Position numbers and translations under genes: made by a program
Assembly: GCA_035084275.1 (NCBI GenBank)
Contig: CM068769.1
Span: 1,612,146-1,676,000 of the forward strand
Origin: Hydrolagus colliei
Lineage: Eukaryota
Length of the DNA: 63,855 nt
Direction: 5' to 3'
Part shown: positions 1 to 63,855 of the stretch, one piece after another
Numbering within the stretch: the stretch's first letter is position 1
Layout of the letters: each line of letters opens with the position of its first letter
Notes under the pieces: generated by a model
Database searches by the model: none
The model's input: only the letters and a program-made list of their open reading frames with translations
What the model was told of the DNA's origin: nothing

Positions 1-2185
1 GACACACACACAAACACATATAGATTGGGAGAGCGACACACACACAGAGATTGGTAGAGAGACACACACACACACACATATTGGGAGAGAGAGACACACA
101 CACACACACAGAGACTGGGAGAGAGAGACACACACATACACAGACTGAGATAAATACATATACACACAGACTGAGAGAGACACACACATACTGGAAGAGA
201 CAGAGATACGCAAACACACATACTGGGAGAGAGAGAGACACACACAGAGATTGGGAGAGAGAGACACCCACACACACACAGAGACTAGGAGAGAGAGAGA
301 CACACACAAACACACAAAGATTGGGAGAGAGAGAGTCACACACACACAGATACTGAGAGAGACACACGCACACACAAACTGGGAGAGAGAGACACGCACG
401 CACACACAGAATGGGAGAGAGAGAGACACACACACACAGAGAGAGACTGGGAGGGAGACACACACACACACGCAGACTGGGGGAGAGAGAGACACACACA
501 CACACAGAGAGATTGGGAGAGAGAGACACACACACAGATTGGGAGAGAGAGACACACACATACAGAGACTGAGAGAGAGAGAGTCACACACACACACACA
601 CATACTGGAAGAGAGAGAGACACGCACACACACAGACTGAGAGACACACGCACACACACACAAAGATTGGGAGAGAGAGAGTCACAAACACACGGATACT
701 GAGAGAGAGAGACACATACACACAGAGACTGGGAGAGAGAGACACACACATAAACTGGGAGACACACACACACACGGACTGGGAGAGAGACACACACACA
801 GACTGGGAGAGACTGGGAGAGAGAGACACACACACACACAGACTGGGAGAGAGACACACACACACAGAGACTGGGAGAGAGAGAGACACACACACACACA
901 GACTGGGAGAGACTGGGTGAGAGAGACACACACACAGACTGGGAGAGAGACACACACACACAGCGACTGGGAGAGAGAGACACACACACACACAGACTGA
1001 GAGAGACACACACACACACATAGACTGATAGAGAGACACACACACACATACTGGAAGTGAGAGAGAGACACACACACAGACTGGGAGAGAGACACACACA
1101 CACACACACAGAGACTGAGAGACACACACACACAAAGATTGGGAGAGAGAGAGACACACACACACACACACAGACTGAGAGACACACACACACAAAGATT
1201 GGGAGAGAGAGAGTCACACACACACAGATACTGAGAGAGACACACGCACACACAAACTGTGAGAGAGAGGGACACGCACGCACACACAGAATGGGAGAGA
1301 GAGAGACACACACACACAGAGACTGGGAGAGAGAGACACACAAACACACGCAGACTGGGAGAGAGAGACACACACACACACACACACAGGGAGAGCGACA
1401 CACACACAGAGAGATTGGGAGAGAGAGAGACACACACACACACACACAGAGATTGGGAGAGAGAGACACACACATACACACAGAGACTGGATGAGAGAGA
1501 GAGACACACGTACACAGACTGAGAGAAAGACACATACACACAGACTGAGAGAGACACACACACACATACACGCAGATTGGGAGAGAGAGACACGCACACA
1601 CAGATACTGAGAGAGAGAGACACACACACACACACATACTGGAAGAGAGAGAGACACGCACACACACAGACTGAGAGACACACGCACACACACACAAAGA
1701 TTGGGAGAGAGAGAGTCACACACACACGGATACTGAGAGAGAGAGACACACACACACAGAGACTGGGAGAGAGAGACACACACATCAACTGGGAGACACA
1801 CGCAAACACAGACTGGGAGAGAGACACACACACAGACTGGGAGAGAGAGAGACACACACACACAGACTGGGAGAGAGACACACACACACACACACAGAGA
1901 CTGGGAGAGAGAGACACACACACACACAGACTGAGAGAAAGACACATACACACAGACTGAGAGAGACACACACACATACACACAGATTGGGAGAGAGAGA
2001 CACACACACACACAGAGACTGAGAGAGATACACACACACACACATACTGGAAGAGATAGAGATACGCACACACAAATACTGGGAGAGAGAGACACACACA
2101 CAGAGATTGAGAGAGAGAGACACCCACACACACAGAGAGACTGGGAGAGAGAGAGAGAGAGACACACACACACACAGACTGAGAG

Positions 2186-2216
<31 letters not shown>

Positions 2217-3425
2217 GATTGGGAGAGAGAGAGTCACACACACACACAGATACTGAGAGAGACACACAAATTGGGAGAGAGAGAGACACGCACGCACACA
2301 CACACACAGAATGGGAGAGAGAGAGACACAGAATGGGAGAGAGAGAGACACACACACACACACACACACGGAGACTGGGAGATATACACACACACACACA
2401 GACTGGGAGAGAGAGACACACACACAAACACATATAGATTGGGAGAGCGACACACACACAGGGAGATTGGGAGAGAGAGACACACACACAGATTGGGAGA
2501 GAGAGACACACGCACACACACACAGACTGGGAGAGAGAGAGACACACATACACAGACTGAGAGAAAGACACATACACACAGACTGAGAGAGAGACACACA
2601 CACATACACACAGATTGGGAGAGAGAGACACACACACACAGAGATTGAGAGAGAGAGAGAGACACACACACACACACATACTGGAAGAGAGAGAGACACG
2701 CACATACACAGACTGGGAGATAGAGAGACACACACAGAGATTGGGAGAGAGAGACATCCACACACAGAGAGAGACTGGGAGAGAGAGACACACACACACA
2801 CACACACACAGACTGAGAGAAAGACGCACACACACACACAGACTGAGAGACACACACACACACACATAGACTGAGAGACACACACACACACACACACAAA
2901 GATTGGGAGAGAGAGAGTCACACTCACACAGATACTGAGAGAGAGACACACACACAGAGACTGGGAGAGAGAGAAACACACATAAACTGGGAGACACACA
3001 CACACAGACTGGGAGAGAGACACACACACAGACTGGGAGAGACTGGTAGAGAGAGAGACACACACACACAGACTGGGAGAGAGACACACAAACACACACA
3101 GACTGGGAGAGAGAGAGAGAGACACACACACACACAGAGAGAGACTGGGAGAGAGAGACACACACACACACAGACTGAGAGAAAGTCACATACACACAGA
3201 CTGAGAGAGACACACACACATAAACACAGATTGGGAGAGAGAGACACACACACAGAGACTGAGAGAGACACACACACACACACATACTGGAAGAGATAGA
3301 GATACGCACACACAAATACTGGGAGAGAGAGACACACACGCAGAGATTGGGAGAGAGAGACACCCACATACACAGAGAGACTGGGAGAGAGAGAGAGAGA
3401 GACACACACACACACAGACTGAGAG

Positions 3426-3456
<31 letters not shown>

Positions 3457-5005
3457 GATTGGGAGAGAGAGAGTCACACACACACACAGATACTGAGAGA
3501 GACACACAAATTGGGAGAGAGAGAGACACGCACGCACACACACACACATAATGGGAGAGAGAGAGACACAGAATGGGAGAGAGAGAGAGACACACACACA
3601 CACACACACGGAGACTGGGAGATATACACACACACACACACACAGACTGGGAGAGAGAGACACACACACAAACACATATAGATTGGGAGAGCGACACACA
3701 CACAGGGAGATTGGGAGAGAGAGACACACACACACAGATTGGGAGAGAGAGACACACGCACACACACACAGACTGGGAGAGAGAGAGACACACATACACA
3801 GACTGAGAGAAAGACACATACACACAGACTGAGAGAGAGACACACACACATACACACAGATTGGGAGAGAGAGACACACACACACAGAGATTGAGAGAGA
3901 GAGAGACACACACACACACACACATACTGGAAGAGAGAGAGACACGCACATACACAGACTGGGAGATAGAGAGACACACACAGAGATTGGGAGAGAGAGA
4001 CATCCACACACAGAGAGAGTCTGGGAGAGAGAGACACACACACAGACTGAGAGAAAGACGCACACACACACACATAGACTGAGAGACACACACACACACA
4101 CACAAAGATTGGGAGAGAGAGAGTCACACTCACACAGATACTGAGAGAGAGACACACACACACACAGAGACTGGGAGAGAGAGACACATACAAACTGGGA
4201 GACACACACACATAGACTGGGAGAGAGACACACACACAGAATGGGAGAGACTGGTAGAGAGAGAGACACACACACACAGACTGGGAGAGAGACACACAAA
4301 CACACATAGACTGGGAGAGAGAGAGAGACACACACACACACAGAAAGACTGGGGGAGAGACACACACACAATTTGGGAGAAAGAGACGCACACTCACACA
4401 GAGTGGGAGAGACTGTGGGAAAGAGACAGACATACACACACACACAGACTGGGAGAGAGAGAGACACACACACACAGACTGAGAGAGAGACACACACACA
4501 CACAGAGAGACTGGGGGAGTGACACACACACACAGATTGGGCGAGAGACACACACAAACACTGGGAGGGAGAGACACACACACACAGCGAGACTGGGAGA
4601 GAGACGCACACACAGACTGGGAGAGAGGCACACACACACACAGACTGGGAGAGAGAGAGACACACACACACAGAGATTGGGAGAGACACACACACACACA
4701 GAGATTGGGAGAGAGAAACACGCACACACAGAGACTGGGAGAGAGAGACACACACACACTCACATACAGACTGAGAGAAAGACACACACACAGACTGAGA
4801 GAGGCACACACACACACAGATTGGGAGAGAGAGAGACACACACACAGACTGGGAGAGAGAGAGACACACACACACTGACTGGGAGAGGGACACACACACA
4901 AACTGGGAGAGAGAGAGACACACACACACACAGACTGGGAGAAAGAGACACACAGACTGGGAGAGAGAGACACACACCGACTGAGAGAGAGAGACACGCA
5001 CACAC

Positions 5006-5155
5006 ACAACAGCAACAACAACAAAACTTACATTTATATAGCGCCTTTCACGTCGAGAGGACGTCCCAAGGCGCTGTACAGTCAGGTAGGACAAGAGAGG
5101 TTTGGGAAGGATCAGGGCAGGATGAAGAATAGTAGGAAAAGTAAGACTGGGAGAA
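5006..5155 (-). mobile_element. 3' part of L2-tailed SINE
   Basis: Reverse complement of ...ttgggacgtcctctcgacgtgaaaggcgctatataaatgtaag(ttg)n. It closely matches the + strand copy at ~34670-34810. Confidence 0.8.
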
Positions 5156-5156
5156 A

Positions 5157-5320
5157 NNNNNNNNNNNNNNNNNNNNNNNNNNNNNNNNNNNNNNNNNNNN
5201 NNNNNNNNNNNNNNNNNNNNNNNNNNNNNNNNNNNNNNNNNNNNNNNNNNNNNNNNNNNNNNNNNNNNNNNNNNNNNNNNNNNNNNNNNNNNNNNNNNNN
5301 NNNNNNNNNNNNNNNNNNNN
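5157..5320. other. Assembly gap (164 N)
   Basis: Run of N inside the satellite. Confidence 1.
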
Positions 5321-5936
5321 CACACACAGACTGGGAGAGAGAGAGACACACACACACACAGACTGAGAGAGAGACACACACACAGACTGGGAGAGAGACA
5401 CACACAAAGACTGGGAGGGAGAGAGAAACACAAACACACACACAGACTGGGAGAGCGAGAGACACACACACAGAGACGGGAAGAGCGACACACACACAGA
5501 CTGGCAGAGTAAGACACACACACGCAGACTGGGAGAGAGAGACATGCACACACAGACTGGGAGAGAGAGAGACACACAGACTGACTGAGAGAGCGAGAGA
5601 GACACACACACGCAGACTGGGAGAGAGACACACACACGCAGATTGGGAGAGAGACACACACACAGACTGGGAGGTAGAGAGAGACACACACACAGACTGG
5701 GAGAGAGAGACACACACACACAGTCTGGGAGAGAGAGACACACACAGACGAAGAGAAAGACACGCACACACACAGACTGGGAGAGAGAGAAACACGCACA
5801 CACACAGACTGGGAGAGAGAGACACACACACACACACACACAAACACACAAACAAACAGAGACTGGCAGGGAGAGAGACACACACACACAGAGACTGGGA
5901 GAGAGAGAAAGACATGCACACACACGGACTTCTAGT

Positions 5937-8900
5937 ACAACAACAACAAATTACACTTACAAAGCGCCTTTCACGTATGGAGGACGTCCCAAGGCGTTGC
6001 ACAGAAGGCGTGTGTCCCGAGCTTGGAGGGGAGTGTACGGGAAGGGGTGAAACACGTAGGGGAGGGAAGAATTCTGGTTGGTCCAAAAGGCACAGTCGAA
6101 GAAGAAAGTCTTCAAACCGGCCTTGAAAGAGGAAAGGGAAGAAACGAGACGGAGGGATTGGGGATGGAATTCCGTAGGGTGGGAACAGAACAACTGAAGA
6201 CCCGGCCTCCAATGGTGGGGCGGTTCGGGCGGGGGGCTTGGAGCAGGCCAAGTCCTGCTGAACGGAGGGTCCGAGTGGGCTTGTAGGGGGAGAGTAAGCT
6301 GGTTAAATAGGGCGGGGCAAGGCAATGTAAGGCCTTGAAGATGAGGACCAGTATCGTGAACTCGATCCTCTGGAGCTTGTGGAGCCAGTGGAGATGGGCG
6401 AGGGTGGGGGTTATGTGGTCGCGGAGGCGGTTGCGGGATAATACAGGGGCGGTTGCGGGATAATACATGTCGGACAGACATGCTTTCAGAACATGGATGA
6501 TCTGGTGGTTGAGGGATGAGGCAGACAGGTACAGCTGGGTGTCGTCCGCATACATGTGGAAATTTACCCCATGTTTGCGGATGACATCGCAAAGAGGGAG
6601 CGTATCAATCGTGAAAAGGAGGGGGCCGAGGACAGAGCCCTGAGGGACGCCGTGAGAAACTGTGCGGGGGTTTGAGGAAAAGCCATTGGAAGATAGAAAG
6701 TGTAAACAGTGGGTCAGGTAAGAATGGAACCAATCAACGACTGTGCCTTGAATGTTGAGGTGGGAAGAAAGACGTTGGAGGACGATGGTGTGATCTACTG
6801 TGTCGAACGCAGCAGACAGGTCAAGGGGGACGAGGAGGCAAAGGGAGCCCTGGTCACAGGCGGTTAGGATATCATTTATAACGTTAACCAGGGCAGTTTC
6901 TGTGCTGTGAATCGGGCGCAACCTGATTGTAGGGGTTCAAGGATTGAGTGAGGTGAAAGGAAAGAGCGGAGCTGGGAGGCCACCAATCTTTCAAGGACCT
7001 TGGATAAAAACGGGATGTGGGAGATGGTTCGATAGGTTGGTGGTTGTGACGCATCAAGGAAGGGTTTATTCAGGATAGGGGTGATGGTGGCTGTTTTAAG
7101 GGAGGTAGGGGCGGCGCCTGAGGAGAGGAAATGGTTGATGATGTCAGAAATGAACGGTGCCAAAAGGTGGAGCCGGGTGTGGGGATAGGTTCCAATGAGC
7201 ACGTGGTGGGTTTCATGGAGGTGATTATTTTTGTGATTGAAGACGTGGTAGTGGGGTTGAAAGTATGAAATGGGGGGTTGGTGGTTGTGGAGGTAACGGA
7301 TGGAGGGGCGGAGGTGGAGGAGGGTTGGGGGGAGGAAACAGCGGAGCAGATTTTCTCTATTTTGGACTCGAGTAAGTCCAACATCTCCTCACAACGTTCG
7401 TTTGAGGAGAGGATCTGCGAAGCGAGACGGGGGGGCGGAGGAGCTGTTTGGTGGTGGTGAAGAGGAGACGGTGGTTGTCCTTCGCTTCCAGGCTTATTCT
7501 GGAATAAAAGACTGATTTGGCGGTGGCTAGGGCGGAGCTGTAAAATCTGATGCAGTCCAGCCAGATTTTCCGGGTGGACCTTGAGGCCAGATTTGAGCCA
7601 GGTGCGTTCAGCTGCTCTCACTTGGCTTTTGAGGGAGAGGAGGTGAGTTGTGTACCACGGTGATGATCGGGAGTGGGAGACGGTTCTGGAGGTGATGGGG
7701 GCTAGGGTGTCGAGGGTAGTGGAGAGGGTGTTGTGGAGGGCGGTGGAGGCGGAGGATGGGTCGGTGCAAAAAGAGTGCCACTGTGGTCGGAGGTTTGGAG
7801 CGCAGAGGTGAAAGTTGGAGGGGGAATCTTCTTCCAGGGCCGGCAGAAGATGGTGGTGGGTTTGGAGGTGGAGGTGGGAGGGGTAGAGGTGTTGAACGAA
7901 AGGAAAAAGTTTCTGAAATGGCCTTGTCGGTGATGGTGACGCCAGAGACGTTGAGGCCTCGGGTGATCACCAGATCGAGTGGATGTCCGTGGGTGTGGGT
8001 GACAGTGTTAATGTGAAGGGAGAAGTTGAAAGACGAAATTAAAGAGGAGAATTCAGAGGAAATGGGGCAGGAGGGAGTGAAATGGAGGTTGACGTCGCCA
8101 AGAATGATGAGGCTATCAGAGGAAACGCAAAGTGAGGTTAAAAGTGAAGAGAAATCTGAAATGAAAGTGGGGGAGGGTTTGGGGGAGGCGATGTACTAAT
8201 AGGATTTTGAAGGAATTTTGAAGGGGCTGGCGGTGATGGTGGGGGACAGGGCACTTGGGGTGGCTGCTGTTGGACAGCCAGCGCCGAGTGCCACAGTGAG
8301 CCCGACGGAGGATTCCGAAACGGGAACAAAGGGAAGCGGTGGGAGGGTCGAGCAGGGACAGTAGTCGAGGAGGGCGAAGAGAAAGAAGGGTAGAGAAGGA
8401 ATAACGGAGAGGGAGGGATTGGGGGGAAAGAATTGAGGAGCGGAGGGAAGCTCGGGTCATGGCGGCAGCTTTATTGCGCACGCGGGAGACCACGAGCGAG
8501 GGATCATTGGGGCGGCATCATCCAAAGCTATGTGAGGCCGTGACAGGGGGATGCAGAGGCGCTGCGGTCTGGAGCATGGCCGGGACTAAGGCCGAAGCTG
8601 GGGCTGTGGGTTTCAGGGGCGGTTGCATGGGCTACGTGGGCCCGGGCCATGGGTCGACGGCTCAAGGCTGGAGCTGGGAACGGGGTAGAGAATCTCGGGG
8701 CTGTGTGTCTTGAAGCCGGTCATTGAGCCGGGGATGCGGGTCACGGAGCATTTGGTCGTGGGGCTGGAGCCGGTGGCTGTGGGTCCTGGGGCTGTGAGTT
8801 CTCGGGGCTGGATTCGTTGCTGTGGGTCCTGGGGCTGGGGCTGTGGCTGGGGTCTGGGGCCTGGGCTGTGGGTCTCGGGGCTGGAGCCAGGTCGAGCAAT

Positions 8901-9024
8901 CTCTGCTGTGTGCACTTCTTAATCTCATGCTGCACAGAGACATCTGTGAGTCTCGGGGGACAGAAGGGACACATAGAGGACAGCCTAGACATGTCCTCTA
9001 TGTTTCACTCTCGCCGCCATTTTT
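5937..9024 (-). mobile_element. L2-type (CR1 clade) LINE, apparently near full length but frameshifted
   Basis: RT fragments (HSTETAL...DLSAAFDTVDH, GVPQGSVLGPLLF, YADDTQLY) in ORFs 6112-6921, 6876-7202 and 7070-7621. Endonuclease-like frames lie at ~7600-8400. A (TTG)n tail is at 5937, and the 5' end has AAAATGGCGGCG at ~9012-9024. Confidence 0.88.
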
Positions 9025-12000
9025 AAAAGCTGCAGCATCATGCCAGTTTGCCAAATAATGTACCAAGGATCACTGTAGCCTGAGAAGTTTATTGACTCTG
9101 AATTTCTCCGGTACAAGAACAATAAAACACATGTAATCCATAATACTGCGAAATTTACCGATATCGCAAACAGTAAAATAATGGCTTTCCTTTGGTTCTT
9201 CATCTCTGGATCATTGTCTCCCTCACCTCTATTCCTGTCCCCATCACTGTGTCCCCGCAATCTCCTGCGGGCTCGACTGGCCACCAGGATGTGCCTGACA
9301 GCCAGGGGGTTGAGCAGCAAAATCCCAACGAATGGGAGATTTGGGGTTAAAACAAGGTCGAGGTGGTCAAACACATTCCATGGGATAAACGAGTAAACGC
9401 TTGCTTTGGTCACGCAAATCCACGATATGCTGTTAAATATGAACTCTGGTTCATAGTCAAAGTACGAGGGAATATTTACCCCAATGAAGAACAAACTGAA
9501 CCCCGCTATCACTGCAGCAGCTGTTTTTGCGGTGCAATATTTAGTTTTCAGTTGTTGGCAGCAGATAGCGACATATCGATCGAAGGCTAAAGCCACGGTT
9601 AGCCAGACAGAGATTGCCAATGGTGCAGTACTCAGTGCCTCTAGCAACGAGCAAACATGGGTGATGTTCACGAATGAATATGGGAAGTAGAAAGGAACAA
9701 TGCGATAGAAAATCACCACAAAAATTACCATCATCACATCAGGCACTGACATGGCCAGCAGATAGTGGGAGACACATTTTGAAAGACCGCACCTCCCTCG
9801 GGACAGGATCAGAATGGCTACCATGTTAGCTGCAGAGAGAGTGAAGGTAAAATGACCAGTTATAATAATCCATTTGTACAGTTCATCTTCTGCTGTTAAA
9901 GTAATATTTTCTGCTGCGCTTTCTGTTGGGTACTTTTCGCTTCTCTCACGTGAAGTCACTATTTTTGCGACATCAAAGTGCGATGGAGAGAAGTCTGGCT
10001 CGCTGCCCATCGCCAGCAGTCACATTCACACGCACATACAGAGACAGAAAAAGATGCACAGACAGCGGGAAATGCACTGACATGAAGACAGGGGAAGAGA
10101 GCAAGAAACAAAGACGGAACACACAGGACGATGTAGAGAAAAGTAAATTCAGGCAGAAATGCAGAAATACACTTTTCTGTATATCGGCAGAAAGATCTCT
10201 ACCCGTTCTGAGAGAGAGAGACCGTCACAGACAAAGGGGGAATGGGAGATACAGAGATACAACTACACAGAGAGTTAAACACAGACACAATGAGTTTGGT
10301 ACAGAGATACAACAAGACAGATAGATGCACTCAGACTGATAGATGGAGGGTTATTCAAAGACAGAGGGAGAGAATCACTGATACAAAGAGAAATGCACAG
10401 AGACAGATTCAGATAGATATATATGCACACAAGCAGCGAGAGCGACACATCGCCTAAATACACGTACACAAACATACAGATGAATTAGACAGATATGCAC
10501 ACAGAGAGATAAAATTACATACAAGGTGAGAAAGATTCACCGACAAATAGAGGCAATTCCACACACAGGGAATGGTAGTAAATATTTGAAGCAGATGTGG
10601 ATGTAGATCGATACATAGATAGACACACACACGCAACTAGAGAATGGGAACATAGAGGGGGGGGGGGGGCAGAGAGAAACAGAAGAACAGCCACATGCAG
10701 AGAGATATACAAAGAAGTACAGAATGAGACAGGGAGACAGATATAGGTCTTGTGGGGTCAGTCTAGAACGAGACACATGTAAAAACGTTTCACCTGCACA
10801 GCAGTAAACAAACCAAACTAAGACTTCCATGAATGTCAACATGTTAATCCCATAGATAGATTGTTGGAAAATAATGCAGACAAAAGCTATCTCTGCCTAT
10901 GTCTGCTGATCTATTTGTCCATGCGTAGCTCTTCCTCTCTCCCCCCCTCTCTCTCACCAAAGCTGGTGGTGTTCATGTCCGTATTTCAATATATAGCTCT
11001 ATTTCTGTATCACTGCAAATCTCCCTCTCACTGCCTGTGGGCAATATGCTTTACTTGCATATTCTTATGGATGGCGATATGATTCCTCAAGGACTCAAGT
11101 CCCCCAGCTGACCAAACTAAATCTATATAAACAGTTATGTGTGGAGTAAAGAAACTTGCCTTATGTTTCCCAATACTTCATAATGATACCCGGTCCACCG
11201 GCTTGAAAGTTCAATGCTGTAGTAAGGGAGAGAGGGGAATACGGATAGCGGAAAGATAGCTCAGAAGATACGTGGAGAAGGGGATTGATATCAATGGAAA
11301 GAGAGAGGGACACACATACATAGAGAAATAGGTACTCACAGTCACATATAGAGCGAGAGAGATAGACACAGATCAATAGATGAAGAGACAGCGAGATGTA
11401 AACAGGTAAAAATGTTGACATACAATGTGCAATAAACACGGTCAGAGAGCATGTAGCACGCAGTTTTGGACAATGCCGCAGGATTCTGGATCCTCAGCAG
11501 CCTGGGGAGGGAGTAATTGGGAAGACCGTCCAACAGAGTATTTGCATTGCCGAGCCGGAAAGTAATGAAGACATGAATGAGGCTATCAGCGGCTTTGAAG
11601 TGGTGCGTTATTGGCGGAGTCAGGCAATGTGGGTTAGATGAGGAAAGTAGGTGGGTGGCATTGCTTGGACGTGATGGAGGCAAGACACATGAGTGTCGAA
11701 CAAGACAACAACGTATCTGAGTGGCTTGATGAGGTCAAGTGAGCAACGATGGAGGTTGACACTGCCAGCGACGGATGCTTCAAGACGCTGGCGAGAGCCA
11801 ATCAACAGTGAATGTATAGAAAGAGCTAGAGAATAACAGAGAGATGAACGGATGCACTGAGACAGCGAGAGTGCTAACCAATCAGAAAGAAACAGAGAGA
11901 TAGACACGGAGAGAAATGGACACAAAGAGGCACAATTACATAGATATACAGAGAAAGAAAGAGAAAGATGCAAACACACAGAGATAATAATATTCAATCT

Positions 12001-14111
12001 TGCTTTTCATGTACCGCTTTTTGCGTCTTCCAGAAGTCTCAAAGTGCATCAAAGAATAGATTGAGTATAATTGAATTGACTGTCTATTTGTGAGAGAAAC
12101 GGAGCAAGTCAGTGTCACACAAGCAGTGATGGATTGAAATCAACAATTTTGGCAGGCATTATTAATAGGCGTGTAGAGTATGGAAACCTGCGCAATATTT
12201 CACCGTAACCTGCCAGGTATTGAACACAGATCTCTTGCTATTACGTCAAGTGCTCTTACCACTTAGCTACGGTAGAAGGGGAGGTACAGGGGATGGCGAT
12301 TTTCAAAGTATTGCAGAGACAGCGGCAGACACACAGAGGCACAGCTTGAGATACTGAGACAGACGGAAGCAGATCGGGAAAGACAGGTACACAACGCGTA
12401 CTTAAGGAGAGAAAGTTACGTACATGTAAATGAATAGAGGGCGAGAGAGCCGCACACAGTCGGAGAGAGGGAGTCACAGACAGCGGAGGAAGAAAGAGCA
12501 TTATATATGCAGACATACGGTGATACACGAGCAAAGAGAGTGAGGTGTAAACACACAACAAGAGAATGATACACACAGACACAGAGAAGAAATACATACC
12601 AACAAAGAGATTCACACACACAAAGTGAAAGCAATACACACTTTCTTTAGATGTGTAGAGATACAGATACAACATTAGATACATAGAAATATGTACACGC
12701 TGACGGAGAATAAGGGACAAACAGAATGAGAGAACAAAGAGAGGCAGAGACGTGCTCTCAGACAGTCAGAGTGCTACACACAGTGTGAGACAGGGGGATA
12801 ACGGGATAGCAAGAGATAAGCAGAGAAATTGAGAGAAAGGCATGGAGATATACATAAACAACATGAGTAAAAACAACAGCTTATATGTATGTAGCGCCTT
12901 TCGCACCGGGTAGCTAACACGGAGAGAGACAAATACAGAACCAGATCCAGGCACACTGCGAGAAAAATAAACAGAGAGAGCGCGCAACAGCTATAGAAAC
13001 TCAAACAGATATAAACCCAGCCACACAGGGAGAAAAGGTAAGACAAATGAGTAGGATACAGAAACAAAGGCATTCAGATAGATTCAGAATCACGCACAGC
13101 CAGAGGGATCCGGAGAGTCACGGAGACACAAAGAGAAAGAGAGAGCACAAATATACATAATAAGAATCCTAGTATTTTTAAGTAGCACTCTTCGAGTCTT
13201 GTCGGCTTCTCATGCGCTCGACCGAATCTACACTGACGTGAATTGACTGTAGATTTGTGCAGGAAATACAGCAGCCAATGGCGCATAAATTTGTTATGAA
13301 TGTGTTATTATTTTTTCGTTCTTGAGGGATTAATAACAGGTGTATGACGTAAGGTAACTTCTAAGGATGCTATCACACTGCCGGGAAATGAACGTCCATC
13401 TATCGATTCAACAAATTATTTCGCTGTTAATTTTTCAATCAAACAATGAATCAAAACTTAAATCTGCATAGCGTCGTTCACGTCGAAAGGACGTCCAAGG
13501 CGCTGTATTGTCAAGAGGGGACAAGGCAGTGGGGAGACGCCGTGGCAGGATGAAGAAGAGTAGGAAAATTGACTATATTTGTGGGATAAAATCGGAAGCC
13601 AGATTGCACAGAGCAGCGTCGCACAATCAGCCATAGCAGTGGGATTAGGGGAGAAAGTGGGCAAATATGGCATGGGGAGGTGGCGGGGGAGTCAGGGTAG
13701 GGAGAAGGAGAGCAGGAAAGCCGACGTTTTGTGGGCGAAACCCCACCCCATCGCAGCAGAAAATAGTGCTCAGCAGCGTCCCACAAACGGTCACTGAAAT
13801 TGGTACAGGGAGGAAGTGTGGAAAAGAGGGTAAAGGGGGAGAGGGATGTCAACGGGGCAGAGTGAAGGTAAAATGGGGTGGGGTAAAGTAATAGAGGAAA
13901 AGGGGGAAGCAACCAGGTTAAGTGGAAAATAAAAAGGGTTAAATGCCACAATTGCCTGATTCAGAGGGACAGTGGTAAACCGATCGAGCTGCAAGCCTTA
14001 ATGCATATTAATAAAGAAATTAACTTTGGTAAAACACTTGCCGGGAAAACCAAATGCAGCGAAAATCGGGTGGTAAATGTCTTCTATTCTGTGAATAATC
14101 GGAGTTGTCAT
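8985..14111 (-). pseudogene. Two-exon rhodopsin-class GPCR of the chondrichthyan GPR139-like expansion, truncated in TM7. Exon 1 14111-14042, exon 2 from 9829.
   Basis: Exon 1 reads MTTPIIHRIEDIYHPIFAAFGFP (70 nt, phase 1, GC donor gcaagt). The acceptor tgcag precedes 9829, giving ANMVAILILSRGRCGLSKC...AFDRYVAICCQQLKTKYC...MLQLL. The frame then runs into LINE sequence (KMAARVKHRGHV*), and the expected end of TM7 and C-tail are absent. Confidence 0.85.
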
Positions 14112-14294
14112 CTTCAAATCGGAAAAGATTATGTCTTCTCTCGGCAGAGGAAGCAGCTGACGGCTGAAAGATGATGCTAGAAAGTCTCAAACGGATTCTT
14201 ATATAAACCAACAGTGATCGCTTTGTTGAGCAATGTTACCACGGGGTCGTCGATGAATTTGAGCCGCATGCAAAACAGTTACTCAACCTGTGTA

Positions 14295-17200
14295 TCATAG
14301 AATGATAGAATCACAGACTTTTACGGCACAAAAGGAGGCCATTCGGCCCATCTAGTCTGTGCCGGCTCTTTGAAAAGAGCGATTCAATCCCACTGCCCTG
14401 CCCGCTCCCCATAGCCTAATAGACCCGTTCTCCCTAAGTAAAGATCTAATTCCCTTTTAAAAGTTGTTATCTAATCAGCCTCCACCACCCTTTCAGGCAA
14501 TGCATTCCAGATTCGAACAACTCGTTGAGTGAAAAAAGTTCTCCTCAGCTCCCCTCTACTGCGACTTGAAACTATTTTAAATCTGTGACCATGAGTCACA
14601 GATTCACCCACGAGTGGAAATAGTTTTTCTCTATTTGCCCTGTAGAAACCCCTCATGATCTTATAAACCTCTATTAGGTCTCCCCTCAATCTTCTCTGCT
14701 CCAGAGAGAATAACCCTAGCCTATCTAGCCTCTCCTCATAGCTGAAGTCCCTCAATCCTGGCACCATCCTAGTAAATCTTCGTTGTACCCTTTCCAATGC
14801 CTTCACATCCTTTCTGTAGTGTGGTGACAAGAATTGAACACAGTATTCCAGCTGAGGCCTCACCAAAGTCCTATAGAGGTTAGTCAGCACTTCCTGACTT
14901 TTGTACTCTATACCCCTATTAATAAAGCCTAGTATCCCATATGCCTTCTTAACAGCCTTGTCTACCTGTCCTGCCACCTTCAACGAGTCACTAACACAAA
15001 TCCCCAGGTCTCTCTGTTCCTTTACACCATTTAAAATTGTTCTATTTAGCCTATATTGCCTCCCTTCATTTCTTCTCCCAAAATGCATCACCTCACACTT
15101 CTCTGCATTAAACTTCATCTGCCATATGTCTGCCCACTTTACCAATTTGTCTATATCCTCTTGCAGATGGCTACTATCCTCCTCACTGTTTACTATTCTC
15201 CCTAACTTATTGTCATCTGCAAACTTGGAAACTGTACTCCGTACACCCAAGTCCAGATCATTGATGTAGATTACAAACAGCAATGGTCCCAAAACCGATC
15301 CCTGTGGCGCACCACTTCTCACTTCCCTCCAATCTGAAAAACAGCCGCTCACTACAACTCTCTGCTTTCTGTCTCGCAGCCAGTTGTGGATCCACGCTGC
15401 CACTGTCCCTTTTACGCCATGGGCCTTTAGTTTCATAATAAGTCTCTAATGTGGCACTTTGTCAAATGCCTTTTGAAAGTCCAAAAGGCATTTTGGACTT
15501 ACATCAACTGCGCTACCATTATCCACTCATTCCGTTACCTCATCAAAAAATTCTATCAGATTTGTAAGGCAAGATTTACCTTTAACAAATCCATGTTGAC
15601 TGTCCTTTATTAGCCTATATCTTTCTAAGTGAAGATCTACCTTGTCCCTGATTATGGACTATAGATGTTTGCCCACTACCGACGTTAGACTGACTGGTCT
15701 GTAGTTAACAGGCTTGTCCTTCTGCCGCTTTTTATACAAGGGAGTAACATTAGCTATCCTCCAGTCCTCTGGCACGACCCCTGTGTCCAAGGAAGATTGA
15801 AAGATAGTGGCCAGAGTCCCTGCTATTTGCTCCCGTGCCTCACTTAGTAACCTAGGGTGCATCCCATCCGGACCAGGTGACTTATCCACCTTGAGCGACG
15901 TCAACCGTTTTAGCACTTCCTCTCTGGTTATAATTATTCTATCCATTTATCCTACCCTCTCCTCTAATACGATGACATTGGCTGTATCATTTTCTTTTGT
16001 GAAGACAGAGGCGAAGTACTCATTCAGTACATCAATCATGCCCTCTGCCTCCACAATGAGATTTCCTCCTAGGTCCCTAATTGGCCCCACCCTCTCCTTG
16101 ACCAACCTTTTACTCTTAATATGTTGGTAAAAAAACCTTAGAGTTCCTCTTAATCTTACTCGCTAATTGTTTTTCATGCAGTCTCTTTGCCCCCCTAACT
16201 TCCTTTTTTAGTTCTATCCTACACTTCCTATATTCTGCTTTGTTCCCTTCTGAATTTTGAGCCTGACACTTATCATAAGCCTCTTTTTTTTGTTTTATTT
16301 TGGCCCCGATTTCCTTAGTCATCCAGGGAGGTTTGGATGCCTTACATTTCACCTTTGTGGGGATGCTTTTGACCTGTGCCTGAACTATCTCCTCTTTGAA
16401 CGCTGCCCACTGCTCGTTAGTTGTCTTACCTGCCAATTTTTCTTTCCAATCCACCTTGGCTAGGTCCCACCTCAACTCATTGAAATTAGCCCTTTTCCAG
16501 TTGAGTGGCCTCACCTGTGATCGTTCCTTATCCCTTTCCATAATTATTCTGAAACTAACGATATTGTGGTCACTATTCCCTAGATGCTTACCTACAGAAA
16601 CCTGTTGAACTTGCCCTACCTCATTTCCCAAAACTAGATCCAGCAATGCTTCTTTCCTCGTTGGACTGGAAACATACTGATCAAGAAAGTTGTCCTGCAC
16701 ACACTTCAGGAATTCTTCTCCCCCCTTGCCCTTTACTCTACTATTCTGCCAGTCTATGTTGGGATAGTTGAAGTCACCCATTATCACTACTCTATTAGTT
16801 CTGCATTTCTCCGTGATATGCTTGCAGATCTGCTTGTCTATCTCCTCCCCACTATTTGGTGGTCTATAGTATAACCCTAACAGTGTAACTGCACCTTTTG
16901 TATTCCTAATTTCTAACCAGATAGATTCGGTTTTTAGTCCTTCTTCCACCTCGTTCCTTTCTAAGGCAGTCACTGAGTCCTTAACTAAAATTGCCACCCC
17001 GCCCCCTTTTCTCCCTTCTCTATCCCTCCTGAATACATTATAACCAGGAATGTTCAACTCCCATTCCTGCCCATGCTGGAGCCAAGTCTCTGTTACTGCT
17101 ATAACATAATTTCGCCTCGCAGCAACCTGAGCCTGCAGCTCACCAATTTTATTTCTCAAACATCGTGCATTTACATACATGCACTCTGAGGCACAAATTA

Positions 17201-17760
17201 CTTCCTCTGCATTTTTCTCCCGTCTTACCTTTACCCCTGTCCTATTTATTACCCCTCCCGTATTTGAACTACTGATCAGTTTCCCACCCTTAACCCCGGG
17301 ATTAGTTTAAAGCCCCCCCACAAAACTCGATAACCTCCCTGCAAGGATATTGGTTCCAGACCTGTTCAGGTGTAACCCATCCATTTTGTACAGGATCCAC
17401 CTACCCCAGAATTGGTCCCATTGGTCTAGGAACCAGAAACCCTCCTTCCTACACCACTTCTCCAGCCATGCATTGATGTGCCTTATTCTAGCATTCTGGA
17501 ACTGGCTTGCTCGAGGCACTGGAAGCAACCCAGAGATCACCACTCTCGAAGTTCCACTTTTTAGTTTACTCCCTAGTCTCTGGTACTCTCCCTGGAGCAT
17601 CTCAGGTCTTTTCCTCTCAACTTCATGGTTCCCAACATGGACCACCACAAATGGATTTTCCCCTTCCCCTAGCAGAATTTCATGGACCCGCTCAGTCAAG
17701 TCTTCAACCCTGGCACCTGGTAGGCTACTCGCGTTTCCGTTCACAAAAACGCCTATCTAT
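14295..17760 (-). mobile_element. CR1 LINE copy 1 (5'-truncated in ORF1, frameshifted ORF2)
   Basis: ORF1 esterase (17307-17744; VHVG...DGLHLN), APE endonuclease (16116-17180; YRPP, MGDFN, SDH), RT (15946-14471), and an (ATTCTAT)n-like tail at 14295. Confidence 0.95.
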
Positions 17761-17856
17761 ACCTCGGACAGTTGTATCTCCTATTAATGTCATTTCCCTC
17801 AAGGATTTAATTTTTGGGGGCAGCCCATTGTTTCAACATTGCTGAATCATTGTGAA

Positions 17857-18180
17857 GTACCTTTAGCTCAGAGGCTGGAGCACTCGCCTTACAAGCGTGA
17901 AACATGTTTTCGAATCCAGGCAAGTCGAGGTGAAACCTTGAGTAAATGTCCTTGCTCCACAAGGCTGAAAATAATCCTCCCAATAAAAACACATCAATAA
18001 AAATTGGTCTTGTCAACCCACGACTGTTTGTGGGGGCGACGCTGTTGTGCGCAATTAGCTGCCGCGTTTTGCCTATAAATATACAGTCACTTCACTTTAC
18101 AGTATATATTGCGAAGCATTTTGATACGTTGATAAGGTGGGAAATGCGGTACAGCAAATGCAAGGTTTATTATTATTATC
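17857..18180 (+). mobile_element. Complete tRNA-headed SINE with conserved core and L2/CR1-like tail (DeuSINE-like by recollection). About 25-30 copies or fragments occur across the window.
   Basis: Head ttagctcagaggctggagcactcgccttacaagcgtga...tcgaatcc, core gctgttgtgcgcaattagctgccgcgttt, tail aaatgcaagg(tta)n. The same core recurs at ~13600, 21850, 22980, 27850, 34490, 34640, 43900, 45900, 46650, 50830 and 57880. Confidence 0.85.
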
Positions 18181-19179
18181 ATCTCCAGTTACGCACTTAA
18201 TTCACCAGAGTGTAAATTAAAGCAATTTCGCTCCATAGCGACAAGCTCCCATCTTCATTTATCACAGAGAGTGTGGAGAAGTGCATGGGAGGAACCAAGG
18301 TTTTGTGATCACAGTGTGTGTCCTGAGGTTCCCGTTGAAATGTAAGCAACTAAACCTGAAATGCTTCTCACCGAAAATAATAATCCCTATATTTCCAACA
18401 AGACATACATACGTTCCACACATCTGGACATGAATTGCGGTATCAGGCACAAAGCTTTTGACCACACTGAGTGATAGCACTGTCACCGCTTTGTTAGAAG
18501 GTTATGGGTTCAACAAGGACAACAGCTACAACTTCGGTTTTCTATTTTGCCATCCACGGCTGTACAGAGTCTCAGAGCGTTTCACAATAACGGAAGAAGC
18601 GGGGAGCAAGCCAAGGGCAGGGGGGAAAGGTGACCAAAGGCGCGTTGGAATCTAAAGGTGTTTAGCTGAGACTGGAAACTGGGAAGAGAGGGGAAGAGTC
18701 GAGGGGAGTGAGGAAGGGAGTTACAGATCCTCGTGGTTTACCGGGTGATGGTGCAGCGCAGCATTCGGGGTTAGAGGAGGAGACACACATCCCTTCCTTT
18801 TGCTCCATGATTTGATATACAGAGCTTGAGCAGCAATCTGTGTCTCTTAGTAGCAAATCAACCCTAGCTTAGGCTTTGCTATACAAACATAGGTTCACAA
18901 TTCCATGTTACATTCTCCAGCCGGTAACCAATGAATATCTGTCCTCATCGTGCTGGGAGGACATTTGCTGCACCACCTGTGATTTGCCAGGGTTGCAGTT
19001 CAATGCCGCAGATCGGGAGATCATGTTCGCATTGTTTTACGCACAGTTAAACAGACACGACCTCTTCGATGCTGAGTACACACCAGTGCAGAATTGAACA
19101 CACCCTTTCTGCAACCATTTCCTTTTATTTTAATAACTAAACGATCAATAAAGCACTAATTGGTTGTCCCAATCTTTGC

Positions 19180-20190
19180 AAATGAGTTGAGAAGATCTCC
19201 CTGTTGCTCAGAACTTAATTTTATAAGACAGAAGTGGCATTACCCTGCAGGAAGTCCGATCCCTTTCCAAAAAAGCCCTCTATCTATGACCTCATCCTGG
19301 ATGAGAACATTGATATTCTTGGCCTTACGGAAACCTGACGTTCCCCAATGACCCCGTGCCTCTAGTTGAGGCCTTCCTGCAGGCTACATCTTCTACCACA
19401 TCCCTCGCCCCTACCAACACGGTGGCGGGCTGGCCGTCATCTCCACCTCCTCCCTTGGTCTATCCCCCTATTCTGGCTGTTTCCACTACTTCGAACACTC
19501 GACGCTCAACCATCCTTCTCGTTCCTTCATAATCCATCTTTATCGTCCTCCCGAACCCCCTCGCTCTTTCCTCCGCGATATCACCACTCTCTTCTCCTCC
19601 CTGTCACTCTGCTCTGAACGTCTGTTCATCATGAGCGACTTCAGCCTTCACCTAAACTCCGTCTGCATCACCTCTTCCCACTTCACTGCTCTCGTAACCT
19701 CCCTAAACCTCACCCTCCATATTGACTCTCTGACCCACAGCCATGGCCTCGCTCTCCAACTCATTATCACCCACGGCCTTGACATTTCCGAACTCAGCAT
19801 CTCAGATAAGGCCAACTCGGAAGACTTTTTTCTCTCCTTCTCCTCTCCCATCCCTCTCTGCTCCACCAAGCATTCAACTGTACTTTTCCGCCATTGGAAA
19901 CGTCTCGCCCTGAGACGCTCACAGAGTTCCTCACATCATCCTAACTTCGGAGGCCGGGCATTCAGCCACTACGCCCCGAGGGTCTGGAAATCATTTCCTG
20001 ACTCATTTCACCTCGCCCGCTCTCTTCCCAATTTCAAGTAACACCTGAAGACCTTTCTCTTCGATTGCGCTTTTCGTCACCTTTTTGCCCCTTCCCTTGG
20101 CTTGTTCTCGGAATCTGCTATTGTGAAGCGCTCTAAGACACCGTCCGGCGTAGAGGGAGTTACATAAATCGAAGTTGTTGTTGTTGTTGT
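19180..20190 (+). mobile_element. Degenerate, internally deleted L2 fragment (endonuclease region joined to 3' end)
   Basis: Endonuclease-like sequence similar to 7900-8400, ending in the L2 tail and (ttg)n at ~20175-20190. Confidence 0.7.
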
Positions 20191-20369
20191 CAGATAATCT
20201 CTCTGTGTGTGTGTGTGTCTGTGTGTAAGGACGTAGGTGTGTGACGTTGTGTATTTGCGATGTGACCATGTGTGTGTTTGGTGTTTATACATTTGTGTGA
20301 CATGCTGTATGTCGATGTGAAAGAGAGTGTATGTTTGCGTGATTGTGTGAGCGATTGTGCGTGTTTGCG

Positions 20370-21365
20370 TCCCTAAGTTTTGTTGTCACCCAGTTGTACC
20401 TTTCTGCCTCATCCCTCAACCCCCAGACGATCGATGTTCTGACAGCATGTCTGTCCGACATCAAGTCGTGGACGAGGGACAACGTTTTGCAATTGAACGT
20501 GAATAAGACCGAGGCCCTCCTGATTGGCTCAAGCCAGCGCCTCCGCACATCGGGCGCTGCCAGCCTCAATATCCAAAGTTGCACTCTCCACCTCACAAAG
20601 CCAATCAGGAACCTCGGCATCATGTTCGATCAAAAGCTTTCCTTACTCCCCCACATCCGCATCTTGACCGGCACCGCCTATTTCCAACCGCTCAACCTTG
20701 CTAGGCTCCGTAATTATCTTACCCCCCGCGCTGCCGAAACACTCGTGCATGCATACATCACCTCACGGCTGGACTACCGAAATTCTCTCCTAGTCGGCCT
20801 CCCCAGTTCCTCCATTCATAGGCTGCAGGCCATCCAAAACTCTGCAGCCAGTGTTCTATCCCGCACCCGCCTCCGCGACCACATAACCCCCACCGTCGCC
20901 CATCTCCACTGGCTCCCTATCCTCCAGAGGATCGAGTTTAAGATCCTCGTCCTCAACTACAAGGCATTAAACGGCCTTGCCCCATCCTACTTAACCGATC
21001 TACACTCCCACTACACGCCCACCCGGACCCTCCGTTCAACAGGACTTGGCCTGCTCTAAGCCCCCCGCCCTAACCGCCCCACAATCGGAGGCCGGGCCTT
21101 CAGTTTCTCCGCTCCCACCTTATGGAATGCTATCCCTCAATCCCTCCGTTTCGTCTCTTCCCTTTCCTCTTTCAAGGCCGGTTTGAAGAATTTCCTCTTC
21201 GATCGTGCCTTTTGTTCCACCCCGAATTCTTTTACCTCCCCTTCGTGTTTCACCCCTTCCCAAACACTCGCCTCCCAGCTCGGGACACACGCCTCCTGTG
21301 CAGCGCCTTGGGACTTCCTCCCGACGTGAAAGGCGCTCTATAAATGTAAATTGTTGTTGTTGTTG
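20370..21365 (+). mobile_element. L2 3' fragment (post-RT region and tail)
   Basis: ORF 20343-21059 (LQLNVNKTE...ITSRLDYRN...[14 protein letters not shown]) and (ttg)n tail at ~21350. Confidence 0.88.
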
Positions 21366-22283
21366 TTGTGTATGTGTGTGCATGTGCAAATGTATTAACG
21401 TGTGTGTATGCACTTATGTGTGATAGTGAGTGTGTGTTCATCAACATGTGTGACCGGGTATGTGTGCCAATGTGCGTTGCTGAAAGTGTATGTGTGCAAG
21501 TGAGTGTATGAGTGTGTGCGAGAGTGTGTGGTCAGTTGTGTGTCAGTGCGCTTGTTTGTCTGTGTAACAATGCTGAGCCTGTGTGACATTTTGTGTGTAA
21601 TTGTGTGTGTATGTGGGGCAGTGTTTATAAGAATGTAATATATAGATTCAGAGCTGGAAGAGGCCATACGGCCCCCTTGATCCTGAACCACCATTTAGAA
21701 AGATACACTTATGCAGAAAATTAAATTTACTGTACATGAATACTAATATTAATTGCATTTGAAATAGCGCTTTTGCAAATCGTATCGACGTCTCAAAACT
21801 CTTCACGAAATATACTGCAACGTGACTTGACTGTATATTTGTGGGCAAAACGCGGGAGCCAATTGCGCACAACGACGTCCCCCCGAAACAGTCGTCGATT
21901 GAAATGAGCAATTTTTATTGTTGTGATGTTTTTTGGACGGATTATTATCAAGCGTGTGTATGTGGAGTAAGGAAACGTGTCCAATGTTTCGCATTGTGTG
22001 GGAAACACGACAGCCAATTTCAAACAACAGAGTCCCACAAGCAGTCGTGGTTTGAGGGACAAACATTTTTCATCCACGAATATTAATCACTCGATAAGCA
22101 ATTATGAACTAACTAACGTTTTCCTTCTTACTGATGGTTAGTACTGCTTGGAAGATGAAACGTTGCCCAAACCTTCGCCATGCTAATTATCACCAGGGTA
22201 TTCTCACTTGCGATGAGAATGCTCTCAGCATAAAGCTGCGGTTGACTGTTTGTTGGGGTATCATGGTGCGTCAATCTTGACTA

Positions 22284-22322
22284 GGTTTTTGTACAGGCAA
22301 GCCGTTGATTTGCAGCACTGTG
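22284..22322 (-). other. 23-RSS of V1 (perfect consensus)
   Basis: CACAGTG-23 bp-ACAAAAACC on the minus strand. Confidence 0.98.
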
Positions 22323-23427
22323 CTGCTTGTTCTTAAACCACAATAATATGTGGCAGCGTCAGTGAACGTAAGACTCGTTATGCTTAATGTGGATTGTTTC
22401 TGACTCATATCAAGCTGTGAAGAAAAACGACCTGTAGCAAAATCTGCAAAGTAACCGTTTCCATCAGTATTCCTGTAGAGAATGTATTGGGGAGCGAATC
22501 CTGGGTAATATCTGTACCAGTCCAGAGCGGCGTAGGACGAGCTGGTGGTATATGAGCAGCTCAGACTCGCCGTGTCTCCCTCTTGTTTGCTCAGCCTGGG
22601 TAACTGCTCTCTGACTGAATCTTCCAGCAACACATCTGCAACCAGATAAAAGGATCAACATCAAACTTGGTGCTGTTATTGTCCTGATAGACCACGAGCC
22701 TCGGATATGAGAAGAATAGCGTAAGGTTCCGGGACAGGACAAACTATTGGGCAAGTTAACTTGGTTAGCACACACACACTATTAAATAAGTAGTAAAGGA
22801 GGAACCAATCGTTTGTTAATTGTCACATTGCCTTTATTGGAACAACAACTGTTTAATTGTACGAACACTCAGTTAGTTTCTGCTTGTAGGACACTGGGCA
22901 CAAAATCAATTCCAGCCAACAAAGCACAATAATAAAATTTGTCATTTCTATCCATGAATGTTTGTGATAGGTGCTGTTCGCAATTGGATGCCGCGTTTCA
23001 CCCACAAATATACAGTCAATCAGCTTTACAGTATATTCTGTGAAGCACTTTGTGAAGTCGATCAGACGTAAAAAGTGCTACATCAAACGAAAAGATTATT
23101 ATTATTTTATATATAATTCGCTGCCACATTTCTTTTACAAATTATATAGTCAATTATGTTGACGAATGATGTGCATTATGTCGCATCGAAGAAGTGATGA
23201 GTCACTACATCAAACAAAGGGACTATTATTAATACCATTATTGTCTTTCCCTTCCTAAGAACTCAACAGTCAACCGCAGTTCTGGAAATGTAAGACAGGA
23301 TTATTAATAATTTCCAGAAGAGAAATAATCTATTTAGAATCTATTTTAATAACCGTGTGTATTGTATTGTAACAGCCTCACCTGACACAAAGCTCAAGAA
23401 GACAAACGAAGTGATAAACAGTCGCAT
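22323..23427 (-). CDS. TCR alpha/delta V gene 1, intact. Leader 23427-23382, V exon 22635-22323.
   Basis: Leader MRLFITSFVFLSFVS + gtgag (phase 1), acceptor ttgcag, then DVLLEDSVREQ...LSC...LDWYRYYPG...DAATYYCGLRTS with C23, W41 and C104 present. Confidence 0.95.
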
Positions 23428-25554
23428 TGTTGCTCCTCGGTAAAATATCTTTGCACCAGAGTATCATTATACAAATTGCTTGTCGATTTAGAGATGTTTC
23501 AACATCACTACCGTGACAGAACAGCAGTGCTTCATGTCACGCCCTCCTGTGGCCTTGTTGGCTAGACTAAGCAAATTCCCTGCTGGTCGACCTTCGTAAT
23601 TCCCCCCTCTGTAGGCTGCAGATAATCCAGAACTCTACAGCCCGTGTCCTCCACGGTTCCCAACTCCGTGACCCCGTTTCCCCTATTCTTGCCCGACATC
23701 AATGGCTCCCCATCATTCAGAGGATCCAGTTCAAGATCCTGGTCCTCACATTTCACGCAATCCACAACCTTGCCCCACCCTTTATCCGTGACCTCCTATC
23801 CCATCACCAAACTGCCCGTCTCCTCCGCTCAGCTGTCTCTGGCCTGTTCCACGTCCTCCGACCCTCACGCCCAACGATTGGCAGATGAGCCTTTAGTCAC
23901 TCTGCGCCCAACCTATGGAACACCATTGTGATGTCCCTCCTCCTCGCCACCTCCCTGGCCACCTTCACGTATCTAACCATGGCTCTCCTCTTCGTACCCA
24001 CAAAAGTTGTTGGTACGAAGCGCAACTGGCTGTTGAGTTTCATCAACCAACATATAGTTAGTTATTTTATGTTTATTATTCTGTTATTATTGTTGTATGA
24101 TTACTGAGTGACGACGTTATTATAAATGGACCAAAAACGAGGATTTCGATAACAACGCCATTTGAGAAAAACTAGACATGAATCAATACTGACTAAAACT
24201 GAATCCCTTTGTACAACAACACAATCTCTCTCGAAAATAATCTTGTTTTTTAGTTTAATGAACATATAATTTCATAGGTTGAAATGGCTAATTTTATTAT
24301 CGTGTTTTTCTTGGCGAGATTATTATCAGGTGTGTGTGTATATGTATGTGTATATGTCTCTGTGTGTTTGCGTTCGTGGAATAGGAAAGCTTGTCCAAGG
24401 TTCCACCCTGAACTGCCTGGATTCGAACACAGTTCTCACTCTTGTCAGGCGAGTGCTCTAACCACTGAGATACAGGAGCTCCACAGTTTGTGGGACAGAT
24501 CCAAATGAAGTGCTTTTGTGACACTCGAGTAGGTGTTATATCAATGGTAAAGGTCATTATTATTATTTCTATGACTTCCCCTCTTTCCATACATGAATGT
24601 ATCCACCACTTTGGTTTGCAGTTGAGATATTGTCACATATTTCCACTGCGAGTGACAGCAGCAAAGTCACTAATTGTCAAATACGTCAATAGTCAGTACT
24701 CATATCTGTGCAGCCATTAAAGCATTTGTCTGCACGTGGGTGTTTTAATATCAGTTGTATAATCTGACGGTAACACAGTGTGTGTAAGAATAATAATAAA
24801 AAATCTTATTTATCAAAAGTATAAAATGTAAGATTTATTAGTTTTAGTTTCACTCTTTCCTTACATGAACCACTCTATCAGCACTTCTGCTTGTGGTTGG
24901 AAATCAGTCACGAGTTTCCTCTGAGACACAGCAGCAGAGTCAACAAATTGTCAAACAGGTCAACAATCATTCCAGGCCTCTGAGCTGAGATTAAACTATT
25001 TCTCTCCCATTAGCAGGTTTTGTAAAGTGGGGCAGGCTGACAGCAGTCTGATTCTAACATGGCTTGTGTGATCGCATGGTTACAGTGGCTGTGTTAGATG
25101 CAGCCACAGTGACAGTCAATCACTTCAGTGGACTTCCCGACGTGAGAGGCGCTCTGCACACGTCATTGTATTATTCTTCATGTTGGGTTCGATACCAGGA
25201 CAGTGCAACACATTGGGCAGATATCCATACTCCACAGGCCTCAGTTTAAAATACATCCGTTGGGAAACCTGTTCTATTAAAATAGCGGTGTACTATTCCT
25301 TGGGTATTTTTACTTTTATAAAAACGAAATAATACGTTACAGTATTCGCATTATTTACGAAGTCTTCATAAGAGTGGATTCCAAGTACAGTGAGAACTGT
25401 GTTTGGAATACACACAGGGCGAATCCTTCGGCAAATTTCTTAATCCACACGCCCAATAATAATCAGTCCCATACCAAAAAACCTATCACCAATAATAAAT
25501 TGGTCATTTACATCCACTACTGTGTTTGGGGACGTTGCTCCGCGCAATTGGCTG

Positions 25555-26380
25555 CCGGACATCGGTCCCTGCCAGCCTCAATATCCAAGGTTGTACTCTC
25601 CACCGCACAAAGCCAGTCAGGAACCTCGGCATCACGTTCGACCATAAACTCTCCTTCCTCCCCCACATCCGTGCCTTGACTGGAACCGCTTATTTCCTCC
25701 TGCGCAATATTGCCAGGCTCCGCAATTATCTTACCCCCACGCTGCCGAAACACTCGTGCACGCATACATCACCTCAAGACTGGACTACGGAAACTCTCTC
25801 CTCGTCGGCCTCCCCAGCTCCTCCATTCACAGGCTGCAGGTCACCCAAAACTCCGCAGCCCGTGTATTATCCCGCACCCGCCTCCGCGAACATATAACCC
25901 CCACGCTCGCCCGTCTCCACTGGCTCCCCATCCTCCAGAGGATCGAGTTCAAGATCCTCGTCTTCACCTTCAAGGCCTTACACGACCTTGCCCCGCACTA
26001 TTTCACCGAATTACTCTCCCCCTACAAGCCCACCCGGACCCTCCGTTCAGCAGGACTTAGCTTGCTCGCAGTCCCACTGCCGAACGTCCCCACCATCGGA
26101 GGTCGGGCCTTCAATTTTTCTTCTCCGTCCCTATGGAAGTACATCCCCCAATCTCTCCTTCTCGTTTCTTCCCTGTCCTCTTTCAAGGACTGTTTGAAGA
26201 CTTACCTCTTCGACCGTGCCTTTTGTTCCACCCCGAATTCTTCGACCTCCCCTACTTGTTTCACCCCTTCCCGTACACTCCCATCCCAGCTCGTGTCACA
26301 CGCCTCCTGTCAAGCACCTTGGGACGTCCTCCCGACGTGAAAGGCGCTTTATAATTGTAATTTGTTGTTGTTGTTGATGT
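25555..26380 (+). mobile_element. L2 3' fragment
   Basis: ORF 25756-26340 is homologous to 20343-21059. (ttg)n tail at ~26360-26377. Confidence 0.88.
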
Positions 26381-26722
26381 TTCTCTCTCCCATAAATACA
26401 CAGTAAAATCACTTGACAATGTATTCTGTGAAGCGCTTTGAATCGCTTAGAGTAGACGTGAAAAGCGATATAGCGGATGCAAGTATTATTATCATTACTG
26501 CTGTTATTATCCACATGTCTTAATTCTAAAAAAACATGTATCACAATCTTCTATCGGTTGATTAATAAACACATATAATACAGAGATAGTGATGCATTTC
26601 TTTTTCTTTAATTGTCTTGATATGAAGTAAATAAAGTGTAAGCTGTGGGGACAGTTAGCTGATGGTTTGTTACATGGTGTCTCACTGCTCTTTACTGATT
26701 CCCAGCGTTTGGTTGTGATGAG

Positions 26723-26761
26723 AGTTATTGTACGAGGCTTCCTATGATGTGTATCACTGTG
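26723..26761 (-). other. 23-RSS of the supporting V
   Basis: CACAGTG-23 bp-ACAATAACT. Confidence 0.9.
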
Positions 26762-27057
26762 GTGCTGACTGACTACACAGTGATACATAGCGGAGTCTGG
26801 TAGCTGCAGCCTGGCGATGGTTAAATGGCTGATTTTTTTGGCAGTGTCAAGAGAAGCAGAAATATGATCTCCAGTGGGGTTTCCTCCCTCTCCCAAAGGG
26901 CTTCTGTGGCGAAGGTATATCGGTGCCTCACCAGGGAACTGCCAGTACCAGGAGACAATTAAATTCTGTCCACAGAATCCGGAGTAATGGCATTGTAAAT
27001 CCACTCTCTCTCCAGCAATAGCCTTTATTTCAGGCGGTGACTGAGTAATTATCGATC
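26762..27057 (-). CDS. Leaderless supporting TCR-delta-type V exon of the NAR-TCR cassette (extra Cys in CDR1)
   Basis: Acceptor cgtag|GA TCG ATA (phase 1), then SIITQSPP...LQCHYSGFCGQNLIVSWYWQ...DSAMYHCVVSQH. No leader was found. The upstream phase-1 donor is the J at 29322. Confidence 0.9.
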
Positions 27058-28419
27058 CTACGTGGAGGATATCACAGCATAGTGAGCATTGCAATGTCGT
27101 AGCATTGTACAGCAATGAAGCAGAACATTAGGAGAATTGTTTATATGCCAGCTGTTTGGGGCAATTGTCCAACTTTTCCCACTCCCATTGTTGCCCCATA
27201 TTCTCGACACATTTTGCTTCTGCATTACTCCACCTGTCCATTTCCACTTTAAAATGGATTGTTTAACATGCTTATACAAGAATATCAGGGAGCGCGTTGC
27301 AGATTATCATAACTTTGAAATTTATAACAAATTCTCTTGTTCTCCCGTTTGTTTCTTTTTTAAAAAAAACTTTAAAACACATGTCCTTTGATTACTGGCC
27401 AATGGAAACAGTTTCTATGCTCCACTTTTATCAGATACTATTTTAACATTCATTGCGCTCAAGATAAATTGATCTCTTTGTATATGTCAATTGCTACTTT
27501 GCTGTAACCATTCTATTAAATCGTCTTTCAATAATGTCCAAGACTTTAATATCCTTATTACCCTGAGAATCAAAGACACTTTAGAACCACTTTTCATCTA
27601 AACCATACAGTTACTCTAATAATAATACTTGCATTTGTTATAGCGCTTTTCATGTCCTCTAGCCGCCTCAAAAACCTTCAAAGAATATACTGTAAAGTGA
27701 TTTGACTATTCGTGAGTGGACGAAGCGCGGCACCCGAACAATAATAATACTATTATTACTGTTTTACTATAGGCGCTTTTCGCAACTTATCGACGTCACA
27801 AAGCGCTTCACAGAATACACTGTAAATTGGAATGATTCTATATTTGTGGGACAAACGCGGCAGCGAATTGCGCACAGCAGTGTTCCTCACAAACAGTCGT
27901 GGATTGGATTGACCAATGTATATTATTGTGGGATTTTTTCACGGATTGTTATTAGACGTGTGGAGAAAGGTAACTTGCCCAAGGTTTAGCTCTAATCTTC
28001 CTGGATTCGAACACGGGTCTCACGCTTGTAAGTGATTGTGATATCCACTGAGCAAAAATCCACAATAAAATAGTTTTACTCATTCTATACGGGTTTGCTG
28101 TTGTAGATTGCTCCCACTGAAGCCCTGGTTGTCTGTGATCATGGGAATGTTTAGCAGAGAATCAGATGTCGGTGTGCACAGTTAGCTCCGTTGAATTAAA
28201 GTTGAGTGAAATGGAATTCCCCTCTCTGAATGTCGTGACATTGACATCGCTGCTGGAGGAGGTGAATGAAGTCTCTGGCTTGTTTCCAAAATCAGTTTTG
28301 TCTCAGCCTGTTAGCCTCTAAATGCAGTTTCATTTGTGCCAGAAGAAAACTGCTTTCCATAAAAAAGTGTTAAATAATTGCTTAAATATTTTTCTTTCTT
28401 TGTTAGTTTATTTGTTTAT

Positions 28420-28690
28420 TTCCGTGTTTCTTTCCGTCTTTCTTTCCGTGTTTCTTTCCGTGTTTCTTTCCGTGTTGCTTTCCGTGTTTCTTACCTTCCG
28501 TTCCTTCCCGTCCATCCCGTCCTTCCCGTCCTTCCCGTCCTTCCCTCCCTTCCCTCCCTTCCCTCCCTTCCTTCCCTTCCTTCCCTTCCCTTCCTTCCTT
28601 CCTTCCTTCCTTCCTTCCTTCCTTCCTTCCTTATTCTCTCTCTCCAACTCTATCCAATCTATCTCTCCCCCTTTCCCCTTCCTCTCTCTA
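28420..28690. repeat. Polypyrimidine/polypurine simple-repeat gradient in the J-to-supporting-V intron
   Basis: (ccgtgtttcttt)n grading into (ccttcccgt)n, (ccttccct)n and (cctt)n. Confidence 0.95.
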
Positions 28691-29321
28691 ATGTACCTTA
28701 GATGCTTCCTACACGTGTATTTGCTTACATTTTGGCAAAATACCGTGTTTTCGTGTGAATGAATAGTTAGTTGCTTGTTTCTGTAGAACATGATATAGTT
28801 CAGTTGGAACACTCAACTTCCATACAGAGGGGAAATTGGTGAACATTTCAAGTTATCGACCTCGCTTCAGACAAGCCTTGGTTTGAATAGAGCAATTTAT
28901 AGCATGTTTCATGTTGGAGACATTTCATTGAGAGTTGACTTCTCGATGGAATCGAGGCAGAGAGTGTACATAATATGCCACTGGAACTCACGTATCCTGC
29001 GTCAATCATTTGTCTGAATTTACAGATAAATTCTGTAATTTATCTGTAAATGTATCTAGGCATGTTCCTTTGTAAACCATCTCCAGAAAAAGTGCAATGG
29101 CATAAAACCAAAAATGGAGTTGATGCAGTTCATCTTAGCGGGAGCTGTCTAGTCTTTTAAAATCACACGCATATCTTTTATTTTTCAAAAGGCGGTCAAG
29201 TGGTATGTTGGCATGACACGTTTGAAAATAACTAGGCAATTTGTTAAAATTAAGCAGTGCATTTTAGAAATTCAAGTAACAAATGTTTCGTTTTATTTCG
29301 GTAGAATTTATTCTCACTTAC

Positions 29322-29377
29322 TTTCTGTTACTGTGACTTTGGTTCCTGATCCATCTAAGGTATATTCCGCCCAAGGA
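29322..29377 (-). CDS. NAR-type J segment
   Basis: Reads (P)WAEYTLDGSGTKVTVTE + A|gtaagt. The DGxG motif resembles the IgNAR J DGAGT. A+GA gives Arg, in frame with the exon at 27057. Confidence 0.92.
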
Positions 29378-29416
29378 CACAGTAACACAGCTCTCGTAAT
29401 ACAAGGCGCAAAATAT
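29378..29416 (+). other. 23-RSS 5' of the J segment
   Basis: CACAGTA-23 bp-GCAAAATAT read on the + strand. Confidence 0.8.
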
Positions 29417-29759
29417 ATTCTATCTGATTATGATTGAATACTGCCACGAAGTAAAAATAAATGGAAACAAGTTAGTTGTTAGTTTGTACATTTCTACCAC
29501 TTTGTCATCAAAATAAATGCATCGTGTCCAAATTTGGTTTAATTTCAATGTAATTTCCACCCATTACGAATAAATTGCCTCGCCCAGAAAACATATATCA
29601 GTAAATAAATCTAGAGTTGTCTGCTTCAAATGGCTAATTCAGAAAGCAAACGTCTGACAAATACAGCGCAATAAAACATGGAACAGCAATTAGTGTTGAT
29701 GTGCAATGTAATTCCACATAAACAGCCGCACGGTATTTGTGCTGATGGATTCCAATGTG

Positions 29760-29776
29760 GCTTTCCAAATGGCCAG
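29760..29776 (-). other. D segment (17 nt, CTGGCCATTTGGAAAGC) flanked by 12/12 RSS
   Basis: 3' RSS CACATTG-12-ACAAATACC (29759-29732) and 5' RSS CACAGTA-12-ACAAATATA (29777-29804). All three frames are open (LAIWK / WPFGK / GHLES). Confidence 0.9.
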
Positions 29777-30129
29777 CACAGTATTTGCTGTCAACACAAA
29801 TATAGTATTTTGCAAAAACAGTGTAACACTATCTGGTCAAGTACAATTTATCAATAAATAAGATCACGTGTACAAATATTTTGAAGATATTCCTATTCAG
29901 ATTTGATATGTCGTCTATTCGATATACATAAACTGCGATATATGCCACTTGCACTCACATTCAACGTTTTTTAACACTACCTACATTTTCCTCAGTGTTC
30001 ACCAATAATGCTTGTCAGTCGAAGAGAGTGTTCATAAACACCATTCACATCTCAACACAATGGAAAATGTGCATTGAATTAATTGACAAAGTCAGATTGA
30101 CTGTGTGTTGTCTTTGAATTGACGAGGAG

Positions 30130-30167
30130 GCTTTTTGTATTGTTGGAAGCCTAGATGCAGCATTGTG
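30130..30167 (-). other. 22-bp-spacer RSS of the NAR-like V
   Basis: CACAATG-22 bp-ACAAAAAGC. Confidence 0.9.
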
Positions 30168-30872
30168 TTGTCCCACAGATAATGAGAAGTACATCTGTAG
30201 GTAGCGCTGTCTGCTACTTGCAAATCATTACTTTCCAGCGTGGATGTCTTTGTTCCCACTTTGATAACATCAAACCGTCTTTCGCGATGGATGGACATCC
30301 AATCTCGTCCATTTGGAAACTGCCTTTGAAATGCCAAGCTAATGGATCTGTAGTTCCCACGATTCCCTTCTGCAAAGACGCAGTTGATGGTCAAAGAATC
30401 ACATTCTTCTTTGGTAATAGAAGTTGGTGTCTGTGTTAGGGTCTGACTGAAAACATCTGAAACATGCACAACATGACATCAGGTTAATAGAGGCACAACC
30501 CTGACCTGTACCATTAGCAGCAAATCCTGATGCTTGGCATGAGTTGAATTGATTTCAATTAATACAATAATGATATAATTATACTATCATGTTTAATTAA
30601 TAAAATACAAGCAGAACAGATTAATCGATAGCAATCGGCTGCTTCTTTTCGCCCGCAAAATAAAAAACAAGTACGGTCACTTCGTCATACAATATACACT
30701 GTGAAGCGCTTTAAGACGTTTCATCGATGTGACAAGCCTCTGTATCAAAGCAAGCAATAATGTAAATTATTGTAAGGCACAGGGTAACGATGGTATTCTC
30801 TCGTGCCGTGTAATTGGAACAAAACTCACGTTGTAAGAAGTGGAAGGCGATGGAGACAGAGATGAGATGCAT
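30168..30872 (-). CDS. IgNAR-like V gene (NAR-TCR V). Leader 30872-30830, V exon 30456-30168.
   Basis: Leader MHLISVSIAFHFLQ + gtgag. The V reads TQTPTSITKEECDSLTINCV...NDLQVADSATYRC, matching VNAR (DQTPQTITKETGESLTINCV...NDLTVEDSGTYRC). Position 41 to C104 spans 47 aa versus 60 in V1, so CDR2 is deleted. Confidence 0.92.
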
Positions 30873-33360
30873 TCTTTACTCGCTGGACAACTGAATGACT
30901 GTGTGTAACACAGGGATGTTCTGCAGCAGCTTTAGAGACTAAATTATACTTGTGTAGACTCTTTCCCGTCAGGAGAATCACATTAGCGTGTGACGTGATG
31001 GCCGGTGATAGTGGAATTGGGGTTGGAGGAGGGCGGGGCGAGAAACTATTTAAGGAAAGGGAGTGACAAACTGTGTAAGTGAGCAGGGGGCAGAAGGGGA
31101 TGATTTGGGGGTTGATTGTTGAACAAAATGGGCAATTGGCGAGGGCAGTGATAGGAAAGTAAGTGAAGAGACGTCCAGAGGGTAAACGGCGGCGTGATGC
31201 AGAGAGGGCTTTTGTTGTGAGTTGGTAAAGACAAATTAGCAACGACAGCAACAAAATTAGATTGATCGAGCGCTCTTCACGTCGGGAAGAGGTCACAATG
31301 CGCTGTACATCGAGGTCGGGACCAGCGAATTAGGGCAAAGTATCAGTGTACTTGTTAGCGGAAGATGAGTAGGAATCAGTGGGAGTGAGGAGGGGGAGTT
31401 GGAGTGAGTTGGGACGGGAGGGAGAGCGTCATGTGGCTTATGAGAGAGTTGGAAGAATTGGGAGAGACTTGGGAAGTGAAGGAGAGAGTTGGCAGCGGAG
31501 GGAGAGAGTTTGCAGGAAGAGAGATTTGGAAATGAAGGAGAGAATTGAGACGATGAGAGACTTGGAGGGAGAAGAAGAAAGTTGGGAGCGGAAGAAGAGT
31601 GTTGGGCGGGATGGGAGAGAGTTGTGAGTGGGAGGGAAATAATTGGGAGGGGAGATAGCAGGGATGGGAGGGAATTGGGAGGGGAGGTAGAGAATTATGA
31701 AGCAGGCAGAGAGTAGGGCATGGAGGCAGAGAGTTGGGAGGGGAGAGGAAGATATTTGGGAGGGGAGGGGGATTGTTTGCAGGGGAGCGCGAAAGAGTTG
31801 AGAGGGCAGATGATGTGTGAGGAGGTGAAACTAGAAACTAGGGTAAAGGCATTGTGTGTGCGTACAGTGGCTGGAGTCGTATATGGGAGAGAGAGCAATG
31901 GAGGGCTGCAGTGGGACACAGTGAAAGAAGATTTTGCAGCGCATGGATCAATTGAAACGTTTCAAAACTTCTCAGCTGCTGTACCAAGTTAGACCGTTTG
32001 TAGCATAAATATTTATATTAAATCTCGGCCAGTCCATCTCTCTGCCTAAGTCTCTGTCTTTCAAATGGAGGGCAGTTGTGGAGAAAATTGTTTACTGATT
32101 TACCTAGCTGCAATTAGGAACCGGCTTATTTGTCGTTTGTCCAGTGGCTTTGGACGGTAAAAAGCGTCTTCAAAATAATATTAATAATTGCGTGATCGCT
32201 GATTCCACGATTGAGTGTTGGACTTCGATGTTCATAATAGTCGGCAAATTTTGTCCACCAAACACACAACAACAACTTATATTCATGTAGCGCCATTCAA
32301 GCCGGATGGCGTCTCAGAGCGCTTCAGAATAAAGGTGTAAGTCAAGGACAGCGGGAGAAAGGTGACCGAATGTGACACATTCAATACTCTTGTAAACTGT
32401 CAAGCGCTTGGAGACCTATCGATCAAGTAATCAGCTGGAATATAAAACGTCAGCATTAGGACTATCATGTTGTTTATCCTAACAGAGTGTAATCCACTTT
32501 CCAACTGGCATTTGTATTAAGTATGGGGATGGTTGAGGGGATGTGAGCAGGAGACGATCCCTTGTGGACATAGACGTTTCACATCATTTTTGGTTTCATG
32601 ATGAAGAGTGAGGAGAATGCAGTTTGCGGCTTTTTGTGTGAAAGTGGTGATATTATCGATCATTCTGGAGAAAATTTATTGATGATACTCATAATAACCA
32701 TTGGATGTCATATTGTGATTTATCACCTACTCGAGACGCCTCCAAGCGCTTCACAGAAAGTGCAGTATAACGGAGTGACTTTGTGTTTTGGGGGTGAAAC
32801 ATTTTGCAATGATTCACTGCAGCATCTCACGGACAGCAGTATATGGAATAATCAAGTTCTTGGATAATATATATTGATTGCATTTTTTGAGCAAATTATT
32901 ATTTCATTTATTTTCATTGAAATATTTATTCATTTTTGTTAAATTCTTACTTAATTATTTAGAATTATTGTTGTGTTTTGGTTCACATACACATATTATT
33001 TATTAGTTCATGTATTTTTTTCACGTCTGTCTTAAATTATATTTTTATTTATGAAACAATGACTTTGTTTCTGTGCTTATTCGCCTGATTCGTTTGTTCG
33101 CTTGTTTACTTTTCCAAGGATAATTTCCAGTGGAACATGACTAGCCAATCGACAAACACCGGGTTCCTATTTACTGTTTAGTAAAGAAAGGCACGTGTCA
33201 TGAAGAAACTTTCTCTAGGTTGCGTCTAGCCTGTGAATCAAACGCAGGACCTCTCGCTTGTGAGATAGGACCTCTCGCCATCAAATTAGAGCACCCCACA
33301 TTATTTGTTAGATGGCGGCATCTAGTGATGGTTCAGGAGAATGACAGCGAATGGTTTGAG

Positions 33361-36300
33361 TTCATAGATTCATAGAATTTTACGGCACAAAATGAGGCCA
33401 TTCGGCCCATCTAGTCTGTGCCGGCTCTTTGAAAAGAGCGATTTAATCCAACTGCCCTGCCCGCTCCCCATAGCCTAATAGACCTGTTCTCCCTAAATAA
33501 GAATCTAATTCCCTTTTAAAAGTAGTTATCGAATCAGTCTACACCACCTTTTCAGGCAATGCATTCCAGATTCGAACAACTCGCTGAGTGAAAAAAATTA
33601 TCCTCAGCTCCCCTCTACTTCGCCTTGAAACTATTTGAAATCTCGCCCAGGAGAGGAAATCGTTTTTCTCTATTTGCCCTGTCGAAACCCCTCATGAGTT
33701 TATAAACCTCTATTAGGTCTCCCCTCAATCTTCTCTGCTCCAGAGAGAATAACCCTAGCCTATCTAGCCTCTCCTCATAGCTGAAGTCCCTCAATCCTGG
33801 CACCATCCTAGTAAATCTTCTTTGTACCCTTTCCAATGTCTTCACATTCTTTCTGTAATGTGGTGACCAGAATTGAACACAGTATTCCAGCTGAGGCCTC
33901 ACCAAAGTCTTATAGAGGTTAGTCAACAGTTCCTGACATTTGTACTCTATACCCCTATTTATAAAGCCTAGAATCCCATATGCCTTCGTAACAGCCTTGT
34001 CTACCTGTCCATCAACGAGTCACTAACACAAATCCCCAGGTCTTTCTGTTCCTTCACACCATTTAAAATTTTACTATCTAGCCATCTCAGGGATCGTCCG
34101 GGCGGGCGGCGAGGACAGGGAGTGGTTGCTGGACGATTGTTGGACGACTGTTGGTTATTGTTTGACGCTGTTTTTGTTGTTAATATTATTGCTTTTGTTG
34201 TTTATTATTGTTTATTGATGTTGTTTGATTCCCCCACCCCTGCCCCCATCTTCTTCTTCCCTCACTCCCTTTCCCCACTTTCTCTCCTCCCTTCTCCCCT
34301 TCCCTCCCTCTTCCCTCTTCCTGACCTTGCCCCCACCCATCTTTCCCTCCCTCTCTTCCTTGCCCCCCTTTCTCCCCCCTCTTTCTCCCTAACCCTAACC
34401 CATCGCACCTTTCCCTCCCTCTCCGCACTTACCCTCTTTTCCCCCTTTCTCCCCTGGCCCCATTTTCGCGATTGTTTGTAGGGACACTGCTGTGCGCAAT
34501 TTGGCTGCCGCGTTTCCCCCACAAGTATACAGTCGACTTTCCTGCCTTTCTTCCCCCTGCCTCGACCCCTCCCCTTTTGCTTCTTTACCCCCTTTTGCCC
34601 CTAGTCCCAGTTCCGTGACTGATTGTGGGACACTGCTGTGCGCAATTTGGCTGCCGCGTTTCGCCCACTAATATACAGTTACTTTTCCTACTATTCTTCA
34701 TCCTGCCCTGATCCCTCCCACCCTGCTCTTGTCTTACCTGAATGTACAGCGCCTTTGGATGTCCACTCGACGTGAAAGGCGCTATATAAATGTAAGTTTT
34801 GTTGTTGTTATATTTCCTCCCTTCATTTCTTCTCTCAAAATGCATCACCTCACACTTGTCTGCATTAAACTTCATCTGCCATGTGTTTACCACACTTTAC
34901 CAATTTGTCTATATCCTCTTGCGGACGGCTACTAAGCTCCTCACTATTTACTATTCTCCCTAACTTAGTGTCATCTGCAAACTTGGAAACTGTACTCCGT
35001 ACACCCAAGTCCAGATCATTGATGTAGATTACAAACAGCAATGGTCCCAAAACTGATCCCTGTTGCACGCCACTGCTCACTTCCCTCCAGTCTGAAAAAC
35101 AGCCGCTCACTACAACTCTCTGCGTTCTGTCTCGCAGCCAGTTGTGGATCCACGCTGCCACTGTCCCTTTTACGGCATGGGCCTTTAATTTCCTAATAAG
35201 TCTCTCATGTGGCACTTTGTAAAATGCCTTTTGAAAGTCCATGTAAACTACATCAACTGCGCTACCATTATCCACCCATTGCGTTAGCTCATCAAAAAAT
35301 TCTATCAGATTTGTAAGGCAAGATTTGCCTTTAACAAATCCATGTTGACTGTCCTTTATTAGCCTATATCGTTCTAAGTGAAGATCTACCTTGTTCCTGA
35401 TTGTGGACTCTAGAAGTTTGCCCACTACCGACGTTAGACTGACTGGTCTGTAGTTACCAGGCTTGTCCTTCTGCCCCTTTTTATACAAGGGAGTAACATT
35501 AGCTATCCTCCAGTCCTCTGGCACGACCCCTGTGTCCAAGGAAGATTGAAAGATCGTGGCCAGAGTCCCTCCTATTTGCTCCCGTGCCTCCCTTAGTAAC
35601 CTAGTTTGCATCCCATCCGGACCAGGTGACTTATCCACCTTGAGCGACGTCAAACTTTTTAGAACTTCCTCTCTGGGTATAATTATTCTATCCATTTCTC
35701 CTATCCTCTCCTCCAATACCATGGCATTGGCTGTATCCTTTTATTTTATGAAGACAGAAGCGAAGTACTCATTCAGTACATCAGCCATGCCCTCTGCCTC
35801 CACAATGAGATTTCCTCCTAGGTCCCTAATTGGCCCCACCCTATCCTTGACCAACCTTTTTCTCTTAGTATGTTGGTAAAAAACCTTAGGGTTCCCCTCA
35901 ATCATACTCGCTAATTGTTTTTCATGCAGTCTCTTTGCTCCTCTAACTTCCTTTTTTAGTTCTATCCTACACTTCCTATATTCTGCTTGGTTCCCTTCCG
36001 AATTTTGAGCCTGACACTTATCATAAGTGTTTTTTGTTGTTTTATTTTGGCCCCGATTTCCGCAGTCATCCAGGGAGGTTTGGATGCCTTACATTTCACG
36101 TTTGTGGGGATGCTTTTGACCTGTGCCTGAACTATCTCCTCTTTGAACGCTGCCCACTGCTCGTTAGTTGTCTTACCTGCCAATTTTTCTTTCCAATCCA
36201 CCTTGGCTAGGTCTCACCTCAACTCATTGAAATTAGCCGTTTTCCAGTTGAGTGTCCTCACCTGTGATCGTTCTGTATCCCTTTCCATAATTATTCTGAA

Positions 36301-37590
36301 TCTAACGATATTGTGGTCACTATTCCCTAGATGCTACAGAAACCTGTTGAACTTGCCCTACCTCATTTCCCAAAACTAGATCTAGCAATACTTCTTTCCT
36401 CGTTGGACTGGAAACATACTGATCAAGAAAGTTGTCCTGCACACACTTCAGGAATTCTTCTCCCTCCTTGCCCTTTACTCTACTATTCTGCCAGTCTATG
36501 TTGGGATAGTTGAAGTCACCCATTATCACTACTCTATTAGCTCTGCATTTCTCCGTGATATGCTTGCAGATCTGCTTGTCTATCTCCTCCACACTATTTG
36601 GTGGTCTATAGTATACTCCTAACAGTGTAACTGCACCTTTTTTATTCCTCATTTCTAACCAGATATACTCGGTTTTTAGTCCTTTTTCCACCTCGTTCCT
36701 TTCTAAGGCAGTCACTGAGTCCTTAACTAAAATTGCTTCCCCGCCCGCTTTTCTCCCTTCTATATCCCTGCTGAATACATTATAACCAGGAATGTTCAAC
36801 TCCCATTCCTACCCATGCTGGAGTCAAGTCTCTGTTACTGCTATAACATCATATCGCCTCGCAGCAACCTGAGCCTGCAGCTCACCAATTTTATTTCTCA
36901 AACTGCGTGCATTTACATACATGCACTCTAAGGCACAAATTATTTCCTCTGCACTGTTCTCCCGTCTTACCCTTACCCCTGTCCTCTTTGTTCCCCTCCC
37001 GTGTCTGAACAACTCATCAGTTTCCCACCCTCACCCCCCGGGATTAGTTTAAAGCCCCCCACACAAAACTCGACAACCTCACTGCAAGGAGATTGGTTCC
37101 AGCCCTGTTCAGGTGTAACCCATCCATTTTGTACAGGTTCCAACTACCCCAGAATTGGCCTTGGTGGAGTGTCAGGCTCTAGGATGAAACTATCTAAGAA
37201 GCTCTCCCCTTCCCTGATGCACCACAATGTCTCCACCTGATACTCCAGCTCAGCTATTCTAAGATGGAGCTTCCTCAAGTGCAGACATTTGCTGCAGATG
37301 AAGTCACCTTGGCTCTGGTTGCCCTCCATCAACTCCCACATCCCGCATTCCCCGCACATCACATGCCAGGCCATTATCTCGACGTACTTCCCTTGGATAT
37401 ATATAATCTGCACCTACTTCCTCCTCTGCACCTAATTCCCACTCTCACCCAATTCCTTCTCACTCTGTCCTCGCCTCACTCTCTCACCCAATTCCTTCTC
37501 ACTCTGTCCTCGCCTCACTCTCTCACCCAATTCCTTCTCACTCTGTCCTCGCCTCACTCCGCCCGTAGCTCGCTCTGGCTCTCTGCTCGA
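33361..37590 (-). mobile_element. CR1 LINE copy 2 with 5' UTR, internal ORF1 deletion and a nested SINE-derived insertion (~34083-34808)
   Basis: RT 34865-35722 and 33615-33926, endonuclease 35962-36799, ORF1 zinc-finger/zipper (CGECGMW...CSKC...LRIAELEYQV) 37144-37413, three 39-bp tandem repeats 37444-37559, and tail at 33361. Confidence 0.93.
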
Positions 37591-38740
37591 TGAGTTGATT
37601 TAGGAAACATGCAAGTTGTTTTTCAGGTAACCGAGTAACCATTGAATGCCGGATAAGTCGTACAACATTAATATTAATATTCCGCTCACACCAACACTCT
37701 CCTCCACAACAACACCTTCCATTCTGACTGATTCGCTGGAGCAACTCTCCGCCTCCCATGCCCTCCCATCCCGTGTCTCTCCCACGAATCCCCCCACCCC
37801 CACACCCGCATAACTCTCCTCTCTCCATAGCTCTCGCCTCTCCACATAACTACCACACTTCTAATAGCGCACCCCCCACCCACACTCTCCCCACCCCCCC
37901 CCCCACTCTACACACTCCCCAATCTCGCAAAGAGGTTCAAACAATGAATCCGTTGCACCATTGAAGACTCAAATTTGCTCTCCACCGAAAGGACGGAAAA
38001 GAAACTCAAGTTGTTTTATTTGTACTTGTCGTTAAAGGCGCAATATATCACAACATATTTTGCCGTGAAGTAACTTAACTGTGTATACATTGGGGAGCGT
38101 GACAGCCAGATAGCACTGTTCAAGTGCGGATGGGTTCCAGATATTCTTGTGAATGGAACCAACCACTAGAACACAGTACACTTCTTGCAGCATCCTTCAC
38201 TATGTCAAATAGTCCAGCGGCGCTGGGCCATGAGGGATATTGGATTCCAGGCAAAAGTTGGCTTCTCAGTTGGGGTGGAGTGCTGGGGTGGTGCAGATGG
38301 AATGGTGACTAACTCCACGGTCAAGGAGTAGAATTATAACATGATAATCTCATTTTTCTGGAACATTTCACATCGGGCAGAGTTCCCAGTTTGCTGGACA
38401 GTTAGTGTTTCGCACCAGAGTTTGGGCTCGGAAGCGGGAAGGTTGAATGGCAGTGGGAGTTGGAGGATGACGAGAAGCACAGTCGATATAGAGTGACTGG
38501 AGATGGGTCTTGAGGGAAGTGGAAGAGAGAGAGGTCGAGACAAACGGACAGCAATATAGAGCTCCATAGAGTGGGGTCGAAGAATCAGCCGACCATCAAT
38601 GATTTCTTTAGTTTACTGGATCATTTAATGGATTCCCCGCGAGGCCTCCAGGCCTGACCAAGATTCCGCACACTTTCCAACAAGATGTACAAAATGAAAG
38701 CAGTTTCTGTTCGAGCCCTGCAGTGTAATCAACCACTTTG

Positions 38741-39055
38741 GTAAGACGAAAGGCACAGTGATACACTGCGCTCTCAGATACCAGCAGCTCAGAGATGGAA
38801 AAACTGGTGAAAGAACTAGATTCCTGCCGCTGAGCAGCGAAACGTTTTCCAAATCCTGTTTGTTTCACTAGATCGCCATCACCAGAATGTATCTCCGGAC
38901 TGTAAACCGTGGATGTTTGTCTGGGTAATATCTGTACCAGAAGAGATAGTAATTGGTTGCAGTAGTGGTGTCGGTACACACAAGATAGGCAGCTTCTCCT
39001 TCTTTCGTAACCGCCGTGGCAGCTTTCTGACTGACATAATCAGCGTCACAGAATT
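38741..39055 (-). pseudogene. TCR alpha/delta V pseudogene (V5 paralog)
   Basis: Frameshift near 38880 (23 nt versus 21 nt in V5). The heptamer is CAAAGTG (CAC broken) with a 23-bp spacer and ACAGAAACT. No leader was found. Confidence 0.9.
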
Positions 39056-39489
39056 CTGGAATAAACCAGGAAAAGCACGGCGAAATATTATTCACCAAAT
39101 TCACAGTTTTTTTTTATCAGCAGTGGAACAATAGTTAGCAATGCGTTTTACACATCGTGTTATAGCATTGTTGAGACTCATTCATGCGTTGTCCAGAATA
39201 TGCAATCAAGTGATAAACTGTAGATTTTGTCGCCAGAACATGCCAGCCAGATTTGCACATCAATGCTTCACAAAGACTTAGGGGATGAGTTACTAAACTA
39301 TTATTGAAACATACATAAGGCATCATTACCTTCGGAAAATATATCTGCCTGTCTGGTAACCAAAGGATAAAATCGAGAAACACAACCTCCACAACCTCGC
39401 ACCAACCCTACATATGTTAATTCCTATCCCCTTACTAACCTGAACTCCCCCTCAATCCGCTCAGCAGGCTCTGGCCTGCTCCAACTACT

Positions 39490-39810
39490 CCAACCAAGGG
39501 ACTGTTTCCCCTGGTAGGAGAATCTATAACCAGGGGTCAGTGTCTTAGAATTAAGGGTCAGCCTTTTAGAACAGATTTGAGGAAACATTTATTCACTTAG
39601 AGGTTAGTGAATTGATGGAAGGCTGTAGATGCTCAGTCCTTGAACATTTGCAAGGCTGAGACTGATAGCTTTTTGAAAAATTGAGGGATTGGGGGAAATG
39701 GGTATAGGGCAGTTAATCAGAGTTAGGTGAGAAGATCAGCCATGATCTTATTGAATGACGGAGTAGGCTCGAGGGGCTGAATCCTGCTCCTATTTGTTAT
39801 GTTCTTATGT
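39490..39810 (+). mobile_element. CR1 3' fragment
   Basis: ctgtttcccctggtaggagaatct...(tatgttct)n tail. Confidence 0.7.
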
Positions 39811-40539
39811 TCAAACCTATCTGCACCACCGTTGACGGCCGAATCTTCAGGCGCTTTGCCCCCAAAATCTGGAACTCTGTCCTACAGTCCTCCACGTCGC
39901 CCACGCTCCGGCCTCCTTGAAGTCTAGCCTCAAGACTCTCCACTTCGACAGCAACTGAACAGCCTCCCCTTCCAGCCCACCTCCCAGTCCTCAACATGGG
40001 TTTGAAACTGTAACTGTCTAGCGCCTTAAGACACCCTGCTGACGGTAAAGGAGCTATAAAAGTGCAATTTTGGTAGGGTTGCTGTTGTTTTTTGCACAGT
40101 TTCTAAAATGCGGGATAGACGGCTGTTTCGTTGTGGAAGACGGTTGAGCTAGAGGTGAAGCTTTTGAGGGGTCTCCAGTACACTACTGCAAGTCTTGCTT
40201 GTTACACTATTGACTATTGGTCCAACGAAATAATAAATGGAAAGAAGCATCGTATTTGCAAACTGATATGAGTGAATTGCATCTAGATGTGTAGCGCTCA
40301 ACTCGTTCAATAATTGCTGTCTGCGTTTATTGAACGGATAATGAGGTGAGGGTTTAGCTGACAATCTGATGGGAGGGGAATGTGGTTTCCTCTGAGTCTG
40401 TCTGCTGAAGTGTCTGCTGCCCGCTGGGCCTCAAACTCTGACCAAGATTCCGCACACGCTTCAAACACACGGAATCGTCCCCTATGTATAAAATGAAGAC
40501 AGTTTTTGTACGAGCTCTGCAGTGAAGTCAACCACAGTG

Positions 40540-41319
40540 GTGCGCCTAAAGGCACAGTAATACACTGCGCTGTCAGATACCAGCAGCTCAGAGATGGATA
40601 ACATGATGGAAGAACTAGATTTCTGTAGGTGCGCAGGGAAACGGTTTCCAAATCCAGTGCCTTTGACTGGATCATTAGTCCAAGATTTACTCAGGACTAT
40701 AAACTCTGGGCGTTTGTCTGGGTACTGTCTGTACCAGTAGAGATAGTAACTGCTAGCAGTCGTGGGGTGTGTGCAAACCAAATCGACAATATCTCCTTCT
40801 TGCTTAATCTCGGTAGCTTTCTGGTTGACAGAATCGGCGTCACAGAGTTCTGCAATATAGCAAGGAAATAACAGCTAAACATTCATAGAATCATAGAATC
40901 TTATGGCACAATGGGAGGCCATTCGGCCAATCGAGTCTGTGCCGGCTCTTTGAAGAGAGCAATTCTATCACAATCCCCAGCTCTCTCTCCCGATAACTGT
41001 ACAAAACTGTCCTCCACAAATAAACGTCTCCATCTCTTATAAAATATGCATCAGCCTCTCCCACCATTTCAGGCAATGCATTCAAGATCCCAACAACGGG
41101 ATGAATGAAAAAACGTTTCCTCAACTTCCCTCTAATTCTTTAGAAACTATTAGAGCATCTCGATTGCGGAATGATTTCTCTGTCCACTCAGCTACAGGTC
41201 TCCCTCCAACAATTGTTGTTGAAATGGAGCTGACAATCAGCAGCGACACTGAATTAGCTCAAGACGACCTCACCTGCTGTAAAGGTTTCCAGCACTAGAC
41301 AGAAAACAAACAGCCTCAT
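40540..41319 (-). CDS. TCR alpha/delta V gene 5, open frame. Leader 41319-41274, V exon 40849-40540.
   Basis: Leader MRLFVFCLVLETFTA + gtgag, then ELCDADSVNQK...LVCTHP...LYWYRQYP...DSAVYYCAFRR. RSS CACTGTG-23-ACAAAAACT at 40539-40501. The intron holds a CR1 3' fragment (~40883-41150). Confidence 0.92.
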
Positions 41320-42296
41320 TGCTCCTTCTCAGCCTTTGCGGTTGTGTCTGTGACATCAGTTTGCTGGGAACCATCCGCAATATTCGTCACTGGCAAATCC
41401 CACAGTCCCACGTCACATCATTGTCATCTAACACTTGCTTCAACAATAGGAACCGATTGGTTTAACACAGCGCAATACGCAATTGACTGAGTGTATGGCT
41501 GTGGGGGGGTGGAGAATTGGGGTGAGGGGGTGCTGGAGGGCAGGGAATCCTCATACACAGCTCTAATGCACGATGGCATCTCAGAGCTCTTCTCAATGAC
41601 AGATCCTGCGCCCGTGCGAGGGACTGGAGTCGAAAAGTAACCAAACGCTCGGTCAAAGAAACATCTTCATCTGATTCCCCAAATTAGTAAGAGAGGGAAG
41701 AGGTGAAGCGGTTCCTGGGACTCGAGGCGAAGCGGCTGACGGCACGGCCGCCGACGGAGGAGCGGATGATTTACGGGACAAGGAGCAGGCCAGAAACGTA
41801 GGAGTCAAGGCAACAGTTGCTGTGTTGGGGAGAGAGGTGGGTCAGAGAGGCAGGGGAAGTGGATGCAGAAGAGTGTAGTGACTTGAAAACTGGAGTGAGG
41901 ATCTTGAAATCGATGCTCTCCGATACAGAGAGCGAGTGAAGTCTGGCAAGCACTGGGGTAATCTAAAGGAAATGCAAGAATTATTATTTTACTATTATTA
42001 CTATTATCATTATTATTATTATTAATCCCACACACAAGTGCCGTTTGTGTTGACGATCGAGATAATGCAGGGAGACTGGAGAGAGGCTGGCCAAAACAGA
42101 ATGTTGGGTATATTTCTGACTTCCACTTCAAATTTCGCAAAGCAGTGTCTCACAAACAGTCCTTGAATCTGTGACCTAATTAATAATTCGCTTCTCTACA
42201 TATTGGCTTTCTTTTACACTTTAGTTTACCTAATTTTGAATGTAATATCACCACCGCCACAGGAATGTGCTCTGCCAATCGACTAACAAATATTGA

Positions 42297-42585
42297 GCCT
42301 GTAGCTCAATGGTAAGAGCATTAGCCTTACAAGTGAGAGACCTGTGTTCTTTTCAGGCTGGGCAAAAGCATGTGCAGTATACATTATTGTACACACCTGA
42401 GAAAAATCCATTATAAAAAATGATCATTTCAATCCACGACTGTTTGGGGGACACTGCTTTGTGAAATGGGCCACAGAATATCTCCCACAAATATACAGTC
42501 ACTTAACAGTCTATACTGTAAAGTGCTTTATGACAACTGGATGTCGTGAAAAGCGCTACAGAAAATGCAAGAATTACTGTTATTT
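42297..42585 (+). mobile_element. Complete tRNA-headed SINE
   Basis: gcctgtagctcaatggtaagagcattagccttacaag head, followed by the conserved core and tail. Confidence 0.8.
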
Positions 42586-45097
42586 TCATTGTTAAATTGA
42601 TTCCTCCTTGGTGCTAGTTAAACAGAGGTTTCTGCAGGAATTAAACTGACTCGTGGTTTCACCCACCCAGGAACCATATCCAGCTCTGCTCGGTTTCGAG
42701 GCTTGTGTTGTTATTATTTAGCTATAGAACTCCAGGGTATTTGCTGTACAACGCAGTAACGCGGCTTCATATTGATGTGAATGTTGCTATAAAGGTTTGT
42801 TGTATTGTATGATTATATAGCGCCATCTAGCTTCATTTCAGGCAAGTGTCAGTTGATGGGTTGTGTGATGATGATCTGATTTAGATTTACCCATATATCC
42901 AATGGGACAATTAGTACACCATCAATATTCTTCTCGAAATCTCCCTGTTGAACAAGTCCTTGCAAAAGCTTTCCACCACTTCGAGGTATATACACATATA
43001 TCTCCCATCACAGGACATCCACAACCGCCCCGCCCCACACTCGCACCCGCAACACCCCCGCCATCCCCCACCAAGAGAAGCACCCATCTCCCCAGCTCAT
43101 ACCCTAACTCCCTCCCTCTCCAAACCCTCCAATACTACTTACCATCAGTGGACAGGCATTCAGTCTCTCTCCTACCGCTCTCTTGAATTACATCCCAGAG
43201 TCATTTCGCTACCCTTTCTCGCTTGACAAACTACGCCCGGTCTCAACACCCTCCTCTTCGATCTTGCCTGCTGCTGCCCTCCCAACTCCCTCACATCCCA
43301 CTCGAACTTTCTTTCCTACCCTTCCAAATCTCTCCCCTCCGCTTCCAACTCTCTGCCCCTCTCCTGCCAAATCTAGACTTTTCCTCTCCCAAATCTCTAC
43401 CCCTCCATTCCCAACACTCTCCGTCGATGCCAGCAATCTACCTCCCGCCCAAATCTCTCCCTCTCCTCCCAACACTCTCCCCATCTTCCACAATCTCTCA
43501 TTCCCCTTCCAACTCTCTCCCTTCCCTGCCAGCTGTCCACCACCGCATTTGGATGTACTCCCATCGTCAAATGCGCTATATCAATTTAATTTTGTCTTTG
43601 TCGTTGCATGACATGACAATGATAATAACATTACTGCTTCTGTTAGTTGGAGCACCATATCACGTATTTCATTTGAACCACAATATAATATAGTATACTT
43701 GTGATTCACTACATTTTGTCTAGCAATGCGGCAACGAACAGACTACATTAGTGTTCCACAAGTAGTCTTGGATATGGTGACTAACGCTTTTGTAAGGGAA
43801 TGACAAATCTTGCATTTGATATAACGCTTTTCACGTCTAATCGACGACTCAAAGCGCTTCACAGAATATACAGTCAGGTGAATTGACGACATCTTTGTGG
43901 GCGACACGCGGCAGCCACTTTTGCACAGTAGTGTCGCACAATTAGTCGTGGGTTGAAATGACCAATTTAATTATTGTGGTTGTTAACTAGTTATTAAGTC
44001 TACCTGAAAAGAAATGCATAGTTTCACTACCAACAGGCGGCCAATTTATTCCTTGTTAAACAGAGTAATTTGGAAGATGGAAACATGCCGAAAGTTTCTC
44101 CTTGACGGTTATCAAAATAGGTGTCCTCTCTACGGAATCTTTGTTCCACAAATATACAGTCAATTCGTTTTATGGTGTGTAATATGGGAAGTGAGTCAAG
44201 TCGACGGTAAGATGTGAAACGCGCTACATCAAATGAAAGCATTATTCTTACATTATTATAACTTTGTCTCACATTCCATTCTACACAGATGGAGCTTGAC
44301 TTGTTCAGTTCAAGCGATATCAGTATTTGTTTCCGTTTAAATTATGTTTCACTCACAAAACATTAAACTCAACACAATATGTCGTTGCGTATAATCAACA
44401 TCCATTGGGATTACTGGCTCGAAATTATTTTGCCAAAAAGCAAATCCATTGAGAAAGTGAGACATCTCAATAAAGCTGCACATGATACAGTGTGATATCT
44501 AAAAGAGGGACATCTAGAAGTTCTGGACAAGATATAGTGTGATGTGTGCTGACAGTTTCTGTCTGTCAACTCGCTGTTAACTCACTTTACAGTATATTGA
44601 CTGACACACGTTGTGACGTCCAGCAACATCAACAACAAAATTACAGTTGTACGGCGTCTTTGACATCAGGAGAATGTCCCACGACGCTGCCTAGTTACTG
44701 CTACGGACCCGAGCTGAGGAGAGGTGGGGATGTGGGGAGGTGGGGGACTGTGGTGGAGGAGTTCCGATGGATCCATCGAAGAGGAGAGTCCTGGGGCGAG
44801 ACTCGAGGAAGGCCAGGTAGATATGATAATGCGTCCATAACCGAAATTAAAGATGGTTATTGCTAATCTTTCTTCCACTCTTCTCCTATACATTATATCA
44901 CTTGTTCGCCTGTGGTTGGAAATGGAGTCACGTGTTTTCTCTGAGACTCACAGCAACAAATGTAGGAAACGTCAAATAGGTCAACCGTCAGGAATGCCAT
45001 CTGTGCTGTGATTAAACCCATTAACTCCCTTTGCAGGTTTATGTTCGGTGGTGTAGAGTGTTTTTGTACGAGTCTCAGGCTGGTTCGCATCATTGTG

Positions 45098-46170
45098 TGG
45101 ACAGAGAGCACAGTAATACACAGCGCTGTCAGACAGCTCCAGCTGGGAGATAGTTAAACTGCTGAGTTTTGTCGTTGTCTGGAGTTCCATAGAGAATCTT
45201 TTATCAATAAAATCTGCTCTGTATGCACTCCCACTGGAATACATCATGAGTATATACTGCGGTTGATTTCCCAACAGTTCTCGATACCATTGCAAATAAT
45301 AGCTGCTGAGAGATGTGTCATACTGACATTCCATGGTTACACTTTCTCCTTCTTTCTCGGTCAGTGGAGCCGCCTTCTGTGTCACAGAGTCCCCTTGGGC
45401 CAGGCCTGAAATACAGAAACACGCAGTCATGTAGATCAAGCGTTCGCGCTCGCTTCGCAAGCGAGAAGACCTGGGTTCGATTCCCGGGCAGGACACAATA
45501 AATCTTCAGGCAAGTGTCCTAACAAGCATGCGTTTGTTTGCGTAGCATCAACTTGAAACCCAGTTGTTTGTCGATTGGCGGATTGGGTTTACCAAGGGTA
45601 ATGATCCGTTTGAAAATACAGAAATTATTTAGTCATTCAATCAAAGACTGTTTGTGCGACACTTCTGTGAGATCATGGCATTCCCGTTTCTTCCACAGAT
45701 TACATTACTCTTTACACAATATTATTTGAAGTGATTCTAATATCTCTAACCGATGCTTGACCCAATGCGTCGATTGTTAATGTTGTTATGAACCCTTTGG
45801 CAAGTTTTCTTAATCCACACGCCTACTAATAATCCCTCAACTAATACCGTAATTAAATTGGTCATGTCAATCCACGACTGTTTGTGGGACACTGCTTGCA
45901 CAATTGGCTGCCGCGTTTCGCCCACATATATACAGGCAATTCACTTTGCAGTTTATTCTGCGAATCGCTTTGGGACGCTGATAAGATGTGAAAAGCGATT
46001 CATCAAATGCAAGGATTAGTATTATTAATAGTATTATCATAATGCAGAGTATATATACACATAAACAAATCAACGGTTTTGAAAATTGATTAAAATGACC
46101 ACTGTTACACCATATTACCTATAAAAATGGCAACCAGAGGCAGACGCCCATTGAATCTCCATATTGTCAT
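45098..46170 (-). CDS. TCR alpha/delta V gene 6, intact. Leader 46170-46119, V exon 45405-45098.
   Basis: Leader MTIWRFNGRLPLVAIFI + gtaat, then GLAQGDSVTQ...MECQY...LQWYRE...DSAVYYCALCP. RSS CACAATG-23-ACAAAAACA at 45097-45059. Confidence 0.92.
45426..45495 (+). mobile_element. tRNA-Ala-like SINE head (anticodon loop TTCGCAA) in the V6 intron
   Basis: Anticodon stem CTCGC/GCGAG, T arm CTGGG-TTCGATT-CCCGG, acceptor GTCATGT/GCAGGAC with one mismatch, and a degenerate D arm. It continues into a SINE body to ~46030. Confidence 0.75.
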
Positions 46171-47579
46171 CACTCACTGCAAAATTACGATATTATGTGT
46201 GAAGGTATTGTTGTTGATCTGCGACATACAGCTGTGAGACAGGTGACGCTTGATGGCGATGACCTCACTTCCTAATCCTGTGTCGTGGACATCAACTGAT
46301 CAGTGTGCTAGCGATGTCAATAAGTCACAGATCATCGTCTGGGTAAAGAGATAGGGGAGCGTATCTTAATTGAGTTAATTCAGTTTGGCGACAGACATAG
46401 CGGCGACACTTAATATTATTCATATGTCTGATATTTGATATTACTTCCTGTTTTAACGATGAGGCAACTTTAAGCGCTCCACACAAAACACTGTCAGGTT
46501 TAATGACTTTAGAAATTATTTGTGTGTTGTCGTATGTTATATTGAACGACTAACAGTTGAGGCACGTATGCTCGACGACATGTGGACTGGATACCAATGG
46601 ATCTGGGCTGGAATCAGAGCAAAAACCCGAAGAGTCGCGAAACGCGGCAGCCAAATTGCGCACAGTCGTGTCCCACAAACAGTCATGGCAGTGGGTTTAG
46701 GGCAAAATGGGGGCGAAAATGGCAAGGGGAGGGGTCGGGGTAGGGAGAATGAGAGCAAGACCCGAAATCTTGACTCGATTTTCTTTACTCCATAGTTGAT
46801 GCCTGGTCTGCTAATTGTTCCCAGCCATTTCTGTTTTTGTGTCAGATTTCCAGCCTCTGCAATATTTTGCGTGTTTATTCAGGCAGAATCTATTGATGGA
46901 AGTTCAGCTAGTTGGTCTCACATATTGTGTAGCTATTACTGAATATAATCGGCTACGACTTAAGCGCTCGAGACACCGTCTGGCATGAAGGACGCTATGT
47001 AGATTCAAGTTGTTGTTGTTGATCTCTTCGTTCATGTCAATTGTGGTCAGCCTCAACTGGGATTTTGGACGTATGTGGAAACCCATGACCTTGCTCAAGC
47101 ATATCCAAACCAGATAGAGCATTCAATTTATACCATCATTACTGAACGATTACTCGACAGTTATTAAGAGGCATGGGTTTGCCTCAGAGCAACGCAAATG
47201 TTGGACACGTTGATTTACTCCTCTGTTTTTGCCTCTGTTTAATCAGCAATAAAGTGCAACCATGTTGTTAGTCGATTCGCCGATCACTAATTACGGATTA
47301 ATAACCACTCAATATAGAACAATGATGGAAGCACTGAATCCATAATTGCTCATAGTACACTGCTATGCTCATTTGGCTGCTGCGTTTCGCTCAAAAAAGT
47401 TGCAGTCAATTCATATTATTGTGTATTCCGTGTTCCGTTTTGGTGGGTGCCGAAGACGTTATCAGTCGCTATTCGAAACACAAGCAATATTATTGTTGTC
47501 ATCAATTCTGCGAGACGTCTCAAACGACTTCGCAAAATACAATGTAATGCGCATCGACAATATCAGTTTTAAACCCTAG

Positions 47580-49107
47580 GTTACTAAGTGAGGCACGGTA
47601 GCAAATAGCAGGGACTCTGGCCACGATCTTTCAATCTTCCTTGGACACAGGGGTCGTGCCAGATGCCAGCAGGATAGCTAATGTTACTCCCTTGTACAAA
47701 ATGGGGCAGAAGGACAAGCCAGATAAGTACAGACCAGTCAGTCTAACGTCGGTAGTGGACAAACTTCCAGAGTCCATAATCAGGGACAAGGTAGATCTTC
47801 ACTCAGAAAGATATAGGCTAATAAAGGACAGTCAACATGGATTTGTTAAATGCAAATCTTGCCTTACAAATCTGATAGAATTTTTTGATGAGGTAACGGA
47901 ATGGGTCGATAATGGTGGCGCAGTTGATGTAGTTTACATGGACTTTCAAAAGGCATTTGACAAAGTGCCACATGAGACACTTATTATGAAATTAAAGGCC
48001 TATGGCGTAAAAGGGACAGTGGCAGCGTGGATCCACAACTGGCTGCGAGACAGAAAGCAGAGAGTTGTAGTGAGCGGCTGTTTTTCAGATTGGAGGGAAG
48101 TGAGCAGTGGTGTGTCACAGGGATCAGTTTTGCGACCATTGCTGTTTGTAATCTGCATCAATGATCTGGACTTGGGTGTACGGAGTACAGTTTCCAAGTT
48201 TGCAGATGACACTAAGTTAGGGAGAATAGTAAATAGTGAGGAGGATAGTAGCCATCTGCAAGAGGATATAGACAAATTGGTAAAGTGGGCAGACACATGG
48301 CAGATGAAGTTTAATGCAGAGAAGTGTGAGGTGATGCATTTTGGGAGAACAAATGAAGGGAGGCAATATAGGCTATATAGTACAATTTTAAATGGTGTGA
48401 AGGAACTGGGGATTTGTGTTAGTGACTCGTTGAAGGTGGCAGGACAGGTAGACAAGGCTGTTAAGAAGGCTTATGGGATACTCGGCTATATAAATAGGGG
48501 TATAGAGTACAAAAGTCAGGAAATGCTGACTAACCTCTATAAGACTTTGGTGAGGCCTCAGCTGGAATACTGTGTTCAATTCTGGTCACCACACTACAGA
48601 AAGGATGTGAAGGCATTGGAAAGGGTACAACGAAGATTTACTAGGATGGTGCCAGGATTGAGGGACTTCAGCTATGAGGAGAGGCTAGATAGGCTAGGGT
48701 TATTCTCTCTGGAGCAGTGAAGATTGAGGGGAGACCTAATAGAGGTTTATAAGATCATGAGCGGTTTCGACAGGGCAAATAGAGAAAAACTATTTCCACT
48801 CGTGGGTGAATCTGTGACTCGTGGTCACGGATTTAAAATAGTTTCAAGGCGAAGTAGAGGGGAGCTGAGGAGAAGTTTTTTTCACTCAGAGAGTTGTTCG
48901 AATCTGGAATGCATTGCCTGAAAAGGTGGTGGAGGCTGATTCGATAACAACTTTTAAAAGGGAATTAGATCTTTATTTAGGGAGAACAGATCTATTGGGC
49001 TATGGGGAGCGGGCAGGGCAGTGGGATTGAATCGCTCTTTGCAAAGAGCCGGCACAGACTCCTTTTGTGCCGTAAAATTCTATGAATCTATGAAACTATG
49101 AATCTAT
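47580..49107 (+). mobile_element. CR1 LINE copy 3 (5'-truncated RT and 3' tail)
   Basis: ORF 47641-48720 (YMDFQKAFDKV, FADDTKL), premature TGA at 48718-48720, and (ctatgaat)n tail. Confidence 0.95.
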
Positions 49108-49144
49108 AAAGTGGTGTGAAGTCAGAAAATCTACATGGTGCATT

Positions 49145-49162
49145 GTCGCCCTCTAGTGGCCA
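49145..49162 (-). promoter_or_regulatory. Candidate CTCF-binding element
   Basis: The minus strand reads TGGCCACTAGAGGGCGAC, close to the CTCF consensus TGGCCACCAGGGGGCGC. Confidence 0.7.
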
Positions 49163-51360
49163 GTATGTGAAAATTCAACTCTATCATAATATTTGATGCA
49201 AAACTTGAAATAATGCAATAATTGAAACAATAATATTGTGTAGTTGCCCGTGTCTCATGCCAGCTCAGAATAAGTAAAGTAGTAGCCTGTATATTTGTTG
49301 GACGAAAGTCGGCAGCCAATTGTGTAGACTACTGACAAGCAAAGTGTAAGGGATGGAGTGAGCATTTATTATTTTTTATTTTGTGGCGAATTCTCTACTC
49401 TGGAAATACTAGTCGACGTAGACATGGATTCCGGCTTCCAGCTAGACACACCGAACAATGAGGTGTAAGACAATTGGGTCAACGTTTCTTCTAATCAGAG
49501 ACGCAAGTCTCGGTCCCATTATTGAGGTGAAAGGGGCAGAGTTCGCCTTCAGATTGGAGAGAGCGAAGAGGTTGACGTAGATTTAATGTTTTAGAGCACA
49601 CAAATTGGGAGAAAGTATAGCACGGAGGACTTTGAAACTAATAAGGAGGATTTCGAATTCTGGGGAATGGGTAAGCAAAAGAGCGAGCGAGTTTCCAATG
49701 CTAGGTTTATGGAAATTGATGTGTGGAAAAACATCAGCTGTAGAGTTCTGAATGAATCACATTTTGTGCACGAAATTGTTCGGAAGGCCGACACCCATTG
49801 AGTTAACAGAGCTGTAAATTCAAGTGATGAACACGTGGGCGTAATGTAAGAAATCTAAACTAATTATTCGTTTTATTATATTAGCAAACCCCAATCAATT
49901 AATAGCAACTGGACATGCAGCGAATAATTATTGTCTGCATTTATCGTGCAGGTAATGAATATCTGACGTGATTCAGGGAGGTGAATGTGGACTCATCTGT
50001 GGCTTCCTTTGGCTACCTGCAGCTCACAGGGCACGAAGACTTTATCAAGCATCCAGTTGGTATTCAACCAGTGGATCAACCCATGTAAAACGCGTAGGCA
50101 GTTTCTGTGAGAATTGCTACGACATCTGTCACTGTGGTGAGTTTACAACAACAACAAAAACAACGTTACATTTGTAAAGCGACTTTCACGTCAGGAGGAC
50201 GTCCCCAGGCGCTTGACAGTAATTGGTTCAGATCCGAACTGAGGAAAGGTTGAGTGGGGGGTGGAGATGCCGATTGGTTCTTCGAAGAGGAGAGTCTTCA
50301 GGCGGATTCTTGAACGACGCCAGGGAGGGGGCGACGGTTGTGCCTGAGAAATGGAGTTCCAGTGTTTGGATGGCAGAGTGGCTGACGGCTAGCCCGCCAA
50401 TGCTTGTGCGGATGGGGCATGGGTGGTGGAGCAGATCAGAGCCATCTGAGTGGATGCGTCGGGCAGTTTGGTTGTGGGATAGCAGGTCAGGGACGTAGGG
50501 TGGTGCGAGATTTTAGGGGACTTTAAATGCCACAGTGTTTCGCAGCAGTGGATCAGAGATAACCAAACTAAGTGTTGGAAGTATCAGAGATGTATAACTG
50601 AGCACAGAAACAATTTCGAGATCCCATGGCATTAACTTGATTGTTTCCCCGCAGAATATCCACGAATTGTAAATTCCTGCAACTTTTCTCGCTACCAAAA
50701 GAGATTTTAAAAGCTAACAGGAGTAGAATAAAAAATATTAGTAGTAACACCAAATATTATCCTCTCCAGAAAGAAACGCAATAATCAAATTGGTCATTTA
50801 AATCCGTGACAGTCTGTGGGACGCTGCTGTGCAAAACTGGCTGCTGCGTTTCACCCACAAATTTAGTCATCAAACTACACAATACTTTATGTGAAGCGCG
50901 TTTTGACGTTACAGAAGACGTGAAAACCGCTATGACAAATGCAAGAAATATTACTACCATGTCTGCGTTAACAGTCATGGCACGGCTAACGAAAATTATT
51001 TTCCAGAGCGTATGTTTAAGGGAGTTGACTCAATAGTCTTGTTGTACAACATGCGAGCATTGTCTCAAAAACGAAGATTCTTGGTGCAATTATTAACTCG
51101 GAAAAAAAGCAGCAAAGTTTTGTTATTCTGTATTATTCACCTACAAAATGTACATTCAAGTCACTTTAAGTAGATACTTTGCAGCCCTTTGGGACGTTTC
51201 TGGAAGTCATAGGCAGTATATTAAATACAAGTATAATTACCGTTTTATAAATGCGGATTACTTTTCTCTTTCGTTTGACACAACGGCGCCTCTTGTGGTT
51301 TCACTGCATTGGTACAGTTGACGTATTTGTACGATGCCCCCATGCCATGCCTACAAGGTG

Positions 51361-52589
51361 GGAAGCTTGGCGTAGTAATAGAGGGCACTGTCATCGATCA
51401 GGACGGTGTCAATTCTCAGTTCAAAATATTCTCTTATTCTATGGACGGTGGAGTGAAACCAAGATGGAAAGTCAGGATTCCTGTCATCCTTCCCTGCAAT
51501 GGGAGACAGTATGTAGACGGCAGCGTTCCTTGATGCGTACCAGAAGAGGCTATAGGGATCATTCATTTTCTTCAAGGTGCAGGATATTGTAATGTCTTCT
51601 CCCTCTTGTATCAACAGATCAGCAATGGAGTGTTTCCCCGTGTTCTGCAGGCTGTTACCTGTGGCGAAATTGAACAGCCTAGTTGAGCCGCAATCTTGTA
51701 TTAGTTGATATCCTGCATTATATTGCTCAGAGCTCTAGTTTCTCAAGCGAGTGGACCTGGGTTCATTTCTCTGGCATGGCTAACCATAGCTAAATTACCA
51801 TGCAACCTTTGCCTCAAGCAGTAAGTAGAAATTATTTGTGTCAAGCAGTAAGTAGAAGTTTTTTCTCAGATTATCTTCCTGGAGCAATTATAACTTCAGC
51901 AATCAATCAATTGCTGCCACGCCCACAATAAAATAGATACTAACGCAGTTACTAAATCCAAGGTTATTCTTGTAAAACTGCTCTACACAGTTGGCTGTTG
52001 TGGTTCAACCCTGAGTTATACAGCCAATCCATTTCTTCAATGTAATACACTTGAAGACATTTGAGACGTCTTGAATAGGTTGAACGTCTTGACCCTGGCT
52101 CTACACTCTGGAACACCATCCCTCAATCCCTTGGCCTCGCTTCCTACCTTTCTTCCTTCAATGCCGGTCTCAAGAACTTCCTCTTCGACCTTGCCTTCTG
52201 CTCCCATCCTAGCTCTTTACCCTTTCCTACTCTCTTTCTCCCTACCCGACACTTGCCCCACCCCCACTCGGTTCCCGACTTAACGTTTCAGCACCAAGGG
52301 ACGTCCTGCCGACCTCAATGGCGCAATTTTCATATAATGTTGTTGTTTTTCTTGTGATAAAGAACGATACGATATGCAACGATTATTAACATGATACTTT
52401 TGTAAAAAGAATAAATAAGATATTACAAAATCTATTTTTTGAAATGTCTTACCGCAAAGCAAAGCGAGCGTTATTGAAAGCATAGTCCACATCTCCCACA
52501 GAATCATTGTGATCCTTTGTCTGACATTATCTCTCTAGCTCACGGCTGTTCATTCTGAATGTTGATGAAATGGAGAGACTTGCAGACAT
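51361..52589 (-). pseudogene. TCR V gene 7, defective (C104 to Tyr). V exon 51658-51361, candidate leader 52589-52544.
   Basis: QEGEDITISC...LFWYAS...DSALYYYAKL. RSS CACCTTG-23-ACAAATACG at 51360-51322. The leader candidate is 46 nt with gtgag but weakly hydrophobic. Confidence 0.8.
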
Positions 52590-52639
52590 TGCTCCTCCCA
52601 CACGGAGCCTCGCTTAACCAATCACTGCTCCGACCATGC

Positions 52640-53200
52640 AAAGTCACGCCCAGAAAGTCATTGTACCAAACACACAGAGCTCCGCCCACACAGACACTTC
52701 CCCGCCCACACAGCGCCCCGCCCATCAGTCACTGCCAAGCACACACAGAGCCCCGCCCTCTCAGACACTGCCCCGCGCACAAAGCGCCCCGTCCACTCAG
52801 TCACTGCCCCACCTACACAGAATCCAGCATACACAGCAACTTCACCGCTCACACAGAGTCCCGCCCACTCAGTCACAGCCCCGCCTACACAGAGCCACGC
52901 TCACTGAGTCGCTACCCCGCCTACACATCGTCCAGCCTACTAAGCAACTTCCCCTCCCACACAAAGCCCCGCCCACCTAAAACCTCGGCCACCCTCTCAC
53001 TGTCAGATGCAGAGACAGCCCCTCCCACCCAGATCCACGCCCACAGAATCTGCGCCGCGATCACGTAGCGCCGCCCACACAGACAGTTCCACGCCCTCAC
53101 GTAGCCCCGCCCACACAGACAAGGCTACGCCCTCACAGAACCCCGGCAACAGACTCGGTTCCTCACAGGTCCTGCCCAATAAATTGCTGCCACGCCCACA
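52640..53200. repeat. Imperfect GC-box-rich minisatellite
   Basis: Repeated cacacagagccccgcccactcagtcactgcccc-like units directly upstream of the V7 leader candidate. Confidence 0.85.
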
Positions 53201-53456
53201 ATACGTTGAGCACCTTCTGTTGTTTCCACAGACCTGACTAACACCAATTGCAGGTTTTTTGCGAAACCTCCGGTTTATTGACACTTCCTCTCTTCTCCGC
53301 TGCCCCGGGTTCTCTTTGTTTTCCTTGCCCTGTCTCCCCCCATCTCTGTCAGAGCAGCATCTACCTCGCAACACGCTACAGTTCTCACGATGCGTGGCTG
53401 ACATGAAATGCAGGCTCACATTACTTAGCTCCTCAGATATTGCCTGATTATAATTA

Positions 53457-54354
53457 TTATTAAACTGGTGGAAGTGTTGGTTTTGTATATCTGAGCAGAG
53501 AATCGATTGCCAAACCCCAATACTGTGATAAGATTACCAATCCCAGCAGAGAATAACCGAAATATAAACCCTGGTTGGCTGTTTGGGTGATGTATGTTCC
53601 AGTAAAGATAATAACTGTTTCCAGTGTTGGGATAGGGAATCTCTAAAGTTGCGGAGTCTCCTTCTTTGTGAACCACCGCAGCAGCTTTGTGACCGACAGT
53701 GTCGCCAGCCGAGAGTTCTGTAATAGAAAATGAAGAGTAGGTCAATATATTATCCACTACTTGCCTCAATTATTTTTCCATAGTTTGGGAAACTTTCCCC
53801 ACTTGAACGGTCCTATGAATAAATCATTGATTAAAAATGAAATAATTATTAATGTTGAATTATAAGTAGCGTATTTTTACGAATTTGTATCGTCTGAATT
53901 TGCAGCACAGAATATGCTGTCTAGTGAATTCCAATGTATTATTGAGTAGGAAACACGGCAGCCAATATTTTACTGCAATCAACCGTGGATTGAGTATTCA
54001 ATTATTTTTTAAATTTGTTGAAGGGTTGATTGCCCTAGGAAATCACAGCTGCCAATAGACTCAAAGTATTCGAGTGGACAATTTTTTATTAATAATCTTT
54101 TTATACAGCGAATAAAGGAACCGTATTCCTACTTTCCGCTGGTAGTCTTGCCTACAATAACCCCCCCACACCCCTACCCAAGAATCCAAATTTGTTTATC
54201 TCGCTTGTGAGTCGAGGACATTTATCACTCGACTACATTTGTCCAGTAATTGTTCAAATTTAGCTGGCAATCCGGTAGGAACAGTATCTCAGCCAAACAG
54301 CACCCCATCTGAAATAAAGGTTGCCAGCATTAGACAGACAGCAAACAGCCCCAA
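53457..54354 (-). pseudogene. TCR V pseudogene 8 (V4/V5 family), 3'-truncated
   Basis: Exon from 53717 (ELSAGDTVGHK...YYLYW...GFGNRFSA). C23 is lost, and the exon ends before C104 with no RSS. The dead leader at 54354-54309 has ATG>TTG and GT>AT. Confidence 0.85.
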
Positions 54355-55675
54355 TCTTGGTCTCCAGCCTCTGTGGTTATGTCTGAGGCCTCAGCTGGAT
54401 GATATCGCACTATGCCTTGTCGACATTGGTAGAGCCCATCCACTCACGTCATCTCATTTCGTGTGTAAAGTGTGTGTCTCACACACTTTACACACGAACA
54501 ATGACCTAATGCTTTCACACAGCGCCAGCGCCTGGAGAGGCGAATCCTTCCACTCTGATCCAGATTACAATTCAAACCAAAGCCTCAACGTGAAGGCTGG
54601 CCATGTTAATAATATCATCACAATCCATCCAGTTCTGATAGCGCCTTTTCTTTTGTGGTCCAGACATCACAAAATGCAGTGGGGTCAGTTAACTCTATGA
54701 TGTGAGCGAATTGCCAGTCAATTGATGCACAGCAGTGTCTGGTGAACAATCATGGATCCAGCGTTGTCAACCAAATTGCCACATTATCGCCATTGTTTTT
54801 CTTGAAGGAATTACTTCATGTGTGTCGACCTAACGCTAGATAAACAAACTTCTGTAGGGGACGGAAACTTGCCCAACAATTTCCCCTTCTGGAAATCGAA
54901 CCCAGGATACTCAATTGCGGGTCAAGTGCTTTTTTAAGCTACTACTGGATAAGAGGTTTTGCTTTGCTTGTTTCCCTCATGGGATCATCGAGCTGATTGT
55001 TTGACTGTTAGATCATAGTTCAATGTGATGTTCACATCGTGTCTTTGTCTTCTATCCAACAGGAAAGCGCTGCTGACAACTTTGTAGAGATACAAATACC
55101 AATCCATTGGACACTATTCGTTTGCGTAGTAGTTTCTCACTGTTACCCAGGCTGTTGTGGTTGTACAGTATTGTACAGCGTTAAAGGAGCATTAGCATAT
55201 TGTCGACAACAGAATCGAATACATTTGTTTTACCGAAGTGAGATCCACCAAATGGCAGCTGCTGTTTGGGAGACAAAATGAGCAATAAAAAGGGACAGAT
55301 AAATTATTTTTTGAAAGCAATAGGTTAGTCCTGCTTGAGAAATAGTGGTACATTTGTGACTGGATCAGATTATGAGCAAGAATGGTGATTGCCAGAGCAT
55401 TGAACTGTTTCTTCAAGTCGTGGATCTACCTGTCCATGTAAGAAACAAGTGTGAATATTTTTGCATATTGTCCCAGTGAACTGATATGCCAAGCGACCAC
55501 CAAAGTATGTGCCTTGCTGTTAATACAGAGGCGTGTGTATTAACGAACGGCTATTTTGTTCTTCCATGGCTGAACCCAGGTGCTCTCACTTGCACAGCAA
55601 CTGCTGTAACAACTGAGATTTAGGCCTCAGTCTGTGAGTTTGTGTATGGCAGAAACGCTGATCTGTGCCTTTGTG

Positions 55676-56363
55676 GGGCTCAATGCACAATAATACACAG
55701 CAGAGTCTGGAAGTCTCACTTGGGATATAGTTAATGGCACGGTTCACTCCGCTTTATCCACCTTCGTTGAACAACGTTCTTCTGAGAATTCTGCATGACG
55801 ATGGTCTTTGCTGCTGGAGAGTATCTGAACGATATATCCTGGAATTTTGTTGGGATAGAGACGATACCATATCAGGTAAGGATAGCTGTCGCTTGTCGTG
55901 AAATTACGCTGCAGATGCACATCTTCGCCTTCGTCCATTGCCACAGTTGATTGGGGCTGTGTTACACTATCTCCTCCACTCTGGAAACCAGACACACTTG
56001 AACGTTCAGCAAAATAAAAACAATAATAAAATTTGAAAATGTGGATGTGGCATCTCACTTCTTCTAGACCACTCAAACTCGCGGTTCAATAAAAACACCA
56101 ATGAGTGTGGTGTAAGTAAACTCGCCTCACGAATCACCTTGTTTGACCCGTGAATGGAACCCACATAATCATGCTTGTGAGGCTAATACTCTAGCTTTTT
56201 ACGTACAGGACTCGACAAATCCATGAGTGATGACACGTATTGGTTACTTTGTACAGGAAAAGATGGGGCGGATAATATATCTTGTCAGCAACATTATATA
56301 ATTCGTGTGTGTCTTACCTGACAAGGTAATGAAGACTGATACCATGTATATGTACATTGCCAT
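55676..56363 (-). pseudogene. TCR V pseudogene 9
   Basis: Leader MAMYIYMVSVFITLS (56363-56318). In the V, C23 is replaced by Arg, there is an in-frame TGA (VDKAE*TVPL...DSAVYYCALS), and no in-frame AG acceptor exists. RSS CACAAAG-23-ACACAAACT at 55675-55637. Confidence 0.9.
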
Positions 56364-57289
56364 ATGTATTTAATGCCCGGAGTGATAAGAGAGTGATGGT
56401 GCTGTCGTTGGAAATGTTGGTCGGGAAGTAGTGAGACGCTGTGAGGAGGGCTGAACAGTAAATTACTTACGCAAGTTGCCATACACTGTGATGGAGCAGG
56501 TCTGCGGTTTACGTGTAACAAGGTTTTCTATGCCATTAAGCGTCAGTTGCTCTGCTCTGCCATCTCGCTCCTCCATTGTTTCTCCTCCAACCCTGACATG
56601 TCTTTGATCAACCAGGTGTCTGACACATGCACCAACTTACACCAATAATCCTGTTACAATTCGTCCAAACACATATATAGTATTAACGCAACTGTACTAC
56701 CTGCGGATTCCGATAGCTTAGTGGTATCAACGCTCACCTCACAAGGAACGTGTCTGGGTTAGATTCTTGCAGGGCGAATTCTTCGATAAGTTTCCTAACT
56801 CTACCCACACAATTCTGTTTGCACAGCAATCAGTAGCAGTTCGATTATTTCGCGATTGATCTGGTTGTGTTTCATTGTTAATAATCATTCATAAAATACG
56901 ATATTGAATACAACACTGTTTGTGTGACATTCCGTGCACAATTGGTTGCCTGGTTTCGCCTGCAAATCGCCGAGTCACAATATTTTACAATATAGTATGA
57001 AGCGATTAGTGATGTCTCAAATTCAGTGGAATACGCTAAGTGTATACACAGGGCTAGATAGTGAAGTAATCTGTGATGGTTTGACGTTCCCTGGGGCAGC
57101 TGGCAATTTGGTACAGAGGTGAAACAATCCTTTGAGTGTGAGTTCGGTGGTGGTGGGGGTTTCAAAGCCAACGGGGAGGAGCCATGTGGCGTCAGCATTT
57201 TCTCAGATGTCTCTGCCCCAGTTAGTTGAACTTTGCCTTCTTGCCCCGTTTCCGCTCCAAGCTTCTGGGTGTGGGCAATAAACGTATTT

Positions 57290-57620
57290 TTCTAGCATAA
57301 CTAGTGCGTGCAATATAAGTTCTGTGCATTTTAGTTCGCTGAATTCAGCTTCATATATTAACATCACCAATTGCAAACGGTGGCTCTGAAGCATTGGGAA
57401 AGCCATCCAGATGCTTGTGAGTATTCAGATCAAACTGTGTTCTGTATTTATGACCGTATTTGCTAAAGCAGCTTATTATGGAATAGCGTCTAAGTGTTTG
57501 ATTTGATGTAACGTAAAGTCTACCGATGGTGTATTTTGTACCAGAGAATTCCACATCACATCATCTTGCAAACATTAATGCATAGAAGGCCATCCACCAA
57601 TCGATTATCAACCAGAATCC
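57290..57620 (-). pseudogene. Highly decayed V relic (V11-like)
   Basis: The minus frame ILWYKIHHR*TLRYI aligns to V11 IFCYRQYPDGALQYV. There are many stops and the RSS is unrecognisable. Confidence 0.4.
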
Positions 57621-58338
57621 AACTTGCTTCTCGGCAGAGAAACCCCAATAATGCTAATCATTGCTTTTTATATAGTGCTTTTGACATTATATTAACGTCC
57701 CAAAGCGCTAATCAGTTTATACCGTTAAGTGAAATGAACACAGAAGTTACTGGGAAACGCAGTTGGTTAGGAACATCAATGGAGAAAGGAAAATGAGTCG
57801 AGCTTTTGGGTAAACGACCCTTCGGTTGAATTTTGCAGTTTTTTTTGTTTGTATACAGTAAAGTGAATTGACTGCATATTTGTGGGCGAAACCCGGCAGC
57901 TGATTGAACACAGAAGTGTCCCTCGAAGCGTCTTGGGTTGAAAATGACCAATATATATTACTATTGTGGTTTATTTGTCGGCCGGATTATTATTGGGCAA
58001 TTAGGACAAGGAAGTTTGCCCCAGGTTTCTCCCTGGTCAGCCTAGTCTCACGCTTGTAAGGTGAGTGTTCTAACCGCAGAGCTCAATGAGTAGTTGGAAC
58101 TAATCACGTCTTCCAGATGCTACTAAATCTCTGCTGATTGTACAGTGATGTGGAATGACTGTGTATGTTTCCTGCTGAATGTAGCAGCCACACTTGCACA
58201 GCAGTGTCCCACAAACAGTCATCGACTGAAGAGGAACACTTTTTAAAATCAATAATTATTCCGATGAAAGTGATCCGCCATTCGACGAAAAACTGTATTC
58301 CTACTTGATGCTATGTAAATATGTGTATGTGTTTGTAC

Positions 58339-58379
<41 letters not shown>

Positions 58380-58522
58380 GAGTAATGTAGCACGTCTATT
58401 ATGTCGCCATGTGTCGAATGAAACTCAGGTCGGCTTGTTTACGAGGCGAGTGATCAGAATGTTGAGCTACAGTAACGTCAGCATGTTTTTGTACAGGATC
58501 CTCTTAGACACGCAGCACTGTG

Positions 58523-58979
58523 CTCTCTGCTGCACAGAAGTACGTGGCGGTATCTGTCACTCGCGCGTCTCTCATTGTCAGTGTGCTGTTCTTCTCTTTT
58601 GTATCAGCCAAAGCACTTATCCTCTCCTCCACCTTGATCTCTCTGCTTCCCTTCACCAGCAAATGGATGGAGCCGTTGTTATACTGTTTGTACCATTGGA
58701 AGGCTTGGGTGAGCAGAGTCGTGTTGCAATCGATGGATACATTTTCGTTTTCATTCCCTCTCAGTACCTGAGGACTCTGTGACACTTCTCTTTCAGCCAC
58801 GACACCTGGGGAATTGACATGGACATTCTTGGAAACAAATTCGGAAAATATCTAGAACAAAACTTGTCTTTATTTTGGAGTAAAACAAGTATGTATTTAT
58901 CCAAACGTGCACTCAACTTACAGAAGAGCGAAATCATGAAATTAAAAGTAATATGTGTTGCTTGGTAACTTGGCTTCAT
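58523..58979 (-). CDS. TCR alpha-type V gene 10, intact. Leader 58979-58922, V exon 58805-58523.
   Basis: Leader MKPSYQATHITFNFMISLF + gtaagt, 116-bp intron, then VVAEREVSQSP...IDC...FQWYKQ...DTATYFCAAE. RSS CACAGTG-23-ACAAAAACA at 58522-58484. Confidence 0.92.
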
Positions 58980-60146
58980 TCTCAATCCTTGTCGTTTCAT
59001 GTCAGACTCTCGGGGTGAAAAGCAAGGAGACACCAGCTAACTGCTGATAAACGTTCATGAATGTTTGTCGAGTGCCGCTAACTGTGTAGTATATAAGTAT
59101 ACTCTCGGTGACGCCACGACTGACGTCTCATTTCCTGTATGTTTGCTTGTTTGACATTCATTCCCCAATCGACTACAAGCCGCGTTCTTTCAGTCCAGAA
59201 GATAGGAAGTGACTGCACTTTTCAATATAGTCTTGCAATCGCTTTGAATCAGTTGAATTACGTAATCTGTGGCTGCATCTCATGCAGCAACAGATTCAGC
59301 CACAAATATATACAGTAAATACACTTTACAGTGTAATCTATGAAGCGCTATGGGACGCTGATAATATGTGGAAAGCGCTATATCAAATGCAAGGATTATT
59401 ATATTATATATTATATAAGCAAACATAGCTATTACTGTTCGTAATATTAGTTTAGGATCTAATTGGAATGTATTATCGGAAGAACTGTCCATAGATGCAT
59501 TTATTTAGCGATAAAAGTTACTTCCATGCATTACTATGTCAAGTTATTGAACCATCTCATAGGTCTGCATAGATTTTACTCTCGAGGACAGAGACAGAAT
59601 ATTTGGCAAACTCAGCTTAGTTTGTGTAACACAAAGTCCCACGATCACATGTGAAGTGACCGTACAATTGTGCTGGAACAATGTCTGCCACGGCACCAGT
59701 AGAAACTCTGTTCATCCTGGAGCAAAGCCATGAAATCATTATTGCCTCTTATTTCAAGCCACGTGAAAATCCCTTTCATGTCTCCTTGGATTGACAGGTT
59801 CTCCGACACTGCAGCCACCGCCAGGAAAAGCGACCCGCTAACTGGCTAACAGACAGGTAACAATGTACTGCTGTAACCTCTGTAAACGTGTATTTGTATG
59901 CCGAGTATGGGACCATGCATAAGGATTTGGGACTCGGACAGGGAATCCAACTCAGGTCCGCTCGGTTGCAAGGTGAATACTCAATCCACTGACCTCCTGG
60001 AATCCTCAGACTCTGCACAACATCCCCTCTGTTGTACTCGTCTAATCACGTAAAATTACTGAAAGCGCCAAGTTCGATGTGTGATAGGAACTCATGAGTA
60101 TCTAGTGAGTTGTTGTACGAGCACTCTGCCCTTCTGTAACAGTGTG

Positions 60147-61063
60147 GTCTCCACGGCACAGAGATACACGGCTGTGTCACTCACAACCATCCTGAGAATC
60201 TGCAAGTTAATTAGTTTCTTCCCCTTGTTCACCTCGGCAGTGAAACGGTCAGCAATTCCAACAGCTTTATCTACCTTTCCCGAGGCATATATCCTGAGGA
60301 CATACTGAAGAGCTCCATCGGGATATTGCCTGTAGCAGAAGATAGTGTCTATTTTTGAAACGTTCATTCTTATTGTCACGTTTTGTCCTTCAAGTTCTGT
60401 TATCTCAGGGGAGGTTTGGTACATGACACCACTCCCATTGGCCACTGGAAAAACAATACATTTCTAATTAAAAATATGAGTTAAAATTCTCTTTACTATG
60501 TATATTATGGAGAGCTTGTACACGTCTAAAATGTCAATATGAAACGCAAGAGTTGCTGTTATTACTGTAACTTTGCTGGGGAACGGTAAACGATCACTAG
60601 TGTTTTGGTGCTGATAGATTTTCTGTCTGTGTTTGTAAATGTTAGAACTGCTTATAATTGCGAAGTTGTTCCATTCAACTTTTAACCTTGATTTTCTGTA
60701 GCTCGTGTAATAATTAATTAAAAGCTACTTCCAAATTAAAAATACACATGTCTTGGGGTTGTGTGTTTGCATTATCTCGTCTTGTCGCCGTCTCCAATCG
60801 CTTCAATGATGTGAAGCGAATTTAATGTATGTTCTGTTGGAGGAAACTTGGCATTCAACTGTGTGCAGCCGTATCCCAAAGTCATTCGTGGATTGATCGA
60901 TCAAACTAATATTATGTAAAAACTCTTTTTCGAAAGCGATTCATTGATTAACTAACAACAACGAAAACATTAAACCGATGTGCGCAGCATGCATTGGTCA
61001 TGTCCAAACATACTTACTGTTTCGAGTGAGAATTACTATCAGTAACTGGTAGTGGGCTGCCAT
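60147..61063 (-). CDS. Atypical TCR V gene 11 (open frame; C23 to Met, W41 to Cys). Leader 61063-61018, V exon 60444-60147.
   Basis: Leader MAAHYQLLIVILTRN + gtaag, then VTIRMNVSKIDTIFCYRQYP...DTAVYLCAVE. RSS CACACTG-23-ACAACAACT at 60146-60108. Confidence 0.85.
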
Positions 61064-61264
61064 GCTGGCTGCTCAGGTGTGGACAGGTAATAGAGTTTCT
61101 TCCTGTATAAATGGCTGCGTTGCTGCTTCAGTTTAATGTTGTGAGGCAGCAGTGGGTCTGACGTGTGAAGTGGGCTATTGTCTACATGTGTAGGCGTTGC
61201 CCACTAACTAGTGGATCTTGAACTTGATCCACCGCAACTTGGGACTTCCTCCCGACGTGCGACC

Positions 61265-61585
61265 TCTGCTGCACAGTGGTTAGAGCTCTCTGCTTACAAG
61301 CGTGAGACATGTGTCTGAATCTAGGCACATAAGGGCGAAACCTTGGGCAAGTCTCCTAACTCCACACACACACACCTAATAATATTCCATTCAAAAATAC
61401 ACAATAATAAAAATGGGTCTTTTCAAGCCACGGCTGTTTGTGAGGATGATGCTTGCTGTGTACAATTGTCTACTGTGGTTTGCCCACGAATACACAGTCA
61501 CTTGCTTGGCAGTATATTGTGTGAAACGCTTTGAGACGTCGAGAAAATGTGAAAAGCGCTAAATCAAATGTAAATATTATTAATT
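61265..61585 (+). mobile_element. Complete tRNA-headed SINE
   Basis: Head gcacagtggttagagctctctgcttacaagcgtgag, followed by core and tail. Confidence 0.8.
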
Positions 61586-62534
61586 TAAAATATGTAATGT
61601 TTTATTTTGCTGCTGTACCGGTGATTGGAAGCTGATGTATCTCGGAAAAGAATGGAGAGTGGTCTTGCAGTTAGCATACAAACAAACTGTTATAGATGAA
61701 CGCAACTCACAAGTGAGCCGACTTGTGTTTGATTCCCAGGCAGGGCGATACTTTTGGCAAATGTTCTTAATCTACACACGCAACTGCGTGTCTCTGACAA
61801 TGAGTCGGATCGTGTAAATTAGTATATTGGTGGAACGCGTTGATGTCGTCTTCAACCCTTCAAAGTTAATTAATAATAATAATAATAATGATTTTGTATT
61901 TCCTTCCCTGTCTGTTTTGGGGAACATGTTGCGTCCGCGGTGTTTCCCGCACAAAATATACAGTTACTAATTCATGCAGCAGATCGTGTGTTGTACTATC
62001 AATTGTCTGGGTGATGCGATAATACACTGTATCGAAATCACAAATTATAATTTTTTATAACTCACAAAAGAGTGTAATCTGTAAGCACTTTGAGATGTGT
62101 GGAAGATTTGAAACTGTATTCCCCTTTGTTGGAAATACATCTAAGCAAATAAGCTGTGAACTATGATTTCTAACGTGAGAAAAATAGGCCAGTATTAAAA
62201 GTGTTCCCAAATGAAACCAATAAAGAAAAACAGATTGCTGTTATCGAAATATAACACCTTGATTGAACCAATAAGATCCACGGAAGGGCGGATGCTTGTT
62301 TGTGAGAAGTACAACAAAAAATATGGATACATTGTTCATTAGTCAACCGAAGCCTTGCGTTAACCAGGCTTTAGACAAACATTTGTACATTTCAGCTGAG
62401 CCAGCTATAGTGTATAGCAGGGAAACAGTGTCAACTGTAACAGGAAGCACCTGCTGTGGCTGCCAAGCAAGTTGTTATAGAAAGCAACGTGGGAAGTTAT
62501 GTCAGTTGCTGCTGATGTTATAGGTGTGTTTGTA

Positions 62535-62548
62535 TCGCCATCTGTTGG
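62535..62548 (-). promoter_or_regulatory. Candidate CTCF-binding element
   Basis: The minus strand reads CCAACAGATGGCGA. Confidence 0.55.
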
Positions 62549-63381
62549 TTGATTGCAGCTAGAACACGTGTACTGCAGAGACAAATGATTGCAAATTGAT
62601 TTCGACCCACCATATCTTTCCTGTTCCTATCCTATCCTTTGGATACTTACACCTTATTCCCATTTCCCTGCTCGTTTCTCATATTGCCTATGCCTCAATG
62701 GGACATTCGACTCCAACCTCATTCACACTCTCGTATTGCGACTTGCCTCTGCTGGTACGTGGCACAGACTATTTAATTTTTTTCCTTGTACTTCTCTTGT
62801 ATTTGGTAATGTTACATTTCGTAACGTTGACATTAAGAATTTACATTGCTGAATCATAAGCTTGATATGGATATACATTTATATTACTTTTCTACAGCGA
62901 CTCCCACATTGATGGCTCAAGGTGCTGTATTCCCTAGAGGAAAAGTGAGAACTAATCTGGGTACTTGTTAACTATAACCGTCTCTTCTCACTGTCCCATA
63001 CAACAACAGTTATGGTGGTTGAAGGTGTGTTTGCTTAAGCGTTGATTTAGTTTGTTCTAACTGCACACCCAGAAATGTGTTCAGCTGTATTTTCGGCCGG
63101 ATAAGTCGAGTTTTCTAACTACTGAGCTACAGGAACTAATTATAATCGCATGAAAAGTGGGTTCTCACTTACAACAAGTTAATCAGAGACGTGTGGATTA
63201 AGGAAACTTGCCGAACTACAAACACTTGTAATTAGATAACGCCTTCTACGCATCTTAGAAAGATACTCCCTCAATAGGAATCGAACCCAGTTCCTACCGA
63301 GTTGAGTGGCGTTATGTGCCAATATGGCACATAACGCCACAAGGGTTTTTGTACGGGTGTCTCTGGGATGCCTTCGCTGTG

Positions 63382-63676
63382 GGCTTCAGTGCACAAACAT
63401 AGGCAGCGCTGTCGCTGAGCTGGAGGTTGTCGATCTTGAACTGGAAATGTTTCTTAGAGGAATCCATCAGGGCAGAGAAGCGTTCCTGACTGATATTCGT
63501 CCCGTAGGAATGCCTTTGGATGAGGAAAGCGGGCCCTTCACTGCGGCGCTGGCGGTAAAGCAGCACTGAGATGCTGTCACTAGTCGTGGAGACATTACAG
63601 CTGATAGTCAGTGAGGCGCCTTCGAAACGCCAGTCTGCTTTCGGGCTCTGCCTCACCGAATCTCCATCACTGATTC
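63382..63676 (-). CDS. TCR V gene 12 V exon (W41 to Leu; leader lies beyond the window)
   Basis: Acceptor tgtag, then GISDGDSVRQSP...TISCNV...VLLYRQ...DSAAYVCALK. RSS CACAGCG-22-ACAAAAACC at 63381-63344. Confidence 0.88.
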
Positions 63677-63855
63677 CTACAGGAAACAATTGTGCAATTC
63701 AGTGTTGAAACGATCAATACTAAGTTAGAAAACAAACTCTATTGTGGGCCACATTTCATAGAGTATATGTAGTTCCTGTAGCTCAGAGGTTGGAGCACTC
63801 GCGTTACAAACGTGAGACCTTTGTTCATATGCAGGCAGATCAGGAAGAGACTTTG

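What the first reader, a model, noticed from the sequence alone, without database searches (positions are those of the whole stretch)
26723..30872. Complete doubly-rearranging NAR-TCR cassette (antibody-like V-D-J spliced onto a leaderless TCR V)
Seen in sequence: leader, a CDR2-less VNAR-like V with 22-RSS, a 12/12 D ~390 bp away, a DGSG J with 23-RSS ~380 bp further, a phase-1 donor that is in frame with a leaderless V 2.3 kb downstream, and a 23-RSS on that V. Established knowledge: this is the architecture of shark NAR-TCR, a delta chain with two V domains made by two RAG events. The class is therefore known, but the ORF track shows neither the D, the J nor the leader, so this copy is probably unannotated. 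Inference: every element looks functional.
Basis: partly seen in the sequence, partly recalled or inferred. Interest (0 to 1): 0.9.

Follow-up and report, generated by a model that had tools for sequence, protein, structure and literature searches.

The report
Germline NAR-TCR delta-chain gene cassette
This is an intact-looking germline copy of the shark/chimaera "NAR-TCR" gene unit, in which a small antibody-like V-D-J cluster is spliced onto a leaderless T-cell-receptor V segment; the kind has been known since 2006, so this is a new copy rather than a new system.

Summary
The cassette runs as follows:
- a 43-nt phase-1 leader;
- a 289-nt NAR-type V exon with a 22-spacer RSS;
- a 17-nt D flanked by two 12-RSSs, 384 bp further on;
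- a ...DGSGTKVTVTE J with a 23-RSS, 375 bp after that;
- a phase-1 GTAAGT donor and a 2264-nt intron;
- a leaderless 296-nt V exon with a 23-RSS.

The interpretation as NAR-TCR is supported.
- The first V sits inside the NAR-TCR V clade, sister to IgNAR V. It carries both published hallmarks: a Cys in the a-b loop and Phe in place of the WYRK Trp.
- The second V sits inside the NAR-associated delta-V clade, has the CDR1 Cys, and has no usable leader.
- Six elasmobranch germline loci fetched here show the same layout, RSS spacers and spacing.

The nearest relatives are elephant-shark (Callorhinchus milii) proteins at 50-73% identity. The source is therefore probably a holocephalan, likely not C. 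milii itself.

Function is inferred, not shown. All reading frames, splice sites and RSSs are usable, but the J nonamer and the D 5' nonamer are weak. No constant-region gene lies in the window.

The kind is already known from nurse shark (2006) and elephant shark (2007). Interest is modest. One side observation is that the ~380-bp V-D and D-J spacing is conserved without sequence similarity.

The parts
30943..30948 (-). TATAAT, a possible TATA-like promoter element 76 nt upstream of the ATG (untested)
   Evidence: No Ig octamer lies within 300 nt. This rests on sequence alone and is weak.
30830..30872 (-). Leader exon: MHLISVSIAFHFLQ plus 1 nt, 43 nt, phase 1, donor GTGAGT at 30829
   Evidence: It is homologous to the C. 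milii leaders MSLLCVSISFLFLQ and MSLLGVSISFLFLQ. The bamboo-shark leader exon in L001 is also 43 nt and phase 1.
30168..30456 (-). NAR-TCR-type V exon, 289 nt. It has a Cys in the a-b loop (KEEC), Phe in place of Trp41 (LAFQRQ), a short CDR2 region, and ends ...DSATYRCTSHYLWD
30130..30167 (-). V RSS: CACAATG, 22-nt spacer, ACAAAAAGC
   Evidence: A 22-nt spacer occurs in 6 of the 7 cassettes compared.
29777..29804 (-). D 5' 12-RSS: nonamer TATATTTGT, 12-nt spacer, heptamer TACTGTG
   Evidence: The nonamer matches 6 of 9 bases, so this is the weaker of the two D RSSs.
29760..29776 (-). D segment CTGGCCATTTGGAAAGC, 17 nt, open in all three frames
   Evidence: The D segments of the six elasmobranch cassettes are 15-17 nt.
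29732..29759 (-). D 3' 12-RSS: CACATTG, 12-nt spacer, ACAAATACC
   Evidence: It is the only 12-RSS with at most 2 mismatches in bases 6001-63855. The same NCAAATACC nonamer occurs in 6 of 7 cassettes.
29378..29416 (-). J 23-RSS: nonamer ATATTTTGC, 23-nt spacer, heptamer TACTGTG
   Evidence: The nonamer matches 5 of 9 bases, making this the weakest RSS of the set.
29322..29377 (-). J segment PWAEYTLDGSGTKVTVTE, 56 nt, phase-1 donor GTAAGT at 29321
   Evidence: Compare C. milii EYTADGSPTKVTVTK and the shark ..DGSGTVVTVTA.
27058..29321 (-). Intron of 2264 nt between J and the supporting V. It holds a GGAA microsatellite and SINE-like repeats but no leader exon
26762..27057 (-). Leaderless supporting TCR delta-type V exon, 296 nt, acceptor cacgtag, Cys in CDR1 (SGFCGQ), ending ...DSAMYHCVVSQH
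26723..26761 (-). Supporting-V RSS: CACAGTG, 23-nt spacer, ACAATAACT
   Evidence: Its read-through translation HHSDTHHRKPRTITLITTK is identical in four C. milii supporting-V protein models.

Best explanation
This is a germline, unrearranged NAR-TCR cassette inside a TCR alpha/delta V-gene cluster of a cartilaginous fish, most likely a holocephalan.

Inferred mechanism, taken from the described family:
1. In thymocytes, RAG carries out two independent rearrangements on one chromosome.
2. The first is within the ~1.1-kb mini-cluster. The NAR V (22/23-RSS) joins the single D (12/12), which joins the NAR J (23-RSS). The 12/23 rule makes the D obligatory.
3. The second joins the leaderless supporting V (23-RSS) to D-delta and J-delta segments that lie downstream, outside the window.
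4. Transcription starts upstream of the only leader.
5. Splicing joins the leader to the NAR VDJ exon, the phase-1 J donor to the supporting V(D)J exon, and J-delta to C-delta.
6. The product is a three-domain delta chain (NAR V, delta V, C delta) that pairs with TCR gamma.
7. Its N-terminal NAR V is unpaired and binds antigen as a single domain. It is probably tied to the supporting V by a disulfide between the a-b-loop Cys and the CDR1 Cys.

Shown here: the anatomy, reading frames, splice phases, RSS types, family membership of both V domains, and conservation of the layout in six other species.

Inferred: actual rearrangement, expression, pairing and the disulfide.
For: Anatomy and frames:
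-.

Family of the first V:
- PDB hits are VNAR.
- The nearest proteins are chondrichthyan proteins with a NAR V followed by a supporting V. One of them, Mustelus P0008, continues into a constant region whose best PDB matches are human TCR delta constant at E 9e-11.

Tree:
- NAR V lies in the NAR-TCR clade (93/88), in a holocephalan subclade (94/90).
- IgNAR V forms a separate clade (99/94*).
- The supporting V lies in the supporting-V clade (100/92*).

Hallmarks (criteria from PMC1845163):
- The a-b-loop Cys is present in 15 of 15 NAR-TCR V and 0 of 6 IgNAR V.
- Phe or Leu replaces Trp41 in 15 of 15 NAR-TCR V, whereas 6 of 6 IgNAR V keep Trp.
- The CDR1 Cys is present in most supporting V and in 0 of 13 conventional V.

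Leader:
- No leader-like exon with a usable phase-1 donor exists anywhere in the 2264-nt intron.

Comparison with six elasmobranch loci, L001-L006:
- All have a 22/23-RSS on V, a single 12/12 D, a 22/23-RSS on J and a phase-1 J donor.
- In five of the six the leaderless-V acceptor was located. In L003 it was not, and L004 has extra NAR VDJ exons before the supporting V.

Context:
- Conventional TCR V segments flank the cassette on the same strand.

Literature:
- NAR-TCR is a doubly rearranging delta chain found in all cartilaginous fish (PMC1845163, PMC3149040, PMC5931798, PMC12227049).
Against: - There are no expression or rearrangement data.
- No D-delta, J-delta or C-delta lies in the window, so the delta identity is borrowed from homologues.
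- The J nonamer (5 of 9) and the D 5' nonamer (6 of 9) are weak. The V heptamer (CACAATG) and the D 3' heptamer (CACATTG) each differ from consensus by one base.
- A second AG 10 nt inside the V exon could compete as an acceptor and would give a stop.
- The NAR V is only 49-50% identical to its nearest relatives and sits on a long end branch of 0.5.
- The Pfam V-set score of the NAR V is below the gathering threshold, 21.6 against 26 bits. The six IgNAR and fifteen NAR-TCR V domains were not scored against Pfam here, so it is not known whether this is typical of the family.
Confidence: 0.9

Rival explanations
1. It is a structurally intact but unused copy, a young or cryptic pseudogene: the cassette is a true NAR-TCR relative but no longer rearranges or is not expressed.
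For: - The J nonamer and the D 5' nonamer are weak.
- Three heptamers are non-consensus.
- A competing AG lies 10 nt inside the V exon.
- The NAR V has a long end branch and is at most 50% identical to the C. milii copies.
- Neighbouring V segments include probable pseudogenes, such as the V at 60463-60149, which lacks Cys23 and Trp41.
Against: - All five coding pieces are open and in phase.
- Both donors match GTRAGT 6 of 6.
- All family-specific residues are retained.
- CAC is kept in every heptamer.
- The D 3' RSS and both V RSSs are strong.
Confidence: 0.12
2. It is an IgNAR heavy-chain V-D-J cluster (antibody gene) rather than a TCR element.
For: - The V is VNAR-like by PDB search.
- The RSS pattern (V 23, D 12/12, J 23) and the ~380-bp spacing are of the Ig-cluster type.
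Against: - There is one D, whereas IgNAR has three (PMC4279169).
- The a-b-loop Cys and the Trp-to-Phe change are NAR-TCR marks absent from all six IgNAR V compared.
- The tree separates it from IgNAR V.
- The J donor leads in frame into a V exon, not a C exon.
- There are no Ig or TCR C exons in the window.
- TCR V segments flank it.
- IgNAR was not found in the elephant-shark survey assembly, which was incomplete (PMC1845163).
Confidence: 0.02
3. These are two unrelated neighbours: an orphan NAR V-D-J and an ordinary TCR V that has its own, unrecognised leader. The in-frame J donor would then be a coincidence.
For: The absence of a leader rests on a pattern search (ATG, 30-110 nt, phase-1 GT donor), which could miss an unusual leader.
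Against: - The best leader candidates in the 2264-nt intron have donors matching only 3 of 6 and are not signal-peptide-like.
- The V has the CDR1 Cys and groups with NAR-associated V at 100/92*.
- The same J-donor-to-acceptor arrangement recurs in five other species.
- Gene models and proteins in seven species join the two V domains.
Confidence: 0.03

Closest known systems
NAR-TcR of nurse shark (Criscitiello, Saltis and Flajnik 2006, PNAS 103:5036). The paper itself is not held, so it is cited through PMC1845163, PMC5931798 and PMC12227049.
   Same: - The delta-chain unit rearranges twice.
- The NAR V has a leader and its own D and J.
- The J is spliced to a leaderless delta V that rearranges separately.
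- Extra Cys residues sit in the NAR V a-b loop and in the delta V CDR1.
- The NAR V lacks the WYRK Trp.
   Different: - It comes from a different lineage. The nearest relatives are holocephalan, and protein identity to shark copies is about 40%.
- The J ends ..TVTE and the junction codon is R, not the ..TVTA-D of sharks.
Elephant shark (Callorhinchus milii) NAR-TcRV and associated TcR delta V (Venkatesh et al. 2007, PMC1845163). Protein models: XP_007909367 and UniProt A0A4W3GFY2 among others.
   Same: - These are the closest sequences: NAR V 50%, supporting V 70-72%.
- The leader is homologous.
- The motifs FPNxRDW and GEGGNPTGDHISASLDTAKKIS are shared.
- The read-through of the supporting-V RSS is identical.
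   Different: - There is no identical or near-identical protein.
- The window's supporting V is sister to all seven C. milii copies, and a conventional V is also only 73% identical.
- So this is probably another holocephalan species, or a divergent copy that has not been predicted.
Germline NAR-TCR cassettes of Chiloscyllium plagiosum, Pristis pectinata, Scyliorhinus canicula, Heterodontus francisci, Mustelus asterias and Rhincodon typus (loci L001-L006, fetched here).
   Same: - The order of elements, the RSS spacer classes and the single 15-17-nt D are the same.
- V-to-D is 373-385 bp and D-to-J is 363-385 bp.
- All have a phase-1 J donor. The leaderless-V acceptor was located in five of the six.
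- The J-to-V intron is about 1.9-2.8 kb in four loci.
   Different: - There is no detectable non-coding sequence similarity to the window.
- The L-V intron is 373 nt here and 150 nt in L001.
- Heterodontus has extra germline-joined NAR VDJ exons.
IgNAR heavy-chain clusters of elasmobranchs
   Same: - The V domain is related, single and lacks most of CDR2.
- The mini-cluster layout is Ig-like.
- The J carries a DGxGT motif.
   Different: - IgNAR has three Ds, keeps Trp41 and lacks the a-b-loop Cys.
- Its J splices to Ig constant exons.
TCR mu of marsupials and monotremes
   Same: The TCR chain has three extracellular domains, with an antibody-like unpaired N-terminal V on a supporting V (PMC3457774).
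   Different: - It arose independently, from VH-related V genes.
- The supporting V is germline-joined in marsupials.
- It sits in its own locus.

Membership tests
NAR-TCR (N-terminal NAR-TcR V) | The V domain groups with NAR-TCR V, apart from IgNAR V and conventional TCR or Ig V. | tested here: met
   it lies inside the NAR-TCR V clade (93/88) and the holocephalan subclade (94/90). IgNAR V is a separate clade (99/94*).
NAR-TCR (N-terminal NAR-TcR V) | It has a typical leader peptide on a separate exon. | tested here: met
   a 43-nt phase-1 exon with a GTGAGT donor. It is homologous to C. milii leaders and has the same length and phase as in L001.
NAR-TCR (N-terminal NAR-TcR V) | Cysteine in the a-b loop (PMC1845163). 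| tested here: met
   KEEC is present. The Cys is in 15 of 15 NAR-TCR V and 0 of 6 IgNAR V.
NAR-TCR (N-terminal NAR-TcR V) | It lacks the canonical Trp of the WYRK motif (PMC1845163). | tested here: met
   LAFQRQ, with Phe aligned to the Trp. All 15 relatives have Phe or Leu, and all 6 IgNAR V have Trp.
NAR-TCR (cassette) | It has its own D and J with RSSs that permit V-D-J joining: V 23, D 12/12, J 23. | tested here: met
   The J nonamer and the D 5' nonamer are weak. The same pattern holds in six elasmobranch loci.
NAR-TCR (cassette) | The J ends in a splice donor that is in phase with the downstream V exon. | tested here: met
   a phase-1 GTAAGT donor. J plus V reads through without a stop. 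The same holds in five other loci.
NAR-TCR (supporting delta V) | It lacks a leader exon and begins with a splice acceptor. | tested here: met
   no ATG-to-phase-1-donor exon with a donor score of 4 or more out of 6 exists in the whole 2264-nt intron. As controls, leaders were found for two conventional V segments and for the NAR V. This is a pattern search, so it is not absolute.
NAR-TCR (supporting delta V) | Conserved Cys in CDR1 (PMC1845163). | tested here: met
   SGFCGQ is present. It is absent from all 13 conventional V segments compared.
NAR-TCR (supporting delta V) | It groups with NAR-associated delta V and carries a 23-RSS for joining to D-delta. | tested here: met
   (100/92*; holocephalan subclade 98/97*). 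CACAGTG, 23-nt spacer, ACAATAACT.
NAR-TCR (locus) | It lies within the TCR alpha/delta locus and uses C-delta. | tested here: inconclusive
   Conventional TCR-type V segments flank it on the same strand. No D-delta, J-delta or C exon is in the window. The constant region of the homologue P0008 matches human TCR delta constant best.
NAR-TCR (expression) | Transcripts of the form L-NARV-D-J-deltaV-D-J-Cdelta arise from two rearrangements. | not testable with these tools
   No RNA or lymphocyte DNA data are available.
IgNAR cluster | Three D segments, Trp41 kept, and the J spliced to IgNAR constant exons. | tested here: not met
   There is one D. Phe sits at the Trp position. The J leads into a V exon. 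There are no C exons.

The most novel reading that the evidence does not exclude
There are two modestly novel readings.

(a) The window may come from a holocephalan other than Callorhinchus. That would make it the first germline description of a NAR-TCR cassette in that branch, where a Southern blot on ratfish once suggested the family was absent (reported in PMC1845163).

(b) The intersegment distances inside the NAR mini-cluster are held almost constant between this cassette and six elasmobranch cassettes: V-to-D 373-385 bp and D-to-J 363-385 bp. No sequence similarity to the window is detectable, and the neighbouring introns vary 2- to 3-fold in length. This suggests a physical constraint on length for short-range RAG recombination, for example looping or roughly two nucleosome repeats.
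Probability: 0.3. Interest if true: 0.5.

Novelty: new member of a known kind. Interest (0 to 1): 0.3.

Why it matters
NAR-TCR is the oldest known case of an antibody-like single-domain V mounted on a T-cell receptor, and it bears on how Ig and TCR loci exchanged V genes.

A complete, apparently intact germline cassette from a holocephalan-type genome adds a second deep branch to the comparison. It shows that the whole design predates the split between holocephalans and elasmobranchs. That design comprises one leader, Ig-style 23-12/12-23 RSS logic, a phase-1 J donor, a leaderless delta V and the paired extra cysteines.

Practically, such cassettes are missed or misnamed by automatic annotation. 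Homologues are called 'immunoglobulin kappa light chain-like', 'T cell receptor alpha chain MC.7.G5-like' or 'uncharacterized'. Coordinates like these therefore help curation. It does not change what is known about the system.

Tried and rejected
- **Frameshift idea for the missing Trp.** Another frame of the V exon reads ..PLAWHFKGS.., which resembles WYRK. I rejected this for three reasons. That frame is closed by stops inside the exon. The main frame aligns colinearly with C. milii MEFYRKFPNERDW. All 15 NAR-TCR V relatives have Phe or Leu there, and this is a published hallmark (PMC1845163).
- **Word-indexed protein search with leader plus V.** It found nothing. The exhaustive HMMER scan was needed instead.
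- **Primary paper and a 2021 review.** Criscitiello 2006 and Ott 2021 are not held, so I used secondary papers and direct locus comparison.
- **C. milii genomic loci.** None were obtainable, so there is no nucleotide-level comparison with the nearest species.
- **Second cassette or constant region in the window.** There is none.
- **Non-coding similarity to the bamboo-shark locus.** There is none.
- **tRNA-derived SINE in the intron.** ARAGORN found nothing.
- **Promoter motifs.** There is no Ig octamer, only a TATAAT at -76 and a CRE half-site at -124. Neither is conserved in L001 or L005.
- **The RSS-like site at 7662.** It lies next to a non-Ig open frame and is a chance match.
- **Structure prediction.** I did not run it. 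The tool returns no coordinates, so the proposed interdomain disulfide could not be measured.

Full report
**1. The observation**

- Leader exon: 30872-30830, 43 nt, MHLISVSIAFHFLQ plus one base. Its donor is AAC|GTGAGT.
- L-V intron: 373 nt.
- First V exon: the acceptor tttcag opens an exon at 30456-30168. Joined to the leader it reads MHLISVSIAFHFLQHVFSQTLTQTPTSITKEECDSLTINCVFAEGNRGNYRSISLAFQRQFPNGRDWMSIHRERRFDVIKVGTKTSTLESNDLQVADSATYRCTSHYLWD.
- Alternative acceptor: a second AG ten bases further in would give a stop. The homologous first AG is the one used in C. milii models (..FLFLQYVFS..).
- V RSS: CACAATG, 22-nt spacer, ACAAAAAGC.
- D: a 17-nt segment (29776-29760, open in all frames) follows 384 bp later, between TATATTTGT-12-TACTGTG and CACATTG-12-ACAAATACC.
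- J: 375 bp after the D 3' heptamer comes ATATTTTGC-23-TACTGTG, then the J coding sequence PWAEYTLDGSGTKVTVTE (29377-29322). It ends with one extra base and the donor GTAAGT.
- Second V exon: after a 2264-nt intron, the acceptor cacgtag opens an exon at 27057-26762. J plus this exon translates without a stop and leaves no extra base.
- Second V RSS: CACAGTG-23-ACAATAACT (26761-26723).
- The only N run in the window is 5157-5320, far from the cassette. It was not touched.

**2. More than chance**

I scanned bases 6001-63855 with a consensus RSS scan and compared it with 200 first-order Markov simulations.

| RSS class | Mismatches allowed | Found on minus strand | Expected per strand |
|---|---|---|---|
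| 22/23-spacer | 2 or fewer | 7 | 0.03 |
| 12-spacer | 2 or fewer | 1 (the D 3' RSS) | 0.02 |

All seven 22/23-RSS sites abut Ig-like open frames. Two of them belong to the cassette and five to conventional V segments.

The D 5' RSS (4 mismatches) and the J RSS (5 mismatches) are not rare by themselves, at about 1 and about 6 chance sites per strand. Each, however, lies exactly at the required coding end.

**3. What the two V domains are**

*Pfam and PDB.* Pfam gives V-set for both domains. The score is weak for the first (21.6 bits, below the cut-off of 26) and clear for the second (42.3 bits). In the PDB, the 29 best matches of the first V are all shark VNAR domains, the best at E 4e-11. The second V matches generic V domains.

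*Protein collections.* An exhaustive HMMER scan of 1.84 billion representatives with the first V gave 28 hits. The best is Callorhinchus milii XP_007909367 (E 5e-27, 50% identity). After it come predicted proteins with a NAR-like V followed by a second V, from these species:
- Heterodontus francisci
- Pristis pectinata
- Chiloscyllium plagiosum
- Cetorhinus maximus
- Mustelus asterias
- Rhincodon typus
- Scyliorhinus canicula

True IgNAR chains scored lower.

*The delta identity.* The Mustelus protein (P0008) continues into a constant and transmembrane region. Its nine best PDB matches are human TCR delta chains, with E about 1e-10 against 1e-5 for the next class. The family is therefore a delta chain, as the literature states (PMC5931798, PMC12227049).

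*Tree.* I built an IQ-TREE tree of 54 V domains.
- The window's first V lies inside the NAR-TCR V clade (93/88), in a subclade with the C. milii copies (94/90). It is next to, but outside, the IgNAR V clade (99/94*).
- The second V lies inside the clade of NAR-associated supporting V (100/92*). Within it, it is sister to all seven C. milii supporting V (98/97* for the holocephalan group).
- Conventional TCR V segments from the window and from C. milii form other groups.

**4. Published hallmarks**

The elephant-shark survey paper (PMC1845163) states the criteria. NAR-TcR V has a typical leader, a Cys in the a-b loop, and lacks the Trp of WYRK. The associated delta V lacks a leader and has a conserved Cys in CDR1. 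All are met here.

| Hallmark | Window | Relatives |
|---|---|---|
| Cys in the a-b loop | KEEC | 15/15 NAR-TCR V; 0/6 IgNAR V |
| Trp of WYRK replaced | LAFQRQ (Phe) | 15/15 have Phe or Leu; 6/6 IgNAR V keep Trp |
| Cys in CDR1 of the supporting V | SGFCGQ | present in most supporting V; 0/13 conventional V |
| Short CDR2 region | 47 residues from the Trp41 position to Cys104 in the NAR V, 58 in the second V | not compared |

What first looked like a defect, the missing Trp, is thus a family mark.

*Leader search.* I searched the whole 2264-nt intron for an ATG exon of 30-110 nt ending in a phase-1 GT donor. It found only candidates with donors matching 3 of 6 and with non-signal-like peptides. 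The same search recovered the NAR leader and the leaders of two conventional V segments.

**5. Direct comparison with germline loci of other species**

Six loci were fetched through their predicted proteins and dissected.

| Locus | Species | V-to-D 5' heptamer (bp) | D 3'-to-J heptamer (bp) |
|---|---|---|---|
| window | unknown | 384 | 375 |
| L001 | Chiloscyllium plagiosum | 385 | 379 |
| L002 | Pristis pectinata | 384 | 385 |
| L003 | Scyliorhinus canicula | 377 | 363 |
| L004 | Heterodontus francisci | 373 | 380 |
| L005 | Mustelus asterias | 385 | 369 |
| L006 | Rhincodon typus | 376 | 369 |

Features shared across the cassettes:
- V with a 22- or 23-spacer RSS. The spacer is 22 nt in six of the seven cassettes, window included.
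- A single D of 15-17 nt with 12/12 RSSs.
- A J with a 22/23-RSS and the motif xGxGTxVT.
- A phase-1 G|GTAAxT donor. In five of the six loci a yag acceptor opens a V exon downstream. In four of them (L001, L002, L005, L006) that exon is the supporting V, 1.9-2.8 kb away. In L004 it opens the first germline-joined NAR VDJ exon, 770 nt away.
- The D 3' nonamer NCAAATACC in six of seven, window included.

In L003 the acceptor was not located; the supporting V lies about 4.6 kb downstream of the J.

The leader exon of L001 is 43 nt and phase 1, as in the window.

**6. Which organism**

The best identities are all to C. milii:
- 50% for the NAR V;
- 70-72% for the supporting V;
- 73% for a conventional V at 22624-22325.

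Both V types branch outside the C. milii paralogue groups. The source is therefore most likely a holocephalan other than C. milii. Genomes of such species exist (for example PMC12952989). A divergent, unpredicted C. milii copy cannot be excluded. No identical protein exists in the 5.8-billion-protein collection.

**7. Mechanism**

The RSS logic is that of an Ig heavy-chain cluster (V 23, D 12/12, J 23). NAR V cannot join NAR J directly, so the D is obligatory. The supporting V carries a 23-RSS, as TCR delta V segments do, for joining to the 12-RSS of a D-delta outside the window.

With one promoter and leader, two RAG events and three splices, the product is NAR V, delta V, C delta. By the current model it pairs with TCR gamma and leaves the NAR V unpaired as a single-domain binder (PMC3457774, PMC6795676). 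The two extra cysteines probably link the NAR V to the delta V (PMC1845163, figure legend).

These steps are inferred from the family. The window shows only that every sequence requirement is in place.

Caveats:
- the J nonamer (5 of 9) and the D 5' nonamer (6 of 9) are weak;
- three heptamers are one base off consensus;
- there is a nearby competing AG;
- there are no expression data.

**8. Surroundings**

- The cassette sits among conventional TCR-type V segments on the same strand. Their RSS heptamers are at 63381, 60146, 58522, 45097, 40539 and 22322.
- LINE fragments lie between them.
- No constant region is present.

**9. Verdict**

[quoted passage not shown] This is a new member of a known kind.

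Interest is modest at 0.3. The main added value is a fully resolved cassette of holocephalan type, plus the side observation that intersegment spacing is conserved without sequence similarity.

Noticed in passing
window 30167-29378 (-), compared with L001-L006: V-to-D (373-385 bp) and D-to-J (363-385 bp) distances are nearly constant in seven germline NAR-TCR cassettes. The L-V intron (373 against 150 nt) and the J-to-V intron (1.9 to about 4.6 kb) vary. The intersegment DNA aligns among elasmobranchs (z 4-37) but not between the window and any of them (z 4 or less). This suggests a constraint on length without a constraint on sequence.
   Followed up: partly
window 26723-26770 (-): The supporting-V RSS, spacer included, translates as HHSDTHHRKPRTITLITTK. 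That is identical to the read-through in four C. milii supporting-V protein models (P0001, P0030, P0032, P0033), although the V coding parts are only about 70% identical. The RSS and its spacer may be more conserved than the V. No nucleotide sequences were available to check this.
   Followed up: partly
L004 about 2850-3190 and about 3970-4320 (Heterodontus francisci CM071069.1): Two tandem NAR-type VDJ exons follow a normal rearranging NAR cassette. Both are leaderless and germline-joined: they have an acceptor, no RSS between V and J, the same CDR3 (AEYDGTGVDTRY), and end in a GTAAGT donor. One has an in-frame stop and the other is open. This resembles the germline-joined V of marsupial TCR mu.
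   Followed up: partly
window 1-5924 (+): A minisatellite of about 6 kb made of (AC)n(AG)n-type units with a period of about 30-32. It is interrupted by the N run at 5157-5320 and produces many spurious ORFs and RSS-like hits.
   Followed up: no
window 8985-10010 (-): An intact, intronless 341-aa ORF with a rhodopsin-family 7TM domain (Pfam 7tm_1, E 3.5e-16). Its nearest solved structure is GPR139, a weak match at E 4e-7. It lies downstream of the V segments.
   Followed up: partly
window 14471-17180 (-), 34865-36799 (-), 47641-48720 (+): LINE-type reverse-transcriptase and endonuclease ORF fragments lie between the V segments.
   Followed up: no
window, 14 sites including 30699-30712, 27800-27813 and 26426-26439: A dispersed short repeat containing AAAGCGCTTCACAG has 14 copies with at most 2 mismatches, against 0.5 expected. 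One copy is in each intron of the cassette and one lies just downstream of it. It is probably a SINE-like family. A GGAA/GGGAA microsatellite lies at about 28440-28640 in the J-to-V intron.
   Followed up: no
window 60463-60149 (-) and 63698-63384 (-): Two conventional V segments look impaired. The one at 60.1 kb lacks both the first canonical Cys (TIRMNVS) and Trp41. The one at 63.4 kb has Leu at the Trp41 position. Both still have good 22/23-RSSs.
   Followed up: no
proteins P0002-P0012: NAR-TCR-type gene models in public shark and ray genomes are named 'uncharacterized', 'immunoglobulin kappa light chain-like', 'immunoglobulin superfamily member 2-like' or 'T cell receptor alpha chain MC.7.G5-like'. 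Several are chimeric read-through models. The family is systematically misannotated.
   Followed up: no
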